Assembly (NCBI GenBank): GCA_013377075.1
Contig: JACABD010000008.1
Location: 9,119-73,118 of the forward strand
DNA length: 64,000 bases
Source of the DNA: Geobacteraceae bacterium
Lineage (GTDB): Bacteria > Desulfobacterota > Desulfuromonadia > Geobacterales > DSM-12255
Direction of reading: 5' to 3'
Below are positions 1 through 64,000 of the stretch, in pieces; position 1 is the stretch's first letter, and each line of letters begins with the position of its first letter. The notes under the pieces are model-generated. The model was not told the DNA's origin. It did no database searches and worked only from the letters and a program-made list of their open reading frames with translations. A program made the position numbers and the translations under genes.

Positions 1-2
1 AC

Positions 3-890
3 TACCCCTGGGTCAAACTGGTGGTGCTGCCCGTCAATAGCGGCTTCTCAGGTGGCAATAACGAAGGGCTGAAGCATGCCAACGGCGAGTATATTGTTGT
101 TATGAACAATGATGCCGAGGCTGAGCCTGACTGGCTAGAGAGGCTTGTTGCCGCTGCTGACGCCAATCCGGACGCCGGACAGGTTGCCTGCCGCATCTGC
201 TCCATGCATGACCATGATATGATAGACTCACTTGGTCATGGCGTCTGCGCCGATGGTATGACTAGGGGGCGCTATCGTTTGCAGCGTTGGTCAGAGGTGA
301 AGGGGCGGTTCAAGGCGGCCGACGAGATTTTCTTCGGCACAGCCTGTGTTTCACTCTACCGTAGGGTTGCCATTGATCAGGTCGGTTTTTTTGATGACGA
401 CATGTTTGCCTTTGCTGAGGATAGCGATCTTGGGATGAGGCTGCGCTGGGGCGGCTGGCGGGCGGTCATAGCTACTGATGCGGTTGTTTATCACAAGTAT
501 TCAGGCACTGGCGGTGCTTTTTCTCCCTTCAAACTCTATCTGGTTGAGCGTAATCACTACTGGGTGGCAGTAAAAAACTTCCCTTTTCCCATGCTGCTGC
601 TGGTTCCGTTCTACTCGTTTGTTCGCTATCTCGTTCAACTGAAGGTGGTGCTGAACGGGGAGGGTAGCGGTGGAGAGTTTGCTGCCAGCGACTCGAAACT
701 CCCAATTGTCAGGGCTATTGTAAAAGGGACATGGGATGCCCTGCTTGGTTTGCCTCTGATGATCTTAAAGAGAAGGGGAATAATGAAAAATGCCAGGATC
801 AGCTCGAAAGAGATGCAGGCGCTTATGAAGAAATACCGGATGTCATTTTATGAGCTACTGGATGTTCTAAAGGCGGGGTCAGGGCGTTAG
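3..890 (+). CDS. Family-2 glycosyltransferase, 5' end cut by the window edge
   Basis: The frame is open from nt 3 (YPWVKLVVLPVNSGFSGGNNEG...). GT2-like motifs are NSGFSGGNN, YIVVMNNDAE, FFGTACVSLYRR and AEDSDLGMRL. Stop at 888-890. Confidence 0.75.
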   Translation, partial: YPWVKLVVLPVNSGFSGGNNEGLKHANGEYIVVMNNDAEAEPDWLERLVAAADANPDAGQVACRICSMHDHDMIDSLGHGVCADGMTRGRYRLQRWSEVKGRFKAADEIFFGTACVSLYRRVAIDQVGFFDDDMFAFAEDSDLGMRLRWGGWRAVIATDAVVYHKYSGTGGAFSPFKLYLVERNHYWVAVKNFPFPMLLLVPFYSFVRYLVQLKVVLNGEGSGGEFAASDSKLPIVRAIVKGTWDALLGLPLMILKRRGIMKNARISSKEMQALMKKYRMSFYELLDVLKAGSGR

Positions 891-902
891 GTTCAAGGCT
901 CT

Positions 903-1772
903 TCATCTCAGAGCGTCACGCATCGCCTCGCCCATCTTGGTTGGACTTGCAGCAACTGTTACCCCACACTCAGTCAGTATTTTGATTTTGTCTTCAGCTC
1001 TGCCTTTACCCCCGGTTATGATTGCCCCGGCGTGCCCCATTCTTCTTCCTGTCGGGGCTGTTACCCCTGCAATGAAGGCTGCGACAGGTTTCTTCATGTT
1101 GTCCCTTATCCACAGGGCTGCATCCTCTTCAGCGTTTCCTCCAATCTCGCCAATCATGAAAACAGCTTCGGTGTCAGGATCCTTGTTAAAGAGATTGAGG
1201 CAGTCGATAAACTTCATGCCGCTGATCGGGTCTCCGCCAATGCCGACGCAGGTTGACTGCCCCATCCCCATGTCTGATAGCTGCTTAACAGCTTCATATG
1301 TAAGGGTGCCACTCCTCGATACAACCCCTATTTTGCCGGGCTTGTGGATGTAGCCGGGCATGATGCCAACCTTGCATTGGCCCGGTGTTATGACGCCTGG
1401 GCAGTTGGGCCCGACCAGATTCATCTTCTTGGTGTCGAGAATCCTTCTTGCGAGCACCATGTCTCGTACCGGGATCCCTTCTGTAATGCAGATAGCAAGG
1501 ACGATGCCGGCGTCAGCAGACTCCAGAATCGCGTCAGCTGCGGCTGGCGGTGGTACGAATATCATGGAGACGTCCGCTTTGGTGCAGAGAACAGCCTCTT
1601 CAACAGTATTGAAAACCGGAATCCCTTCGATATGGATGCCGCCTTTACCTGGAGTTACTCCTGCAACGATATTGCTCCCGTATTCGCGGCACTGCTGGGT
1701 GTGGAATAGGCCGCTTCTGCCGGTAATCCCCTGGACGAGAATTCTTGAGTTCTTATTGAGAAGTATGGACAT
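903..1772 (-). CDS. sucD: Succinyl-CoA ligase subunit alpha
   Basis: [21 protein letters not shown]..., CoA-ligase motifs SRSGTLTYE and GHAGAII. GGAG lies 8 nt upstream of the second ATG (1772), so that start is preferred over ORF start 1787. Confidence 0.9.
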
Positions 1773-1835
1773 TGTGAACTCCGTCATAAATCTGTTGAGT
1801 GTTTAGAGGTTGAGGTGCTGGAATGTATTACCCGA

Positions 1836-3008
1836 CTACGCAACAGTTTTTTTCAATAGCATCGCCACGATCTTGCTTGCACCGTCTCCGAGGTTCTCGC
1901 CGATCTGGACATTCAGTCCAGATTCGAGGAGCAGTTTTTTCCCCTCTTCAACTGTGCTGCCATCCATCCTGACAACAATCGGCAGTCTGCATTGAACCTC
2001 TGATGCCGCTTCTATGATCCCCTGGGCAATTACGTCACAACGCATTATTCCTCCGAAAATGTTGACGAAAACGCCCCTGACGTCGCAGTCTTGAAGGATT
2101 ATTTTGAAGGCTTCGGCAACCTTCTCTCTTGTGGAACCTCCGCCTACATCGAGGAAATTGGCTGGTTCAGCACCAAACTCCTTGAGTACATCCAGTGTTG
2201 CCATGGCAAGGCCGGCTCCATTCACCATGCAGCCAACGTTACCGGTCAGTTTTATGTATGAGAGATCATATTTCCCGGCACTTATTTCCAGGGGGTCAAG
2301 CTGGGAGTAGTCGAGCATGTCTGGATACTCACGATGGCGAAACATGGCATTATCGTCAAAATTGATCTTTGCATCCATTGCCATGAGCCAGCCAGCCTTT
2401 GTTTCAACTAGCGGGTTAATTTCGATAAGAAGGCAGTCCTTTTCAAGGGCACATCGGTAAAGGTTCTGAATAAGTTCTACACAGTCCTCACAGACCGTTC
2501 CTGTCAGGCCAAGCGCAATAGCGATTTTGCGAGCCTGAAATGGTTGCAGTCCTGTAAATGGGTCGATGTTGAGAAGATGGATCTTGTCAGGTGAGTTTCT
2601 GGCAACCTCCTCTATGTCTATGCCTCCCTCTGCGGAGGCAATAAGACAGAAACGTGATGATTCGCGGTCAAGGGTTATTGAGAGGTAGAATTCGCGGGCT
2701 ATCTCAACCGCCTCTTCAATGAGGATCCTCCTGACGCGCAAGCCTTCAGGGCCGGTCTGTGGGGTAATAAGCTTTTTCCCAAATAGCTCCTTGCCAAACT
2801 CCTGAGCCTGTTCGGGATGTTGAACCAGCTTTACCCCACCTGCTTTTCCGCGCCCACCAGCATAGATCTGTGCTTTGATTACGCAGTGGCCGCCCATCTC
2901 TTTGGCTGCACGTTCCACTTGATCCGCAGTAAGGGCAACACGGCCTCGTGGTACCGGGATAAAATAGCCGTTAAGTATATCTTTAGCCTGATATTCATGA
3001 ATATTCAT
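1836..3008 (-). CDS. sucC: Succinyl-CoA ligase subunit beta (ATP-grasp)
   Basis: MNIHEYQAKDIL... is the canonical SucC N-terminus, with GGRGKAGGVK. The internal ATG at 3008 is used rather than ORF start 3074. Lies directly upstream of sucD. Confidence 0.9.
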   Translation of the reverse strand: MNIHEYQAKDILNGYFIPVPRGRVALTADQVERAAKEMGGHCVIKAQIYAGGRGKAGGVKLVQHPEQAQEFGKELFGKKLITPQTGPEGLRVRRILIEEAVEIAREFYLSITLDRESSRFCLIASAEGGIDIEEVARNSPDKIHLLNIDPFTGLQPFQARKIAIALGLTGTVCEDCVELIQNLYRCALEKDCLLIEINPLVETKAGWLMAMDAKINFDDNAMFRHREYPDMLDYSQLDPLEISAGKYDLSYIKLTGNVGCMVNGAGLAMATLDVLKEFGAEPANFLDVGGGSTREKVAEAFKIILQDCDVRGVFVNIFGGIMRCDVIAQGIIEAASEVQCRLPIVVRMDGSTVEEGKKLLLESGLNVQIGENLGDGASKIVAMLLKKTVA

Positions 3009-3341
3009 GGGTCGCTCCGGTAAAAGGGTGATGTTGGTGTTGGTAAACTTTAACCGTTTCTGACGGTTTGACAACTACGGCAAGGTGAAAAATAAATAGT
3101 GAAAATGTATTATTTTTAGATAGGACGAATGCTTTGTTTAGGCATAAAGTGTGCACAATAATCATCAAGTAGAAAAGTGGATGTGGTTTTATATGCCCTT
3201 TTATCAAAGGGTTGCACTGATTAAGTAGATTTTGACAGGACGCCAGGCGACAGTTTTGACGCGTTTTAACGTTGGGTCTGCTGTGATTTCGCCGTAAACT
3301 TATTTTCAGGCTGAGAAAAACTATAAATAACAGGAATAAAT

Positions 3342-6300
3342 ATGTCTAACCATGGATGGAGGGTACAAGGTATGAACAGTAACTTTGCAAGATGGAGCGT
3401 GTCACAGATTTTATTGATCGTGATGCTCGTTGCAGCCGGTTCGGCGTTTGCCGCCGGAGATGCGCTGATCCACAACAGTAATAATCTCGGCACCTCAAAA
3501 GGTGTCTGGGGCGTTACTGGTGGGAAGTATGGACAGTTCACTTGTACAACCTGTCACAATAAGAGCACCAACAACGTCAAGCGGGTCGCTGATGTTGTAA
3601 CCGCTCCCCTCGGCAACTGGTCATCAAGCAAGGCGACCACGGTTGCGGTTGTGTTTAATAACATGACCGGTTTCGGCACCGATGCAGGCGGCCATACGAC
3701 ATCAACCAAGATATGTCAGGTCTGCCATACCAAGACTGCCTATCACCGCTACAACACAACAGGTCAAGCCGATCTCACCCACAACAACCAGGCTGACTGT
3801 ACGCAGTGTCACTCCCACGCAAAAGCTTTTGCAGCCTCATGTAACACATGCCACGGTTATCCGCCAAAAAATACGACACCAGGCGCAGACGGACTTGTCG
3901 GTGGGTCAAACCCGCAGACATACGCTCTTGGTGTAACACCTGCTTCTCCTGGTGCGCACGTAAAGCATGATAATGCCAACATGAAGTGTACAACCTGCCA
4001 CTCCGGTTTCCGTAATACAACTGCTCACCAGCGCCCGGCGGCTCAGTGGGGCAAGCTTGAGATGGGCTTTAACGCCAGCAACGCCAACTGGGCACAGTTT
4101 ACAGGGCCAACATGGACTGGCGGTTCTGCTACCGGCTCAAATGCGCTGAATACAGGGTACACATGGGTTGGTAACGGCGGAACAACAGTTCCAACAGCAG
4201 CAACAGCTACTGTTACATGTAGTGTATATTGCCATGGTAACTGGGCAAATTCAGGCGGTGGTGCCAATCCTTCATGGATAAATGGTTCTGCCGAGGCCAC
4301 CTGCGGTGCCTGCCACGGTGCCAGCGCAGCTACACCTCCACCAACCAATGCTCACGCTCGTCACGCACAGACATTAAGTGCCACCACACTCGGACTCTCC
4401 TGCGACAAGTGCCACGGTACACATGCTGACAACAGTCACGTAAACGGTTCGGTAAAGTGGGACGTTTCCGGTTTGGCTACAACATATGCAACAAGTCCGA
4501 AGTATAAGGGTTTCAATAACGTTTCAGGTGTAACAGGTCAGACTAATGCAAACGCACCAAGCGTTACATTCGGTTCCTGCTCCAACGTTTACTGCCACTC
4601 CAATGTTCAGGGTGCTAACGGTACAGGCGCCCCGACCAGCTTTGCAGCAGTTACCTGGAGCAGTGGCTCCGTAGCCTGCGACTCATGTCACTGGGCTACC
4701 GGTGGTGCATTCAAGATGATCAGCTCCGGTTCTCACCGTGCTCACGTGTCACGCGGCTACACATATAACTGTAATACCTGTCACAACGGTGCCGGTTCTG
4801 CAACTGCACTCCACGCAGACGGCAAGGTTCAGGTATCAATGGCATCAGGTACGTATTCACAGGCCGGTAAAAACGCTGGTGCTGCTGCATTCGGTAGCTG
4901 CGCAACTGTTTCCTGCCATGCCAGCACAACCCCGACTTGGGGCAGCACTCTTGCCGCAAACTGCCTTGGCTGCCATGGCGATAAAACCTCAGCAACTCTT
5001 TCAGGTGCACACAACAAGCATATGAATGATGCAACATTTGGCGGCAGCTTTAACTGTATTGACTGCCACGGAAGTGTTGTGTCTAGTAATACAGTTCTTT
5101 CAAACAAAGCTCTCCACACAAACGGTCTTATCAACTACTCCGGTGCTCTTTCCGGTAAGTATGCTGGCGTATCACCGGTAACATGTGCCACCCAGTACTG
5201 CCACAGTAACGGTAAAGGTACAGCCGCAGCTCCGCCAGCCTGGACCGGTTCTTTCACTGCTGGTACTACATGCTACAAGTGTCACGGTACATCCGGCACA
5301 ACCGGCGCGCCTGACAACAGTACACCGAACAGCCACCCGAAGCATGCTCCTCTTGCAACAGACTGCTGGAAGTGTCACTTCAAAACAGCAAGTAAGACAG
5401 CCGGTCAGCTTGCAACCGGCACAGTCGATCACCTTGATAAAAATATCGATGCACGTCTGGCCGTACCGTTTGTCGGACTTACAAACTACTCAGGTAGCTA
5501 CAGCAGCGCTGCTAAAACCTGTTCGGCAACATACTGCCACGGCGGTACCAACCCTGCAGCAACACCGGCATGGGGCACAGCAGCAAGCACTAACTGCAAC
5601 AGCTGTCACGTAACCAAGCCAACTGGCCTGTCAGCAGGTCACGCTTTCCACGTGATGTCTACTTCTACAAATTACAACTACACCCAGTCAGCAGCCAACA
5701 ACAGCACCGCCGCCGCATATAGCTTCAACTGCGCTGCCTGCCACGGCAATACCGCTGCAAAACACCTCAATGGTCCTGAATTTAATGGTGCTGATGCAAC
5801 AATTCAGTTCCTCTACTCATCTGCTGGTCGCGGTGCAGCTGCAAGCACTACTTACAATGCAAGTCGTGCAAATGCTGGAACTGATGCCCGCGGCTTCAAG
5901 TATGCAGTCGGTGCAAACGCAGCATGTAACAATACCTACTGCCACAGTAACGGTAAGTCAACTCTTGGAAACGGAATAAGTGCATCACTTAACTGGGGTT
6001 CAGCTACAACAGGTAACTGTACAGCTTGCCACGACAACGATAAGGTCAGTACAACTCTTTCAGGCGTACACGATAACCACCTCAATAAAGCTGCTACCGG
6101 TGGCGCATTCAAGTGTAAGGACTGCCACGCACAGACAATCAGCAATGCAGACAACCGCACTCTTACTGATAAGTCCAAGCACGTAAACAAAATTATTAAC
6201 TACTCCGGTGCTCTTGCCGGCAAGAATAAAAACTGCTCCAACATCTACTGCCACAGTAACGGTAGGGGCACTTATGCAAATCCTGTCGGTGGCTGGACAG

Positions 6301-8699
6301 GTGCAGTCATTGGTTGCAACGGTTGCCACGGAACTTCAGGCTCAACAGGTGCACCTGACAACGTAGTAAATGACAGTCACGCAAAGCATGCACCTACCTC
6401 AGCTCAGTGTTTCCGTTGCCACTTCAAGACTGCCAGTACAACTGTCGGACAACTTGTAACCGGTACGATTGATCACCTCGACGGCAACATCGATGCAAGG
6501 CTGACAAAGGTTAGTTCATTCACTACCTTCTCTGGTGTTCTCAATGCTAACAAGACTTGTTCAGCAACTTACTGCCATGGTGGCAGCGTAACAACACCGA
6601 TCTGGGGAACCGCAGGTAGTACGAACTGCAATAGTTGCCACGCAAGCAAGCCTAACGGCTTGTCAGCGGGCCACGCATTTCACATTATTTCAACTGCTAC
6701 CAACTACAACTATGGCAATGTAGCTGCTAACAACAGCACTTCAGCAGCATATAACTTCAACTGTGCCGTCTGCCACGGCAACACTTTATCACTACATGCC
6801 GATGGCCCAAGGGCAAGCGGGTCTGATGCAACAATCCAGTTCATGTACTCATCTGCAGGTCGCGGCCTGACACCAACAAATACCTGGAATACACCACGTA
6901 CAGGCACATCAGCTCCTGACAGCCGTGGCTTTAACTTCATGGTTGGTGCAAATGCAACATGTAATGCAACCTACTGCCACAGTAACGGTAAATCAGCTCT
7001 TGGCAACGGTATAAGCGCAACCCTTACTTGGAGTTCGGCAACAACCGGTACATGTACTGCATGCCACGGTAATGCCTCTTCAGCTAACGGTGTACTCTCT
7101 GGAGCACACTTCAGGCACTTCAGTACAACCAGCTTCAAGACAACATCAACACGCATAGGTTGTAAGGATTGCCACGCACAAACAGTTTCAGGTACTAACC
7201 TGACAATTACGAACAAGGCAAACCACGTTAACAAGCTTATCAACTACTCTGGTGGAATGGCCGGTAAGAACAAAACCTGTAACAACATCTACTGCCACAG
7301 TAATGGTAAGGGTGTATACAGCAACACAACATGGGCAACAACCAACGGGACAGGATGTAACTTCTGTCACGGCAGTGCTTCTGCACCGCTCACCTCTACT
7401 TACGCTCATACAAAACACCTTGCAACTGCTGGAATTAATTGCTCATCATGTCACAGTGCTACCACAACCACAAATTCGACTATTACAGGAACCAAGCATA
7501 TTGATGGTACAGTCGATCTTCAGCAAGGCGGGACATTCCTCTCCAGATCGGTTTCCTTCTCTTATGCCGGTGGTGGTACATGTAACAACATTAACTGTCA
7601 CGCTGTTCTTGGTGCTGGTGCAAGCAGTGCTACCTGGGGTGTAAGGGCTTCATGCGATACCTGCCATCCGAAAGCAAATCTTTCCGGTGCACACAAAACT
7701 CACATGGGTGCTCTTGATCTCACCAGTGCTTCAATTATGTACAATATGACAGCAAACCGCTCTGATCAGCTTGTCAGCGCTACCCAGCACGGTTTCGGTT
7801 GTGCAAACTGTCACCCGATGACTACTGCAAGCCACCTCAACGGCACAGTAGATGTTGATCTTAACAGGGTTAATGTTGCTGGTGTAAGCAAGCTGCGTTT
7901 CCTTAACCACTCAACAGCAGGCTATGTAGGCGGCAAATGCTCCAACATGTACTGCCACAGTAATGCTTCCAGAATAGAAGCAGAATCCAACGTCAAGTCT
8001 AACACTTCTCTTGCCTGGACTGACAAGTTTGCTAACTACACAGGCGCTTCAGCTGGCGTTAACAGAAAAGACAGGTGCGCACAGTGTCACCTCAACCAGC
8101 CGACAACAGGTGCTCACGCTGCTCACGCTGTCGGTAATCACTCCGATAACATCTATAATGGCAAGTCTGGAAAGATTGCAATCAGCAGCAGAGCAAACAC
8201 CGCCCACGGTAATGCAAACAACTCTACAACCATCGGCTGCTACATTTGCCATAATGGTGTTGTAACCTCAGCTGCTAACGATAAAAATACCAAATGCGTT
8301 GGCTGTCATACAATTGGCAACGCCTATGGCGCAAAACTGAAAGGTGACGCTACTATCGCCAACATCGCTCTCCACGTTAACGGTACAGGTGATATTCAGT
8401 TCGCTCAAATCAATATAAGAAGTAAAGCACAGATCAGACCTAAGCTTGCTTCCAATGCTAATAAAAACGGTTTTGACTTCTACTCAGGTGTATGGCAGCG
8501 GACTTCTTACAAGAATATGTCTACTCTCTCATACGACATATCCAAAGTAAGACTTGATCAGGCAACTACCTACACATACAGTACTCCGATGAACAGTTCT
8601 TGTAGTAACGTTGTCTGTCACAATGGCAAGTCACCTACATGGAACATGGCAGACTGGAATGATCCTAACAAGTGTATGGACTGCCACAACGCACTTTAA
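3342..8699 (+). CDS. Giant secreted multihaem c-type cytochrome (CX4CH...CXXCH repeat family), 1785 aa
   Basis: Signal peptide ...LLIVMLVAAGSAFA/AG. By eye I count 31 CXXCH, 12 CX4CH and 1 CX3CH, with no Cys seen outside these motifs. GGAGGG lies 8 nt upstream of the alternative ATG 3372, so the start is uncertain by 30 nt. Followed by a hairpin terminator. Confidence 0.9.
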   Translation: MSNHGWRVQGMNSNFARWSVSQILLIVMLVAAGSAFAAGDALIHNSNNLGTSKGVWGVTGGKYGQFTCTTCHNKSTNNVKRVADVVTAPLGNWSSSKATTVAVVFNNMTGFGTDAGGHTTSTKICQVCHTKTAYHRYNTTGQADLTHNNQADCTQCHSHAKAFAASCNTCHGYPPKNTTPGADGLVGGSNPQTYALGVTPASPGAHVKHDNANMKCTTCHSGFRNTTAHQRPAAQWGKLEMGFNASNANWAQFTGPTWTGGSATGSNALNTGYTWVGNGGTTVPTAATATVTCSVYCHGNWANSGGGANPSWINGSAEATCGACHGASAATPPPTNAHARHAQTLSATTLGLSCDKCHGTHADNSHVNGSVKWDVSGLATTYATSPKYKGFNNVSGVTGQTNANAPSVTFGSCSNVYCHSNVQGANGTGAPTSFAAVTWSSGSVACDSCHWATGGAFKMISSGSHRAHVSRGYTYNCNTCHNGAGSATALHADGKVQVSMASGTYSQAGKNAGAAAFGSCATVSCHASTTPTWGSTLAANCLGCHGDKTSATLSGAHNKHMNDATFGGSFNCIDCHGSVVSSNTVLSNKALHTNGLINYSGALSGKYAGVSPVTCATQYCHSNGKGTAAAPPAWTGSFTAGTTCYKCHGTSGTTGAPDNSTPNSHPKHAPLATDCWKCHFKTASKTAGQLATGTVDHLDKNIDARLAVPFVGLTNYSGSYSSAAKTCSATYCHGGTNPAATPAWGTAASTNCNSCHVTKPTGLSAGHAFHVMSTSTNYNYTQSAANNSTAAAYSFNCAACHGNTAAKHLNGPEFNGADATIQFLYSSAGRGAAASTTYNASRANAGTDARGFKYAVGANAACNNTYCHSNGKSTLGNGISASLNWGSATTGNCTACHDNDKVSTTLSGVHDNHLNKAATGGAFKCKDCHAQTISNADNRTLTDKSKHVNKIINYSGALAGKNKNCSNIYCHSNGRGTYANPVGGWTGAVIGCNGCHGTSGSTGAPDNVVNDSHAKHAPTSAQCFRCHFKTASTTVGQLVTGTIDHLDGNIDARLTKVSSFTTFSGVLNANKTCSATYCHGGSVTTPIWGTAGSTNCNSCHASKPNGLSAGHAFHIISTATNYNYGNVAANNSTSAAYNFNCAVCHGNTLSLHADGPRASGSDATIQFMYSSAGRGLTPTNTWNTPRTGTSAPDSRGFNFMVGANATCNATYCHSNGKSALGNGISATLTWSSATTGTCTACHGNASSANGVLSGAHFRHFSTTSFKTTSTRIGCKDCHAQTVSGTNLTITNKANHVNKLINYSGGMAGKNKTCNNIYCHSNGKGVYSNTTWATTNGTGCNFCHGSASAPLTSTYAHTKHLATAGINCSSCHSATTTTNSTITGTKHIDGTVDLQQGGTFLSRSVSFSYAGGGTCNNINCHAVLGAGASSATWGVRASCDTCHPKANLSGAHKTHMGALDLTSASIMYNMTANRSDQLVSATQHGFGCANCHPMTTASHLNGTVDVDLNRVNVAGVSKLRFLNHSTAGYVGGKCSNMYCHSNASRIEAESNVKSNTSLAWTDKFANYTGASAGVNRKDRCAQCHLNQPTTGAHAAHAVGNHSDNIYNGKSGKIAISSRANTAHGNANNSTTIGCYICHNGVVTSAANDKNTKCVGCHTIGNAYGAKLKGDATIANIALHVNGTGDIQFAQINIRSKAQIRPKLASNANKNGFDFYSGVWQRTSYKNMSTLSYDISKVRLDQATTYTYSTPMNSSCSNVVCHNGKSPTWNMADWNDPNKCMDCHNAL
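4962..7370 (+). repeat. In-frame tandem repeat inside the cytochrome gene, about 1.04-1.06 kb unit, about 2.3 copies
   Basis: Unit starts are at Cys codons 4962 (CLGCHGDKTSATLSGAHNKH), 6018 (CTACHDNDKVSTTLSGVHDNH) and 7053 (CTACHGNASSANGVLSGAHFRH). The near-identical DNA word tactgccacagtaa(c/t)ggtaa recurs at 5197, 5938, 6247, 6972 and 7291. Confidence 0.85.
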
Positions 8700-8742
8700 T
8701 AGTTTAACTTTATAGACGGATAGCTTAACATCCGCGAATCTG

Positions 8743-8778
8743 CCCCCCTGACCGATAGAGTCAGGGGGGTTCTTTTTT
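8743..8778 (+). terminator. Rho-independent terminator after the giant cytochrome
   Basis: 9-bp GC stem CCCCCCTGA (8743-8751) / TCAGGGGGG (8761-8769), 9-nt loop, then TTCTTTTTTGT. Confidence 0.85.
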
Positions 8779-8843
8779 GTGATATTGCCGATAGTGAAAA
8801 CATATGTATAATGCGAAATCTCAAAACTTCAGGAGGAATAAAT

Positions 8844-9380
8844 ATGGCAGAAGAAATGAAGGAGCCATGGCTTAACTATCTAGCGCTCACAACAGTCATA
8901 CTTGCAGTCTGTGCAACACTTTCTACGTTTAAGGGGGGTGGCTACTCGACACGTTCAGTTATGAGTCAGACCCAGGCATCAGATCAATGGGCCTTTTTCC
9001 AGTCAAAGAGTATCAAGAGTTATATTTATGAGATGCAAAAGGATAAGTTGGAGCTTGAGCTGAAGGCTGCAGGACCAAAAGTATCAGCTGAGCTATCCGG
9101 GGAGTATGTTAAGCGGATTGATGAATATGGTAAAAAAATTGTCAAATATGACAAGGAAAAAACCGAGATTCAGGCTGAAGCTAAAAAATTTGAAGAGATA
9201 AGAAATGATGCACAGCGTCATTCCCAGATTTTTGGTGTTGCGGTGATCTATCTGCAAATTGCCATTCTGCTTTCATCAATTGCGGCACTAATGAAGAAAA
9301 AAGTGCTCTGGGTAATGGGTGTTGCCATTGGTGCAGTCGGTATAGTTTATTTTGCCAATGGGTTCTTCTTATTTATGTAA
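8844..9380 (+). CDS. DUF4337-like membrane protein (coiled-coil flanked by N- and C-terminal TM segments)
   Basis: MAEEMKEPWLNYLALTTVILAVCATLSTFKGG...QASDQWAFFQSKSIK... resembles the DUF4337 family. AGGAGG lies 7 nt upstream of ATG 8844. Confidence 0.55.
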   Translation: MAEEMKEPWLNYLALTTVILAVCATLSTFKGGGYSTRSVMSQTQASDQWAFFQSKSIKSYIYEMQKDKLELELKAAGPKVSAELSGEYVKRIDEYGKKIVKYDKEKTEIQAEAKKFEEIRNDAQRHSQIFGVAVIYLQIAILLSSIAALMKKKVLWVMGVAIGAVGIVYFANGFFLFM

Positions 9381-9402
9381 ATTATTCGGAAATAAGGATT
9401 TC

Positions 9403-9442
9403 AATCCCCTCAAGCTTAATTGTTTGAGGGGATTTTTTATTT
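9403..9442 (+). terminator. Rho-independent terminator
   Basis: Stem AATCCCCTCAA (9403-9413) / TTGAGGGGATT (9424-9434) followed by TTTTATTT. Confidence 0.8.
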
Positions 9443-9650
9443 CGAGCGAGCGGTAAATGCATGCACTATGTAAGGCAGACAATAAACTTCTTAATATGCT
9501 GGGCAAGCAAAAACAAATAACTTTTTGGGCAAAAAGAAGCATATGTAAAATAAAATTCATGTAGTCAGTAGTAAGCAGAAATATTTCTGCAATGATTAAG
9601 CTAGTTGCCGGGGATGTATCACTTAAGGCATCTGTGAATTATTGCTTTTC

Positions 9651-9664
9651 TTGACTTGCGTCAT
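9651..9664 (+). promoter_or_regulatory. FNR/CRP-family-like box TTGAC-N4-GTCAT upstream of the nar cluster
   Basis: TTGACTTGCGTCAT matches 9 of 10 positions of a TTGAC-N4-GTCAA palindrome. It lies 124 nt upstream of the narC-like ATG. A CAAAAT -10-like hexamer at 9682-9687 has class II-type spacing. Confidence 0.35.
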
Positions 9665-9787
9665 AAACAAACACGAGTTTACAAAATAAGGTGTTATGGA
9701 ATTAATAATTAATCTCCTTTAAATCGTTACCGAAACTGCTTTCAGTATTTTGTACCAATAAAAATCAAATATCCTGGAGGGATCAAG

Positions 9788-10642
9788 ATGCAATATGTCC
9801 TGAAGGTCTGCCAAGTGGCAGTGGTCTCCATGTTTCTGATATCGGCTTCGATTGCCTTTAGCGATGACGGCAAGAGTCTGTTTGACAAGCAGTGCAGCAG
9901 TTGCCACTCCATTGGCGGAGGGGAGGGGGGAGGCCCTGATTTGAAAGGGGTTGGGGCCAAGCGGCCAGAGGCGTGGCTGTTGCGGGTCATTGTCGAGCCG
10001 GACAAGCTGACTGCCGATAAGGATTCGGTACAGGAGGGGCTGGTCAAGAAATACGGCTACGAGATGCCGAATGTGGGTGTCAGTCGCGATGATGCCAAAA
10101 AAATCATAGCTTATCTGAAGAAGAGCGGTGGTGGTGATGGGCAGGTAAATGGTGAAAAGAGTGCTCCGTCAGCTTCCGCGAAAGATGGTGCTGTTGTGAC
10201 TGCTGCGCCGGAAGCAGCAGTTGAGACTTCACCAAAGCTTGCCCTGCTGGTGTTGACACCGGAGCTTATTGCCAATGGCCGTGCCCTGTTCATTGGCGAA
10301 AAGAAATTTGCCAAGGGTGGGGCGCCATGCGCATCCTGTCATGCATTCGGATCTCAGGGGGTGGTAAGTGGCAATCTTGCAGCAGATCTCTCAGGAATGT
10401 ACGAAAAAATGGGGGAGCAGGGGGTGCGTGGTGTTCTCAAGGCGCTAAAATTCCCGACCATGAAAAAGATCTATGCTGATAAGTCGCTTACCGACGAGGA
10501 GATTACAGCACTAGTTGCATTTACCAAGGACGGAGCCGCTCAAAAAAGTCCGGCAGGTGGCGGCAGTTTCCCGCTGGCAGGTGTGGCTCTTCTGGTCTGT
10601 GCAATCATAGCTCTTAGCATCTACAAGAGGAGGATCGGCTGA
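9788..10642 (+). CDS. Membrane-anchored dihaem cytochrome c, NarC-like first gene of the nar cluster
   Basis: Signal peptide ...SMFLISASIAFS/DD and two CXXCH sites (CSSCH, CASCH) separated by an Ala/Gly/Ser-rich linker. C-terminal TM FPLAGVALLVCAIIALSIY. The stop overlaps the narG ATG (TGATG). Confidence 0.8.
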   Translation: MQYVLKVCQVAVVSMFLISASIAFSDDGKSLFDKQCSSCHSIGGGEGGGPDLKGVGAKRPEAWLLRVIVEPDKLTADKDSVQEGLVKKYGYEMPNVGVSRDDAKKIIAYLKKSGGGDGQVNGEKSAPSASAKDGAVVTAAPEAAVETSPKLALLVLTPELIANGRALFIGEKKFAKGGAPCASCHAFGSQGVVSGNLAADLSGMYEKMGEQGVRGVLKALKFPTMKKIYADKSLTDEEITALVAFTKDGAAQKSPAGGGSFPLAGVALLVCAIIALSIYKRRIG

Positions 10643-13600
10643 TGTCGCGAGATAGAATTAAAGACGAGGTATGTCCGGCAGGCCAGGAGTGGGAAGAGTT
10701 TTACCGGAACCGCTGGCAATATGACAAAGTGGTGCGTAGCGCCCACGGGGTTAACTGCACCGGCGCCTGTAGCTGGATGGTGCATGTAAAGGACGGCATT
10801 GTCGCCTGGGAGTTGCAAGCCAACGACTACCCACAGTTTAACGGTGACCTTCCCAATCATGAGCCCCGCGGCTGCCCCCGGGGAATCAGTTTTTCCTGGT
10901 ATCTCTACAGCCCGCTACGGGTCAAGCACCCCTACATGCGCGGTGTTCTGATCGATCTCTGGCGTCAGGCCAGAGAAACTCATGCCGATCCGGTCGAGGC
11001 GTGGAAGAGCATCGTCGAGAACCCCGAATCCCGCGAAAGCTATGTTACCAAGCGTGGCATGGGGGGCTTCCGCCGTGCGACCTGGGACGAAGCGAATGAG
11101 CTGATCGCAGCATCATCCCTCTATACAGCCAAGAAGCATGGCCCGGACCGGGTAATCGGCTTTTCTCCCATCCCGGCCATGTCCATGATCAGTTACGCTG
11201 CCGGAACTCGCTTTCTCCAGCTGCTAGGCGGCGTTGCCATGAGTTTCTACGACTGGTACTGCGACCTGCCACCGGCTTCGCCACAGGTCTGGGGTGAGCA
11301 GACCGATGTCAACGAATCGGCTGACTGGTATAACGCTTCCTACATCGTCCTCTGTGGATCAAATGTCCCCATGACCCGCACCCCGGATGCCCATTTCATG
11401 ACCGAGGCCCGCTATCGCGGCACCAAGGTAGTGGTCATGTCGCCGGATTATAATATGGCCTGCAAGTTTGCCGACGCCTGGATGCCAGTTGAGCAGGGGC
11501 ATGACGGCGCCTTCTGGATGGCGGTCAACCATGTCATCCTGACCGAATTCTACGCCAATCGCCAGGTCCCTTTCTTCGACGATTATGTGCGCAAGTACAC
11601 CGATCTGCCGTTTCTGGTCAAACTATCCGAGAAGGACGGCACCCTGCGTCAGGGAGAATTCCTGCGTGCCGCTGAACTGGAGAGGTGTGCAGATATTGAG
11701 AACGCCGACTGGACCCTTTGTGTCGGTGACAGTGCCGGTAACGTCCGCATCCCCCATGGCAGCCTCGGTTCTCGCTGGAGCAAGCAGGAGGGGAACTGGA
11801 ATCTGGACATGGTGGATATGGTGGATGGCGGCGACATCGACTGTGCCATGACCAATCTGGGGCAGGAGTCCAGGGCTGTCCGTTTTACCTTTGAAGCCGA
11901 CGGAGACATTGTCAGAAATGTGCCGATCCGGCGCGTCTTGACAAAGGATGGCGAGGTTATTGTCGCCACCGTGTTCGACCTGATGATGGCTCAGTTCGGC
12001 GTTCCGCGGGGACTTGACGGTGATTATCCGAAAGACTATCAGGATGACAAGCCATTCACTCCGGCGTGGCAGGAGAAATATACCGGCATAGCCGCCGAGA
12101 GCCTGATCACCATGGCTCGTGAATGGGCAGTGAACGGCGAGCAGAGTAGCGGTCGCAACATGATCATTGTCGGCGCTGGCATCAACCACTGGTACCACAA
12201 CGACCTGATCTACCGGGCCGCCATCACCGCTCTGATATTGACCGGCAGCGTTGGCAGGAACGGTGGTGGGCTCGGCCATTACGTCGGTCAGGAGAAGGTC
12301 GTGCCGCTTGCGCCCTGGACCAGTATCGCCATGGCCCAGGACTGGACAAAGGCTTCACGGCTGCAGAATACACCTAGTTTCTGGTACATGCACTCCGATC
12401 AATGGCGCTATGACCGTAACTTTGTCGACTATTTCAAACCGGAGACCGGCGAAAACATGCCGATGCACACCGCCGACTTTAATGCCAAAGCGGTCCGACT
12501 CGGCTGGCTCCCTTTCTCCCCGCACTTTAACGAGAGCCCGGTCCGTCTAATGGAGCAGGCTGCTGCAGCAGGTGCTACGACCGATGACGAGGTCCGCGCC
12601 TGGTTGGTCACGCGTCTCAAGAGCGGTGAGACACGTTTTGCCATTGAAGATCCGGATGGCGAAGGTAATTCGCCCAAGGTCTGGTTTATCTGGCGCGGCA
12701 ATGCCATCTCCTCAAGTGCCAAAGGGCATGAATTCTTCCTCAAGCATGTCATCGGCGCTCCTAACAGCAGCTTTACCGCCAGAGAGGCCGCCAAGGGGCA
12801 GGTCAAGGATATTGTCTGGCATGAGAAGGCGCCCACCGGAAAAATGGATCTGGTGGTTGACCTGAACTTCCGCATGGATACTTCGACCCTCTATTCTGAC
12901 ATCGTCCTCCCGGCAGCAACCTGGTACGAGAAATCCGATCTGAATACCACCGACATGCACTCATTTGTCAACTGCATGGACGCCGCTGTTGATCCCGCCT
13001 GGGAGTCCAAATCAGACTGGAATATCTTTGCCGGTATCGCCAAAAAGGTCAGTGAACTGGCACCAAATCACTTTCCAGCTCCGTTCAAGGATATTCTGGC
13101 GACACCGCTACTGCACGACACACCTGGTGAAATCGCCCAGCGGAGCGTCAAGGACTGGAAACTGGGGGAGTGTGAGGCAATCCCTGGCAAGACCATGCCG
13201 AATCTCCCCATAGTGGAGCGCGACTACGTCAACCTCTACAACCGTTTCATGTCGCTCGGGCCACACATCGGCCATCTCCATGCCCACGGAGTGAATTTTG
13301 AGGCTGAGGATGTGCACGAAAAGCTGCTCAAGGAGATGCCGACCCGTTTCTGGGGTGGCAAAACCTGCGTTGACCTAGAGGATGCCCGTATCGTCGCTGA
13401 CGTGCTGATGGCTTTTGCGCCGGAAACCAACGGCGAACTCGCACACCGCGCCTATCAGAACCTGGAGAAGCGGGTCGGCAAGCCGCTCAGCCAGATTTCA
13501 GCCGGTAACCGCGACTTCCGTGTCAGCTGGGAAGATATCACCCAGAAACCGCAGCGTTTTATCAGTACGCCGGTCTGGAGCGGCCTGGTCAACGAGAATC

Positions 13601-14217
13601 GACCTTATGCACCGTACACGCTGAACGTGGAGCATGGCGTCCCCTGGCGCACCCTCTCCGGCCGCCAGTCCCTTTATCTTGATCATCCTTATTACGGTGA
13701 GTTTCACGAGGGGCTGCCAACCTTCAAAGCCAAGCTTGACCCGGCTATACTCGATGAAACCGAGGGTGAAACCGGTCTGGTTCTGAATTTTCTTACGCCG
13801 CACGGTAAGTGGGGCATCCACTCCACTTACACCGATAACCAGCGGATGCTGACCCTTTCCCGGGGCGGCCCGGTCGTCTGGCTCAATCATGAAGACGCGG
13901 CCGGTGCCGGTATTGAAGACAATGAGGCGATTGAGGTCTTTAACGCCAACGGTGTTGTTACCAGCCGCGCCTGCGTTTCGTCACGAATTCCAAAAGGGGC
14001 TGCCGTTATGTATCACGCCCCGGAAAGAACCCTGGACATCAAAAAATCCCGCAAAAGCGGCAAGCGCGGCGGAGTGCACAACAGCCTCTCCCGCATCCGC
14101 CTGAAGCCGACGCTGATGCTTGGCGGTTATGCACAGTTCAGTTACTACTTCAACTACTGGGGGCCGACCGGCGTTAACCGGGATAGCTACGTGGTTGTCA
14201 GAAAGTTGAGGGGGTGA
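10642..14217 (+). CDS. narG: Respiratory nitrate reductase alpha subunit (Mo-bisMGD)
   Basis: 1191 aa. The N-terminal HGVNCTGACSW is the NarG-type FS0 cluster motif (H-x3-C-x3-C). No twin-arginine signal, so the active site is cytoplasmic. Followed by narHJI. Confidence 0.93.
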   Translation: MSRDRIKDEVCPAGQEWEEFYRNRWQYDKVVRSAHGVNCTGACSWMVHVKDGIVAWELQANDYPQFNGDLPNHEPRGCPRGISFSWYLYSPLRVKHPYMRGVLIDLWRQARETHADPVEAWKSIVENPESRESYVTKRGMGGFRRATWDEANELIAASSLYTAKKHGPDRVIGFSPIPAMSMISYAAGTRFLQLLGGVAMSFYDWYCDLPPASPQVWGEQTDVNESADWYNASYIVLCGSNVPMTRTPDAHFMTEARYRGTKVVVMSPDYNMACKFADAWMPVEQGHDGAFWMAVNHVILTEFYANRQVPFFDDYVRKYTDLPFLVKLSEKDGTLRQGEFLRAAELERCADIENADWTLCVGDSAGNVRIPHGSLGSRWSKQEGNWNLDMVDMVDGGDIDCAMTNLGQESRAVRFTFEADGDIVRNVPIRRVLTKDGEVIVATVFDLMMAQFGVPRGLDGDYPKDYQDDKPFTPAWQEKYTGIAAESLITMAREWAVNGEQSSGRNMIIVGAGINHWYHNDLIYRAAITALILTGSVGRNGGGLGHYVGQEKVVPLAPWTSIAMAQDWTKASRLQNTPSFWYMHSDQWRYDRNFVDYFKPETGENMPMHTADFNAKAVRLGWLPFSPHFNESPVRLMEQAAAAGATTDDEVRAWLVTRLKSGETRFAIEDPDGEGNSPKVWFIWRGNAISSSAKGHEFFLKHVIGAPNSSFTAREAAKGQVKDIVWHEKAPTGKMDLVVDLNFRMDTSTLYSDIVLPAATWYEKSDLNTTDMHSFVNCMDAAVDPAWESKSDWNIFAGIAKKVSELAPNHFPAPFKDILATPLLHDTPGEIAQRSVKDWKLGECEAIPGKTMPNLPIVERDYVNLYNRFMSLGPHIGHLHAHGVNFEAEDVHEKLLKEMPTRFWGGKTCVDLEDARIVADVLMAFAPETNGELAHRAYQNLEKRVGKPLSQISAGNRDFRVSWEDITQKPQRFISTPVWSGLVNENRPYAPYTLNVEHGVPWRTLSGRQSLYLDHPYYGEFHEGLPTFKAKLDPAILDETEGETGLVLNFLTPHGKWGIHSTYTDNQRMLTLSRGGPVVWLNHEDAAGAGIEDNEAIEVFNANGVVTSRACVSSRIPKGAAVMYHAPERTLDIKKSRKSGKRGGVHNSLSRIRLKPTLMLGGYAQFSYYFNYWGPTGVNRDSYVVVRKLRG

Positions 14218-14221
14218 AGCG

Positions 14222-15673
14222 ATGAACGTCAGAGCACAACTGGTAATGGTATTCAATCTTGACAAATGCATCGGCTGCCACGCCTGCAGCATCTCCTGCA
14301 AGAACATCTGGACCGACAGGAAGGGTGCCGAGTACATGTGGTGGAACAACGTCGAAACCAAGCCTGGCGTCGGTTATCCGAAAAACTGGGAAAATCAGGA
14401 CAGATTCAAGGGTGGCTGGCGGCGTGATGACGGCAAGCTGAAGTTGCGGGCTCTGGGGAAAGGGCCGACACTTCTCAATATGTTCTTCCAGCCCAACATG
14501 CCGAAACTCGATGATTACTACGAGCCGTTTGACTTCGATTACAGCAATCTCTACAAGGCGCCTCCCGGCAGCGACCAGCCGGTGGCTGAGGCAATTTCAC
14601 AAATCTCCGGCAAGCGGATGGAAGAGATCAAGAACGGCCCCAACTGGGATGACGACCTCTCCGGCTCGCAGATCTATGCCGTCCAGGATGTTAATCTCGA
14701 AGACAGCACCCTGGTCGCTGACTACGGTCGCATGTTCATGCAGTATCTCCCCCGTATCTGCAATCACTGCCTCAATCCGGCCTGCGTCGCTTCCTGCCCG
14801 TCCAGAGCCATCTACAAGCGGGGTGAAGACGGTGTCGTTCTGGTGGATCAGGAGGTCTGCAAGGGGTGGCGGTTCTGCACCAGCGCCTGTCCATACAAGA
14901 AAGTCTATTTCAACTGGCAGAGCGGCAAGGCGGAAAAGTGTATCTTCTGCTTCCCCCGCACCGAGTCCGGCCAGTGCAACGCCTGCGCCCACAGCTGCGT
15001 CGGCAGGATCCGTCATGTCGGCGTGCTGCTCTATGATGCTGATCGGGTTGAAGCGGCGCTCTTAAAAGAGGATGACCAGTTGGTAGCGGCCCATCGCGAC
15101 GTTATTCTTGACCCCCACGATCCGCAGGTCCGGGAAGCCGCCCGCAAGAATGGCGTTAGCGATCAGTGGCTTGAGGCAGCCGACAAATCCCCGGTATACG
15201 CTCTGGTGAAGGAGTTTGCCGTGGCCCTGCCGCTGCACCCTGAATTCAGGACCATGCCGATGGCCTACTATATTCCGTCCCTCTCCCCGGTTATTTCCAG
15301 CGGCGGAGATCTCCATACGCTGGCCGACCATGGTACTTTCCCGCTGCTGGAAACGATGCGTGCGCCGATCAGCTTCCTGGCAAGCCTTCTCTCAGGCGGC
15401 AACCAGGAGATAATTGCCGAGGTGCTGCGCAAGCAGATCGCCCTGCGGCTCTTCAAACGGGCCGAAAATCTCGGCCAGTCAATTGAATCGTCCATTCTGA
15501 AAAATGCCGGTCTGGATGAGGCTGGTGCCAACAAGCTCTACCGCCTCTTCACCATCGCCCCCTATCGTGAACGCTTCATTGTACCGACCCAACAGCGGGA
15601 GGTACAGAATCCGGAAGAGCGCAAGGGCTCCAGCGGCTTTGGTATTCTGAAGAAGACCAGGAGGGCGAAGTGA
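14222..15673 (+). CDS. narH: Respiratory nitrate reductase beta subunit (Fe-S)
   Basis: Four Cys clusters: CIGCHACSISCK, CNHCLNPACVASCP, CKGWRFCTSACP and CIFCFPR...CAHSC. Confidence 0.93.
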   Translation: MNVRAQLVMVFNLDKCIGCHACSISCKNIWTDRKGAEYMWWNNVETKPGVGYPKNWENQDRFKGGWRRDDGKLKLRALGKGPTLLNMFFQPNMPKLDDYYEPFDFDYSNLYKAPPGSDQPVAEAISQISGKRMEEIKNGPNWDDDLSGSQIYAVQDVNLEDSTLVADYGRMFMQYLPRICNHCLNPACVASCPSRAIYKRGEDGVVLVDQEVCKGWRFCTSACPYKKVYFNWQSGKAEKCIFCFPRTESGQCNACAHSCVGRIRHVGVLLYDADRVEAALLKEDDQLVAAHRDVILDPHDPQVREAARKNGVSDQWLEAADKSPVYALVKEFAVALPLHPEFRTMPMAYYIPSLSPVISSGGDLHTLADHGTFPLLETMRAPISFLASLLSGGNQEIIAEVLRKQIALRLFKRAENLGQSIESSILKNAGLDEAGANKLYRLFTIAPYRERFIVPTQQREVQNPEERKGSSGFGILKKTRRAK

Positions 15674-16218
15674 CCAGAGCCGACAGCTACGAAGCCCTCT
15701 CGCGGATGATAGATTATCCGGCGGAGAAAGCCGGACTGCAGAGTGACTGCACTATGGTGAGTGGCTTCATGAAGCAGCAGAAGATGAATGTTAGGCTGCT
15801 TTCGGATTTTGCTGATTTTGCCGAGACAGCAACTCTGGCTGCTCTTCAGGAGGAGTACGTCGCCACCTTTGATTTCAATCCGGCCACAGCCCCCTATCTC
15901 GGCCATCACCTGTTTGGTGACAATCAAAAGAAGGGGGGGTACATGATCATGCTGAAGCAGGAGTACCAGCGGTGCGGCTACAGTCCTGAAGGGGTCGAAC
16001 TGCCTGATCACCTCTCCGTGGTGCTGGGATTCCTGGCCTATCTCGCCCGTCACGAAGGTGGAGTTCAAAGGCAGAAATTCATTGCCGATTCTGTTTTGCC
16101 CGGGGTTGAACGTCTGCTTGCCGCCTTTGGTGAGAGGCAGGAGTCGCCGTGGAAAACTCTGGTTGAAACAGCAAGGCTGCTCTGTGCTGAAGATTGCAAG
16201 GAGGTGCATTCATGTTAG
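15670..16218 (+). CDS. narJ: Nitrate reductase maturation chaperone (NarJ/TorD-type)
   Basis: 182-aa cytosolic protein between narH and narI. The GTG start overlaps the narH stop (GTGA). Position and size fit NarJ; sequence similarity was judged only loosely by eye. Confidence 0.65.
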   Translation: MTRADSYEALSRMIDYPAEKAGLQSDCTMVSGFMKQQKMNVRLLSDFADFAETATLAALQEEYVATFDFNPATAPYLGHHLFGDNQKKGGYMIMLKQEYQRCGYSPEGVELPDHLSVVLGFLAYLARHEGGVQRQKFIADSVLPGVERLLAAFGERQESPWKTLVETARLLCAEDCKEVHSC

Positions 16219-16898
16219 ACAGTTTCATTTTTGTCGTTATGCCCTACGCCGCCCTGGCGCTAATGATCTTTGTTACACCCTACCGCTATTTCAGCAACCG
16301 GCTGACCTGGACAGCCTATTCAACCCAATTTCTGGAGCGGGATAAACTCTTCTGGGGTTCCGTGCCGTGGCATTTCGGTATTCTTTTAGTGCTTCTTGGC
16401 CACTTTGCCGGTGTTGTCTGTCCCCATGGCATGGCCAGGTTACTGGCCAACCAGCAGATGCTGGTGCTCCTTGAGAGCATCGGCCTTGCCGCAGGTCTGC
16501 TTGCGCTCCTTGGCAGCGTCATGCTGCTCTTGAGGCGGATAAATGATGGGACTTTGAAGCGGGTCACCTTTTGTAGTGACTGGGTGCTCCTCTATCTGCT
16601 CATCATGCAGGCAGCCACAGGGATCTATATCGCCACATTCATGCGCTGGGGCTCGGTCTGGTATCTGCATACCGCAGTGCCGTATTTTTACTCGCTCCTC
16701 TCATTTAAGCCGGAGCTTGGCTATGTAGCGGACTTCCCGCTGATCTTCAAACTGCACTCGGCCGGAGCCTTCCTGATACTGGCGCTGCTCCCCTTTACCA
16801 AGCTGGTGCATCTGCTCTTCTGGCCGCTGGCATTTCTGAGAGATCCACCGATTCTTTACCGCTGGCGGTCGCAGCGGGGCAACAGCAGGGATTTTTAA
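16212..16898 (+). CDS. narI: Respiratory nitrate reductase gamma subunit (dihaem b, membrane)
   Basis: 5 TM segments with His pairs PWHFGILLVLLGHF and KLHSAGAFLILALLPFTKLVH. AGGAGG lies 8 nt upstream of ATG 16212, preferred over the TTG at 16194. Confidence 0.85.
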   Translation: MLDSFIFVVMPYAALALMIFVTPYRYFSNRLTWTAYSTQFLERDKLFWGSVPWHFGILLVLLGHFAGVVCPHGMARLLANQQMLVLLESIGLAAGLLALLGSVMLLLRRINDGTLKRVTFCSDWVLLYLLIMQAATGIYIATFMRWGSVWYLHTAVPYFYSLLSFKPELGYVADFPLIFKLHSAGAFLILALLPFTKLVHLLFWPLAFLRDPPILYRWRSQRGNSRDF

Positions 16899-16925
16899 GG
16901 ATCTACCTCAAGGAGGAGTTTGCAG

Positions 16926-18446
16926 ATGCTGGAAGTCGCAACCTGGAAATCCCATAAAAACCTCTTTTTAAACACCCTGGCCTTTACGGTCTGCTTTGCC
17001 GCCTGGATGTTCAACGGTGTACTGGTGACCTTTCTGGTGGACAATCAGGTCTTCAACTGGGGGCCGGTGCAGATCGGCTGGCTGTTCGGCATTCCGGTTC
17101 TGACCGGCTCCATATTTCGCCTGCCTGCCGGGATGCTGACCGATAAGTTCGGCGGGAAGCCTGTTTACGGGACGCTGCTGATTCTCTGCGCCATCCCGAT
17201 GTATCTGCTCTCCAAGGCTGACGGATTTACCTCCTTTGCCCTTTGCAGCTTCGGCTTTGGCATGGCAGGAGTCAGTTTTTCCATCGGCATTGCCTTTAGC
17301 TCTGTCTGGTATCCCCGCGAGCGGCAGGGGACGGCGCTCGGTATTTTCGGCGCAGGCAACGCAGGTGCGGCGCTGACGACGCTGCTCGCCCCGACCATAC
17401 TCAACAAGCTGACCAATAACGGCGCCAATATCGAGGGGTGGCGTGATCTGCCGGTCTATTACGCCCTGATACTTGCATCCATGGGGGTCATTTTCTTCAT
17501 CTTCAGCGACAACAGGAAACCGGCCAGCTCCAACAAAACGTTTCTACAGATGCTGACACCGCTCAAACATCTGCGCGTCTGGCGCTTTGGCCTCTACTAT
17601 TTCTTGGTATTCGGCTGTTTTGTGGCCTTCTCCCAGTGGCTCGTCCCCTATTTTGTCAATGTCTATTACCTGCCGCTGGTCACTGCCGGCCTGTTCGCCT
17701 CCATGTTCAGCCTCCCCTCCGGTGTAATCCGCGCCCTTGGAGGATGGATGTCCGACAAGTTCGGCGGACGGCAGATCATGTACTGGGTACTTGGGAGTTC
17801 GACGGTCATCAGCTTGATGGTGATGATTCCTAAAATGGAGATTCAATCCCCCGGACGGGGGGTCATGGCCAAGCGTGCCGGAGTGGTGCAGACGGTGACA
17901 GACGGCTCAGTCGTGGTGAAGGAGGTTAAACTCACCGCGGAAGTTCTCGGCGATCAGACTTACAAACTAAAGGCAAAACCCGAAGTTCTGCAAAGCTTTG
18001 ACGACCAGGTTCTCGTCCTCCCCGGCAAGCAGACCTGGCAGGAGCCTGTGGTGAAGCCGGGGCAGACGGTCAAGAAGAAGGAGCTGTTGGCCAAAGGGGT
18101 AACCAGAATCTATTTTCAGGCCAATGTCTGGATATTTGCCGTATTGGTTCTGCTGCTCGGCACCATCTGGGGGATTGGCAAGGCGGCGGTCTATAAACTG
18201 ATCCCTGATTACTTCCCTGAGGAGGTAGGTGTTGTCGGCGGCATGGTGGGGGTGCTTGGCGGTCTGGGCGGTTTTGTCTGTCCCATCGTCTTCGGCTACC
18301 TGCTTGAATGGACCGGCCTCTGGACCAGTTGCTGGATATTCATGCTGTTTCTCTCCATTGCCTGCCTGGTTTCGCTGCACTATGTTGTACAAAAAATGAT
18401 GAACGATAAACATCCCGGAGATATGCGGGTGTTTGAAAATAACTGA
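16926..18446 (+). CDS. narK: NarK-type MFS nitrate/nitrite transporter with about 95-aa inserted loop domain
   Basis: 12 predicted TM segments and MFS motifs RLPAGMLTDKFGGK and GGWMSDKFGGR. AGGAGG lies 9 nt upstream of ATG 16926. A hydrophilic insert lies between TM9 and TM10. Confidence 0.85.
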   Translation: MLEVATWKSHKNLFLNTLAFTVCFAAWMFNGVLVTFLVDNQVFNWGPVQIGWLFGIPVLTGSIFRLPAGMLTDKFGGKPVYGTLLILCAIPMYLLSKADGFTSFALCSFGFGMAGVSFSIGIAFSSVWYPRERQGTALGIFGAGNAGAALTTLLAPTILNKLTNNGANIEGWRDLPVYYALILASMGVIFFIFSDNRKPASSNKTFLQMLTPLKHLRVWRFGLYYFLVFGCFVAFSQWLVPYFVNVYYLPLVTAGLFASMFSLPSGVIRALGGWMSDKFGGRQIMYWVLGSSTVISLMVMIPKMEIQSPGRGVMAKRAGVVQTVTDGSVVVKEVKLTAEVLGDQTYKLKAKPEVLQSFDDQVLVLPGKQTWQEPVVKPGQTVKKKELLAKGVTRIYFQANVWIFAVLVLLLGTIWGIGKAAVYKLIPDYFPEEVGVVGGMVGVLGGLGGFVCPIVFGYLLEWTGLWTSCWIFMLFLSIACLVSLHYVVQKMMNDKHPGDMRVFENN

Positions 18447-18466
18447 CGGTAGATGAGGAGGCAACA

Positions 18467-19840
18467 ATGGCACGAGTATTAACGATATGGAATCCGGAAG
18501 ACAAGGAATTCTGGGAAAAGGAAGGCAAAGCCATTGCCAATCGCAACCTCTGGATTTCCATCCCGGCGCTGCTACTGGCCTTTTCAGTCTGGATGGTCTG
18601 GTCTATGGTGGTAGTAAAATTACCATTGATCGGTTTCAAATTCGACACTAACCAACTTTTTTGGCTGGCCGCAGTACCGGCGCTCTCTGGTGCTACCTTG
18701 CGTATTTTTTATTCATTTATGGTGCCTATCTTTGGTGGGCGCAGGTGGACCGCAATCTCCACTGCATCTTTGCTCATTCCTGCCATCGGTATCGGTTTTG
18801 CCGTGCGGGAACAGACTACCAGTTACACCATCATGCTTATCCTGGCGCTTCTTTGCGGTTTGGGGGGCGGCAACTTCTCTTCCAGTATGGCTAACATAAG
18901 TTTTTTCTTTCCCAAAGCCCAAAAGGGGACTGCGCTCGGTCTTAATGCCGGTCTAGGTAATCTGGGAGTTTCAGTGATGCAGTTTTTGATCCCTCTGGCA
19001 ATTACCGCCGGAGTCCTTGGTGGGGTCTGCGGTGATCCGCAAGTCTGCGTTGTCAAAGGAGTGACTACCAATCTTTGGCTACAGAACGCCGGCTTCATCT
19101 GGGTACCGTTTATTGTCGCCGCCACCATAGCCGCCTGGTTCGGTATGAATGATATCGCCAGCGCCAAGGCTTCATTCAAGGACCAAGCAGTGATATTCAG
19201 ACGCAAGCATAACTGGTTAATGTGCTGGCTTTATCTCGGTACATTCGGTTCGTTCATCGGCTTTGCCGCAGGGTTTGCCCTTCTCACCAAGAAGCTTTTT
19301 CCGGAGATAGATCCAACCCAGTACGCTTTTCTCGGGCCGCTGGTCGGCGCCATAGCCCGCCCCATCGGAGGTTGGATCTCTGACAAACTTGGCGGTGCAC
19401 GAGTCACCTTCTGGACCTTTATTGCCATGGTGCTGGCAGTGTGCGGTGTGCTGGCATTCATCCCTCACGGAGGACATGGTGGCAACTTCTTTGGTTTTCT
19501 CGCGATGTTCCTGATTCTTTTTACTTTGACCGGCGTCGGTAATGCTTCAACTTTTAGAATGATACCAGTTATTTACATAACTGAACACCAACGAGCCGTT
19601 GAAGGGCGCAACGAAGTTCAGGTTAATATGGATGCGGCCAAGGAGGCGGCCGCTGCGCTCGGTTTTGCAGGCGCCCTCGGGGCCTATGGCGGCTTCTTTA
19701 TCCCCAAAAGCTTTGGCACCTCCATTGCCGCCACTGGTGGCCCGGATGCCGCCCTCTACGGGTTTATAATATTTTACGCCAGTTGCATTGTTATGACCTG
19801 GTGGTACTATTCACGCAAAAATGCAGAGATGCCCTGTTAA
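18467..19840 (+). CDS. narK: NarK-type MFS nitrate/nitrite transporter (second copy)
   Basis: 457 aa, 12 TM segments, with FGGRRWT and GGWISDKLGG motifs. Immediately follows the first narK. Confidence 0.88.
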   Translation: MARVLTIWNPEDKEFWEKEGKAIANRNLWISIPALLLAFSVWMVWSMVVVKLPLIGFKFDTNQLFWLAAVPALSGATLRIFYSFMVPIFGGRRWTAISTASLLIPAIGIGFAVREQTTSYTIMLILALLCGLGGGNFSSSMANISFFFPKAQKGTALGLNAGLGNLGVSVMQFLIPLAITAGVLGGVCGDPQVCVVKGVTTNLWLQNAGFIWVPFIVAATIAAWFGMNDIASAKASFKDQAVIFRRKHNWLMCWLYLGTFGSFIGFAAGFALLTKKLFPEIDPTQYAFLGPLVGAIARPIGGWISDKLGGARVTFWTFIAMVLAVCGVLAFIPHGGHGGNFFGFLAMFLILFTLTGVGNASTFRMIPVIYITEHQRAVEGRNEVQVNMDAAKEAAAALGFAGALGAYGGFFIPKSFGTSIAATGGPDAALYGFIIFYASCIVMTWWYYSRKNAEMPC

Positions 19841-19897
19841 TTTCTGTAGATGCAGGTAACTCACCCAAGCCATAACCACAACAAGGAGACATTAAGC

Positions 19898-20170
19898 ATG
19901 AGAAAAACCGTTTTTATTCTGTTAGCCATAATTTATTCAGCTGGAACAGCCCTGGCTGCCGACATTATTGAGCTCCCTGCATCCATGGGTAAGGTCAGTT
20001 TCCCCCACAAAATGCATCAGCAGATGCTGAAGGATTGCAAAAAATGCCACGAAAAAGCTCCCGGCAAGATTGCCGACCTAGGTAAAGATTGGGCCCACAA
20101 GACCTGCAAGGGGTGTCACACCGAGATGAAGAAGGGGCCAACAGGTTGCAAGGATTGCCACAAAAAATAG
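19898..20170 (+). CDS. Periplasmic trihaem cytochrome c7 (PpcA family)
   Basis: The mature sequence ADIIELPASMGKVSFPHKMHQQMLKDCKKCHEKAPGKIADLGKDWAHKTCKGCHTEMKKGPTGCKDCHKK aligns by eye with Geobacter PpcA. It has three CXXCH sites. AAGGAG lies upstream of ATG 19898. Confidence 0.9.
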   Translation: MRKTVFILLAIIYSAGTALAADIIELPASMGKVSFPHKMHQQMLKDCKKCHEKAPGKIADLGKDWAHKTCKGCHTEMKKGPTGCKDCHKK

Positions 20171-20179
20171 GAGATACCC

Positions 20180-20620
20180 ATGGATTGCATGTCGCTAACC
20201 TCGCTGAGCGAGAAGATTGTACAGGAAAACAGTGATGCCATAGTGTTTTCGGATAAAGAAGGGGTAATTCGCCTCTGGAATAGGGGGGCGGAGGCTATGT
20301 TTGGCTATAGTGCTTTAGAGGCCACTGGCCAGAGCCTGGATCTGTTCATCCCGGAAAACCTGCGCGAGCGACACTGGGAAGGGTATCACAAAGTCATGGC
20401 GAGCGGTGTGACCCGCTACGGCTCAGAGCTCCTGGCTGCGCCCGGCATCTGCAAGGATGGCACAAGACTCTCCCTTGAGTTCAGCATGGTGATTGTCCGC
20501 GGCGAAGATGGCGCTGTTCTTGGAACCGGTGCAATCATTCGAGATATTACCGCCCGGTTCAAGAAGGAGAAGGAGATGAAAGCTAGACTCAAGGAGCTTG
20601 AGGAGAAGTTAGCCGGTTGA
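20180..20620 (+). CDS. Stand-alone PAS-domain protein
   Basis: PAS S-box-like DAIVFSDKEGVIRLWNRGAEAMFGYSALEATGQSL...GAIIRDITARFK. No output domain. AGGAGA lies 5 nt upstream of the ATG. Confidence 0.75.
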   Translation: MDCMSLTSLSEKIVQENSDAIVFSDKEGVIRLWNRGAEAMFGYSALEATGQSLDLFIPENLRERHWEGYHKVMASGVTRYGSELLAAPGICKDGTRLSLEFSMVIVRGEDGAVLGTGAIIRDITARFKKEKEMKARLKELEEKLAG

Positions 20621-20645
20621 TAAATATGGATGAATGTTTTAGGCA

Positions 20646-20685
20646 ATAGAAAGGCAGCTTCGAGAGAGGCTGCCTTTCTATTTTG
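20646..20685. terminator. Bidirectional hairpin terminator between convergent genes
   Basis: 13-bp stem ATAGAAAGGCAGC (20646-20658) / GCTGCCTTTCTAT (20669-20681), followed by TTTGG on the + strand. Confidence 0.7.
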
Positions 20686-20791
20686 GGCCTTTGTATGGCG
20701 GCTTCGGACTTAACCTGCATCAGGTAGTTTGTGCAGTAATGGGATGAGTCCTGGTTTGCCTTTCTGGAAAAAATGAATTTGTTGTTGCCGA

Positions 20792-21718
20792 TTAGCCCCA
20801 TCGCCAGAGAGCAAGGATCAGAATGATGATAAGGACAATTGTAAGGTTCATGTATGCCATGAAGTAAAAGACCCTCTCATGCGTCGCCATTTTTTGTGGT
20901 CCATCGACGATGAGTAGTCCGACCTCTCTCATTGCGGACACTTTGTCCGGGCCATGGGGAGCCTGTTTCAGTGCGTCTGTCAGGTCGATACCGGCGTTGT
21001 GTCTGCCCATATGTACACCCTGTTTCCAGAGGTTGCTTTGGGTTGCGTCGTATACTTTTCCTTCAAAAGAAAAATATGCTGGGCGCCCTTCTTTTCCGTC
21101 ACACCCTGCCAGTTCCTCCGGTGTTAAATCGTCTGTTGTTGTCAGCTTTAGCGCCCCCTTCCGTTTCGCCTTAAGACGCGGGCCGATCATGGTGATGACG
21201 ATTACGGCCGATATTACCATGATCAGATAGAGGGAAACCTTTATGATCAGGAGGATACCAAAGTGACTGTGAATCAGGGTGTCGACAGAGTTAATCCGAA
21301 AGATGGCAAGGACTGCGCCTGTGACCCCCATGATGATCATTGAGGCGATGCCCACCCTCAGTTCGCCTCGCGGCAGGCCACTGGCAGCATATGCCGGTTT
21401 GAGGACCAGGTGCACATAGAGGATTGTTCCGAACCAGAAAATGGCGGTCAGAAAATGGATGTAACCGACCAGAAGTCGGAGCAGTTTGGCAACATTAACG
21501 GTTTTGTGACTTTCTGTCACGGAGGGACCGGAAGCGGTAAATGTCTTGCCGACCGCCGTCAGTTCGCCACCACCAGCCGGGTCAAGATGGCAGGTAGCGC
21601 ATGTCTGTCCGGTCTGCTTGGCATACTCCTCTGTAGCACGGGCATATTGTGACGAACTGAGTATGAATGTCATGAAAAGAAATATGCCGACGAAAAGTGC
21701 TGAAATGTGCTTTTGCAT
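20792..21718 (-). CDS. Fusion protein: monohaem cytochrome c + CopD-like TM domain + cytochrome b5-like haem/steroid-binding domain
   Basis: Signal peptide then CATCH. TM helices include IHFLTAIFWFGTILYVHLVL (CopD-like). b5-like segment LTPEELAGCDGKEGRPAYFSFEGKVYDATQSNLWKQGVHMGRHNAGIDLTDALKQAPHG. Final TM segment. GGAAGGA lies upstream of the ATG. Confidence 0.7.
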   Translation of the reverse strand: MQKHISALFVGIFLFMTFILSSSQYARATEEYAKQTGQTCATCHLDPAGGGELTAVGKTFTASGPSVTESHKTVNVAKLLRLLVGYIHFLTAIFWFGTILYVHLVLKPAYAASGLPRGELRVGIASMIIMGVTGAVLAIFRINSVDTLIHSHFGILLIIKVSLYLIMVISAVIVITMIGPRLKAKRKGALKLTTTDDLTPEELAGCDGKEGRPAYFSFEGKVYDATQSNLWKQGVHMGRHNAGIDLTDALKQAPHGPDKVSAMREVGLLIVDGPQKMATHERVFYFMAYMNLTIVLIIILILALWRWG

Positions 21719-22121
21719 TGGTTCCTTCCGTGTTGCCTTTTAAGTAGTGAGTAACGCAATGTTTTACAGCTGTTTTTGCTTTGCAAGCAGTAGAGAACAA
21801 GATCATCGCAGCTCTCAAGAACAAGATATTGTTCTCCAGGTGGACATGCTTGTGGAGATCGTTCTCAAACTCTTCAAGTTTTTTATATGTAAGGATGAAA
21901 GTATTGCAGGCACCGTCAGAAATGGCGTATCCATTTGCGAGATGACGAATTTCGTGGATTGCGTCGCCAATCTCTTCATGTTCGCGATGGAGTCTGAGAA
22001 GGGAGGCGCTGATTGTTTCCCGATCCTTGTCATTCAGCGCAGTGCCTGATGTTGTGGACGCATCGACTCTTTTGATAGCCTGGAACAATACCTCTTCTTC
22101 CCCCTTTAGATGTCCAACCAT
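21582..22121 (-). pseudogene. Truncated or degraded RIC (YtfE/ScdA-type di-iron Fe-S repair) gene, C-terminal half only
   Basis: GHLKGEEEVLF...HREHEEIGDAIHEI...ACNTF...DLHKHVHLENNILF matches the second half of YtfE-type hemerythrin domains. The ScdA_N half is missing. No SD precedes ATG 22121, whereas a strong SD+ATG at 22164 is one frame off. The tail runs 137 nt into the next gene. Confidence 0.5.
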
Positions 22122-22418
22122 GTTGGTTGCGATTTTTTCGAAGATAGCTCAGGCTGCAATCCATAAAAATTACCCCCTCCCAGCCTCCCCCTTGAAGTGG
22201 GAGGAGCAATAAAAGCAAAAAAACTAACGGAAACAACGCTTACTATTTCGGTTTTTATACCATATTTTGTCTTTTGGTGGGGCGATAATACTGGCTTTAA
22301 GAGTACACGTAATAAATAACCATTGTGAGTTTATCTCAGTTTATAAACTGCCTGCTTCAAGCAGCATCCATCTTTCCAACACTAAAAATGGACCGCTTGT
22401 GTGGTTTTTTTGTGAAAT

Positions 22419-22432
22419 TTGATTTGGGTCAA
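22419..22432. promoter_or_regulatory. FNR/DNR-type palindrome TTGAT-N4-GTCAA in the divergent promoter region
   Basis: TTGATTTGGGTCAA sits within the extended symmetry AATTTGATTTGGGTCAAATT, 165 nt upstream of the nitrite reductase ATG. A TAAAAG -10-like hexamer lies at 22454-22459. Confidence 0.45.
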
Positions 22433-22596
22433 ATTAATCGAGTTTAACAGGTGGTAAAAGAGTGAAACCATTCTCATCGTGTTTGTTGCATGAATGCAGA
22501 TCTCTGCTATTTTTAATCAGCAGTGAAATCATCTCAAAGTAAATTTTATCTCAAATATCCGCGCAGTAGAATCATTAACCGTGAAAGGAGAAAAGC

Positions 22597-24201
22597 ATGA
22601 AAAAAAGTATGTTAACAGCGCTTGTGGTCGGTTGCACAGCTGTGGCTCTCGGTGTTCCGGCGGCACTGACAGCTGCAAAGGCTAAACCGGCAGCAAAAGT
22701 GATCAATGACGGTAGGGCGAAGTGCTATGAGTGTCACGAAGAAGTAAAGGCGATGAAGGAGGGGTCAAAGCATGCCAAACTGGCCTGTACGGTCTGTCAT
22801 GACAAGTTAGCTGCCCACATGGATGATCCGGAGAAGAACAAGCCTGTGACCATTATCGATCAGGCTCTCTGCGGTAAGTGCCACAAAAATCAGTATGAGA
22901 GCTTTTACAAGGTTTCAACCGAAGGTGGCGCAAGGAAGGAGAAAGGTAACCCGACCGGTCGTTCTCCGATGCAGGACAAACTTCTTGCCGGACACGGCTT
23001 CACTTTTGAGCATAACGAGCCACGCGGACATGCTTTTATGGTAACCGACCAGTTCGTTGTCGACCGCTTCCAGGGTGGACGTTATCAGTATAAGGATAGG
23101 TGGAAGGGTGTGAATAGCACCGGCAAGACCTGGGATGTCCTTGTTGACAAGGGTGTGGATACAAAGATTCCTGAAAGCGCCATGGCTGGCAATGCAACCT
23201 GCATCCAGTGCAAGACCTCTGACCATATCCTTAAATGGAAATTCATGGGAGACAAGGATCCGAAGGCGAAGTTTGACCGGACAACCAATGTGAACGAGAT
23301 TGCCAAAGAGACCAATAATCCGGTTGGCTGCATTCACTGTCATGACCCGCATGGCACCCAGCCTCGTATTGTCCGTGACGCCCTTATTCAGGCTGTTGAG
23401 CGCGACAGAGCTAATAATATATTTGCTAAAAATGGCAAGACTGATCTGAAGGTTCAGGACTTCAGGGGCTTCAGGAAGATCGGTGTGATGGAAAAAGTTG
23501 ATTCTCGCATGATGTGTGCCCAGTGCCATGTGGAGTACGCTTGCAATGAGGGTAGTCAGTGGACTGATACAAACAAAGTCAAATATGCTGATCAGCGTAC
23601 CAACCATATGCCTCTAAAAAATGGTAAGGATCTGCTGGCACATTACAAAAGGCTTGATTTCTACGACTTCAAGCATGCCGTTACTGGTGCCCGTTTGATA
23701 AAAATGCAGCACCCTGAGGCCGAGGCCTTTGCCGGAAGTGTTCATGATAAGGCCGGTGTGCAGTGTCACCAGTGTCATATGCCGAAGATGAAGGGCAAGG
23801 ACGGCAAGATGTTCTCTGCGCACAACGTCTCAAGACCAATCAACAGTGTCAAGGAGTCCTGCCTCGGCTGTCACCCGAAAGACAGCGCAGATGCCAAGAA
23901 GTACGAGATTGAGACCATCAGGAACTACATAAAAGGGAAGATGCGCAAGTCCGAGTACTGGATCGGCAAGCTGATTGACACCTATGCAGTTGCGAAGCGT
24001 GCCGGAGTGCCGGAAGAGACCCTTGCCAAGGCACGGGAGAAGCATGAAGAAGCCCATGTTCTCTGGGAGTTCTGGACAGCCGAGAATTCAGATGGTTTCC
24101 ACAATCCTGATCTTGCCCGCGAAACTTTGACCGGTGCCATCAAGGCAGGTAAAGACGGCGTGAAGATTCTCGAAGATGCCATGGCAGCACCGAAAAACTG
24201 A
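22597..24201 (+). CDS. Octahaem cytochrome c nitrite reductase (NrfA-related, TvNiR/ONR-like)
   Basis: Signal peptide, then 7 CXXCH plus one CXXCK. Order is CYECH, CTVCH, CGKCH, CIQCK, CIHCH, CAQCH, CHQCH, CLGCH. CXXCK as the fourth motif is the Lys-ligated catalytic haem signature of NrfA/ONR enzymes. Confidence 0.8.
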   Translation: MKKSMLTALVVGCTAVALGVPAALTAAKAKPAAKVINDGRAKCYECHEEVKAMKEGSKHAKLACTVCHDKLAAHMDDPEKNKPVTIIDQALCGKCHKNQYESFYKVSTEGGARKEKGNPTGRSPMQDKLLAGHGFTFEHNEPRGHAFMVTDQFVVDRFQGGRYQYKDRWKGVNSTGKTWDVLVDKGVDTKIPESAMAGNATCIQCKTSDHILKWKFMGDKDPKAKFDRTTNVNEIAKETNNPVGCIHCHDPHGTQPRIVRDALIQAVERDRANNIFAKNGKTDLKVQDFRGFRKIGVMEKVDSRMMCAQCHVEYACNEGSQWTDTNKVKYADQRTNHMPLKNGKDLLAHYKRLDFYDFKHAVTGARLIKMQHPEAEAFAGSVHDKAGVQCHQCHMPKMKGKDGKMFSAHNVSRPINSVKESCLGCHPKDSADAKKYEIETIRNYIKGKMRKSEYWIGKLIDTYAVAKRAGVPEETLAKAREKHEEAHVLWEFWTAENSDGFHNPDLARETLTGAIKAGKDGVKILEDAMAAPKN

Positions 24202-24221
24202 TTGTAGCCAGTTTTGACACA

Positions 24222-24262
24222 GGAAACCCCGCTCAATAAACAGGGCGGGGTTTCTCATTTTC
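24222..24262 (+). terminator. Rho-independent terminator after the nitrite reductase
   Basis: Stem GAAACCCCGC (24223-24232) / GCGGGGTTTC (24245-24254), then TCATTTTC. Confidence 0.8.
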
Positions 24263-24286
24263 AGATATAACCATACAAGGTCCGAT

Positions 24287-24979
24287 ATGAATCTCTTGTT
24301 AAGAAAAAACGCCTATCTCGCCGTACTTTTTTTTCTGATTACACCAATTTATGCATATGCAACGCCAGCAATTACCTGCCACTGTTTCAAGGACCGCTCC
24401 TTTGATCCGGCACACCCTGCAATGGCTGACCCATATTTTCTCGCAACTACGCAGAACTCCTTTTTCGCAATCGTTTTCAATACCGACAAGATGTCAATTG
24501 TCATGAAAAAGCAGCAAGGAACTTCACCAGATGATCTCTGGATTGCCTATTGGCTTGGGTTTGTGTCGGGACGTCCAGCGGAGAGCCTGCTTAAGACAAA
24601 GTCAAAAGGTGATTCATGGAAAGATATTGTGGCAACGCTTCGACTTAATCCAGCAATTGCCGGGAGTAAATTCATAAGTTCACTGAATCTGAATGCTCCG
24701 GCTGTCAAGTTGTCTGAGGCGGTGGTTGACGAAATATTTATGAAGTACAGACTGATGAACAGTGCGGAGTTGACGGCACTGCGACAGTCAGGTGCGTCCA
24801 GTCAGGAGCTGATTATCTCCACCGTGATTGCTGCCAGATTAAAACTACCGGCTCTCTCCATATTTAGTGAAGTGAAAAAAGGGGGTAAAACCTGGGGGAG
24901 TTTTCTTCAGTCTGCAAGGATTGATACAAAAAACATGCAGCAGGAGATTTCATCAATTCTCAAATTGCAGCCGTTGTAA
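24287..24979 (+). CDS. Secreted protein of unknown function
   Basis: Signal peptide ...FFLITPIYAYA/TP followed by a CHC motif. I recognise no family. Confidence 0.5.
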   Translation: MNLLLRKNAYLAVLFFLITPIYAYATPAITCHCFKDRSFDPAHPAMADPYFLATTQNSFFAIVFNTDKMSIVMKKQQGTSPDDLWIAYWLGFVSGRPAESLLKTKSKGDSWKDIVATLRLNPAIAGSKFISSLNLNAPAVKLSEAVVDEIFMKYRLMNSAELTALRQSGASSQELIISTVIAARLKLPALSIFSEVKKGGKTWGSFLQSARIDTKNMQQEISSILKLQPL

Positions 24980-25062
24980 ACCAATCCGGTGAAAGGTGGA
25001 AAGATGCTTGAGTTGAGAGAGGGTAACGGCGCAAGACGGCTGATCTTCGAGAACACGATTCC

Positions 25063-25800
25063 CTAATAGTGTTTTTCCAGAAGTTTGCTTGCTTCGTATA
25101 TATATTTGCTTTCCGGAAAGTCCGTTGAAAGCTTGTTAAAAGCGGTTCTTGCCTTGTCCGGAGAGCCGCTTTTTATTCGGCATGCTCCAAGAAGATACCA
25201 TGTTTCGTCATGAAGTGTGCTTTTGGGGAAGGTTATAAGGGCGTCTTCAAGGCGTTTTATGGCTGAATCGTATTTTTCAGTGCGATAATAAAAGCGTGCA
25301 ATATACTGCTCATACTGAAGCTGCTGATGGCGTACTTCTTCGAGCTTTACTGTAACATCGACAAAATATTCGGACTTTGGATATTTGCTTAGAAACTCTT
25401 CGAAGAAGATAACTGAATTTTTCTGTGGGGTCTGATCTCTGTCCAAGCCGGTTATCTGGTTATAGTTAGACAGCCCCAGTCTGTAGAGAGAGTAAGGGGC
25501 TTGTGCATGTGTCGGATGGAGCTTGCGAAACTGTGTGTACTCTGAAGATGCCTCAATGTAGCGCTCTGATTCAAAATATGCGTCTGCAATTCTTAGCTCT
25601 GCGGAGCTAGAGAGTTCTGTAGAGGCATATGCATCATGTACCTTTCTGTACTGAGCTATGGCGTCGTCATAACGCTTAGAGGCGTAGAAGGCCTCTCCAT
25701 CCTTGTAGATTGCTGCCGGCTGTGTCTCAATCGGAACTGAGGCACAGCCGGTCAGTCCTGCAAGCAGTAAAGCGATTATGATTTTAATTGAATCAGGCAT
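25063..25800 (-). CDS. bamD: Outer membrane protein assembly lipoprotein BamD (TPR)
   Basis: Lipobox LLAGLTGC and TPR-like repeats (YASKRYDDAIAQY, YFESERYIEA, FYYRTEKYDSAIKR). Size is 245 aa. Confidence 0.7.
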   Translation of the reverse strand: MPDSIKIIIALLLAGLTGCASVPIETQPAAIYKDGEAFYASKRYDDAIAQYRKVHDAYASTELSSSAELRIADAYFESERYIEASSEYTQFRKLHPTHAQAPYSLYRLGLSNYNQITGLDRDQTPQKNSVIFFEEFLSKYPKSEYFVDVTVKLEEVRHQQLQYEQYIARFYYRTEKYDSAIKRLEDALITFPKSTLHDETWYLLGACRIKSGSPDKARTAFNKLSTDFPESKYIYEASKLLEKHY

Positions 25801-25865
25801 TTTTAAGTCCTGGATAAGTTTTTGGACAACTTAGTAAAAACTTCCCCGAATGTCAAGCAGATGCG

Positions 25866-27662
25866 CTACTTCCTCTTTCTTCTGTTTGGATCAAGTTCTT
25901 TCTTTCTAAGTCTGATTGACTTAGGTGTAACTTCAACAAGTTCGTCATCATCGATAAACTCAAGTGCCTGCTCAAGGGTCAGAACCTTTGGTGGTGCGAG
26001 CTTTACCGCATCGTCAGTGCCTGATGCACGGACGTTGGTAAGCTTTTTGCCCTTGCATGGGTTAACGTCAAGATCATTGTCCTTTGCGTGCTGGCCAATG
26101 ATCATACCGCCATAAACTTCAACTCCTGGCGGGAGAAAGAGAATGCCGCGGGGCTGAAGAGCATCAAGGGCATAGCCGGTGGTTTCGCCATGCTCCATGG
26201 CAATCAGCACGCCGTTCTTTCTGCCGGGGATATCTCCGCGGAAAGGAGCGTATTCATGGAAAGTGTGGGTCATGACGGCTGTGCCACGGGTGTCGGTAAG
26301 GACTTCGCTGCGGAGGCCGATAAGGCCGCGGGCAGGGATGATGAATTCAAGGCGGATAAACTCGCCCATTGGCTGCATCGAGGTCATATCCCCTTTGCGT
26401 GGGCCCATCTTCTCGATGATGACACCCTGATACTCTGACGGTACATCAACCACCAGAGACTCCATCGGCTCCATCTTCTTGCCGTTAACCTCACGGAAAA
26501 TGACCTCCGGCTTGGAAACAGCCATTTCAAACCCTTCACGACGCATGTTCTCTATAAGAATGGAGAGGTGCAGCTCGCCTCTTCCGGAAACCTTAAATGT
26601 ATCGCCGGCATCAGTATCTGCCACCCTGAGCGATACATTGGTGCGCAACTCCTTGTCAAGTCGCTCGCGGATGTTCCTGGAGGTGACGAGTTTTCCTTCA
26701 CGTCCGGCAAAAGGGGAGGAGTTGACAATGAAGTTCATGGAGATTGTCGGTTCGTCAATTGCCACATAAGGGAGCGCAACCGGGTTTTCAGCGCTGGCAA
26801 GAGTTTCGCCGATGCCGACAGACTCAAAGCCGGCAATGGAAACGATGTCGCCGGTCATAGCTTCTTCAATTTCCACCTGTTTCAACCCTTCGTAGCCGAG
26901 GAGTTTCGATATTCTACCCTTGACCAGGCTGCCGTCGTGCTTGATTACTGTAAGAGATTCACCGGCTTTAACGCTACCACCGTAGATTTTGCCGGTGGCA
27001 ATTCTGCCGATGTAGTCGTTGTAGTCGATGTTGGTGACCAGTAGCTGGAACGGCGCTTTCGGGTCCCCCTTCGGAGGGTGGACATTACTTTCGATTACAG
27101 CAAAGAGTGGCTCAAGGGTGGTTGACTGGGAGTTCATGTCGATCTTGGCATATCCCTGCTTGGCACTGGTGTAGACAATTGGAAAGTCTAGCTGCTCGTC
27201 GGTGGCATTCAGCTCACAGAAAAGATCAAAGACCATGTTGACTACTTCTTCCGGACGGGCACCGGGACGGTCGATCTTGTTAATGACGACTATCGGCTTA
27301 AGCGCCAGGTCCAGTGATTTCTTAAGAACGAAGCGGGTCTGCGGCATCGGCCCGTCGAGTGCGTCTACCAGTAGAAGAACCGAATCGACCATGGTCAGAA
27401 CTCGCTCAACCTCTCCACCGAAGTCGGCGTGGCCGGGGGTGTCAACGATATTAATTTTGTATCTGCCGTGATGAACGGAAAGGTTCTTTGAGAGAATGGT
27501 GATGCCGCGCTCTTTTTCAAGGTCGTTGGAATCCATGACCCGCTCGGTAATGACTTCGTTCTCACGGAAAACTCCGGTTTGCTTCAGCATGGCGTCGACC
27601 AAAGTGGTTTTGCCGTGGTCAACGTGGGCGATAATGGCGATGTTACGTATTAGTGACTGCAT
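25866..27662 (-). CDS. typA: Translational GTPase TypA/BipA
   Basis: [38 protein letters not shown]. 598 aa. Confidence 0.93.
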
Positions 27663-27699
27663 GGTTTCTACTCCTAATGTGATTCCTTATCTGAAATCT

Positions 27700-27728
27700 G
27701 AAAAAATGAAAGACGGGCTGCCCCGTCT
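27700..27728 (-). terminator. Rho-independent terminator (minus strand) after the metallophosphoesterase gene
   Basis: Plus-strand AGACGGG (27711-27717) / CCCGTCT (27722-27728). The minus strand reads stem then TTCATTTTTTC. Confidence 0.7.
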
Positions 27729-27791
27729 TCAAAAAGCTTTTAAGTATGTCACTAAAGTGCTGATTATTCAAGTTAAATATATTTGTTCTGC

Positions 27792-28904
27792 TCATTTGTC
27801 CGGGTAAAGGTCAATCACCGTAACTTCCGGAGGAGCGAGAAAGCGTATCGGTGGCCCCCAGACCCCTGTACCACGGCTTACATAAAGGTGTGAGCCGCTT
27901 TGTATCTCGGTGAGGCCAGCCCTGACCGGGAAGCTGATCCATGTCAGGAGGTTGAATGGAAAAATCTGTCCTTTATGCACATGCCCTGAAAGTTGCAGGT
28001 CGAACTCCCCTTCAGAGCTTTTTTCGATAACCGGTCTATGTTTCAAGAGAAGTTTAAATTCCCCTTTCGGAACTGAATCAAGCAGTGTTTTCTCTGCCAA
28101 AACATTAGCGAGCCTTTCTGCTTTGTTTTTCGAGTCATCCATTCCAGTTATACAGATTCCGCCGCCTGATTCAAAATTCTCGTTTACAAGGAGCCTGAAT
28201 CCGGCATCCTTTATGAATTTTTCAGTTTCATTGATCCCCACATAATACTCATGGTTGCCAAGAATTGCATATTTGCCGAGTCTCGGTTTTAACTCCTGAA
28301 AAAGCAGTTCCAGCCCGGAAAAGTGTTTCTGGTGGCCATCAACAAGGTCTCCGGTGGATACAATCATGTCGGGTGCGGTGTGCCTGATTGCATCAACAAC
28401 GTCTTTCACTCTTTTTTCACGGACTATCTGACCTATGTGGAGATCTGATATCTGAACTATTCTTACTTTGCCTACGCTCTGCAAAATCTTGCTGCTTTTG
28501 ATGGTTACCCGCTCTAATCGTATGTTCGCGGCTTCATAATAGCCATAGAGCCCGACAATTATTGTGCATGCGACGGAGATTACGAGAAGTGTGCATGGCC
28601 TTACTCCGTAGACTGTTCGGGCTAGAGCCACGTTGTACAAGTCTATGGTCGCTGCAGCGGTTACAAAGAGGAAGAGGAGTCCCATCCATGTATATCCGGC
28701 TAAAGAGATAATCTCGGGAACTCTGTCAAATCCGGAAGATTCCAGTTTTCTGGCAATCAGAGGGGACAGGAAGAGAGCTGTCAGAAGCGATGCTGAAAGC
28801 AGGAGTTTCGAGCCTGAAAGCGGAAAAGCCCTTTTGATTTTTAGTAATAAATAAAGATGCGATCCGCCGTACGCAACGAAATAGAAGATCAGGAATCTGC
28901 TCAT
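27792..28904 (-). CDS. Membrane-anchored metallophosphoesterase
   Basis: Four N-terminal TM segments, then ISDLHIG, GDLVDG, GNHEY and GHVHKGQ. GGAGG lies 5 nt upstream of the internal ATG 28904. Confidence 0.8.
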
Positions 28905-28987
28905 GCCACCTCCGATTTCATTTACTCTACCATATTTTCGGCTAATCCGGTAGGATGCGCTGACCTGTATCAAGGAGTCGGAGCCGG

Positions 28988-30394
28988 ATGCAACCAGTCA
29001 GAAAAAAGGTCCAAAAATTCATAGCGGAGCATAAGCTGCTTACTCCCGGCAACACTGTTGTTGTTGCCGTGTCAGGTGGAGCTGATTCTATTGCTCTGCT
29101 CGGCATTCTTGCCAATCTTCCGGGACTCCAGCTGAAACTTGTTGTTGCACACGTTAATCACTCTCTGCGAGGGGCTGAATCGGACGGTGATGAGCTTTTT
29201 GTGCGCAGGGTAGCCACAGAGTATAACGTCCCCTTTGAATTGTTAAAGGCTGACATTAAGGGTTATGCAGAGGCCAATGGACTTTCTCTTGAAGAGGCTG
29301 GCAGGGAAGTCAGGCGCTCCTTTTTCAGGGAAGTTGCGGTAAAATATTCGGCAGATGCTGTTGCTCTGGGGCATCACAGGGATGATCAGGCAGAGACTAT
29401 TCTGATGCGGCTGATACGAGGCGCAGCTGCAAGCGGATTGACCGGGATGCGTCCTAAGTCCGTTGAAGGAACTTTTATCCGCCCCATCCTCTGTCTGAGT
29501 CGTGGCGAAATTGTAGAGTATCTCGAAAAGGGGTTACTCCGCTTCCGAGAGGATAGCAGCAACACAGATGTCAGGTTCATGCGAAACAGGGTAAGGCACG
29601 AACTCCTGCCACTGCTTAGAAGATATAATCCTGAGATCGCCGAACGTCTCAATCAGACGGCTGATGCACTTGCCGCTGATGAGGAGCTGCTGGACTCGCA
29701 GGTTGATGCTGCCTTTAAAATATCAGTTTCAATCATCTCCGGTCAGGTCAGGTTGAATCTGGCTCTGTTGACTCTTGAGCCGATGGCTCTGCGCAAGCGG
29801 ATCTACCGGAAAGCCATATCTCGGCTTAAGGGGAATCTTAAGCAGGTATCCTCAAGGCATCTTGCAGATATAGATGCTCTGATACAGGGCTGCAGGGGGA
29901 GTGGCAGTGTGACTCTGCCCGGTTGTATAACCGCGGTAAGGGAGTACAATGTTGTAATCTTCAGAAAATCAGAAGATGAGCCACAATCCTTATGCGAAAC
30001 GGTAATTGATCAGTGTGGCATCTACACCCTGTTGCCAGGGGTAGAAGTTTCTGTTGAGCCCTATGACGGGACTTCGCAGGATTTTAGCGCAACAGGCCGT
30101 AATACAATTTTTGTCGATTCCAGCAAGCTGCCGTTCCCATGGACAGTCCGTCCGCTCAGGGAGGGCGATCGCTTTGTGCCTTTTGGAATGCAGGGGAGGA
30201 AGAAACTCAAAGATCTTTTTATCGACAGGAAAATCCCGGTAGCTGAGCGTACTGCTGTTCCACTCTTTACCTGTGATGGAGTGATTTTCTGGGTCGGTGG
30301 GGTGCAGGCTGCTGAAAATAGCAGGATCTGCGGGGTGGCAGCGAAGGTACTCTGTTTGAACATCTTTAGCTACAGCCATAATGTCTTGTCATAA
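28988..30394 (+). CDS. tilS: tRNA(Ile)-lysidine synthase
   Basis: PP-loop VAVSGGADSIAL, 468 aa, upstream of ftsH as in many bacteria. Confidence 0.88.
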   Translation: MQPVRKKVQKFIAEHKLLTPGNTVVVAVSGGADSIALLGILANLPGLQLKLVVAHVNHSLRGAESDGDELFVRRVATEYNVPFELLKADIKGYAEANGLSLEEAGREVRRSFFREVAVKYSADAVALGHHRDDQAETILMRLIRGAAASGLTGMRPKSVEGTFIRPILCLSRGEIVEYLEKGLLRFREDSSNTDVRFMRNRVRHELLPLLRRYNPEIAERLNQTADALAADEELLDSQVDAAFKISVSIISGQVRLNLALLTLEPMALRKRIYRKAISRLKGNLKQVSSRHLADIDALIQGCRGSGSVTLPGCITAVREYNVVIFRKSEDEPQSLCETVIDQCGIYTLLPGVEVSVEPYDGTSQDFSATGRNTIFVDSSKLPFPWTVRPLREGDRFVPFGMQGRKKLKDLFIDRKIPVAERTAVPLFTCDGVIFWVGGVQAAENSRICGVAAKVLCLNIFSYSHNVLS

Positions 30395-30481
30395 TCACCC
30401 TGTTGTGCTAATTTTTCGTGAATTTACAGTAAACTTTGCAGCTGCTTAAAGGCGCTGGCCGTTTAGATAAAGGGGGTAATT

Positions 30482-32302
30482 TTGAACCAGTTTTATAAGA
30501 ATCTCTCCTTGTGGCTCGTCATCAGTCTGATGATGATCCTTCTCTTCAATCTCTTCAATAAACCGAAGCCCGTGCAGGAGAGGCTCAATTACAGCGACTT
30601 TATAACTGCAGTCGATGCAGGAAAGGTCAAATCTGTTGTTATTGCCGGCAATGACCTCATCGGTAAGTATACCGATGGTAAGGAGTTCAGGAGTTACAGG
30701 CCGGCAGATGCGTCAATATCAGATACCCTGATCGAGAAAAAGGTCGAAGTTTCTGCAAAACCGGAAGAGGAGAAGTTCTCCTGGTTTTCTATCTTTATTT
30801 CGTGGTTCCCGCTTATTCTTCTTGTAGGAGTATGGATATTTTTCATGCGTCAGATGCAGGCAGGTGGCGGCAAGGCGATGTCTTTTGGCAAGAGCCGTGC
30901 GAAGCTCCTTACTGAGTCTCAGGGGAAGATCACTTTTGAGGATGTTGCCGGAATTGAAGAGGCAAAGGAGGAGCTTGAGGAGATAATCCAGTTCCTGAAA
31001 GATCCGAAAAAGTTCACCAAGCTTGGTGGACGAATCCCGAAAGGGGTTCTGCTCATGGGCCCTCCGGGCACAGGGAAGACCCTGCTTGCAAGGGCGATTG
31101 CCGGTGAGGCCGGAGTGCCGTTCTTTTCCATATCTGGCTCTGATTTTGTCGAGATGTTTGTTGGTGTCGGTGCCAGCCGTGTCCGGGACCTGTTTGTTCA
31201 GGGGAAGAAGAGCGCCCCGTGTATAATCTTTATTGACGAGATTGATGCTGTCGGTCGTCATCGTGGCGCAGGGCTTGGCGGCGGCCATGATGAGCGCGAG
31301 CAGACCCTGAACCAGCTTCTGGTTGAGATGGACGGTTTCGAGTCAAACGAGGGTGTAATCCTCATTGCTGCCACAAACCGCCCGGATGTCCTTGATCCGG
31401 CTCTTCTCAGGCCGGGGCGTTTTGATCGCCAGGTTGTTGTTCCGCGGCCGGATGTCAAAGGGCGGGAGATGATTCTTAAAGTCCACGCCAAGAAAGTGCC
31501 GCTGGGGGAGACCGTCAATATGGAGGTCATTGCCAGGGGAACTCCCGGATTCTCAGGAGCAGATCTCTCGAATGTTGTCAATGAAGCTGCACTTCTTGCT
31601 GCAAGGCGCAACAAGGAAAAAGTGGAGATGATCGATTTTGATGATGCCAAAGATAAGGTGTTGATGGGTGTCGAACGGCGCAGTATGGTTATCAGTGATG
31701 ATGAGAAAAAGAGCACCGCATACCATGAGGCCGGCCATACACTTGTAGCCAAACTTCTGCCTGGCACCGACCCGATTCATAAAGTCTCTATTATCCCTCG
31801 CGGTCGGGCTCTGGGAGTTACCATGCAGCTTCCGATTGAGGACAAGCACAGCTACACAAAAGAGTCTCTGCTTGATCGTATAGCCGTACTTATGGGGGGG
31901 AGAGCAGCTGAAGAGATCATATTCAGTACCATGACAACCGGAGCAGGTAATGATATCGAGCGTGCAACCGATATGGCCCGGAAGATGGTATGCGAATGGG
32001 GGATGAGTGAAAAACTCGGACCGGTCTCTTTTGGTAAAAAGGATGAACAGATATTCCTTGGTCGCGAGATGGCGACACAGAAGAACTATAGCGAATCAAC
32101 GGCAGTCGAGATTGATACTGAGATAAGACGGATTGTTGATGAAAACTATGGAAGGGTAAAACGTCTGCTCACTGAAAACCTGGATCTGCTCCATAAAATT
32201 TCTCTGGCTCTGATTGAAAAGGAGAACCTAAGCGGTGCGGAAGTGGATCTGCTGATCAATCCGGTAACAACACTAGTATCGGAAGCAGAAGCTGTAGTCT
32301 AG
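30482..32302 (+). CDS. ftsH: ATP-dependent zinc metalloprotease FtsH
   Basis: Walker [20 protein letters not shown] zinc site. TTG start preceded by GGGGG. Confidence 0.95.
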
Positions 32303-33145
32303 ATGGAGCAAACTCTCTGGCGTCTAAAGGGTCGGAGTTTTGACCTTTCAGTAGCTCCGCTTGTCATGGGGGTTCTTAACCTGACCCCGGATTCATTTTC
32401 TGATGGCAGCAGTTACAACTCTGTTGATATTGCTGTAGCTGCGGCAATGAAGATGGTTGAGGATGGTGCCGATATTATCGATGTCGGTGGCGAGAGCACA
32501 AGGCCTGGCGCAGATACTGTTTCTGCAAGGGAAGAGCTCGCCAGGGTTCTTCCGGTTATAGAAGCTCTTGCGACAAAGGTGTCTGTACCAATCTCAATTG
32601 ACACATGGAAGTCAGAAGTTGCTGCAGTCGCTCTGAATGCCGGTGTAGAGATAGTTAACGACATCAGTGCAATGACTTTTGATGCTAAAATGCTTCAGGT
32701 CGTTGCAGAATTTGAAGCGGCTGTTATTCTCATGCATAGTCGCGGCAAACCCTCAGATATGCAGAAATATACCGCTTATTCTGATATTGTTTCAGAGGTT
32801 AGGCAGTTTCTCGGTGATCGGATTGAAGCAGCTGTTACTGCCGGTATAGATAAAGATAAAATTGTTGTTGACCCCGGAATCGGCTTTGGGAAAAGTGTTT
32901 CAGGCAATTTGGAGATAATCCGTAGGCTTGGAGAGTTCAAAAGTCTAGGCAGGCCAGTGCTGGTCGGTACATCGAGAAAGTCGTTCATTGGTGCAATGCT
33001 TAACCGGGACGTGTCTGGCCGGGTTTTCGGAACAGCGGCCACAGTAGCGGTATCAATGATGAACGGGGCTTCCATCTTCAGGGTTCATGATGTCAGAGCG
33101 ATGCGTGACACTGTTGATATGGTCAGGGCTATCATGAAAAGCTGA
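32303..33145 (+). CDS. folP: Dihydropteroate synthase
   Basis: GADIIDVGGESTRPG, NDISA, DPGIGFGK. Confidence 0.9.
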   Translation: MEQTLWRLKGRSFDLSVAPLVMGVLNLTPDSFSDGSSYNSVDIAVAAAMKMVEDGADIIDVGGESTRPGADTVSAREELARVLPVIEALATKVSVPISIDTWKSEVAAVALNAGVEIVNDISAMTFDAKMLQVVAEFEAAVILMHSRGKPSDMQKYTAYSDIVSEVRQFLGDRIEAAVTAGIDKDKIVVDPGIGFGKSVSGNLEIIRRLGEFKSLGRPVLVGTSRKSFIGAMLNRDVSGRVFGTAATVAVSMMNGASIFRVHDVRAMRDTVDMVRAIMKS

Positions 33146-33164
33146 TTTTTTTTAAGGTGAATTT

Positions 33165-33944
33165 ATGTGGGAGCTACTGCAAAAAACTGACTGGCTTCTT
33201 GCTATGGCAGATATTCTGCTGGTGTCTATTGTCATTTACCAGCTTTTAAAGCTTCTTCGAGAGACTACGGCGCTCAGGATTCTTCATCTCCTCCCCCTGA
33301 TCATAATTGCATCTATTCTCACCCGCCTTACCGGTCTTGTCACTTTTTCCCTTCTGATTGACAATCTGCTCACCTCGATGTTTGTGATTCTTGCAGTGAT
33401 ATTTCAGTATGACATACGGCGAGCTCTCCTTTCATTCAGCAGGAGCCGTGTTACTGCAAAGGGGGATTCTGATCAGGACGAGAGCGAATCCGATACCGTT
33501 CTTCAGCAGATAGCAGATGCCTGCCATGCCCTTTCCGAGAGGCGAAACGGTGCCTTGATTGTTATCCAGAGGGAGATGTCACTTGATCATTTTATGGGGG
33601 TCGGTACACAGATTGATGCAAAGGTTACAAGCGAGATCCTTACATCGATATTTTTGCCGTACTCGCCAATTCATGACGGAGCGGTAATAATTCAAAGCGG
33701 TAAACTTACGCAGGCTGGCTGTTTCCTGCCTCTTACCCAGAATCCTGATATTGCAAAAGAGCTTGGCACAAGGCACAGGGCTGCTATAGGCCTGACAGAG
33801 CTGGTTGATGCTCTGGTGATAGTCGTATCTGAAGAGACAGGCTCCGTTTCTGTTGTTTCGGGAGGGCGGATTACCAGTGATCTTGAATCAGCTGGATTAA
33901 GAAAGCTGTTGAGACGGATGGTTGAGTTGCGGTGGCTACAGTGA
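33165..33944 (+). CDS. cdaA: Diadenylate cyclase CdaA (c-di-AMP synthase)
   Basis: Three N-terminal TM segments and a DAC domain (HDGAVII, GTRHRAAIGLTE, VSEETG). Confidence 0.88.
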   Translation: MWELLQKTDWLLAMADILLVSIVIYQLLKLLRETTALRILHLLPLIIIASILTRLTGLVTFSLLIDNLLTSMFVILAVIFQYDIRRALLSFSRSRVTAKGDSDQDESESDTVLQQIADACHALSERRNGALIVIQREMSLDHFMGVGTQIDAKVTSEILTSIFLPYSPIHDGAVIIQSGKLTQAGCFLPLTQNPDIAKELGTRHRAAIGLTELVDALVIVVSEETGSVSVVSGGRITSDLESAGLRKLLRRMVELRWLQ

Positions 33945-34324
33945 ATCTGATTACTACAAACCTACAGCTAAAGCTACTCTCGCTGCTTCTTGCGGTTGTT
34001 CTCTGGCTTTTTGTGAATTTTGAGACTGTCGACCGGGTCGAACTTCCGCTTACCGTAACCCGTGTAATTACTCCGCCGGGGCTTGTTGTCAGTGAGGCTC
34101 AGAAAATAAAACCGGTTGTCCGAATTGAAGCGCCAAGAATACTCCTGTTGAGACAGGAGATTAAGGGCGTGAGAGCAGCTATTGATCTCTCTGGTTCACG
34201 AGAGGGTGAAATGCTTTTGTCTGATAAAGAAACTATCGTGGAGCTGATTCAAGGGGTAAAGCTTGTCCTGATATTGCCACTGAAGCTGGAACTCAAGCGC
34301 GAGGAAATATTTTTTAGGGAGTAG
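33932..34324 (+). CDS. Short YbbR/CdaR-like protein
   Basis: N-terminal TM segment. Sits between cdaA and glmM (conserved cdaA-cdaR-glmM arrangement). The GTG start overlaps the cdaA end. At 130 aa it is much shorter than typical YbbR proteins. Confidence 0.55.
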
Positions 34325-34326
34325 AA

Positions 34327-35682
34327 ATGAAGAAACTTTTTGGAACTGACGGCGTTCGCGGTGTCGCAAACGTATATCCAATGACCTCAGAGATGGCCAT
34401 GCAGATAGGGCGGGCAGCTGCCTATCTGTTCAAAAACGGCAACCGAAGGCACAGGATTGTCATCGGTAAAGATACAAGACTCTCGGGCTATATGATTGAA
34501 AATGCGCTGGTTGCGGGGATATGCTCTATGGGGGTTGATGTCCTTCAAGTGGGGCCTCTGCCAACACCCGGAATTGCCTATATAACGTCTTCAATGCGGG
34601 CTGATGCCGGAGTTGTCATCTCTGCTTCCCATAATCCTTTTCAGGACAACGGCATAAAGTTCTTTTTCAAGGACGGCTTTAAACTTCCGGATGAGATTGA
34701 ACTCAAGATGGAAAAACTGATATTTTCAGAAAAAATGGATTCTTTGAGGCCAGTTGCAACCGAGGTGGGTAAGGCATACCGAATTGATGACGCCGCCGGC
34801 AGGTATGTGGTTTTTCTGAAGAGCACATTCCCCAAAGACCTGGATCTTGTCGGAATGAAGATAGTTCTCGACTGTGCAAACGGCGCTGCCTACAAAATAG
34901 CCCCTGCAGTGCTGGAAGAACTTGGTGCGGAGGTGATACCGATCGGTGTGAAACCTAACGGTACAAACATAAATTCCGGATGTGGCTCTCTTCATCCTGA
35001 GGTTATGAGTGAGGCTGTCAAGAGTCATCGTGCGGATCTTGGCATCGCTCTAGATGGCGATGCTGACAGGGTTATCTTTGTTGATGAATTCGGGAATGTG
35101 GTTGACGGTGATCAGATCATGGCAATTTGCGCAACTGATCTGATAAGACAGAAAAAGCTTCGTAAAAATACTCTTGTGGCAACTGTCATGAGCAACATGG
35201 GACTTGATATCGCCATGAGAAATGCCGGTGGCAAGGTTGTCAAAACCGACGTAGGTGACAGGTATGTGGTCGAAGAGATGCGCAAGGGAGGCTATAGCCT
35301 CGGCGGAGAGCAGTCAGGACATATGATTTTCCTTGATCACAATACGACCGGAGATGGCACTCTCTCTGCGCTCCAGCTCCTTTCAATAATACGCAGAAGT
35401 GGTAAAACACTTTCCGAGCTTGCAGAGGTAATGATCCCTTTGCCGCAGGTGCTCGTGAATGTAAGGGTGTCAGAGAAGCTCGATATTATGGAAATACCAG
35501 CAGCAGCTGCCCTGATAAAGTCGACAGAGTTAAAGCTTGGTCAGGATGGACGGATTCTGATCCGCTATTCCGGAACAGAGCCGTTACTTAGAATTATGAT
35601 AGAAGGTCATGACAAATACCAGATAACTGCATGGGCAAAAGAGATCGCCGACGCAGTTGAAAAGGCAATAGGAGCTAAATAG
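34327..35682 (+). CDS. glmM: Phosphoglucosamine mutase
   Basis: [12 protein letters not shown], phosphoserine loop SASHNP, GEQSGH. Confidence 0.93.
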
Positions 35683-36402
35683 ATGGCAAAACTGGGAGTA
35701 AATATCGATCACGTTGCGACTATCAGGCAGGCACGCGGGGGCGCAGAGCCTGATCCGGTAGCAGCGGCTGCTCTTGCTGAATTTGCAGGTGCGGACGGGA
35801 TAACAGTTCACCTGAGAGAGGATAGAAGGCATATTCAGGATAGAGACCTGAACCTCTTGCGCGAAACCATAAAAACCAGGCTTAATCTCGAAATGGCGGC
35901 GACCGACGAGATGGTTTCCATAGCTCAGAGAGTAAAGCCGGATATGTGTACACTCGTCCCTGAGAAGCGTCTTGAGCTGACAACTGAGGGTGGCCTTGAT
36001 GTGCGCTGCAATTTTGAACAGATCAGATCTGCAGTTGAAAGGCTAAGGGGGGCCGGAATTCCGGTGTCACTTTTCATCGACGCTGATTCAGATCAGATAA
36101 AGGCTGCAGATAAGGTCGGCGCTGACTTTATAGAGATACATACAGGTTTATTTGCTGATGCACCAGACTGGAAGAGTGAAGAAAAGGAACTGATCCGGAT
36201 CGAAAACGGGGTGAAGTTGGCTCAGAAACTTGGCTTGGGTGTGAATGCCGGACATGGCCTCAATTACAGCAATGTCAAGAAAATCGCTGCAATCCGGGGT
36301 ATTGAAGAGTACAACATTGGACACTCGATAATATCAAGAGCCGTGATGACTGGGCTTGAGAAAGCGGTAAGGGATATGGTGGAACTAATCAGGTTTGCCT
36401 GA
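35683..36402 (+). CDS. pdxJ: Pyridoxine 5'-phosphate synthase
   Basis: [31 protein letters not shown]. Confidence 0.92.
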
Positions 36403-37326
36403 TCAGAAGTCCTGAAGGGGTTTGTATTTTTTCTTGCTTTCGATCAATTTGTCGGAGATTTTTTCAGGGAGCCCGGCCTTAAGTAATCTTGCACTGTTTT
36501 TAAATTCGTCGTCAAGTTGCTTTACTGTAGCTGTGTATGAAGTGATTGAGCCTGACGGGTTCGCTGCAAATGTGTGAATTTTTGTGTAGGCAGCAAAGAT
36601 CTTGTTTATATGCTCATTGCTGGCTGCGAACTTTGTGGGTGGTTCTCCAATGTCTTTTACCATGCTTGACACATCTTTGCTGGCACTAGCCATAGAAGCG
36701 CTCTCAGAGCGGGTAGCTTTAGGGGGATTAGGTGCCATAGTGGACTGCCACTCTGTTAGTATACGGTTGCAGATTTTCATGTCCAGATCGGTAGCAGATT
36801 TGATTCCGAATAGTGCCCTGACATATCTTTCTGCATATTTAGTTTCAATTCGGTCTTGATACAAGAAATACCCACCGGCTCCAATAACCAGAATAATAAT
36901 AGCAAGTATTGCGGCTATCTGGGCAGGTTGGCTAGGGAGCTTTAATCCTTTGGTTCCTGCTGTAGATTTAATGCCGTAATCTGTATATTGTGTTGTGGAA
37001 GTGTGTTTAGCGGAAAGTTTATTGAAACGACTGAAACTTCCGATAAATTTGTTGAACTGTTTTTTTGCTGCCGATGAAGATTCGGTGATATAAAAATCAG
37101 GGTAGATGGCGTGACATTCATGGCAGTAAACAGATGTGCCAGGATTGTTGCCGCATTCGACACAGGTTATTTCTGCGTCTTTGTGAAGTGCCCTACTTGC
37201 AAAGGAAACCTTTTTTACAACGTACCCAGAGTTGCATTCCGGACATTTGTTAAAGGATCCCTCTTCCGGGAGATCGTAAATATCAAGTTCTATATTAGTG
37301 CTACATTTTGGGCAGAGACATCTCAT
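36403..37326 (-). CDS. Double zinc-ribbon membrane protein, unknown function
   Basis: CPKC...CPEC and CVEC...CHEC ribbons, one TM segment (IAAILAIIILVIGAGGYFLY), and a C-terminal extracytoplasmic domain. Confidence 0.55.
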   Translation of the reverse strand: MRCLCPKCSTNIELDIYDLPEEGSFNKCPECNSGYVVKKVSFASRALHKDAEITCVECGNNPGTSVYCHECHAIYPDFYITESSSAAKKQFNKFIGSFSRFNKLSAKHTSTTQYTDYGIKSTAGTKGLKLPSQPAQIAAILAIIILVIGAGGYFLYQDRIETKYAERYVRALFGIKSATDLDMKICNRILTEWQSTMAPNPPKATRSESASMASASKDVSSMVKDIGEPPTKFAASNEHINKIFAAYTKIHTFAANPSGSITSYTATVKQLDDEFKNSARLLKAGLPEKISDKLIESKKKYKPLQDF

Positions 37327-37349
37327 GTAAGAGTTATCCGAAGAAATAT

Positions 37350-37862
37350 TTAGAAATTAGACACCAAATCGGTGTAGCTGCCATCGCTGAAACGGACAAT
37401 ATCATCTTTGCTTCTAGGGTCATTAAAGGAAAGATCTGTTTGCCCATCTTGCCCTTTACTGTATAGGTCATAGTCAGTATTCCATAAGCCCGCAATTTGA
37501 CGCATGTCATCAGGAGATGTTAACGGGTTAAACGGCCGATAATAATAAGGAGACCCCCAAGGATCAACTAAGCTGGCTCTGCCAATATCATTTAGCCATG
37601 TTGCTTCAGCCGGGTAACTCCCTTTATCAATTGCATATGCGTTAAGGTCCTTTCCTAAACCGTTAATTTCAGCTATGCAACGTGCAATTTTGGCTTTCTC
37701 TCTGAATGATCCAAAAGCGGATATCGAGAAAGTTGCGAGGACTACTATTATTGCAAAAACAACAATAAGTTCAACAAGGGTGAAACCCTTGCTGCTTTTT
37801 AAGCAGTTGTTTGTAAATAACCTGTAGAATTTTATTGAAGATGTTTCTTTTCCAATAACCAT
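37350..37862 (-). CDS. Orphan GspG-like pseudopilin (prepilin N-terminal methylation domain)
   Basis: KGFTLVELIVVFAIIVVLA prepilin motif and GspG-like DPWGSPYYY. The leader is unusually long (25 aa) if ATG 37862 is used. Confidence 0.75.
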   Translation of the reverse strand: MVIGKETSSIKFYRLFTNNCLKSSKGFTLVELIVVFAIIVVLATFSISAFGSFREKAKIARCIAEINGLGKDLNAYAIDKGSYPAEATWLNDIGRASLVDPWGSPYYYRPFNPLTSPDDMRQIAGLWNTDYDLYSKGQDGQTDLSFNDPRSKDDIVRFSDGSYTDLVSNF

Positions 37863-38030
37863 TATCGGTTCCCTGAAATTATGTTCTAAGGCATGAAAAA
37901 GAGTCTATACATATTTTTCGCAATATTCAATCAAATCATGGATATTTACAAGGAAAAAGTTTAATTTGATTCTGCTGATTTTTCAAATCGTTGGCACCTT
38001 TTCGCGGGCTCTGCAGCTTAGCTTATAATA

Positions 38031-40022
38031 ATGTGTTTCCCTGGGAATCTATCGTATATGTATCAACTTCTGAATAATTTTCTCCGTAGATTGAAACTTC
38101 GCTCAAAGATGCTGGTCATGGTGCTTCCCCTTGTCATTATTCCGATAATTCTGGTGGGCGGAATTACCGGTTACATTGCCAACCATCATGCCTACCTCGG
38201 TATTACGCAAACAAGCAAGGATGATCTTGAGCATATGTCCAGCTTCACAATAGATCTTCTCCAGTCCCATCATCAGCAATTTCAGGTCTATAAACAGGAT
38301 AAGGAAAGAATATTCAGGCAGGAGTTGGCAGCACTTGCAACTCTTTCCTACAATCTGGTTGAAACCCAGTACAGGCAAGCAGTGGTTGGGCGCATAGATA
38401 GAGATAGGGCGCTTCAGGAGGCACGCAATGCGCTTAAAAAGGTAAATGTTGGCGAGAGTGGCTATATTTACGCAATGACCGGTGAGGGCTCACTCAAGGT
38501 TCATATAGCTCGTGAGGGGGAAAATGTTTACAATGAGAAAGATGAAAATGGCCGCTACTTTATACGTGAAATGTGTCAAAAAGCCCGCCATTCAAAGCCA
38601 GGAGAGGTGCTTTACATAATTTATCCCTGGCGTAACGCTGCCCTTGGAGATAAAAAGGCCAGGAACAAGATAGTCGCATACAGATATCTGCGCGAATGGG
38701 ACTGGATTATTGCCGCAGGTGGTTATCTTGAGGAGACTTACGATAACGAATCATTTGAAAGAAGTTCATTCGGTCTGCTTAAGGAAAAGTTAAAGCAGAA
38801 GAAGGTTGGCACCACGGGTTATATCTTCTGTATGGACAGCAAAGGCAATTTCAAGATTCATCCTAGTGGTGAAGGTAAGAACTTTATCGATGCTACTGGT
38901 GATGACGGTAAAAAGTTCATAAAGGAGATGTGCGAAAAGAAGAGCGGCTGGATTCGTTACCCGTGGCGGAACAAGGGCGAGCCTTCGCCAAGGATGAAGA
39001 TAGTCAGATACGATTATTTTGAGCCATGGGACTGGATTGTTGCGGTTGGATCGTACGAGGATGAATTCTACAATGAGGCCAATAAGATAAGGTGGCGTAT
39101 TCTTGCCTGGATGCTGTTTCTCTCACTGGTTGTCGGGGTTGGGGCAACTTTGATGGTTATCCTTGCTTCAAGGACTTTTAGCGATCCTATCAATAGGATG
39201 CTTGAGTCTATCAGGCAGGTTAAACGGGGACGGCTAGATGTCAGGGTTGAGATAAACTCAGAAGATGAACTCGGAGAGCTTGGTGCTGCATTTAACAGGA
39301 TGACCGAGATAATTCAACGTAACCGTGAAATGGAGGCTACACTTGCCCAGCACGGAAAGATGGCATCCCTGGGGGTGCTGTCGTCTGGTGTTGCCCATGA
39401 AATAAATAATCCACTTGGTGTTATTCTTGGTTATGCCGGTTATCTTGAAGGAAAAATGAGCGAAGATGACCCGGGTTACAAGTATATTCATGAAATAAAA
39501 AGGGAGAGCAAGAGATGCAAGAAAATAGTTCAGGATCTTTTGAATTATGCTCGTACTCCCAAGCCAGTTCTGAAAACTACGAATATTAATTCGCTTCTAG
39601 AGCAGATAGTTGACTTCGCTGCCAACCATACAGATATGCACAATGTCAGGGTCGTTATGGATTTTGATAAAAGTATCCCCCCTGTTATGCTTGACGGTGA
39701 CCAGATGAGGCAGGTTGCAATAAATCTTATTCTCAATGCTGGTGCTGCAATGGGAGCTGGCGGTCTTCTGACTGTCTCAACGATGGTTAGGGGCGATCAT
39801 GTTGTAATAACGTTTAGGGACAACGGCGAGGGTATAGACAAGGAAAATCTGGAAAAAATCTTTGAGCCGTTTTTTACTACAAAAGAAAAGGGTACTGGCC
39901 TCGGTCTTGCTATTACCAAGCAGATAGTAGAGCAGCACCATGGACGTATAATAATCGAAAGTGAAGTTGGAGATGGGACTACGGTGACGGTTCAGCTTCC
40001 TTTTGAGCCGGAAGAGTTTTAA
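38031..40022 (+). CDS. Sensor histidine kinase: tandem sCache_2-like domains, HAMP, HisKA, HATPase
   Basis: Two similar periplasmic modules (GESGYIYAM...YPWRN...WDWIIAAGGY and GTTGYIFCM...YPWRN...WDWIVAVGSY). H-box SSGVAHEINNPL, plus DNGEGI and GTGLGLAI. The start is uncertain (ATGs at 38031, 38058, 38109). Confidence 0.85.
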   Translation: MCFPGNLSYMYQLLNNFLRRLKLRSKMLVMVLPLVIIPIILVGGITGYIANHHAYLGITQTSKDDLEHMSSFTIDLLQSHHQQFQVYKQDKERIFRQELAALATLSYNLVETQYRQAVVGRIDRDRALQEARNALKKVNVGESGYIYAMTGEGSLKVHIAREGENVYNEKDENGRYFIREMCQKARHSKPGEVLYIIYPWRNAALGDKKARNKIVAYRYLREWDWIIAAGGYLEETYDNESFERSSFGLLKEKLKQKKVGTTGYIFCMDSKGNFKIHPSGEGKNFIDATGDDGKKFIKEMCEKKSGWIRYPWRNKGEPSPRMKIVRYDYFEPWDWIVAVGSYEDEFYNEANKIRWRILAWMLFLSLVVGVGATLMVILASRTFSDPINRMLESIRQVKRGRLDVRVEINSEDELGELGAAFNRMTEIIQRNREMEATLAQHGKMASLGVLSSGVAHEINNPLGVILGYAGYLEGKMSEDDPGYKYIHEIKRESKRCKKIVQDLLNYARTPKPVLKTTNINSLLEQIVDFAANHTDMHNVRVVMDFDKSIPPVMLDGDQMRQVAINLILNAGAAMGAGGLLTVSTMVRGDHVVITFRDNGEGIDKENLEKIFEPFFTTKEKGTGLGLAITKQIVEQHHGRIIIESEVGDGTTVTVQLPFEPEEF

Positions 40023-40069
40023 GCTTCAGTATGGTGTAATCTGATTTCATTATTACGGAAGGGGTAAGG

Positions 40070-41446
40070 ATGTCTGATAAAAAGAGAATTCTGTTGATTG
40101 ACAACGAAGAGGGTTTATGCAGGATGATGGAGGCTGTGCTTCTTGACTCTGGCTACAAAACAAAGGCGTATACCCGCTCTTTTCAGGCGGTTGAAGAGTT
40201 TATTGCCGGTGAATGGGACCTTGTGATAAGCGATATCAAGATGCCGGGGATGGATGGACTTGAAGTGCTTCAGCGCATCAAAGCGAAGCAACCACTGATC
40301 CCCGTAATAATGATAACGGCGTATGCAACAGTTGAAATGTCTATACAAGCCCTTAGAAAGGGGGCTTACGATATGCTGACAAAACCCTTCGAACCGGAGG
40401 AGCTGCTCTACAGGGTAAAAAATGCTCTTACGCAGACTGAACTTATCGAAGAGAATCGGGAACTTAAGGAAGAGCTTGCCGGTAAATTCAAATTCGAAAA
40501 CATCATCGGTGCTTCGACCGGACTCAAATCAGTTCTTGAGAGGGTTGAGAAAATGGCAATCAGAGATATTTCTGTACTTATCACCGGTGAGTCCGGGACT
40601 GGAAAAGAACTTATAGCCCAGGCGACCCACTACAACTCCCCTAGAAAAGGGAAGCGTTTTGTTGCCATAAACTGCGGTGCTCTGCCAGAATCAATACTTG
40701 AGGGTGAGCTATTCGGTTACAAAAAAGGTGCTTTTACCGGTGCAAAGGAGAATCGTGCAGGTCTGCTCGAAACGGCTGACGGTGGCACACTTTTTCTAGA
40801 TGAGGTCGGGAACCTGCCGATGAACGTACAAAAGACCCTGCTTCGTTTCCTCCAGGAACAGGAGTTTAACCGCCTGGGTGACACTACTCCAACCAAGGTG
40901 GATGTAAGGGTTCTTTCGGCAACTAATTCAGATCTAAAGCAGGCAGTTAAACGTGGAGCTTTCCGTGAAGATCTTTATTATCGGCTGAATGTTGTCAATA
41001 TTCACCTTCCGCCGCTAAGGGAGCGAAGGGCCGACATCCCTCTCCTTGCTGCTTATTTTATAAATTTGCAGAACAGAAAGTTCGGCACAGGGGTAAAGGG
41101 ACTTGACTCCGAGGCTATGGCTGCGATTGCACAGTATGACTGGCCCGGAAATATTAGAGAGATGAAAAATGTAATAGAAGCCTCTATGGCCATGGAGAGC
41201 GAAGAGCACCTTACCCTTTCAACGCTGGCCCAGTTTATTGATATGCCGGAGGATATCTGTTCAATGCCGCTTGACGAGCAGATGGGCGGGGATTACAGCA
41301 GTGCCATGGCAAAATTCGAAGCAGAATATCTTCGCGGGCTACTCGGGCGCTATTCCTGGAGTGTTGATGCCGCAGCCAGGGATGCAGGGATGAATATGGC
41401 GACCATGTACAGGAAAATAAAGAAGTATTCGCTGAAAAAGGAGTAA
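40070..41446 (+). CDS. Sigma-54-dependent response regulator (NtrC family)
   Basis: REC domain (DLVISDIKMPGMDG), AAA+ domain GESGTGKE, GAFTGA loop, C-terminal HTH. Confidence 0.9.
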   Translation: MSDKKRILLIDNEEGLCRMMEAVLLDSGYKTKAYTRSFQAVEEFIAGEWDLVISDIKMPGMDGLEVLQRIKAKQPLIPVIMITAYATVEMSIQALRKGAYDMLTKPFEPEELLYRVKNALTQTELIEENRELKEELAGKFKFENIIGASTGLKSVLERVEKMAIRDISVLITGESGTGKELIAQATHYNSPRKGKRFVAINCGALPESILEGELFGYKKGAFTGAKENRAGLLETADGGTLFLDEVGNLPMNVQKTLLRFLQEQEFNRLGDTTPTKVDVRVLSATNSDLKQAVKRGAFREDLYYRLNVVNIHLPPLRERRADIPLLAAYFINLQNRKFGTGVKGLDSEAMAAIAQYDWPGNIREMKNVIEASMAMESEEHLTLSTLAQFIDMPEDICSMPLDEQMGGDYSSAMAKFEAEYLRGLLGRYSWSVDAAARDAGMNMATMYRKIKKYSLKKE

Positions 41447-41559
41447 GTGGTTAATTTTATCTGTCCCTTTTTTGTTTTAAGTTTGACTGAATTTTGCTAT
41501 AAGCAGTCTTCGTGGCAGATTATTGCTTTGCCTGCTGAAAATTACGAGGATTCTTTCAT

Positions 41560-42627
41560 ATGACCCAGGCAAGGCAAGACGCTGCATTGGCACTTATAGA
41601 GCTATTCGAAGTGGATGCACTACTACTGCTTGGTCTGGTGAATATCCGCTATCTATCCGGCTTTAAAGGTAGTGATGGTGCGCTGCTTATTTTGCCTCAA
41701 GATCGGCATCTGCTCTGTGATTCCAGATATACGCTACAGGCTTCGGATGAGGCGGAACTTTGTACTGTTGCCGAGTACAAATCAAAGTCGGAAGGGATCA
41801 CATTACTTCTGAAAAAGGTTGGCTGCAAGCGGGTTGCATTTGATGCTGAGAAAGTCACGGTATCTTTCCTTAACATATTAAAAACGGCTCTTCCTGATGT
41901 AGATTTCATTCCAGTTGCCGACGAACTCGATCAGCTCCGTGCTGTGAAGAGTCTTGATGAAATCAAGTCTATATCCGCCGCTGCAAATCTGTCGTCAACT
42001 GCATTTAATGAGCTTTTACCGCTCATAAAACCTGGCGTTTCCGAGCGCAGTATAGCTCTTGAGCTGGAATTTATCATGAAGCGCTCTGGAGCTGAAGAAA
42101 AGGCTTTTGATTTTATCGTTGCTTCGGGGTATCGCGGAGCGCTCCCTCACGCAAGGCCTACTGAAAAGCTGCTTGAAGCCGGCGAAATGGTGACAATAGA
42201 TTTTGGTGCCCGTCTTGATGGCTACAACTCTGATGAAACCGTTACCGTTTCTGTGGGAGAGCCTGACAAAAAGCTTTATGATATATATCGCATTGTCAAG
42301 GAGGCTCATGATCTCGCTATCAGCGCCATAAGACCAGGGATCGAGTGCAGTTCGCTTGATGAAATTGCCCGGAGCCATATAAATAACTGCGGTTATGGCG
42401 ACTTTTTCGGGCATGGCCTGGGACATGGAGTCGGACTTGAAGTCCACGAGAAGCCTGTCATCTCTCCGCGTAGCCGTCAAAGGACGCAAGTGGGGATGGT
42501 TTTTACGGTCGAGCCAGGTATTTATATCCCTGATTTTGGCGGAGTGAGGATCGAGGATCTTGTTCAGGTTACAGAGGAAGGTTGCATCATTTTAAGTAAA
42601 GCTAGTAAAGAGTTGAATGTTTGCTGA
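41560..42627 (+). CDS. M24 family Xaa-Pro aminopeptidase/dipeptidase
   Basis: DFGARLDGYNSDET, HGLGHGVGLEVHE, EPGIYIP, RIED. Confidence 0.85.
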   Translation: MTQARQDAALALIELFEVDALLLLGLVNIRYLSGFKGSDGALLILPQDRHLLCDSRYTLQASDEAELCTVAEYKSKSEGITLLLKKVGCKRVAFDAEKVTVSFLNILKTALPDVDFIPVADELDQLRAVKSLDEIKSISAAANLSSTAFNELLPLIKPGVSERSIALELEFIMKRSGAEEKAFDFIVASGYRGALPHARPTEKLLEAGEMVTIDFGARLDGYNSDETVTVSVGEPDKKLYDIYRIVKEAHDLAISAIRPGIECSSLDEIARSHINNCGYGDFFGHGLGHGVGLEVHEKPVISPRSRQRTQVGMVFTVEPGIYIPDFGGVRIEDLVQVTEEGCIILSKASKELNVC

Positions 42628-42661
42628 ATTTTATTCGTATTAAAAAAAGGAGATGAGAAAG

Positions 42662-43123
42662 ATGGATATTAAAGACCTTAAAGTACTTGTAAAGATGATT
42701 ACCGAAACCGATATCACCGAGTTTGAGCTGGAGAATGGTGAAGAGAGGATATTTCTTAAACGTGGCAGTGAGCCACAGGTAGTTCAATATCAGGCAGCCC
42801 CGGCTCCTGTGTATTCAGCTGCTCCGCAGGCTGTTGCCCATTCGGCTGCACCTGCCGCACCTGCTGTAGCAGAAGAAGACAAGGGCGAGAGAATTCCATC
42901 CCCCATAGTAGGCACTTTCTATCGCGCACCGTCTCCTGATTCAGCTCATTATGTAGAGGTTGGCCAGGTTGTCGAGAAAGGACAGGTTCTTTGCATAGTC
43001 GAAGCGATGAAGCTTATGAACGAAATAGAAGCAGAGTTCCGCTGCAAGATTTTGAAAATATGCAGAGAGAATGCTGAGCCGGTTGAGTACAATGATACTC
43101 TGTTTATCGTTGAGAAACTCTAG
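42662..43123 (+). CDS. accB: Biotin carboxyl carrier protein of acetyl-CoA carboxylase
   Basis: EAMKLMNEIEAE biotinyl-Lys motif and an Ala/Pro-rich linker. AGGAG spacing favours ATG 42662 over 42653. Confidence 0.9.
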   Translation: MDIKDLKVLVKMITETDITEFELENGEERIFLKRGSEPQVVQYQAAPAPVYSAAPQAVAHSAAPAAPAVAEEDKGERIPSPIVGTFYRAPSPDSAHYVEVGQVVEKGQVLCIVEAMKLMNEIEAEFRCKILKICRENAEPVEYNDTLFIVEKL

Positions 43124-43147
43124 CAGAGAGCCAATAGGAGAAATTAA

Positions 43148-44488
43148 ATGTTTCATAAAGTCCTAATCGCCAATCGCGGTGAAATTGCGATGCGGGTTAT
43201 ACGCGCCTGCAAAGAGCTTGGAATCAAAACAGTTGCTGTATACTCGACTGCTGACAGGGATTCTCTTCATGTAAAGCTTGCCGATGAGAGCGTCTGTATA
43301 GGGCCCCCTCCAAGCATTCACAGTTACCTCAATATAAACGCGATAATCAGCGCAGCTGAACTGACCGATGCCGAGGCGATACATCCCGGATACGGCTTTC
43401 TCTCTGAAAATGCCGCCTTTGCAGAGATTTGCGAGAACTGTGGCATAAACTTTATCGGTCCAAACTCCTCCAGCATGAGGATAATGGGTGATAAAATCAG
43501 CGCCCGTCAGGCTGTTATCAAGGAAGGTGTGCCCATCCTTCCCGGAACCAAGGAAGGGGTTAAGGATGTAAATGAGGCTGTGAAAATTGCCAAAGAGATC
43601 GGGCTTCCTGTTATCATCAAGGCAACAGCAGGTGGTGGTGGTCGAGGCATGAAGATTGTTCACTCGCCTGCAGCGCTGCCTAATGCATTCGCGACAGCCC
43701 GTGCGGAGGCCCAGGCCGGTTTTGGCAACCCGGATGTTTATATTGAAAAATACTGTGAGCAGCCGCGTCACGTCGAAATTCAGATCCTTGGCGACAAGCA
43801 TGGTAATGTCATCCACCTTGGTGAGCGTGACTGCTCTATTCAAAGACGCCACCAGAAGATCATTGAAGAGGCACCTTCTACTGTAAGCACTCCTGCGCTA
43901 CGTCAGGCCATGGGTGATGCCGCAGTCCGTGCTGCAAAGGCTGTCGGTTACTACAGTGCTGGAACTGTTGAATTTCTTGTGGATAAGCATAATAACTTTT
44001 TCTTCATGGAGATGAATACCCGTGTCCAGGTTGAGCACCCTGTAACTGAGATGGTTACAGGGGTTGATATAGTGCGCGAGCAGATCAGGATCGCATATGG
44101 CAACAAGCTTCGCTACAAGCAGAGTGATATAAAGATAAACGGCCATGCCATTGAATGCCGCATAAACGCCGAAGATCCGGTCAAATTCACACCCTGTCCT
44201 GGCAAGATAACCTCCTACCATACTCCTGGCGGCCTTGGAGTTCGTGTTGACTCATTTGTCTACGATGGTTATACTGTAGTACCGCATTATGATTCACTTA
44301 TAGCCAAATTGATAGTTCATGCAGAGACAAGGGAAGATGCCATAAAGCGTATGGCAAGAGCTCTTGATGAGTACCTTGTAGAAGGAATAAAAACGACAAT
44401 TCCTTTTCACAAAAGGCTTATGGCCAACAAAGATTTTATCGAAGGAAACATAGACACAAGTTTTCTTGAGAGGGTGGTATTGGAGTAA
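43148..44488 (+). CDS. accC: Biotin carboxylase
   Basis: [35 protein letters not shown]. Confidence 0.95.
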
Positions 44489-44490
44489 AT

Positions 44491-44880
44491 ATGGATCTGC
44501 CGGAAGAACTTTTATACAGTAAAGAGCACCTTTGGATCAGGGTTGAAGGGGGAAAGGCAGTTGTTGGTGTCACCGACTATGCCCAGGAGCAACTAGGAAC
44601 TATAAGTGCCCTTGAACTCCCTGATGCAGAGGATGAACTCGATCAGGATGATTCTTTTGGAACAGTTGAGGCGAGGAAAACAGTTGCAGATCTCTATGCT
44701 CCTGTAAGTGGGGCAGTTCTTGAGGTAAATACAGAAGTCATTGACTCCCCTGAGATTGTTAATGACGATCCCTATGATAGCGGATGGCTACTGGTGATCG
44801 AGATGGCTGATCCGGAAGAGCTTAAGCTTTTAATGTCTGCGGATGATTATCTAGAGCATGTTTCAGAGGCTGTTGACTGA
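44491..44880 (+). CDS. gcvH: Glycine cleavage H-protein-like lipoyl carrier
   Basis: YSKEHLWIRVEG, with lipoyl-Lys context VEARKTVADLYAPVSG. 129 aa. Confidence 0.85.
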   Translation: MDLPEELLYSKEHLWIRVEGGKAVVGVTDYAQEQLGTISALELPDAEDELDQDDSFGTVEARKTVADLYAPVSGAVLEVNTEVIDSPEIVNDDPYDSGWLLVIEMADPEELKLLMSADDYLEHVSEAVD

Positions 44881-44903
44881 TCTGGTTTTTACATGAAGGT
44901 CTG

Positions 44904-44934
44904 AAAGGCGAGAATCTCTCGCCTTTTTTGTTTT
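44904..44934 (+). terminator. Rho-independent terminator after gcvH
   Basis: AAAGGCGAGA / TCTCGCCTTT stem with a 3-nt loop, then TTTGTTTT. Confidence 0.8.
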
Positions 44935-44949
44935 ACTGGAGAGAACAGG

Positions 44950-45777
44950 ATGTTCCGTGTAGGAGAAATAAGTTATCTTAACTGTACCCCGCTTTTCACG
45001 GTATTAAGAAGCAGTTATGCTAATGACGGCTACAGTTTTGTCAGTGGCCATCCCTCCGAACTCAATGCTAAGCTCCGAAGCGGAGAGATAGATCTCTGTC
45101 CTTCATCATCCATAGAGTATGCTCAAAATCCAGATAAATACCTGATCCTCCCTGATCTCTCCATTAGTTCAAAAGGCGCGGTGAAAAGTGTCCTTCTATT
45201 TTCGGCGCTGCCGATTGAAGCACTTGACGGGGTCTCTATCGGGCTTACAGGGGAGTCTGAGACTTCGGTGATTCTACTGAAAATCCTTCTCACGATGAAA
45301 TACTCCTTTGCAAACTCCTATTACAAGGCAGCCGAGTCAGATCAGAGCATTTACTCTGGGCATGATGCGCTGCTTTTGATTGGTGACAGAGCATTAGCAG
45401 AGGCCTCAAAGTTTTATGATGCTCATGTTTACGACCTTGGCGAGTTATGGCAAGAGTTTACCGGACTGCCGTTTGTCTTTGCGCTTTGGCTCCTGCGGGA
45501 GGATTCCTTTCATCGCTCTCCGCAAACCGTTCGCCTCTTGCATGAGAGGTTTGTCTGCTCAAAAGAAAGGGCTATAGCCAGCTTTAACGAGATATCGCAG
45601 ACGACAAAACAGAATATCTGGGACAACCCTTCTTTCCTGATCAACTACTGGAACATTATATCCTATGATTTGACCAAGGAACATATTGAGGGGGTAAAGC
45701 TGTTTTACCGATATGCTGCAAAGTGTGGCTTTATCGAATCTGAGCCGCAACTTCGGATGCTTGAGTGGAATTCCTGA
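44950..45777 (+). CDS. mqnA: MqnA-like chorismate dehydratase (futalosine menaquinone pathway)
   Basis: RVGEISYLNCTPLF is the N-terminus typical of the VitK2_biosynth/MqnA family. 275 aa. Confidence 0.65.
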   Translation: MFRVGEISYLNCTPLFTVLRSSYANDGYSFVSGHPSELNAKLRSGEIDLCPSSSIEYAQNPDKYLILPDLSISSKGAVKSVLLFSALPIEALDGVSIGLTGESETSVILLKILLTMKYSFANSYYKAAESDQSIYSGHDALLLIGDRALAEASKFYDAHVYDLGELWQEFTGLPFVFALWLLREDSFHRSPQTVRLLHERFVCSKERAIASFNEISQTTKQNIWDNPSFLINYWNIISYDLTKEHIEGVKLFYRYAAKCGFIESEPQLRMLEWNS

Positions 45778-48149
45778 TGGACAGGCTTTCCGATTGGATG
45801 TCATGGACTGAAATACTAAACCGCCGATTTTCTGTGAATGGTATCTGTCATCAATCAGTGGAGGAGGGCATCATTCTCGGCAGGGCAGAACGCCTTCTTA
45901 TAGTGGCTTTTGCCAGATTGGTTCTTCTGGCTGTTCTTGCAGTATACGGTGCTCTGGCGGGCAGTACTTATTTCTTTAGTCAATACGGTTCGTTCATTTC
46001 CAAAAAACAGTTAACTCTTCTTGTTGCAACTATCGCCATAGTTTTTCTGTATACACTCATCAGTTACCTTTTCAGCCAGACTCTTGCCAGGTACCGCTTT
46101 TCCCGGCACATACTCATTGTCTTCGACCTTTTGCTTGTAACCGTGCTTGTCCACTGTAGCGGCGGTGCTATAAGCTGGTTCTGGCCGATATATATGATAG
46201 TGACAATTGAGGCGGCTTATCTTCTTGATGTAAAGCTTGATGTCTGGTTGATCGGTTGTGCTGGCGGGTTCTTCTACTGTTTTCTTATTATTGCTGAGGG
46301 TCTTGAATTAATTCCATCGGTAAAAATGCCTTTTGTGGATAGCTCACTTAATAGTGATCCCCATTACCTGTTCCTTATGGCTCTGTGGGTTGTCATTACA
46401 AATACAGTTACAGCAGTTATTGCCATATCGCTAATGTCTGTTGTCAGGCGTGAGGCCACGCTTGCAAGGGAGAGTGAGGAGCGACTTCTCGGATTCATTG
46501 AAAACGCTAATGACTTTATTCACTGTAACTCACCAGATGGCACCATTCACTTTATGAACAGGGCAATGCGGCAGTCCATCGACTGTTCGCACGATAATGG
46601 CGGCCTTAAGCCGTTCATCGACATTATCTCCAAAGAGTCTCAGGATATGGCATCCAGGGAACTTAGAAAAATAGTCTCCGGCAACAGTGTAGATGCATTC
46701 GAATTATCGTTCAAGGGTGCAAGCGGTCAGGAGATATGCGCCGAAGGAAATCTTGCCTGTAACTTCAAGGATGGCGCACCTCTACTCCTGTGGGGTATAT
46801 GGCGAGATGTGTCAGAGAAGAAGCGTTCCCAGGAGCGACTTTACAGCCTAGCCCATAATGACAGCCTTACCGGTCTTCCAAACCGGATACTTTTTCGGGA
46901 CAGGCTCAAGCAGTCGATAGCCTATGCAAACCGTCAGAAACGCACTGTTGCACTGCTATTTCTCGACCTTGACCGATTTAAAGTAATTAACGACTCGCTT
47001 GGTCATCCTTTGGGGGACAGGCTTCTTAAGTCCGTTGCAAAGACTTTGCAATCTTCTGTTCGAGAAGTCGATACAGTTGCCAGGTTCGGAGGAGATGAGT
47101 TCACTATTGTGATCAGTAATCTTGAACAGCCGGAGGATGCATTGCTGGTAGCGAAAAAGATTCTTTCATCCCTTGAAAAACCTTTCAATGTCGATGGGAA
47201 CGAGCTTTTTGCCATGGCAAGTATCGGAGTCAGCCTCTATCCTGCACATGGTGATGATATTGACAGCCTTATAAAAAAGGCAGACATAGCAATGTATGAG
47301 GCTAAATCGCAGGGTGGAGACCGCTGGGTTCTCTATGATCCGGTAATGGATCAGAATTCGTACAAGCGACTGCTTCTTGAAAACAGTCTTAGAAAAGCCC
47401 TTGCCAAAGATGAACTAAGGCTGGTCTATCAGCCCAAAGTTGATATCATAAGTGGCCAGATTACGGCGATGGAGGCTCTTTTGCGCTGGGATCACCCTGA
47501 TCTCGGACTTATAAAGCCGGACGAGTTCATTCCGCTTGCAGAAGAGACCGGGTTGATCATTGCGATAGGTGAGTGGGTTCTTGATCGTGCCTGCAGGCAG
47601 AATGTTGATTGGAGCAATCAGGGTATTGCAAAAATGCGTGTGGCGGTCAATATCTCCGGCCATCAGTTACAGCAGTCAGACTTTTTAAGCCGCCTTGTGG
47701 AGATCGTTTCTCGGACAGGCATGCCGTTTGAACAGCTTGAAATCGAAATTACCGAAAGTGTAATCATGCAAAATCCGGATTTTGCCATACATATTCTCAA
47801 TGAAGTGCAGAATAAAGGCATTCATATTTCTGTAGATGACTTCGGTACAGGCTATTCATCACTTGCTCATCTCAAGCGGTTTTCTGTCAATACCCTCAAA
47901 ATTGATAAGTCGTTTGTTCGGGATGTTGAATCAAATCAGACAGATGCTGCTATAACCTCCGCAATTATTGCTATGGGTAACAGCCTGAATCTGAGAGTGA
48001 TAGCCGAAGGGGTTGAGACTGAAGGGCAGTATACGTTTCTACAGGAGGCATTGTGTGACGAGATACAGGGCTACCTGATAAGCAGACCTATCCCGCCTGA
48101 GAAGGTGGGAGAATTTGTGAAAGCAAAAGGGTGGCGTAGTCGAAACTAA
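45777..48149 (+). CDS. Membrane PAS-GGDEF-EAL c-di-GMP turnover protein
   Basis: Multi-TM N-terminus, PAS domain, RFGGDEF, EALLRW, DDFGTGYSSL. ATG 45777 overlaps the mqnA stop (TGATG). Confidence 0.88.
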   Translation: MDRLSDWMSWTEILNRRFSVNGICHQSVEEGIILGRAERLLIVAFARLVLLAVLAVYGALAGSTYFFSQYGSFISKKQLTLLVATIAIVFLYTLISYLFSQTLARYRFSRHILIVFDLLLVTVLVHCSGGAISWFWPIYMIVTIEAAYLLDVKLDVWLIGCAGGFFYCFLIIAEGLELIPSVKMPFVDSSLNSDPHYLFLMALWVVITNTVTAVIAISLMSVVRREATLARESEERLLGFIENANDFIHCNSPDGTIHFMNRAMRQSIDCSHDNGGLKPFIDIISKESQDMASRELRKIVSGNSVDAFELSFKGASGQEICAEGNLACNFKDGAPLLLWGIWRDVSEKKRSQERLYSLAHNDSLTGLPNRILFRDRLKQSIAYANRQKRTVALLFLDLDRFKVINDSLGHPLGDRLLKSVAKTLQSSVREVDTVARFGGDEFTIVISNLEQPEDALLVAKKILSSLEKPFNVDGNELFAMASIGVSLYPAHGDDIDSLIKKADIAMYEAKSQGGDRWVLYDPVMDQNSYKRLLLENSLRKALAKDELRLVYQPKVDIISGQITAMEALLRWDHPDLGLIKPDEFIPLAEETGLIIAIGEWVLDRACRQNVDWSNQGIAKMRVAVNISGHQLQQSDFLSRLVEIVSRTGMPFEQLEIEITESVIMQNPDFAIHILNEVQNKGIHISVDDFGTGYSSLAHLKRFSVNTLKIDKSFVRDVESNQTDAAITSAIIAMGNSLNLRVIAEGVETEGQYTFLQEALCDEIQGYLISRPIPPEKVGEFVKAKGWRSRN

Positions 48150-48592
48150 AGTTGTATTTTTTTTGTCAGGTAATCATGAATAATCTGGTCATGGTCAAAG
48201 CAGAGCATTTGCGGAAGGTTGTCAAGTGGGAAGAGAACAGCTTTTGCAGCATCATCACCTGCCATGGGCATGCCGCTCCCTTTTGCAATATAGACCGTTG
48301 AAATGGTGTGCTGCCTCTTGTCTCTGTCTGGATCAGAATAGCAGCCAAGCAGCTTCAGATCAGTAACATTTATGGATGTCTCTTCAAACGCTTCGCGAAC
48401 GGCCGCATCTTCAAGCTTTTCCCCGTAGTCGACAAACCCGCCTGGCAGTGCCCACCCAATAGGGTCGTTTTTACGCTCTATCAAAACGATTCCATTGTTG
48501 ATTTCAATAATAATATCAACCGTTGGAACAGGGTTTCTGTAGGCCTTTACAGCGATGCCGCATGAGGGGCATGTGAGGATATTGAATGCCAT
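48146..48592 (-). CDS. NUDIX hydrolase with N-terminal zinc-ribbon
   Basis: CPSCG... then Nudix box GGFVDYGEKLEDAAVREAFEET. Confidence 0.85.
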   Translation of the reverse strand: MAFNILTCPSCGIAVKAYRNPVPTVDIIIEINNGIVLIERKNDPIGWALPGGFVDYGEKLEDAAVREAFEETSINVTDLKLLGCYSDPDRDKRQHTISTVYIAKGSGMPMAGDDAAKAVLFPLDNLPQMLCFDHDQIIHDYLTKKIQL

Positions 48593-48600
48593 TTGATGCC

Positions 48601-48627
48601 CAATAAAAAAGGGGGGATAGCTCCCCC
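48601..48627 (-). terminator. Rho-independent terminator (minus strand) after the PxxKW gene
   Basis: Minus strand reads GGGGGGA-GCTA-TCCCCCC followed by TTTTTTATT. Confidence 0.8.
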
Positions 48628-48652
48628 CTTTGATATATATGTAAAGTCTGAA

Positions 48653-48940
48653 CTATTTTTTCTTTGCAACAGCCTTTTTGGAAGCTTTGAGCGGATTGAT
48701 TTTGAGGTCTTCCGTCTTGATCTCAACTTTGACATGTGTGGCAAAGTTGCAGATGCCGTTCAGCCATTTTTTCTCAGGCGCAGGGTAGGAGCTGCAAATT
48801 CTCCCGATACTTCCTTCAACGATCCTGTCACACCCTTCACAATTATCGACTATCACCTGACAAGAACCGTCAGAGAATACACATCCCTGTTTCCCCCAGA
48901 AAGTACACTCGCTGCCGGGAAGAACTGTTTGACACTGCAT
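48653..48940 (-). CDS. Small Cys-rich protein, PxxKW family-like
   Basis: 95 aa with 10 Cys (CQ..., CTF, GC, CQ, CEGC, CSS, C), a PEKKW motif and a Lys-rich tail. Confidence 0.6.
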   Translation of the reverse strand: MQCQTVLPGSECTFWGKQGCVFSDGSCQVIVDNCEGCDRIVEGSIGRICSSYPAPEKKWLNGICNFATHVKVEIKTEDLKINPLKASKKAVAKKK

Positions 48941-49061
48941 GAAGAAAGCCTCCTAATTACTTTAATTTCGTAGATTTTCAATGTAGCAATTTTGCGGAAA
49001 AAAAGTCAACAGTAAAATATCTAGCTATTTTTCGAATCTGATCATAAAGAGCGCCGCCGGA

Positions 49062-51293
49062 TTATCTGGTCGCAGGCAACTCAATAATAAACCTGGTCCC
49101 CTTAGTTTCGTTACTTCGCACTCTGATGAAACCGTGGTGGTCAGTAATAATTGTGCTTACTATGGCGAGCCCAAGGCCGGTGCCACTCTTTTTTGTCGAG
49201 AAATACGGTTCAAACAGCCTTGGCTGATCTTCTTTCGGAATTCCGTGTCCTGTATCCGAGACTGAGAAGCTGGCTATCTTAAGCTCAGGATTGTAAATGG
49301 TTTCCAGTGTCACATCTCCATTCGCTTCAACTGCGTGGACGGCATTTTCAAGAAGGTTCACCAGAACACGTTTAATCTGATCCCGATCGAGCATAACCTC
49401 CGGGAGCCTGTTGTCAGCAATGAAACTAAAACGTACGTTTTTATGTGCGTCAGAATATAGTGTTACTGATTCGTTGATGATTTCGTTAAGGCTGCATGGA
49501 GCAAGTTGAGCCGCCGGCATCCGTGCAAACTGTGAGAATTCGTTGACCAGATTTTTCAGCTCTTCCACGGATTTGATAATTGTATTAGTTGACTGGTCAA
49601 ACACATTGTCGTCGGCTGAAAACCTCTCAAGGTAGCGCTTGCGTAGCCTCTGGGCTGAAAGTTGAATCGGAGTGAGAGGATTCTTGATTTCGTGGGCGAT
49701 TCGCCTTGCCACCTCCCGCCAGGCGGCCATTCTCTGAGCTTTTAAAATGTGGGTAAGGTCATCCATAACCACAACAGTGCCGAGAAAATCGTCATTTTCA
49801 TCTTTCAGAATAGTCAGGTTTACCTGTACTGAAAGTCGTTTTTCTGCGGTCATCAGCTCTACCTGACGGTTGACAATATCCTTTTTGTCAAGAGCAATCT
49901 CCCTCAGCATCTCTTTGAGAATACTGAGATATTCAGAGCTGAGGACATCTCGGAAGTTTCTGCCGATTGCCTCAAGGCGGTTTACCTGCAGCAGGTTTTC
50001 AGCGGACTTGTTGATGGTGGTAATAACTCCATGGCTGTTGGTTGAGATGACACCGGCAGTTATATGTCTAAGGACAGTCTCCATATATCTGCGCCTACCC
50101 TCAATCTCCTGATTACTCAGACTAAGCTCCTGGTTCGCATCTCTCAAGGCGAGCTGATTGGTTTTAAGGTCGGCAGTCATTTTGTTGAAAGAGTGTATCA
50201 ACTGGCCGATCTCATCCTGGCTTTCACCGGTGAGCTTTATCTCCAGATTGCCATCTGCAATCTGCCTTGTCGCCTCGGCAAGATCCTGAATAGGGTCTGT
50301 GAGGCTACGGGCTAGGTTTACTCCAAACCAGACCGAGAGGGTTATGATGACTATTGTAATGAGGAGAAGGGTCAGAATGTATGTTGTCGTAATCGGTTTC
50401 TTGAGTATTTTCAGCTGTCTGAATTCATGGTAGGAGTTGGTAATCTCCTTCATTTTGCTGACCAGAGAGTAGGGGACGTAATAATTTACAACAACAACGC
50501 CGACAACATCCTTGTCGTTCCAGTTGGAGAATACGGGAACAATACCTCTTATCAGATCTGCCTTGCCGATGGAGTTAACGCGGCTGAACTCTTTGCCTTT
50601 TAGACCCTTGTCAAGATCCTCAGATGACGGGTTGGTGAACTCTGAGGCCGGGAGCTTGGGGTTTGCGGCTCTGACCAGCTCCTCACGTTGCGCCGAGAAG
50701 ACTTCAACCACGCCAAGATTGTACTCTTTCTGTTTTTCCTTTATCAGTGCTTTCAGCTCACCAAGATTTTCATCATTGAGCAGCTTGCGATTCTTGATCT
50801 TCTGGCTTATCTGCTCACTGTAAAAGAGCGCATTGGCAGCCGAGTTCTTGTAGTAGGTCTGGGCGACCTCCATCGATTCGTCCAGAGATGTTTCAATCTG
50901 ACTGTTGAACCAGTTCTGGATACTGTTGGAGATATAGCCGGCTGAAACAAAGAACAGCAGCAGTGTCGGGAAGAGGGATAGTGAGACAAAGGCAAGCACC
51001 AGTTTGGTTCTGAGTCTAGCCCCCATCTTGTCCATCTGGCGCTCCTTGAAGAGCTTGAACATGTTGCGGGCAAGTAGATAAACAAAGAGAATTATGAGGA
51101 GAGTTATGATGTTAATGAGCCCGAAGATGGTAATGTTTGCGCCCATAGGCACTTCAGAGCTTATCTTTGTCAGATGAATCTGGGTTGCAATAAGAACACT
51201 TATAAGTACAAGACAAATACCGATGATAAAAGTTTCACGTTTTCTTTTGCGCTGTTCGTATTGTGGGGGGCGCGCGGGTGTTCTTTCGGACAT
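49062..51293 (-). CDS. NtrY-like sensor histidine kinase (4 TM, HAMP, PAS, HisKA, HATPase)
   Basis: H-box IAHEIKNPLTPI, SDTGHGI, GTGLGLAIV. Domain order and 743-aa size resemble NtrY. Confidence 0.75.
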   Translation of the reverse strand: MSERTPARPPQYEQRKRKRETFIIGICLVLISVLIATQIHLTKISSEVPMGANITIFGLINIITLLIILFVYLLARNMFKLFKERQMDKMGARLRTKLVLAFVSLSLFPTLLLFFVSAGYISNSIQNWFNSQIETSLDESMEVAQTYYKNSAANALFYSEQISQKIKNRKLLNDENLGELKALIKEKQKEYNLGVVEVFSAQREELVRAANPKLPASEFTNPSSEDLDKGLKGKEFSRVNSIGKADLIRGIVPVFSNWNDKDVVGVVVVNYYVPYSLVSKMKEITNSYHEFRQLKILKKPITTTYILTLLLITIVIITLSVWFGVNLARSLTDPIQDLAEATRQIADGNLEIKLTGESQDEIGQLIHSFNKMTADLKTNQLALRDANQELSLSNQEIEGRRRYMETVLRHITAGVISTNSHGVITTINKSAENLLQVNRLEAIGRNFRDVLSSEYLSILKEMLREIALDKKDIVNRQVELMTAEKRLSVQVNLTILKDENDDFLGTVVVMDDLTHILKAQRMAAWREVARRIAHEIKNPLTPIQLSAQRLRKRYLERFSADDNVFDQSTNTIIKSVEELKNLVNEFSQFARMPAAQLAPCSLNEIINESVTLYSDAHKNVRFSFIADNRLPEVMLDRDQIKRVLVNLLENAVHAVEANGDVTLETIYNPELKIASFSVSDTGHGIPKEDQPRLFEPYFSTKKSGTGLGLAIVSTIITDHHGFIRVRSNETKGTRFIIELPATR

Positions 51294-51334
51294 CTAAACA
51301 TCTCCAAAAATCTGAAGCAGGGAATTTAGGCGGA

Positions 51335-53017
51335 TCATAGTCTGCCGGAACGGATGATTGCTATCAGCCATACAAGGCTGATGATACCGGCGATACTGTA
51401 ACCCATAAAGGCAAAAACCGGGAAGCCAAGAAGCAGCGGGCCTTTTCCGGTCTGCATGACAATTGACGAACCGACTATAAGGGCGGCGATGATGAGGCTT
51501 GAGGAGAGACGATTGATTGATTTGTCCAGCTCTTTTATGAATCTATCCAGCCCGCGGTGCTCAAGGTCGATCTTGAACTTGTCCCGGTTTATCCGGTTGA
51601 GAATCTCCTTAATGTCCTTTGGCAGGGATCGGATAAGGTTCACATATGCATTGGCATTGCCAAAAAGATCCTTGAGGGAGCTTTTCGGGGAGAGCCGCTC
51701 CCTGATCTCCTTCTCCATCATCGGGCGAAGATGCATGGTCATGTCGAACTTCGGGTCAAGTCTGCGCCCAATACTCTCCATGCTCATGAATGTCTTGGCG
51801 AGCAGGAGCAGGTCAGGGTGAAACTTGATCCGGTAGGCGGTTATTATGTCGGTGAAGTCGACAAGGAGTTTTCCGATCTGCAGATCCTGAAGGGCGAGTT
51901 CGTAATAGGTATCGATGAAATCTGAGATATCCCGGCGAAGGGAGCGGACATTGACATTATCAGTTATGTCCCCTGAATAGACGAGAAGCGAGATAACCTC
52001 TTCTGCATCGCGTTTCAAAATGGCAAGAACGATGTCTGTCAGGTGGCGCTTCAGGAACGGATCAATCCGCCCGGTCATGCCGAAGTCGAGCATGCAGATG
52101 ACATTGCCGGGTAGAATGAGGACATTGCCCGGATGCAGATCCCCGTGAAAAAACCCATGATGAAGAACCATCTTTACAAAGGCGTCAGCTCCACGCTTTG
52201 CAATCAGTTTCAGGTCATAGCCGCCAGCTTCAAGGTGTTCAATATCTGAAACCTTGAGCCCCTTTATCATCTCCATTGTCAGGACTGCCTGGGATGTCAT
52301 CTCCCAGTAAACCTTCGGGAAATAGACGGTATTGTCACCGCTGAAATTGGTGGCAAAACGCTCTATGGTTCTCCCTTCAAGGGAAAGATCCATCTCCCGC
52401 CTGATGGTTCGTGCCAGCTCTCTTACCTGGCCGACCGGGTCATATATTTCACTGTCCGGGAGATGTTTTTCAGCCATCAGGGCAAGCAGCATCAGTGCTT
52501 CGATATCTGTCTCTATCTGGCTGATGATGCCCGGCCTGCGAATTTTGACGACCACATCCTCGCCGCTAAGCAGGATTGCCCTGTGAACCTGGGCGATGGA
52601 GGCTGCTGCGAGCGACTCCTCAGAGAAAAAAGAGAAGAGCTCGGTGATCTCCTTGCCGAACTCCCTGCGTATCTCGGCAGTAACCTCATCAAAAGTAAAA
52701 GGGGGGACGTTGTCCTGTAGTTTGGCAAACTCTTCAAGGTAGTTGGGAGGAATCAGGTCAGAGCGGGTGGAGAGAAACTGGCCCAATTTCACGAATGTCG
52801 GGCCGAGCTCTTCAAGGGCAAGCCTCATACGCTCGGCCTGGCTCAGTTCGACAAATGCCGAAGTTTCACGACGGAGCATCCTTCGCCATCTTGCAACCAG
52901 CTGGGTCAGGTTCAGGTACGAGAGGAGATTATCGAATCCGTACTTGAAGAGGACACGGACAATCTGCCGGTAGCGCCTGATGCTGCGAATATTGCGGTTA
53001 AGCTGAAACAGGTTCAA
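51335..53017 (-). CDS. ubiB: UbiB/ABC1-family atypical kinase
   Basis: AAASIAQVHRA, HGDLHPGN, two C-terminal TM segments. TTG start lies 3 nt after the upstream stop. Confidence 0.85.
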   Translation of the reverse strand: MNLFQLNRNIRSIRRYRQIVRVLFKYGFDNLLSYLNLTQLVARWRRMLRRETSAFVELSQAERMRLALEELGPTFVKLGQFLSTRSDLIPPNYLEEFAKLQDNVPPFTFDEVTAEIRREFGKEITELFSFFSEESLAAASIAQVHRAILLSGEDVVVKIRRPGIISQIETDIEALMLLALMAEKHLPDSEIYDPVGQVRELARTIRREMDLSLEGRTIERFATNFSGDNTVYFPKVYWEMTSQAVLTMEMIKGLKVSDIEHLEAGGYDLKLIAKRGADAFVKMVLHHGFFHGDLHPGNVLILPGNVICMLDFGMTGRIDPFLKRHLTDIVLAILKRDAEEVISLLVYSGDITDNVNVRSLRRDISDFIDTYYELALQDLQIGKLLVDFTDIITAYRIKFHPDLLLLAKTFMSMESIGRRLDPKFDMTMHLRPMMEKEIRERLSPKSSLKDLFGNANAYVNLIRSLPKDIKEILNRINRDKFKIDLEHRGLDRFIKELDKSINRLSSSLIIAALIVGSSIVMQTGKGPLLLGFPVFAFMGYSIAGIISLVWLIAIIRSGRL

Positions 53018-53020
53018 TTG

Positions 53021-53320
53021 TTATTCCTGTGCCAGCTTTTTTTCAAGCTCTTCGACCCTGAGTTTAAGCTGCTCATAGTCATCTTTGGGGACAAGACCGA
53101 TACGCTCGACAGTCTTTTTTACTTCAACTTCAGCCGCCTCGGTCAGCTTTTCGCGTGTTTCCTTGGCAACTCCCTGTATTTTTTCAAGAAACGCCTTTCC
53201 CTCTTCTTCGCTGAACTTGTACTTTTCCTTCATGTCGGCAAGGAGCTCTTCACCCTTTTTCTGGGTGAGCGAAAGAGCGCCGATTCCTGTCAGTACAGCT
53301 TTCTCAAAGAGTTCGAACAT
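53021..53320 (-). CDS. Phasin-family-like small coiled-coil protein
   Basis: MFELFEKAVLTGIGALSLTQKKGEEL... is typical of the small phasin-like gene found upstream of ubiB. Confidence 0.55.
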   Translation of the reverse strand: MFELFEKAVLTGIGALSLTQKKGEELLADMKEKYKFSEEEGKAFLEKIQGVAKETREKLTEAAEVEVKKTVERIGLVPKDDYEQLKLRVEELEKKLAQE

Positions 53321-53398
53321 GGTCTGCCTCCTGTGATTCTGGGTATTTGAGCGTCTGTCTCAAAGATTAACATTTTGGCAGGGAAACGCAAGAAGAAG

Positions 53399-53611
53399 CT
53401 AACGGCGGAAGAGGTAGAGCAGAAGTGAGATTATGGCAGAAATTATGATGCAGGTTGTCAGCGGAAAGTGGAAGGAAAAGTTTTCTCTCTTTATGTTGAT
53501 ATCTCCAGGTAGATGCCCGAGCCACGGCAGTTTGCCGGAGAGCATCAGGATGCAGCCTGCCCCGGCAATGATAAGACCCAGGATGATGAGGGCCTTGCCG
53601 AGCTCAGACAT
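53399..53611 (-). CDS. DUF2905-like small membrane protein
   Basis: MSELGKALIILGLIIAGAGCILM...LPGDINIKRENFSFHFPLTTCIIISAIISLLLYLF. The internal ATG 53611 overlaps the queH stop by 8 nt. Confidence 0.65.
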   Translation of the reverse strand: MSELGKALIILGLIIAGAGCILMLSGKLPWLGHLPGDINIKRENFSFHFPLTTCIIISAIISLLLYLFRR

Positions 53612-54146
53612 TTTTTGCCGTGGGCATATAGCGTTCCTTCTCGCTATAGATGCAGCCGCAGTACTGCTGGCGGTAGAGTCCCATCTCCTTCGAGATCCGT
53701 ATCCCCTCCTGCCAGCCCGGGCGGAAATCTTCATAATAAAAGCTGACGCCATGCCTCACAGCAGCCCGTTCACCGGCGGTACGGATACTTTCATGGTTCT
53801 GATAACGGCTGTAGAGCAGGGATGAGGTGAAAGCGTCAAAACCGAGCTCTGCGGCTTTCTGCGCAGCTGCATCAAGGCGTGAGAAATAGCAGTAGCTGCA
53901 TCTGGCGTCTGGGTTCTGGGCAACGGCTGAGAGAAACTCTTCGAGGTTGTACTCATCCCGGTAGATCATCGCCAGCTCTTTAGCCCCGGCAAACTCCCGG
54001 ACAGCTGTCAGGCGGCGCTGATACTCCTGGTACGGGTGGATGTTGTGATTGTAGAAAAAACCGCTGACGCTATGGCCACTTTCAGCAAGCTTCTGGAGAG
54101 GGTAGATTGAGCAGGGGCCGCAGCATATGTGGAGAAGAATATTCAT
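53604..54146 (-). CDS. queH: Epoxyqueuosine reductase QueH (DUF208)
   Basis: LLHICCGPCS N-terminus and C-terminal YRQQYCGC. Confidence 0.8.
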   Translation of the reverse strand: MNILLHICCGPCSIYPLQKLAESGHSVSGFFYNHNIHPYQEYQRRLTAVREFAGAKELAMIYRDEYNLEEFLSAVAQNPDARCSYCYFSRLDAAAQKAAELGFDAFTSSLLYSRYQNHESIRTAGERAAVRHGVSFYYEDFRPGWQEGIRISKEMGLYRQQYCGCIYSEKERYMPTAKNV

Positions 54147-54286
54147 AGGTGGATTTAAACATGCAGTTCATGCGGCTGTCAATGGTGCTGTTCACTGAGT
54201 TAATTCGGTTTGATCAGATCATTTGACATGAGCTTCATAAAAAGGGCACTATGCACCCTTCTAATCTGTTGCCATAAGGATATGTC

Positions 54287-55519
54287 ATGACTCTTCTGAT
54301 CGTCGCACTTTTTGCTGCCACAACCGCTTTCACCTACTGGCTGCGCCACATAAACCTGAATCACCTGAAACAGCACGGCTCAACTGTTCCCGAAGGTTTT
54401 GAATCTCTGGTTACCAAAGAAACTATGGAAAAAACCTCTGCCTATACCTTTGAGAGCAGCCGGCTTGGGCTTTGGGAATCGCTGTTTGATAATCTGCTTC
54501 TCATCGCGTTTATTTTTGCCGGGCTCCTGGCGGTTTACGACAGCTTTATCCTCTTGTTGACCGGTTCATTCATCCTCCAGGCGATTCTTTTTTTTCTGAT
54601 TCTCACTGTTTTGCAGACCGTTCTGGAGATGCCGTTTTCGCTGTACGGAACCTTTGTTGTCGAGGCCAGACATGGTTTCAACAAGACGACTCCCCGTCTC
54701 TGGCTGGCTGATCTGATCAAATCCCAGCTCATCGGCGCAGCTCTTATCTCTATTGTGCTTTCTGCCATATTCGGCCTGATCCAGTGGAGTCCCGGTCACT
54801 GGTGGATCTGGGTCTGGGGCTTCATGGCAACCTTTACCCTCTTCATGATGTTCATTTCCCCCTATCTGATCGAGCCGCTTTTCAACAAGTTCGAACCGGT
54901 GACCGAGGAGGGGCTTGAGGATGAGATCAAGGCGATGATGGCAAAGGCCGGACTCAAAGTCGGCAGTGTCATGCAGATGGATGCCTCGAAACGGAGCGGT
55001 CACTCAAATGCCTATTTCACCGGCATTGGCAGGGTCAAGCGGATCGTTCTTTACGATACGCTGATAAAGCAGATGACTCATCGGGAGATTGTCGCTGTAC
55101 TTGCCCATGAAATAGGACACTGGCGGCTCGGCCATATCTGGAAGCGGATCGTGGTTGCCGAAGTCATCGCTTTTTTCGCCTCCTGGTGCGCTTTCAGTGC
55201 CCTGAACTGGGACGGGCTCCCCGGCCTGCTCGGTTATGCCCAGCTTTCGCTTCCAGCAAAGATGGTGCTGCTCGGCTTCATTGCTTCGCTGATCATGTTC
55301 CCGGTGACACCGCTCTCAGCCTGGCTCTCCAGACGTCATGAATATGCAGCGGACAATTTTGCAAAGGAAATAACCGCTGATCCAGATGCCCTGGCAACAG
55401 CTCTGGTGAAGCTGGCTGGCGAAAATCTCTCCAATCTTCATCCCCATCCGCTTTATGCTTCCTTCTACTATTCACACCCGCCGGTGGTGGAGCGGGTGAA
55501 GATGCTTAAGAACTCTTGA
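54287..55519 (+). CDS. M48 (Ste24/HtpX-like) zinc metalloprotease
   Basis: Multi-TM N-terminal half, HEIGHW HExxH site, downstream EYAAD. Confidence 0.85.
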   Translation: MTLLIVALFAATTAFTYWLRHINLNHLKQHGSTVPEGFESLVTKETMEKTSAYTFESSRLGLWESLFDNLLLIAFIFAGLLAVYDSFILLLTGSFILQAILFFLILTVLQTVLEMPFSLYGTFVVEARHGFNKTTPRLWLADLIKSQLIGAALISIVLSAIFGLIQWSPGHWWIWVWGFMATFTLFMMFISPYLIEPLFNKFEPVTEEGLEDEIKAMMAKAGLKVGSVMQMDASKRSGHSNAYFTGIGRVKRIVLYDTLIKQMTHREIVAVLAHEIGHWRLGHIWKRIVVAEVIAFFASWCAFSALNWDGLPGLLGYAQLSLPAKMVLLGFIASLIMFPVTPLSAWLSRRHEYAADNFAKEITADPDALATALVKLAGENLSNLHPHPLYASFYYSHPPVVERVKMLKNS

Positions 55520-55579
55520 TAATTAGCTGAACTGTCGTTATTATTTGCCTGAAAGTTTATGCACAAGGAGATTTTTATT

Positions 55580-56092
55580 ATGGATATTGAAAGCTTTCTG
55601 CAAAACCTGAAGGTGCGCCTTGATGCTGTAACCTCTGCCGATGAACTGCTTAAGCCCATTGCTACCGGGATTGCCGGGTTTTTCTCTCTGCGTGATCATG
55701 AGGTGGGAGTCTTTGCGGTCAATCACAAAAAACATGAGATCGCTTTTCTCTGGCCCCAAGGGGTGACCACAGGGCATATCCCGCTCAAAGCCATGAATTC
55801 CCTGGTTGCAAAGACGGCAAACGAGCTGGTGACGACCCTTGATAACTCCTTTGCCAAAAGCCGCCATCTCTTCATCTTCGAATTCATGCTTGCTGAAAAG
55901 AGTGATCGCATCCCGATTCAGAAGATCATGAGTGTACCGGTAATTGCCAATGGTGAGTCAAAAGCGGTTATTCAGGTTGTGCGTAAAGGTGCTGACATTG
56001 CCGATGCAGGAGAGGATTTCACCGATCAGGATCTCTCTGCTCTGGTAAAAATTGCTGATCTCCTCGCACTCTACAACCTTCAGGGAGCCTGA
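55580..56092 (+). CDS. Small GAF-like domain protein
   Basis: About 170 aa with a GAF-like pattern (...IMSVPVIANGESKAVIQVVRKG...). AAGGAG favours ATG 55580. The stop overlaps the next ATG (TGATG). Confidence 0.45.
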   Translation: MDIESFLQNLKVRLDAVTSADELLKPIATGIAGFFSLRDHEVGVFAVNHKKHEIAFLWPQGVTTGHIPLKAMNSLVAKTANELVTTLDNSFAKSRHLFIFEFMLAEKSDRIPIQKIMSVPVIANGESKAVIQVVRKGADIADAGEDFTDQDLSALVKIADLLALYNLQGA

Positions 56093-57423
56093 TGAGCCGG
56101 ATCTGGACGTACTCTAAAGGGGAGGTTTCACCGGAAGATGGTGAGGTGGTTGCCGAATTCCCTGTGCCCCTTACCGTTAATGGCCGGGAGATTGCCACCC
56201 TTGTTGCCTCGCCCCATGATCTTAACTATCTGGTGGCTGGATTCATGCGGCTTCAGGGGTTTGTCTCCAGTTCAGATGATTTCGAACTGTTTTCTGTCTG
56301 CAAGGATTTCGGCGCTGCCAATGTCCGTATCAAAGGGGAGCTTCCGGTAGCGCTCAAACCGTTTCTCACCTCCGGCTGCGGCACCGGCATCACCTTCACT
56401 CTTCCGGCAGCTCTTAAAGTCAGCTCTGAAAACCGCTTCACCCCCGAGCAGATTCTCTTTCTCATGGATAGCCTTGCAAAGCAGGCTGACAGGTATCGTA
56501 CCCACGGTGGCATTCACTCCGCAGCTGTCGGTGATGGCGAGCGGATGATCCTCTACGCAGAGGATCTTGGCCGTCACAACACCGTAGACCGCATCGCCGG
56601 TGAGGCTCTTTTCAAGGGGATCGACCTTTCCGGGCTGATGATGGTTACCTCCGGGCGGGTCTCCACCGAGATGGCTGCCAAGGCGGCCCAGCTCGGCATT
56701 GCCCTCATCGCCTCCCGCACCTCACCCACCGACATGGCAGTAAAGCTCTGCGAAGAGTCCGGCATAACCCTGATCGGCTATGTCAGGGGGGGGCGCTTCC
56801 AGATTTACTCCTATCCCGACAGGGTGCAACTCCCTTTGCCAAAAATAGCCGGGGTTGCCGGAGCGATTCTTGCCGGAGGACAATCATCCAGAATGGGGCG
56901 CAACAAGGCGCTGCTCCCCATCCATGGCAGGCCGATCATTGAGGAGATTTACCGGAAGATGGCCGGCCTCTTTAAAGAAGTTGTCATCGTCACCAATAGT
57001 CCGGAGGATTATGCCTTCTTGCCATGCCCGAAAATTCCTGACATCCATATGGGCAAAGGCTCCATGGCCGGAGTTCATGCTGCCCTTGAGTGGTCACCTG
57101 AGGAGCGGATTTTCGTGGTTGCCTGTGATATGCCCTTTCTTGACCCAATAGCTGTGAGAGCCTTTGCAGCACGACTTGACTGTGAAACGGCACTTGTCCC
57201 CTGCACTGACGGCGGCTTTGAGCCGCTGCACTCCTTCTACTCGAAAAAAATCGCCCATCTCCTTGACGAGGCGCTGCAGGCCGACAGACCCAAAATTTTG
57301 GATCTCCTCCAAACCCTTGATACACGCTTCATCCCGGCGGATGAGGTCGCCCGGATATCCCCCGGTTTCAGGTCATTTATCAATCTCAACAGGCCGGAAG
57401 AGTACGACGCAATTGGCGGATAA
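56092..57423 (+). CDS. FdhD-like sulfurtransferase fused to MobA-like Mo-cofactor guanylyltransferase
   Basis: The N-terminal 260 aa are FdhD-like (GCGTG, EDLGRHNTVDRIAGE, SGRVSTEM). The C-terminal 180 aa are MobA-like (GAILAGGQSSRMGRNKALL, ACDMPF). Confidence 0.75.
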   Translation: MSRIWTYSKGEVSPEDGEVVAEFPVPLTVNGREIATLVASPHDLNYLVAGFMRLQGFVSSSDDFELFSVCKDFGAANVRIKGELPVALKPFLTSGCGTGITFTLPAALKVSSENRFTPEQILFLMDSLAKQADRYRTHGGIHSAAVGDGERMILYAEDLGRHNTVDRIAGEALFKGIDLSGLMMVTSGRVSTEMAAKAAQLGIALIASRTSPTDMAVKLCEESGITLIGYVRGGRFQIYSYPDRVQLPLPKIAGVAGAILAGGQSSRMGRNKALLPIHGRPIIEEIYRKMAGLFKEVVIVTNSPEDYAFLPCPKIPDIHMGKGSMAGVHAALEWSPEERIFVVACDMPFLDPIAVRAFAARLDCETALVPCTDGGFEPLHSFYSKKIAHLLDEALQADRPKILDLLQTLDTRFIPADEVARISPGFRSFINLNRPEEYDAIGG

Positions 57424-57429
57424 GCGGCC

Positions 57430-58329
57430 ATGAATACCCCTCTGCTACTGCTTCATTTCAGACTGAAGCCTGTGACCCCCCTGTTGACGGCCTTTGATCT
57501 CCTCCATCAGCTGAAAAGCCGCTTTGCATCCGCCTTCAGAGACGCCAACGGTTGTCTTGGCAAAGATGACGCTTGCCGTATCGGTAACGGCTGCGCCTGC
57601 AACGCCATTTTCGGCCAGCAGCTTGCCACCGATCCCTATGCCCTGCGCCGCTTCCAGAAGCCACCGCTCCCCTTTGCCTTCAGAGTCTCTGTTGAGAGTC
57701 TCAAATCCCGCAATCCTTCCGAAATTGAGCTGCAACTGGCCATTGTCGGTGACGGGATCAGCCATCTTGAACCATTAGTCAAGGCTGTGCAGCGTGTCAT
57801 TGAAAACCCTTCAGGACAATCTGGCTGGCAGCTCTCTTGCGTAGAAGCATCAGCCGCAGATGGCTCAAAAACACTCCTGCCGCTCAGCGCCCCCCTTGCC
57901 GGGTTTTCATTCCTGCCAATTCTCACCTTTGGCGAACTGATGACTGCAAACGCCCCATCTTCTGCAAAGATCAAACTCAGCTTCCACACCCCCCTGCGCC
58001 TCCTGCAAAACGGCTCCCCCCTGCGCCAACCCGCTTTCAGCGCCATAGCCGGGGCACTCTTTCGCCGTATCTCTTCGCTGGCCTACTATTACGGCAGGGA
58101 GGAGCTCACCCATGACTTCAAATGGCTTGCAGAGCAGAGCCGCGAGGTTGGCCCCCTGTCATCAGCCGTTCAGTGGGTGAGTAGAGGCGGTACACTGCAC
58201 GGCATAGAAGGGACGCTCTCCTTCAAAGGTGATCTGACCGAATTCATGCCATTCATCGAGCTCGGCAGCAGACTGAATCTGGGGAAGGGTGCTGCGTACG
58301 GGGCGGGGAGTTTTACCGTTTCTATCTGA
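57430..58329 (+). CDS. Orphan Cas6-like RAMP protein (CRISPR_Cas6/DUF2276-like), no CRISPR or cas neighbours
   Basis: Cys-rich N-terminal segment C..C..C.C then PPLPFAF. Central FHTPLRLLQNG...FRRISSLAYYYG. C-terminal Gly-rich loop LGKGAAYGAGSF resembles the Cas6 G-loop. Starts 6 nt after the fdhD-mobA stop. Confidence 0.45.
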   Translation: MNTPLLLLHFRLKPVTPLLTAFDLLHQLKSRFASAFRDANGCLGKDDACRIGNGCACNAIFGQQLATDPYALRRFQKPPLPFAFRVSVESLKSRNPSEIELQLAIVGDGISHLEPLVKAVQRVIENPSGQSGWQLSCVEASAADGSKTLLPLSAPLAGFSFLPILTFGELMTANAPSSAKIKLSFHTPLRLLQNGSPLRQPAFSAIAGALFRRISSLAYYYGREELTHDFKWLAEQSREVGPLSSAVQWVSRGGTLHGIEGTLSFKGDLTEFMPFIELGSRLNLGKGAAYGAGSFTVSI

Positions 58330-58367
58330 TAATTACTAAAATCTGATGAGATGAAGTAATCTTCTAT

Positions 58368-58398
58368 ACTCCTCCACCAAAAGGCAGGAGTTTTTTTG
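58368..58398 (+). terminator. Probable rho-independent terminator
   Basis: ACTCCTCC / GGCAGGAGT stem (one bulge), 7-nt loop, then TTTTTTTG. Confidence 0.6.
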
Positions 58399-58619
58399 TC
58401 TTTTGCAAAATGATAATCCTTTCTAAAGCGCCTGTAACCTCTCCTGTATCATTATGTTGTCACTCACCCTTTAAAACAATTCTCCGTTAAAGCATTTTTA
58501 TTCAGAGCAGTTCGGTTGCATAATTGAATTATGTTGATAAGCTTGAAATTGCTTAGAATATGCTAATTATTTGCCGTGATTCAGGCAGATATTTTACTGT
58601 ATTGAGGAGGCTTGTATAT

Positions 58620-59018
58620 ATGCGAAAAGCTCATTTTAAAGGGGTTCATGAAGGAGACATGGCCGATAATGTCGTACGTTTTTCTGGATCTTTTTCCCTT
58701 GAAAAGGGGGAAGAGCTCCGTCAGAAGCTCTGCTTTGCAATGATTGACTGTCCGAGCCTCTCCATTGATCTGAGTGATGTCAGCATGATAGATCTTGCCG
58801 GATTCCAGTTGATCTGTGCCACCCATAGAAAAGCCGTTGAGAACGGCACTGCCATAAAACTTTCAGTCCCTCTGCCTCCCCATATTGTGTCTGCTGCATA
58901 CGGAGCCGGCCTGCCGAGAAAAATTTCCTGTCTGATAAAAAATGCCGGTAAAAACAGCTGTATCTGGAGTCCTCAGGATGACACTTATCAGGCGCAGCTC
59001 CAGAGACAACCAGAATGA
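58620..59018 (+). CDS. STAS-domain (anti-sigma-antagonist-like) protein of the che cluster
   Basis: VVRFSGSFSLEKGEELRQKL...SIDLSDVSMIDLAGFQLICATHRKA. GAGGAGG lies 10 nt upstream of ATG 58620. The stop overlaps the cheA ATG. Confidence 0.55.
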   Translation: MRKAHFKGVHEGDMADNVVRFSGSFSLEKGEELRQKLCFAMIDCPSLSIDLSDVSMIDLAGFQLICATHRKAVENGTAIKLSVPLPPHIVSAAYGAGLPRKISCLIKNAGKNSCIWSPQDDTYQAQLQRQPE

Positions 59019-61426
59019 TTGATGACCACTTTGCCACGTTTATTGAGGAGGCCAGAGAGCTTCTGGCCGAGCTTGAGTCCGGGCTTGTGGAGCTGGAAGA
59101 GCATCCCGATGACGGTGAGCTTGTCGGCAGAATTTTCAGGGCTCTGCATACCCTGAAAGGGTCAGCAGGGATGTTCGGACTTGAGACCCTCGCCGGATTT
59201 GTGCACCGGTTTGAATCTGTTTTTGAAATGGTGCGAAATGACGAATTGAGTGTAAGCAGGGAGCTTGTGGATCTTGGTTTGAAAGCGGCTGATCTTTTCG
59301 GTCAACTGATAGAGACGCCCGAAGGTGGAGTCAAGCTGCCTTCCGAGATTCTCGATGCCCTTGATGCGCTCGCGGCGCAAAAGGTGAGCGATGCTGCCAT
59401 AAGCTATGACCCCTCTGCTGAGGCTTATGCCGATATCAGCAGCTACGCAAACCTGCTGACCGAGTATGAGCTCTCCAGAGTAAAGGCTGCGTCTAAAAAA
59501 GGGAGGAAACTCTATCTCATCAGACTCAATCTCCGCCTTGATGCCTTGAGTCAGGAACTTGCGGCATTTGCTAAAAAAATATCAAAGAGCGGGGAGCTTA
59601 TCTCCACCATCCCCCTTACAGATCCGGCCCCAGATGGTTGTTTGGGGTTTAATATGCTCTTTGCCAGCAGTCACACCCCTGAAAAGCTGGGCAAAGAGCT
59701 GGAGCACACTCCTTTACAGGTCAATCATCAATCTCTTTTCAAACCGCAGATCCAGGCCTATTCGCAATCGAACTCAAAACATCAGTCAATCTACCGTATC
59801 CGCTTCAGCCCGAAACCGGAAAGTCTGGTCTCAGGGCTTAATCCTCTGGCTGTGATCGAGGATTTGCAGCGCCTTGGCGAGTGTGTCATTGTCCCGCAGA
59901 CAAAGAGAATCCCTGAGCTGGAGTCCCTTGATCCAAAGGAGTGTTACGTTTTCTGGGACATAATACTCCTTTCAGAAAGCGATCCGGATGAAATCCGCGA
60001 TGTGTTCATATTTGTTGAAGAGGGGAGCGAGGTCCGGATCGAAAGAATTGATGATGGTTCCGGTAGCCAGGAGGATAACTACAAGCGGCTTGGCGAAATA
60101 CTGGTCGAGCGGGGCGACATAACTTCAGAAGAGCTCTCTGGCTATCTGGATAACCAGAAACAGCTGGGGCGTCTACTTGTTGAGGCCGATGCAGTCTCAT
60201 CGAGAGCCGTTGAATCTGCCCTGATAGAGCAGAGTTTCATGAAGGACGTCCTTTCGGGTCGGCAGAAAAACGATGTGGCGCAGAGCATCAGGGTGCCGGC
60301 TGAAAAACTTGATTTTCTCGTCAATCTGGCCGGAGAGATGGTTACTCTTCAGGCCAGGCTTTCCCAGTGCTCCCTGCGCTATGCCGATCCGGATCTGATC
60401 TCCATTGCCGAAGAGGTTGAGCGGCTGACCGCCGAACTGAGAGACACGACGCTGAATATCAGGATGCTTCCTATCGGCACAACCTTCAGCCGCTTCAAAC
60501 GGGTTGTCAGGGATCTCGGGGAGGAACTGGGCAAGAGAGTCCAGCTTACCACTTCAGGTGGCGAGACCGAGATTGACAAGACGGTCATAGAAAAACTCAA
60601 TGACCCTCTTGTTCACCTTATTCGTAACAGTATCGACCACGGCATTGAGTCTGCTGACGAACGCCGCCGGGCCAACAAGCCGGTTGAGGGGAATATTCAC
60701 CTTGCAGCGGTGCACGAAGGTGATTCGGTCGTTATCACCATTTCGGATGATGGCAAAGGGCTTGATTACGATGCGATCAGATCCAAGGCCACGGAACTCG
60801 GGCTGTCACCGGTTGTCAGTGAGCTTTCCGACCGTGAGGTGAGTTCATTCATTTTTATGCCCGGCTTCTCCACTGCCGGTAAAGTGAGCGGTATTTCAGG
60901 AAGAGGGGTCGGGATGGATGTTGTGAAACGCTCCATTGATTCGCTTCGCGGTAGTATTGAGCTGCTTTCTCAGCCCGGTGAAGGGACAAAGGTTGTTATC
61001 CGTTTGCCGCTGACTCTTGTCATAATCGAGAGCCTGCTGGTCAAGGTTGGCAATGACCGCTTTGTCCTGCCGCTCTCCCTTGTGGAAGAGTGTGTGGAGC
61101 TGGACAAGTCACAAAACAGGGCAGGGCACGGCGATCTGATAGATGTCCGCGGGCAGCTCGTCCCCTTTATCTACCTTCGGGAGCGGTTCACCATAGGTGC
61201 TGCGCCACCGGAACTCCAGCAGATTGTAATCATGAACCACGAAAACCAGAGAATCGGCATAGCTGTCGATCATGTCATTGGTCAACATCAGGCTGTAATC
61301 AAGCCGTTGGGTCGTTTCTATGAGGGTGTAGAGGAACTGTCAGGGGCAACCATACTTGGAGATGGCACTGTTGCGCTGATTGTTGATGTGCCAAAAATCG
61401 TGCGTAAAGCAGCGCTGACTAAATAA
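59015..61426 (+). CDS. cheA: Chemotaxis histidine kinase CheA (extended, 803 aa)
   Basis: Hpt HTLKGSAGMFG, kinase boxes HLIRNSIDHGIE, DDGKGLD and GRGVGMDVV, and a C-terminal CheW-like domain. Confidence 0.92.
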   Translation: MIDDHFATFIEEARELLAELESGLVELEEHPDDGELVGRIFRALHTLKGSAGMFGLETLAGFVHRFESVFEMVRNDELSVSRELVDLGLKAADLFGQLIETPEGGVKLPSEILDALDALAAQKVSDAAISYDPSAEAYADISSYANLLTEYELSRVKAASKKGRKLYLIRLNLRLDALSQELAAFAKKISKSGELISTIPLTDPAPDGCLGFNMLFASSHTPEKLGKELEHTPLQVNHQSLFKPQIQAYSQSNSKHQSIYRIRFSPKPESLVSGLNPLAVIEDLQRLGECVIVPQTKRIPELESLDPKECYVFWDIILLSESDPDEIRDVFIFVEEGSEVRIERIDDGSGSQEDNYKRLGEILVERGDITSEELSGYLDNQKQLGRLLVEADAVSSRAVESALIEQSFMKDVLSGRQKNDVAQSIRVPAEKLDFLVNLAGEMVTLQARLSQCSLRYADPDLISIAEEVERLTAELRDTTLNIRMLPIGTTFSRFKRVVRDLGEELGKRVQLTTSGGETEIDKTVIEKLNDPLVHLIRNSIDHGIESADERRRANKPVEGNIHLAAVHEGDSVVITISDDGKGLDYDAIRSKATELGLSPVVSELSDREVSSFIFMPGFSTAGKVSGISGRGVGMDVVKRSIDSLRGSIELLSQPGEGTKVVIRLPLTLVIIESLLVKVGNDRFVLPLSLVEECVELDKSQNRAGHGDLIDVRGQLVPFIYLRERFTIGAAPPELQQIVIMNHENQRIGIAVDHVIGQHQAVIKPLGRFYEGVEELSGATILGDGTVALIVDVPKIVRKAALTK

Positions 61427-61464
61427 GGAAAAGGGTCAAATTCAGTGGCAAGGAGGATGAACTG

Positions 61465-63162
61465 GTGAAACTGACAGATATCAAAATAGGGAAAAGGCTG
61501 GCCATAAGTTCCGCTTTGCAGTTGTTGCTGCTTATTGTTGTGGCCCTTGTCGGCTATTGGGGCATCCGCTCAATCGAGGCGACAACCATGCACATGCTAC
61601 AGGGGGATGCAATATTGGCCCAGCATGGTGGCAGGCTCCGTGCTGATGTGCTGGGGATGCGGCGTTTTGAAAAGGATCTGATTATAAATATTAGCTCTCA
61701 GGAGAAGGTTGAGGATTACTATAAAAAGTGGCTGGAGATGCAGGAAAAGTCCCATGAGCGGATAGCTGACCTGGAAAAGGTTGCTGTTGATGAAAAGCAC
61801 AAGGCCGCTATCAAGTCGATGAAAGCAGACTTGCAAGCCTATGTTGAAGGTATGGGCAAGGTTGTCGTCAAAATTAAGAACGGTCTGTTAAAGACTCCTG
61901 CGGAGGCCAACCAGGCTCTCTTTGATGTAAAGGACGAAACCTGGCGGCTGGAGAAGACTGCTACTGAGTTTGCCACTGAGGGGTACACCCTTATGGATCA
62001 TGAAATCCCGGTGATCAGGAGTAAGGGGAACAGTACTGCTCTGGTCATGTCCATCTTCAGTGTTGTTGCCATACTCCTTGGAATTTTTGCCAATATGCTG
62101 CTTACCTCCAGTATCAAAAGACCCCTGACCAAGGCGGTGGAGACTGCTAACAGCCTTGCTGAAGGGGATCTGCGGGTAACTATTGATGAGCCGTCAAAGG
62201 ATGAGACGGGCCAGCTTCTTCTGGCGATGAAGAATATGCTTGAAAAGCTCAAGGGGGTTGTTCAGGACGTAAAATGTGCTGCAGACAATGTTGCCAGTGG
62301 CAGCCAGGAGCTATCTTCAAGCTCCGAGGAGATGTCCCAGGGGGCAACGGAGCAGGCAGCCGCAGCTGAGGAGGCTTCTGCCTCCATGGAGCAGATGACC
62401 TCAAATATCCGCCAGAATGCCGATAATGCCCTGCAGACAGAGAAGATTGCCACCAAGGCGGCTGTTGATGCCCGTGAAGGCGGGCGGGTTGTGAAAGAGA
62501 CAGTTAATGCCATGAAGGATATTGCCAGCAAGATTGCCATTATCGAAGAAATAGCCCGCCAGACAAACCTGCTCGCCCTGAATGCGGCAATCGAGGCTGC
62601 CAGAGCCGGTGAGCATGGCAAGGGGTTTGCGGTGGTTGCCTCCGAAGTGCGCAAGCTTGCCGAGCGGAGCCAGCAGGCTGCAGGTGAAATCAGTAAATTA
62701 TCCACCAGCAGCGTCCAGGTGGCTGAACTGGCAGGGGAGACACTATCGAGGATCGTTCCTGATATCCAGAAGACTGCCGAACTGGTTCAGGAAATCAGCG
62801 CTGCCTGCAAGGAGCAGGATGCCGGTGCGGAGCAGATCAACCGGGCTATTCAGCAGCTCGATCAGGTTATTCAGCAGAATGCCTCTGTATCTGAAGAGAT
62901 GGCATCAACATCGGAAGAGCTGGCATCACAGGCCGAGCAGCTTCAGTCAACAATCTCCTTTTTCAGGACCGGTGATGATGGCGGGTATCTGGGGCAGCGG
63001 GGCGCTTTCCAGCAGGGAAAAACAAGGAAAAGAGCCAGGGTTGAGCATGTGGCATCCCTGCACACTCTTGCCGCCTTGGGGAAATCATCCGATAAAAGCA
63101 GAGGTGTAAAAATAGATATGAGTGGCGGAGATCATATTGATGAGGAATTTGAGAAGTTTTGA
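61465..63162 (+). CDS. Methyl-accepting chemotaxis protein
   Basis: 2 TM segments with a periplasmic 4-helix-like domain, HAMP, and signalling hairpin [41 protein letters not shown] start with AGGAGG upstream. Confidence 0.9.
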
Positions 63163-63175
63163 GAGAGGTGACGAT

Positions 63176-63670
63176 ATGAGCGTTTCATCAATAACCGAAA
63201 CAAGGCAGTATCTTACCTTCAGGCTGAGCAGCGAGATATATGCCATAGATGTGGCCAATGTCAGGGAGATCCTTGAAGTTGGGGATATCACCAGGGTTCC
63301 CCAGACCCCGCCTTACATGAGAGGGGTTATTAATCTGCGTGGCAGCGTTGTTCCTGTAATGGATCTTCGGCTGAAATTCGGTATGACAGAGACAGAGCAG
63401 ACCATCAATACCTGCATCGTCGTTGTTGAGGCACAGGTTGATGGAGAGAAGCTTGTTGTCGGGACCCTTGCCGATTCGGTGCAGGAGGTTTTCGAGATGG
63501 AGCCGGGACAGATCGAGCCTGCGCCGAGGATCGGAACCAGGCTCAATACCGACTTCATTCGCGGCATGGGGAACCATGATGGCCAGTTCATAATGATTCT
63601 TGACATAGATATGGTCTTTTCTGCCGAAGATCTGCTGTTATCTACGGATGCAGTCGCTGAGGCCGCCTGA
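63176..63670 (+). CDS. cheW: Chemotaxis coupling protein CheW
   Basis: YLTFRLSSEIYAIDVANVREILE, VINLRGSVVPVMDLR. The internal ATG 63176 with a GAGGTG SD avoids overlap with the MCP gene. Confidence 0.9.
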   Translation: MSVSSITETRQYLTFRLSSEIYAIDVANVREILEVGDITRVPQTPPYMRGVINLRGSVVPVMDLRLKFGMTETEQTINTCIVVVEAQVDGEKLVVGTLADSVQEVFEMEPGQIEPAPRIGTRLNTDFIRGMGNHDGQFIMILDIDMVFSAEDLLLSTDAVAEAA

Positions 63671-63677
63671 ACGTGCC

Positions 63678-64000
63678 ATGAGTGCAGCCAGGTCATCTGA
63701 AGCCGTCAGGCATGGAAGATCATCAACCCCTGTCAAAATGTCCGATCAGGAGTTCCGGCGGCTGAGCAGCTTTATTTATGAGCTCTGCGGCATCAATATG
63801 CCCCCTTCAAAAAAGACCATGCTTGAGGCACGGCTTCAAAAACGGCTCCGCTTACTAGGTCTTTCAAGTTTCAAGGATTATGAGAAGCTCCTTTTTAGCC
63901 AGGACTCAGGAATGAAGGAGCTTCCGCTTATGATCAACGTTGTCACTACCAACAAGACCGAGTTTTTCAGGGAGCCTGCTCACTTCGAATACCTGGCAAG
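63678..64000 (+). CDS. cheR: Chemotaxis methyltransferase CheR, 3' end cut by the window edge
   Basis: Not in the ORF track because there is no stop. My translation from ATG 63678 is open to the edge: ...MSDQEFRRLSSFIYELCGINMPPSKKTMLEARLQKRLRLLGL...VTTNKTEFFREPAHFEYL is a CheR N-terminal domain. Confidence 0.85.
   Translation, partial: MSAARSSEAVRHGRSSTPVKMSDQEFRRLSSFIYELCGINMPPSKKTMLEARLQKRLRLLGLSSFKDYEKLLFSQDSGMKELPLMINVVTTNKTEFFREPAHFEYLA

What the first reader, a model, noticed from the sequence alone, without database searches (positions are those of the whole stretch)
3342..8699. 1785-aa secreted cytochrome with 44 putative haem sites built from about 13 CX4CH-CXXCH-CXXCH triads
Reading the translation directly, I count 31 CXXCH, 12 CX4CH and 1 CX3CH, and I saw no Cys outside these motifs. 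After a 5-haem N-terminal segment the motifs recur as triads (for example CSNVYCH, CDSCH, CNTCH). This is the pattern of the Geobacter CxxxxCH...CXXCH domain family (TIGR01904 / Pfam GSu_C4xC__C2xCH as I recall), whose members have no assigned function. The mature protein is rich in Thr, Ser, Gly, Ala and Asn and very poor in Glu, Arg and Leu. That composition suggests an extended extracytoplasmic haem array. The gene stands alone with its own terminator next to the nitrate respiration cluster. It is a candidate long-range electron conduit or haem wire subunit.
Basis: partly seen in the sequence, partly recalled or inferred. Interest (0 to 1): 0.7.

Follow-up and report, generated by a model that had tools for sequence, protein, structure and literature searches.

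The report
Giant 44-haem cytochrome, known Geobacter family
This gene encodes an exported protein predicted to carry 44 haem groups in a row, one more member of a known but biochemically unstudied family of giant Geobacter cytochromes thought to relay or store electrons, so it is a sound but not new finding.

Summary
Window 3342-8699 (+) is one uninterrupted ORF of 1785 aa. It has 88 Cys, all of them in 44 haem-binding motifs: 31 CXXCH, 12 CX4CH and 1 CX3CH. Shuffled sequences give 0.6 motifs on average.

It is a clear member of the CxxxxCH/CxxCH-domain family (TIGR01904, E 8e-107, 13 domains; PF09698). The identical protein is already in NCBI under that name (NVN98377.1, Geobacteraceae MAG). 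Relatives number in the hundreds and carry 23-73 haems.

The protein is best read as: signal peptide, 4-haem N-terminal part, 12 c7-like tri-haem modules, 4-haem C-terminal part. Forty-four non-motif His are conserved, enough for every haem to be bis-His. That points to electron transfer or storage rather than catalysis.

Twelve of the 13 aligned sequences, the window protein included, have exactly 44 haems. One has 53, in line with the internal 9-haem duplication.

The adjacent nar cluster is a lineage-specific insertion of about 13 kb, not a conserved partner. No solved structure is related by sequence, and both AlphaFold models failed (pLDDT about 39). Location (periplasm or cell surface) and role (conduit or capacitor) remain inferred.

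Verdict: real, correctly classified, a new member of a known kind, of moderate-to-low interest.

The parts
3342..8699 (+). Gene for the 1785-aa, 44-haem-motif c-type cytochrome (stop codon included). NCBI's deposited version starts at the second ATG, 3372 (1775 aa).
   Evidence: AGGA lies 7 nt before ATG 3342 and GGAGG before ATG 3372.
3342..3452 (+). Sec-type signal peptide (res 1-37): basic n-region, hydrophobic core ILLIVMLVAAGSAFA, predicted cleavage AFA|AG. There is no Cys, so no lipobox.
   Evidence: Read from the translation. Several orthologues (e.g. P0003, P0002, P0006/P0007) have an equivalent N-terminus followed directly by the invariant L-x-HNS motif. No signal-peptide predictor was available.
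3453..3944 (+). N-terminal 4-haem part (res 38-201): haem 1 (C68) plus a c7-like tri-haem stretch (C125, C153, C167). H44, H135, H147 and H159 are invariant.
   Evidence: PF14522 matches res 118-171.
3945..8099 (+). Array of 12 c7-like tri-haem modules (res 202-1586; haems 5-40). Each reads H-x2-H ... CXXCH ... H ... CX3/4CH ... W ... CXXCH.
   Evidence: Module alignment A4, with invariant H, H, CxxCH, H, Cx4CH, W, CxxCH. 9 of 10 modules scanned alone span PF14522 almost end to end. There are three conserved non-motif His per unit.
5142..7235 (+). Internal tandem duplication of a 9-haem block: res 601-950 and res 951-1298, whose corresponding units are 59-66 % identical.
   Evidence: Relative P0002 has 53 = 44 + 9 haems.
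8100..8696 (+). C-terminal 4-haem part (res 1587-1785; C1633, C1652, C1754 as CX4CH, C1778), containing the SKAQ motif. The protein ends 4 residues after the last haem His.
   Evidence: The C-terminal 386 aa (res 1400-1785, window 7539-8696) recur in 281 clusters at 50 % identity (E<=1e-10). In most of the 150 listed, the match ends within a few residues of the protein's C-terminus.
8742..8780 (+). Intrinsic terminator: GCCCCCCTGAC...GTCAGGGGGGT followed by TCTTTTTTGT.
3085..3113 (+). Weak sigma-70-like promoter match in the 267-nt region shared with divergent sucC. This is a consensus match only.
   Evidence: 9/12 matches; the number of such sites in the region does not exceed the shuffles. 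No riboswitch or other Rfam family is found here.

Best explanation
The gene encodes a Sec-exported, soluble c-type cytochrome of about 207 kDa as holoprotein, with no membrane anchor. It binds 44 haems, all probably bis-His ligated. The chain is one polypeptide: a 4-haem N-terminal part, twelve tandem c7-like tri-haem modules, and a 4-haem C-terminal part. It most likely acts as a single-chain haem wire in the cell envelope or on the cell surface of a Geobacteraceae bacterium. Electrons would enter at one end and hop from haem to haem along a rod tens of nanometres long, connecting respiratory electron carriers to distant or insoluble partners in extracellular electron transfer. What is shown: the reading frame, the motifs, family membership, conservation of every motif and of 44 extra His, the modular anatomy, and monocistronic termination. 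What is inferred: haem incorporation, close haem packing and an extended shape (by analogy with the solved 12-haem, 12-nm GSU1996), location, and physiological partners.
For: All 88 Cys lie in 44 motifs, against 0.6 expected. TIGR01904 scores 349 bits in 13 domains. PF09698, PF14522, PF14537 and PF22113 are all above their cut-offs. All 44 motifs are invariant in 13 sequences that share only 34-66 % identity, and 12 of the 13 have exactly 44 haems. Every triad has exactly three non-motif His, and the total of conserved non-motif His is 44, so no haem is obviously left open for a substrate. In the H-x2-H-first frame each module covers the c7 profile end to end (9/10 modules; invariant pattern in A4). 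The protein has a signal peptide but no lipobox or further hydrophobic segment. The haem density is 39.7 aa per haem, and the Thr/Ser/Asn/Gly/Ala-rich, Glu-poor composition is in line with an extracytoplasmic protein. Array length varies within the family (23-73 haems), and a C-terminal part is shared by 281 clusters at 50 % identity. This suits a wire of adjustable length with fixed ends. Published context: GSU1996 is a 12-haem chain of c7-type domains with 3-5 A edge-to-edge haem distances (PMC10138318). AlphaFold-based 'nanowire-like' predictions exist for Desulfuromonadia cytochromes with 27 and more haems, which are predicted extracellular and longer than the periplasm is wide (PMC11492766). 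CX3CH and CX4CH were shown by mass spectrometry to bind haem in MmcA (PMC11024163).
Against: Nothing is known experimentally for this protein, and I found no biochemical or structural study of any family member. Both AlphaFold2 models were unusable (mean pLDDT 39.6 and 38.6), so shape and haem spacing are untested. There is no significant sequence link to any solved structure (best E 0.004-0.005, motif-level only). No porin, secretion system or other EET gene is nearby, so export beyond the periplasm is unsupported. Genomic context is not conserved outside a narrow clade. A wire and a capacitor cannot be told apart from sequence.
Confidence: 0.5

Rival explanations
1. Periplasmic electron capacitor. 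The protein stays in the periplasm and stores up to 44 electrons, so that metabolism can continue when external acceptors are briefly absent. This is the role proposed for the monomeric 'nanowires of haems' GSU1996, GSU0592 and GSU2210.
For: The anatomy is the same as under the main explanation: a Sec signal, no anchor, all haems bis-His. No secretion or porin genes are nearby. The capacitor role is the published view for monomeric many-haem Geobacter cytochromes (PMC10138318; PMC2825233 cites the electron-storage capacity of cells).
Against: By the GSU1996 scale of about 1 nm per haem, a 44-haem rod would be about 40 nm or more, longer than the quoted periplasmic width of about 17 nm (PMC11492766). 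Storage does not obviously need a haem number conserved at exactly 44. The Glu-poor, Thr/Ser/Asn-rich composition resembles surface proteins more than periplasmic c7 (my inference).
Confidence: 0.3
2. Dedicated redox partner of nitrate/nitrite respiration. It would shuttle electrons to the neighbouring NarGHI or to the octahaem NrfA-like nitrite reductase.
For: In the window the gene lies about 1 kb from the nar cluster. The same is seen in L009. An NrfA-like gene (7 CXXCH + CXXCK, no nrfH) is a conserved neighbour in L001, L002/L005, L007 and L019.
Against: The gene has its own strong terminator. The nar island is absent from the syntenic loci L001, L002/L005, L007 and L019. The whole neighbourhood, including sucCD, BamD, BipA, TilS and FtsH, is collinear in these close relatives, so adjacency reflects shared ancestry rather than functional linkage. 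DUF4337 is on the opposite strand in L002, where a NIR_SIR gene also intervenes. More distant 44-haem relatives (L078, L079, L080) have unrelated neighbours. NarG lacks a Tat-type N-terminus in the match (TIGR01580, res 14-1190), so it is probably cytoplasm-facing and out of reach of an exported cytochrome; this last step is inference.
Confidence: 0.07
3. Subunit of a polymerised cytochrome filament of the OmcS/OmcE/OmcZ kind.
For: Only general points: it is a multihaem, exported Geobacteraceae protein.
Against: There is no sequence relation to any solved filament subunit. It has 44 haems per chain against 4-8 in known filaments (background knowledge). The non-motif His are all accounted for within modules, although the two C-terminal haems have no His of their own within res 1740-1785.
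Confidence: 0.03
4. A catalytic multihaem enzyme with a substrate-binding haem.
For: None specific. Weak motif-level profile matches to NrfA structures (E 0.005-0.02).
Against: There is no CXXCK or other atypical proximal ligand. Forty-four conserved distal His serve 44 haems. There is no match to any enzyme family above its cut-off.
Confidence: 0.02

Closest known systems
CxxxxCH/CxxCH-domain c-type cytochromes (NCBIfam TIGR01904, Pfam PF09698 GSu_C4xC__C2xCH) of Geobacteraceae, e.g. the 44-haem proteins of Geobacter argillaceus (P0006), Geotalea daltonii (P0005) and Geotalea toluenoxydans (P0048)
   Same: The domain, the order of motifs, the His ligand pattern and the Trp between CX4CH and CXXCH are the same. 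The haem number is 44 in 12 of the 13 aligned sequences, the window protein included. The chromosomal position next to sucCD is the same in G. argillaceus and several MAGs.
   Different: Identity to named species is only 34-46 %. The window copy has a nar island inserted downstream. Other lineages carry the gene in tandem sets of three giant paralogues. I found no biochemical or structural study of any member.
GSU1996, GSU0592 and GSU2210: monomeric 'nanowires of haems' made of c7-type tri-haem domains (structure 3OV0; 12 haems in 12 nm)
   Same: Both are a single polypeptide of tandem tri-haem modules with the c7 ligand order H-x2-H, CXXCH, H, CXXCH, CXXCH. Both match PF14522 and are exported and soluble (PMC10138318).
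   Different: The middle haem of each module here uses CX4CH and is followed by an invariant Trp. The modules are 88-139 aa here, which I recall as longer than GSU1996's domains (background knowledge). GSU1996 has one His-Met haem per domain, whereas this protein has three conserved His and no conserved Met. It has 44 haems rather than 12 or 27. There is no detectable pairwise or profile similarity to the solved chains.
Uncharacterised 'nanowire-like' giant multihaem cytochromes of Desulfuromonadia (27-haem G. metallireducens cluster; OmcA/GSU2884, OmcG, OmcH) described by Soares et al. 2024 (PMC11492766)
   Same: Both concern tens of haems on one chain in Geobacterales, predicted to be extended wires longer than the periplasm, with no porin partner and no known function.
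   Different: I could not test whether those particular proteins carry the TIGR01904 domain or are homologous to this one. Their models come from AlphaFold, whereas mine failed.
OmcS, OmcE and OmcZ extracellular cytochrome filaments
   Same: The proposed job is the same: moving electrons over long distances along stacked haems outside the cytoplasm.
   Different: Those are polymers of 4-8-haem subunits, while this is one 44-haem chain. No sequence similarity was found.
Tri-haem cytochrome c7 (PpcA family) and tetrahaem c3
   Same: The order of ligands and motifs in each module is the same, and c3 also uses CX4CH motifs. Matches to PF14522, PF14537 and PF02085 are seen.
   Different: c7 and c3 are stand-alone proteins of about 70-110 aa. 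Here the module is repeated 12-13 times with longer loops. Similarity is at profile level only, with 3 of 10 single modules above the Pfam cut-off.

Membership tests
TIGR01904 / PF09698 CxxxxCH...CXXCH-domain cytochromes | HMM score above the curated cut-off | tested here: met
   TIGR01904.2 scores 349.1 bits (cut-off 27), E 8e-107, 13 stretches. PF09698 scores 101.6 bits (cut-off 21.7), 10 stretches.
TIGR01904 / PF09698 CxxxxCH...CXXCH-domain cytochromes | Repeated CX4CH followed at a short distance by CXXCH | tested here: met
   There are 13 such pairs (12 CX4CH, 1 CX3CH). The gap to the next CXXCH is 14-39 residues, each with a Trp in between.
TIGR01904 / PF09698 CxxxxCH...CXXCH-domain cytochromes | Occurrence in Geobacter and relatives, several large paralogues per genome | tested here: met
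   75 loci were found in Geobacter, Geotalea, Geomonas, Citrifermentans, Desulfuromonadaceae and a few Nitrospirota MAGs. One MAG holds up to 7 loci. The window's own protein is labelled Geobacteraceae.
TIGR01904 / PF09698 CxxxxCH...CXXCH-domain cytochromes | Covalent haem at each motif | not testable with these tools
   This needs haem staining or mass spectrometry. CX3CH and CX4CH haem attachment has been shown in another protein, MmcA (PMC11024163).
c7-type multidomain cytochromes (GSU1996 type) | Tandem tri-haem modules with the c7 order of ligands and motifs | tested here: met
   A4 shows invariant H, H, CxxCH, H, Cx4CH, CxxCH. PF14522 scores 136 bits overall. 9 of 10 single modules span profile positions about 2-8 to 66-67 of 67.
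c7-type multidomain cytochromes (GSU1996 type) | Detectable sequence homology to solved c7 or GSU1996 chains | tested here: not met
   The best match to a c7 chain (1ehj) is E 0.099 with the whole-protein profile. No c7 chain appears with the module profile. hhalign to PpcA gives 6 % probability.
c7-type multidomain cytochromes (GSU1996 type) | One His-Met haem per domain | tested here: not met
   Each unit has three conserved non-motif His. Met is rare (19 in 1748 aa) and no Met column is conserved.
c7-type multidomain cytochromes (GSU1996 type) | c7 three-dimensional fold and an extended haem chain | tested here: inconclusive
   The AlphaFold2 models had mean pLDDT 39.6 and 38.6, so no fold search was run.
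OmcS/OmcE/OmcZ filament-forming cytochromes | Homology to a filament subunit | tested here: not met
   No filament chain appears among the PDB matches down to E = 10, nor down to E = 1 with the single sequence.
OmcS/OmcE/OmcZ filament-forming cytochromes | Polymerisation into micrometre filaments | not testable with these tools
   This needs microscopy of native material.
MtrC/OmcA-type outer-surface decahaem lipoproteins and porin-cytochrome conduits | Full MtrC domain II/IV match, a lipobox, and adjacent porin and periplasmic cytochrome genes | tested here: not met
   PF22113 scores 62 bits but covers only profile positions 79-166 of 176. There is no Cys in the signal peptide. No porin or MtrA-like gene occurs anywhere in the 64-kb window.

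The most novel reading that the evidence does not exclude
The 44-haem proteins form an orthologous class whose length is under selection. They would act as a molecular ruler-wire of about 40-50 nm with specialised end parts. This wire would bridge the inner-membrane quinol oxidoreductases, across the periplasm and beyond the outer membrane, without a porin-cytochrome complex or polymerisation. In this lineage it would link extracellular electron exchange to the newly acquired nitrate/nitrite ammonification genes beside it. That would be a third architecture for long-range electron transfer in bacteria, besides filaments and porin-cytochrome conduits.
Probability: 0.07. Interest if true: 0.75.

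Novelty: new member of a known kind. Interest (0 to 1): 0.3.

Why it matters
If these giant single-chain cytochromes are working wires, they are self-contained conductors of defined length, tens of nanometres long and encoded by one gene. That would be of interest for understanding how Geobacteraceae reach insoluble electron acceptors, and for bioelectronic materials.

The family has no solved structure, and I found no biochemical study of any member. The orthologous class with a conserved haem number and a simple modular build (4 + 12x3 + 4) is therefore a reasonable target for expression and cryo-EM.

For the genome scan itself the result is modest. The gene is correctly recognised by standard annotation, and the idea is already in the literature.

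Tried and rejected
1. Structure prediction. AlphaFold2 was run with 25-sequence alignments for res 28-1200 and res 1193-1785. Mean pLDDT was 38.6 and 39.6. The models are unusable, so I did not run fold search, which would have given meaningless matches.

2. Sequence search of the PDB with the single protein, the full-length profile and the module profile. Only motif-level matches came back (E >= 0.004).

It aligned the H-x2-H...CXXCH stretch in the expected register, but at 6 % probability, which is not evidence.

4. GEMM/c-di-GMP or cGAMP riboswitch upstream, as seen for several G. sulfurreducens cytochrome genes (PMC1950547). None was found at gathering score in the window, nor at E <= 1 in 2950-3450.

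5. Functional linkage to nar or the NrfA-like gene by conserved neighbourhood. I rejected this because the whole region is collinear among close relatives and the link is absent in more distant 44-haem relatives.

6. Using the haem-free N-terminal extensions of some paralogues (P0018, P0033, P0047) as a clue to location. Pfam recognises nothing there.

7. 'The C-terminal part is the most conserved region'. This holds for a subset of relatives but not across all 119. Only about half of the relatives carry it.

8. N-glycosylation sequons are somewhat enriched (51 against 37 +/- 5). This is largely explained by repeated NYSG/NxT motifs, and I did not pursue it.

9. I could not establish whether OmcG, OmcH or OmcA of G. 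sulfurreducens carry this domain. The Kim et al. 2006 paper is not held.
Full report
**1. The observation**

Window 3342..8699 on the + strand is a single ORF of 1785 codons with no internal stop. A scripted recount gives 88 Cys and 94 His. Every Cys belongs to one of 44 haem-attachment motifs: 31 CXXCH, 12 CX4CH and 1 CX3CH.

Shuffling the protein 2000 times gives a mean of 0.64 motifs and a maximum of 4. The five other reading frames of the same DNA hold 0-1 motifs and 45-124 stops. The feature is therefore real and in one frame.

The composition claim also holds. The mature protein is A 12.7, T 12.2, G 10.9, S 10.2, N 9.7 %, with E 0.3, R 1.9 and L 3.9 %.

A strong intrinsic terminator follows the stop codon: an 11-bp stem with 8 G-C pairs and a T-run at 8742-8780. 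Upstream is a 267-nt region shared with the divergent sucC gene. No Rfam family matches there, including the GEMM riboswitches found before several Geobacter cytochrome genes (PMC1950547).

**2. Family**

NCBIfam TIGR01904 ('CxxxxCH/CxxCH domain c-type cytochrome') matches at E 8e-107, 349 bits against a cut-off of 27, in 13 stretches. Pfam gives:
- PF14522 Cytochrome_C7, 2.9e-40
- PF09698 GSu_C4xC__C2xCH, 3.5e-29 in 10 stretches
- PF14537
- PF22113

The identical protein, starting at the second ATG, is already in NCBI nr. It is NVN98377.1, 'MAG: CxxxxCH/CxxCH domain-containing protein [Geobacteraceae bacterium]'.

The word-based search returned 646 relatives at E <= 1e-10. Among the 121 proteins held after that search (the window's own two entries plus 119 relatives), haem-motif counts run from 23 to 73, with peaks at 35, 43 and 44.

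A scan of one genome per species found 75 loci. They lie in Geobacter, Geotalea, Geomonas, Citrifermentans, Geomobilimonas and Desulfuromonadaceae, plus a few Nitrospirota/Thermodesulfovibrionales MAGs, often with several copies per genome.

**3. Anatomy**

A better frame emerges from the non-motif histidines. Every triad has exactly three of them: an H-x2-H pair between its second and third motif, and one His after the third. Nearly all are invariant in 13 sequences that share only 34-66 % identity.

Starting each module at the H-x2-H pair gives the following order:
- H-x2-H
- CXXCH
- H
- CX4CH
- W
- CXXCH

This is the order of ligands and motifs in tri-haem cytochrome c7. Nine of ten such modules, scanned alone, span the PF14522 profile from about position 2-8 to 66-67 of 67. 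Their E-values are 1e-6 to 4e-3, and three are above the Pfam cut-off.

An alignment of 31 modules has only these residues invariant. All 13 CX3/4CH...CXXCH pairs have the Trp in between.

In this frame the protein reads as follows:
- signal peptide, res 1-37
- 4-haem N-terminal part, res 38-201
- 12 tri-haem modules, res 202-1586
- 4-haem C-terminal part, res 1587-1785

This gives 4 + 36 + 4 = 44 haems. It also explains why the chain ends four residues after a CXXCH, much as c7 ends shortly after its last haem motif.

Residues 601-950 and 951-1298 are a tandem duplication of a 9-haem block, with corresponding units 59-66 % identical. The relative P0002 has 53 = 44 + 9 haems.

The C-terminal 386 residues recur in 281 clusters at 50 % identity (E <= 1e-10) out of 1.84 billion representatives. 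In most of the 150 listed, the match ends within a few residues of the protein's C-terminus, and these proteins are 198 to 3815 aa long. About half of the closest 120 relatives have this C-terminal part; the others end differently.

**4. What the conservation says**

All 44 motifs are invariant across the 13 aligned sequences. Twelve of the thirteen, the window protein included, have exactly 44 haems.

The conserved non-motif His (present in at least 69 % of sequences) number 6 + 3 + 30 + 5 = 44. That is one distal ligand per haem. Met is rare and not conserved. There is no CXXCK or other sign of an open catalytic haem.

The protein evolves much faster than its neighbours: 42-62 % identity, against 80-95 % for SucC, SucD and BipA in the same loci. 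Yet it keeps every haem-binding residue. This is the pattern expected for a scaffold whose job is to hold haems.

**5. Context**

Upstream lie glycosyltransferase genes and divergent sucDC. Downstream lie DUF4337, then a dihaem cytochrome c, narGHJI, two NarK-type transporters, a CopD/cytochrome-b5 fusion and a hemerythrin. After these come an NrfA-like gene, BamD, BipA, TilS and FtsH.

The related loci L001 (60-62 % identical cytochrome) and L002/L005 (G. argillaceus, 42-46 %) have the same backbone but no nar genes. So do L007 and L019. In L001, DUF4337 and the NrfA-like gene are about 230 bp apart. The roughly 13-kb nar block is therefore a lineage-specific insertion, shared at least with L009. 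Its G+C is 55.4 % against 49.5 % for the window.

The whole region is collinear in these close relatives, so the recurring NrfA-like neighbour is not evidence of a functional link. More distant 44-haem relatives lie in unrelated contexts. These include tandem sets of three giant family members in Geotalea toluenoxydans and one metagenome contig.

Nothing else in the 64-kb window relates to cytochrome export, porins or maturation.

**6. Structure**

No solved structure is related by sequence:
- single-sequence phmmer, best E 0.66
- full-length profile, best E 0.005 to an NrfA
- module profile, best E 0.004 to reaction-centre cytochromes, over motif-length stretches only

hhalign of the module profile to PpcA aligns H-x2-H...CXXCH in register, but at 6 % probability.

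Two AlphaFold2 runs with 25-sequence alignments gave mean pLDDT 39.6 and 38.6. I therefore made no fold comparison. The c7-like nature of the modules rests on Pfam profile coverage and on the ligand pattern, not on a model.

**7. Mechanism**

The best-supported reading is a Sec-exported, unanchored electron-transfer protein that holds 44 low-spin bis-His haems. The apoprotein is about 180 kDa and the holoprotein about 207 kDa, with pI 8.9 and 39.7 residues per haem.

The solved dodecahaem GSU1996 is a chain of four c7-type domains, 12 nm long, with 3-5 A between haem edges (PMC10138318). By analogy, 44 haems would make a rod of roughly 40 nm or more along which electrons hop.

Two physiological roles are published for such proteins. 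One is a long-distance conduit. Soares et al. 2024 (PMC11492766) predict similar giants to be extracellular and longer than the periplasm is wide. The other is a periplasmic capacitor (PMC10138318).

I favour the conduit at 0.5 against 0.3, for three reasons:
- the expected length
- the fixed haem number
- the surface-protein-like composition

None of this is shown. A dedicated link to nitrate or nitrite respiration (0.07), a polymerising filament subunit (0.03) and an enzyme (0.02) are less likely, for the reasons given under the rivals.

**8. Novelty and verdict**

But the protein is already deposited and named, and the domain family already has curated models in NCBIfam (TIGR01904) and Pfam (PF09698). 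Desulfuromonadia cytochromes with up to 87 motifs have been catalogued, and 'nanowire-like' single-chain giants have been discussed in print (PMC11492766).

This analysis adds four things:
- the module frame (4 + 12x3 + 4)
- the one-to-one count of conserved distal His
- the 9-haem duplication
- the demonstration that nar adjacency is an insertion

It is a new member of a known kind. Interest is about 0.3, because I found no structure and no assigned function for any member.

Noticed in passing
window 9788-22121: The nitrate-respiration block is a lineage-specific insertion of about 13 kb between DUF4337 and the NrfA-like gene. It holds a dihaem cytochrome c whose stop overlaps the narG start, narGHJI, two NarK-type transporters, a CopD/cytochrome-b5 fusion and a hemerythrin. 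In locus L001 the two flanking genes are about 230 bp apart. G+C is 55.4 % against 49.5 % for the window. L009 also has cytochrome c + narG (95 % identical) right after its giant cytochrome.
   Followed up: partly
window 22597-24201: The NrfA-like protein (PF02335, 4.8e-65) has eight motifs, 7 CXXCH plus CIQCK at residue 202. That makes it an octahaem nitrite-reductase-like enzyme with an N-terminal c7/c3-like tri-haem extension. No nrfH is adjacent. It is a syntenic neighbour in several related loci.
   Followed up: partly
L078 8001-21358 and L080 8001-21328: In Geotalea toluenoxydans and in one metagenome contig, the 44-haem relative is the first of three consecutive giant cytochrome genes with gaps of 13-112 bp, which look like operons. 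The third gene in L080 has no Pfam record. In L078 an extracellular contractile injection system cluster (eCIS_core, CIS_TMP) lies directly upstream.
   Followed up: no
P0018, P0033, P0039, P0045, P0047 and others (relatives, not in the window): Some family members carry haem-free N-terminal extensions of 450-1000 residues. These are Thr/Ser/Ala/Val-rich and come before the conserved L-x-HNS start of the cytochrome part. Pfam recognises nothing in the three I scanned (P0018, P0033, P0047).
   Followed up: partly
window 3453-8696 (mature protein): N-x-S/T sequons are enriched (51 against 37 +/- 5 in shuffles, 0.35 % of shuffles reach 51). A glycosyltransferase cluster lies upstream of sucCD in all syntenic loci. 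No link between the two is shown, and repeated NYSG/NxT motifs explain much of the excess.
   Followed up: no
window 57430-58329: There is a lone Cas6-family ORF (PF10040, 7.5e-13) next to an FdhD/MobA-like fusion gene (56092-57423). I did not look for a CRISPR array or other cas genes.
   Followed up: no
window 1-64000: No Rfam family reaches its gathering score anywhere in the 64 kb, so no tRNA, riboswitch or sRNA family is detected.
   Followed up: no
window 8811-9380: The DUF4337 gene (189 aa, hydrophobic segments at both ends) is the immediate downstream neighbour of the giant cytochrome. It is also nearby in L001, L003, L002/L005, L007 and L019, but on either strand. Its function is unknown.
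   Followed up: partly

Follow-up and report, generated by a model that had tools for sequence, protein, structure and literature searches.

A cluster of nine genes in an uncultured Geobacteraceae bacterium is best explained, and quite probably so, as a NarC-type nitrate reductase (Nar) operon in which the dihaem cytochrome NarC links the quinol and cytochrome pools, with a trihaem cytochrome c7 as its partner, a PAS protein as sensor, and two transporters. The cluster was analysed within a window of 64,000 nt (the whole stretch of DNA under study), and it bears on how extracellular or periplasmic electrons are coupled to nitrate reduction in Geobacter-type bacteria.

Organization of the nar operon

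Every gene named in the preliminary description was recovered in place on the + strand, with the starts of narI and the c7 gene corrected. The features are as follows.

9403–9434, + strand: Rho-independent terminator of the DUF4337 gene (13-pair stem, then a T-run), the 5′ border of the nar unit
9651–9664, + strand: candidate DNR-like box of the CRP/FNR family, TTGACttgcGTCAT, some 130 nt before narC
9788–10642, + strand: narC, dihaem class-I cytochrome c, predicted to be periplasm-facing with a C-terminal membrane anchor (two CxxCH motifs, homology to Thermus NarC)
10642–14217, + strand: narG, catalytic Mo-bisMGD subunit, cytoplasm-facing (TIGR01580, 1541 bits, cut-off 1084)
14222–15673, + strand: narH, iron-sulfur subunit (TIGR01660, 650 bits, cut-off 524)
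15670–16218, + strand: narJ, assembly chaperone (TIGR00684, 77 bits, cut-off 59)
16212–16898, + strand: narI, dihaem-b membrane subunit, quinol oxidase (TIGR00351, 122 bits, cut-off 106)
16920–18446, + strand: narK1-like MFS transporter (MFS_1; NarK-family 188 bits, cut-off 312; start codon, TTG, uncertain)
18467–19840, + strand: narK2, nitrate/nitrite transporter of the NarK/NarU type (TIGR00886, 334 bits, cut-off 312; PRK15034, 522 bits)
19898–20170, + strand: PpcF-like periplasmic trihaem cytochrome c7 (NF043011, 145 bits, cut-off 120; three CxxCH motifs)
20180–20620, + strand: stand-alone PAS protein, PAS core and long C-terminal helix, candidate haem sensor (PAS families)
20646–20685, no strand assigned: closing hairpin, strong bidirectional terminator
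22597–24201: octahaem nitrite reductase, about 2 kb downstream of the operon

The nine genes lie closely packed on the + strand between the two strong terminators, the second of which was read straight from the letters (AATAGAAAGGCAGC...GCTGCCTTTCTATTTT) and is followed by genes on the opposite strand. Their order is narC, narG, narH, narJ, narI, narK1-like, narK2, the PpcA-family trihaem c7 gene and the stand-alone PAS gene. The tight couplings reported earlier were confirmed: narC and narG have one base in common (TGATG), narH and narJ overlap by 4 nt (GTGA), and narJ and narI overlap by 7 nt, given a narI start at ATG 16212, which has GGAGG in front of it and is the most likely start rather than TTG 16194. 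Dozens of genomes show the same gene order, which puts the arrangement well beyond chance. We infer that the region is co-transcribed as one operon; the sequencing runs found to contain it were DNA metagenomes.

The candidate box upstream of narC has one mismatch to TTGAC-N4-GTCAA, and a second similar FNR/DNR-like box was found at 22419–22432, upstream of the nitrite reductase gene. The window holds four such boxes against 2.1 expected, a count that is not significant (18 of 100 shuffles reach four), and it is only their placement that is suggestive of a role. A sigma-70 scan of the 350-nt nar leader gave no convincing promoter; overall, the scan returned 8 sites against 10.7 expected.

The core enzyme

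Judged by its residues, NarGHI retains its cofactor ligands and is a Nar of the ordinary kind, which faces the cytoplasm and oxidises quinol. NarG carries the NarG-type FS0 motif (H35-x3-C39-x3-C43...C78) and shares 58% identity with Thermus NarG, and its N-terminus (MSRDRIKDEVCPAGQEWEEF) contains no twin-arginine motif with a hydrophobic stretch after it, in keeping with the earlier statement that the protein lacks a Tat signal. A DMSO-reductase type II model scored 617 bits on NarG, under its cut-off of 985, and a Tat-exported pNar or an Nxr-type enzyme was rejected on these two grounds. In NarI, the haem-b ligands H54, H64, H182 and H200 are invariant with those of E. coli and Thermus NarI. 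The preliminary description had proposed an electron route different from the quinol–NarI paradigm. A cytochrome connection reaching beyond the quinol pool stands, as proposed in 2009 for Geobacter (PMC2700814) with Thermus genetics in support (PMC7694296), but the departure from the paradigm was overstated, because all four haem-b histidines are kept; the quinol route is thus retained, with NarC as an addition to it and not a replacement.

An RIC-type iron-sulfur (nitrosative-stress) repair gene was also observed at the locus. Together, the operon, the octahaem nitrite reductase and the RIC-type gene would allow nitrate reduction to ammonium. The reverse activity, that of a nitrite oxidoreductase whose electrons leave through NarC to cytochrome c, was floated in 2009 for G. 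metallireducens (PMC2700814), and the Thermus review points to a similar cluster in Nitrobacter (PMC7694296). We regard this as highly improbable, since the transporters, the nitrite-to-ammonium reductase and the nitrosative-stress repair gene at the locus fit nitrate respiration, G. metallireducens itself respires nitrate to ammonium (PMC2700814, PMC6275270), and no link to a high-potential terminal oxidase was seen in the window.

The dihaem cytochrome NarC

NarC comprises 284 aa, with CSSCH at 36–40 and CASCH at 181–185, a signal-like hydrophobic helix at the N-terminus, and a second hydrophobic helix, with KRRIG after it, at the C-terminus. Periplasmic exposure and membrane anchoring are predicted, and in the AF2 model a disordered linker (118–147) and a helix at 261–283 accompany two cytochrome c domains. 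The earlier reading hung on homology to Thermus NarC, and the two proteins are homologous: BLASTP aligned residues 26–245 with T. thermophilus NarC (33% identity, E 1e-20), both CxxCH haem sites are colinear, and the signal peptide and C-terminal anchor are alike. Its best plasmid-collection matches by tblastn were 13 Thermus megaplasmids, and the matched gene adjoins narG on the 5′ side in narCGHJIKT of strain NAR1. Across 24 homologues spanning at least 8 phyla-level groups, C36, C39, H40, M93, P94, C181, C184, H185, F222 and M225 are invariant; NarC is accordingly described here as carrying two predicted His/Met class-I cytochrome c domains, with M93 and M225 as candidate Met ligands. The invariance of haem motifs and candidate ligands across distant phyla suggests that a redox function is under selection.

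A Foldseek search with the NarC model returned generic class-I cytochromes c and one Kuenenia dihaem protein, and nothing else. No solved NarC–Nar complex was among the structures. QcrC, the dihaem cytochrome cc of the actinobacterial bc1 complex, likewise combines two class-I cytochrome c domains with a C-terminal transmembrane anchor and gave weak sequence matches over the second domain and anchor (NF050122, E 2.7e-9; PDB QcrC chains, E ~3e-4). However, NarC scored 37 bits against the QcrC family, far below the cut-off of 200, and the partner differs, being NarI for NarC and a Rieske/cytochrome b complex for QcrC; membership of the QcrC family was rejected, and QcrC is an architectural analogue only.

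Distribution of NarC and the NarG tree

We found 217 NarC relatives, and in the best loci found (80 of 80) the gene lay directly upstream of narG. Among 41 related genomes, narG occurred in 11 and NarC in those same 11, so that NarC-type Nar, the form in every Nar-bearing relative sampled, is no thermophile oddity. It was also present in Archaeoglobi, Bacteroidota, Rhodothermota, Chloroflexota and Actinomycetota MAGs. The Thermus review describes NarC as absent from mesophile Nar operons (PMC7694296), which the 217 relatives contradict. In an unrooted NarG tree, a branch with SH-aLRT 100 separated 21 NarC-linked sequences, Thermus and the window among them, from a classical side of four sequences only, and identity to the window NarG was 52–90% for the NarC-linked and 47–50% for the classical sequences. 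The comparison of phylogeny and synteny proposed earlier thus came out in favour of the Thermus connection, with the same gene order in relatives, and on these sequences the NarG of NarC-type Nar makes up a separate clade, which also has a distinct operon order.

Transporters and the variable 3′ tail

The first transporter is classed by sequence as a divergent NarK1-like protein because its 188 bits fall short of the NarK-family cut-off of 312. It contains an additional segment of about 70–95 aa and aligns with the Thermus transporter at 13–308 and 381–506, with a gap in between.

The extension of the cluster by a PpcA-family trihaem cytochrome and a PAS protein, noted earlier, was borne out by the family matches listed above. 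The c7 gene begins 58 nt past narK2, most likely at ATG 19898 behind AAGGAG, and would encode a 90-aa precursor whose closest solved structures are PpcA and PpcE (~1e-24). It is without Lys7 and Lys9 of PpcA, as is PpcF, which has an E_app of −56 mV (PMC6275270). An aromatic residue at position 6 was stressed for PpcF (PMC6275270); the mature window protein has Leu at this position and the nar-linked copy of G. hydrogenophilus has Phe. The nar-linked copy was the best match to the window c7 in four of five other genomes, and an N-terminal (E/D)(L/F)PASMGKV signature occurred in all six nar-linked copies plus one unlinked copy. A tree of 29 c7 paralogues did not resolve a nar-linked lineage (15 of 26 inner branches below 80% support, the label needing four changes), and does not establish a c7 lineage dedicated to nar.

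The PAS protein looks FixL-type; it is small and probably uses a haem to sense gas or redox state, tuning the system. Among solved structures, phmmer gave the haem-PAS domains of FixL and DosP as its closest relatives and aligned the proximal His (RERH65 with RSRH of FixL); the top Foldseek matches of its AF2 model (pLDDT 85.5) include DosP as well as the haem-PAS domains of FixL and FG214. In 12 full-length orthologues, H65 and the motif IPENLRxRHW(E/D)GY are invariant and K/R at +6 is retained. No arginine aligned in the phmmer alignment with the FixL distal position (Arg220 of BjFixL). A LOV protein was rejected in the absence of a conserved cysteine, although short-LOV proteins are structural neighbours.

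Among about 53 loci with a transporter match, c7 followed the transporters in about 8 and the PAS gene in about 13, and neither was present in 24 of 31 informative loci. Since each occurs in a minority of loci, NarC-type Nar as a class must be able to do without c7 and without PAS; the gene content indicates a 3′ tail into which either c7 or a FixL-like PAS gene has been drawn repeatedly. This variability, along with an IS element between narK2 and c7 in one genome (G004), is what one would expect if NarC were an assembly and anchoring factor only, carrying no physiological electron flux, and if c7 and PAS were loose 3′ passengers, and the clearest phenotype of narC loss in Thermus is indeed immature, soluble NarG (PMC7694296). 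We nevertheless consider such a purely structural role unlikely, because the NarC haem motifs and candidate Met ligands do not vary across distant phyla, genetic work in Thermus points to nitrite and NO reductases as recipients of electrons (PMC7694296), and the window c7 finds its best match in the nar-linked copy of four of the five other genomes.

Direction of electron flow

Extrapolating from the Thermus work, NarC would dock on NarI, be needed for a mature membrane-bound enzyme, and wire the NarI haems to periplasmic c-type cytochromes, with the Nar complex as the point where the pools of menaquinol and periplasmic cytochromes meet. Gene linkage and the published properties of PpcF suggest that the co-encoded c7 is the soluble partner of NarC. 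A link between NarC and PpcF was proposed in 2009 (PMC2700814), and we found no genetic test of it in the literature searched.

Which way electrons run through NarC and c7 is something we infer, and the inward direction appears more likely: reduced c7 (about −56 mV for PpcF) would pass electrons to NarC and on through NarI, NarH and NarG to nitrate, so that periplasmic or extracellular electrons would cross the membrane electrogenically, bypassing quinone. Outward flow may also occur; menaquinol would then feed electrons into NarI, and NarC and c7 would hand them on to the nearby octahaem nitrite reductase, an enzyme without NrfH. His/Met class-I haems are usually of high potential, and if this holds for NarC, outward transfer to c7 would be uphill. 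A bolder form of the inward route, to which we give limited credence, is that NarC and c7 constitute a quinone-independent, electrogenic "periplasmic cytochrome c:nitrate oxidoreductase" fed by outside electrons (Fe(II), humics, cathodes, partner cells) and gated by the haem-PAS protein (O2/NO); if true, energy would be conserved without the menaquinone pool while nitrate is reduced in the cytoplasm.

The opposite emphasis would make the complex mainly a bc1-like quinol:cytochrome c oxidoreductase delivering menaquinol electrons via NarI, NarC and c7 to the octahaem nitrite reductase. Several observations lean this way: under repression of complex III, Thermus needs NarC to respire nitrite and NO (PMC7694296); no NrfH was found adjacent to the octahaem nitrite reductase or above cut-off in the bacterium's own genome, and of the 10 Geobacterales genomes with Nar that were tested, just 2 had an NrfH exceeding the cut-off; similar FNR-like boxes precede the nar and nitrite reductase units; and NarC weakly resembles the dihaem, C-terminally anchored QcrC. 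Still, other quinol:cytochrome c modules exist in Geobacteraceae, and the same genome encodes a NapC/NirT-type protein of 491 aa that resembles ImcH. It would moreover be thermodynamically unattractive for a His/Met haem c to pass electrons to c7 (−56 mV) and for these to continue to the low-potential haems of the nitrite reductase. G. metallireducens, we presume, also has NrfH, which counts against this function. It has narC and ppcF too (PMC2700814). A mainly outward, bc1-like function therefore seems improbable to us, and a Nar joined through NarC to both pools is the reading that we prefer.

Comparison with known systems

Classical NarGHJI systems (E. coli, Paracoccus, Cupriavidus, Rhodococcus) have the same four core subunits and cofactor ligands as the window, with a cytoplasmic active site and a NarI dihaem-b quinol oxidase with four conserved histidines, but their operons are without narC and place narK upstream of narG, not downstream.

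Closer is T. thermophilus NAR1, whose annotated megaplasmid, as the preliminary description had it, gives the window order of narC, narG, narH, narJ, narI and two MFS transporters. The two differ after the transporters, where Thermus has DUF2249 genes (the drpAB position) and the window has c7 and PAS; only Thermus has the dnrST regulators and the Nrc NADH dehydrogenase nearby. In Thermus, narC mutants contain soluble, immature NarG, and NarC interacts with NarI in two-hybrid assays (PMC7694296).

Also close is G. metallireducens, for which the earlier statement that the nar operons begin with a dihaem cytochrome gene proved correct: it heads both, with ppcF after narK-2 (PMC2700814). The intact operon, Gmet_0328-0337, comprises narC, narGYJI, narK-1, narK-2, ppcF, moeA-2 and moaA-2 (PMC2700814), and thus shares with the window the leading dihaem cytochrome, narGHJI, both narK genes and the PpcA-family trihaem cytochrome; moeA-2/moaA-2 form its tail, whereas the window has the stand-alone PAS gene in their place, then the terminator. 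Transcriptome changes of Gmet_0328 (listed as narC) and Gmet_0335 (ppcF) ran in parallel (5.80/2.62/2.50-fold and 5.52/2.95/2.64-fold, respectively; PMC10989804). The related G. hydrogenophilus, close to G. metallireducens, has the same order (locus L070). Collectively, the layout of the window operon is real but not new, having been described in Thermus and G. metallireducens, and although the window offers no new principle, the comparison defines the gene set of interest for Geobacter.

Organization of the nar operon

Nine co-directional ORFs with minimal spacing were found between a strong terminator and a strong hairpin. The genes 3' of narC were identified with curated family models with cut-offs, and the features are listed below in 5' to 3' order.

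9403-9434: strong terminator, 3' of a DUF4337 gene
9788-10642, plus strand: narC, dihaem cytochrome c
plus strand: narG (TIGR01580, 1541 bits against a cut-off of 1084)
plus strand: narH (650 bits, cut-off 524)
plus strand: narJ (77 bits, cut-off 59)
plus strand: narI (122 bits, cut-off 106)
16920-18446, plus strand: divergent NarK1-like MFS protein (188 bits, under the NarK-family cut-off of 312)
plus strand: narK2, NarK/NarU-type transporter (334 bits, cut-off 312)
19898-20170, plus strand: Geobacter-type cytochrome c7 (NF043011, 145 bits, cut-off 120)
20180-20620, plus strand: PAS-only protein (family models)
20646-20685: strong bidirectional hairpin, the 3' border of the nine-ORF unit

The tight junctions quoted in the preliminary description are real: TGATG is common to narC and narG, GTGA is common to narH and narJ, and narJ overlaps narI by 7 nt provided that translation of narI begins at ATG 16212, which has GGAGG in front. 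For c7, the most likely start codon is ATG 19898, preceded by AAGGAG. NarG, as had been stated, has no Tat signal; it carries no twin-arginine leader, and the FS0 ligands of the NarG type, H35, C39, C43 and C78, are present. The NarK1-like transporter comprises 508 aa and could be aligned to the Thermus transporter only over residues 13-308 and 381-506, indicating an extra segment of approximately 70-95 aa.

The dihaem cytochrome is a NarC homologue

The first ORF encodes a 284-aa protein with CxxCH motifs at residues 36-40 and 181-185, a signal-like segment at the N-terminus and a hydrophobic C-terminal helix closing in KRRIG. When a plasmid collection was searched by tblastn, the best matches were 13 Thermus thermophilus megaplasmids, and in Thermus NAR1 the matched gene lies directly 5' of narG, in narCGHJI plus two transporters, the operon treated in the Thermus literature (PMC7694296). 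Pairwise BLASTP with Thermus NarC gave 33% identity (E 1e-20, residues 26-245), with the two haem sites and the motifs GGAPCxxCH and FPxM colinear between the proteins, which confirmed the suspected homology. When 24 homologues of highly diverse lineages were aligned, C36, C39, H40, M93, P94, C181, C184, H185, F222 and M225 were invariant, a pattern that fits two predicted His/Met-ligated class-I haems. The AlphaFold model (pLDDT 82) comprised helical cytochrome c domains at 27-113 and 158-252, a disordered linker at 118-147 and a terminal helix at 261-283. Foldseek searches with this model returned generic class-I cytochromes c only, which suggests that no NarC structure has been solved. Judged from sequence, the dihaem protein is NarC.

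In the related genome G032 (locus L021, G032:C1, 2789-3268), the gene directly upstream of narG encodes a truncated, monohaem NarC of 159 aa, in which the second haem domain and the C-terminal anchor are all that is retained. This form suggests that NarC has its core in the membrane-proximal domain.

Distribution of the narC-narG arrangement

When prokaryotes were scanned with one genome for each species, 217 relatives of the cytochrome were obtained. Among the best 80 of these 217, most belonged to Geobacteraceae (Geobacter, Geomonas, Geomobilimonas), the others coming from Archaeoglobi/Geoglobus, Spirochaetota, Actinomycetota, Dehalococcoidia, Rhodothermales and Bacteroidota MAGs, and the cytochrome gene lay immediately 5' of narG in all 80. 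Within the same order, narG was present in 11 of 41 related genomes and the cytochrome in the identical 11, including G032 with its monohaem form. Classical operons (E. coli, Paracoccus, Rhodococcus, Cupriavidus), in contrast, have no narC and carry narK upstream of narG. In an unrooted NarG tree with a small classical sample, 21 NarC-linked sequences were split from the 4 classical ones by a branch with an SH-aLRT of 100; the window NarG shared 58% identity with the Thermus enzyme and 47-50% with classical enzymes.

The same narC-narGHJI cluster was also observed in archaeal iron reducers (Archaeoglobi/Geoglobus MAGs, loci L081, L083 and L085), whose NarG was 65-68% identical. Archaeoglobi were the sister of Geobacteraceae in the NarG tree, and this placement suggests inter-domain transfer between iron-reducing lineages. 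The patchy occurrence of the operon among relatives (11/41) fits lateral spread, and the GC content of the narGHJI segment (window 10001-16000; 55-57%, against 43-50% in the flanks) is consistent with lateral acquisition.

In a close relative (L012, G012:C353), narG and narH are separated by a gene (7192-9495) for a Tn5-type transposase whose N-terminal domain is DruA-like. In a same-genus genome (L013, G004:C7), narG is split between two frames near residue 1005 (5858-5860), which reflects a frameshift or else an error in the assembly, and a DDE transposase gene (12426-13574) lies between narK2 and the c7-PAS pair.

The variable operon tail

The window c7 has three CxxCH motifs and matched the PpcA and PpcE structures at approximately 1e-24; like PpcF, the nar-linked c7 of G. 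metallireducens, it differs from PpcA in lacking Lys7 and Lys9 (PMC6275270). Five more c7 paralogues (39-61% identity) are encoded in its own genome. Five other genomes carry a nar-linked c7, and in four of them this copy was the best match to the window c7, the exception being G044, in which an unlinked copy scored slightly higher; branching in the c7 tree was not resolved. Among approximately 53 loci with a transporter match, about 8 had c7 and about 13 had the PAS gene 3' of the transporters. In 31 loci the sequence extended 900 nt or more past the transporters, and 24 of these contained neither gene. Whereas NarC is constant, c7 and PAS are therefore optional.

The stand-alone PAS protein (146 aa) is encoded repeatedly at the 3' end of nar operons in Geobacteraceae, and the motif IPENLRxRHW(E/D)GY was invariant in 12 orthologues (loci L013, L014, L016, L019, L021, L036, L039, L044, L045, L050, L069 and L078). 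Its closest solved relatives were the haem-PAS domains of FixL and DosP. H65, within the invariant motif, aligned with the FixL proximal histidine, with K/R six residues on at the position of FixL Arg206, and no arginine aligned at the FixL distal position. The model (pLDDT 85.5) consisted of a PAS core and a long C-terminal helix, resembling short-LOV proteins; the orthologues have no conserved cysteine. Based on alignment and model, the PAS protein is a candidate haem-based sensor of O2, NO or redox state. Searches aimed at other subjects returned no literature on it.

Possible routes of electron flow

All four haem-b histidines are kept in NarI, which argues that menaquinol oxidation is retained, with NarC added to it. 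From its homology to the Thermus protein (PMC7694296), NarC is expected to bind NarI on the periplasmic face, to be needed for the mature membrane-bound enzyme and to exchange electrons with the NarI haems on one side and periplasmic partners on the other. In the window organism we favour an inward flow, in which electrons would pass from c7 through NarC and Nar to nitrate, because a c7 potential near -56 mV is more negative than is typical of a His/Met haem c and much more negative than that of the nitrate/nitrite couple; this path would still be electrogenic. The value is that of purified PpcF, whose E_app is less negative than those of PpcA-E (PMC6275270).

A 1785-aa multihaem cytochrome is encoded upstream of the operon, and the following features lie downstream.

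20792-22121, minus strand: CopD-like membrane protein and RIC/hemerythrin iron-sulfur repair gene, separating the nar operon from the nitrite reductase gene
22597-24201: octahaem nitrite reductase (seven CxxCH and one CxxCK, CIQCK)

Since the listed CopD-like and RIC ORFs overlap at 21582-21718, one of their starts is probably misplaced. The main alternative to inward flow is an outward flow to this nitrite reductase, which has no NrfH beside it; none scored above the family cut-off in its own 95%-complete genome, and of 10 Nar-bearing relatives tested, just 2 had a bona fide NrfH. Similar TTGAC-N4-GTCAA-like boxes occur upstream of the nar operon as well as of the nitrite reductase gene, at a count not above chance. 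A purely structural role of NarC is a second alternative. The preliminary description, which had proposed an electron input or maturation route distinct from the classical quinol-NarI one, was correct in its observation and essentially right in its interpretation.

Comparison with the G. metallireducens operon

In G. metallireducens, a dihaem cytochrome gene is followed by narGYJI, narK-1, narK-2, ppcF and moeA-2/moaA-2, and Aklujkar et al. proposed that the cytochromes link Nar to non-menaquinol electron carriers, extracellular donors included (PMC2700814). A 2022 transcriptome table names Gmet_0328 narC, with fold changes nearly identical to those of ppcF (PMC10989804). The system is therefore of a known kind, its cytochrome-wiring hypothesis already in print, and the window provides a further example of the described operon type in an uncultured relative, differing solely in the tail, where a PAS gene and a terminator stand in place of moeA/moaA.
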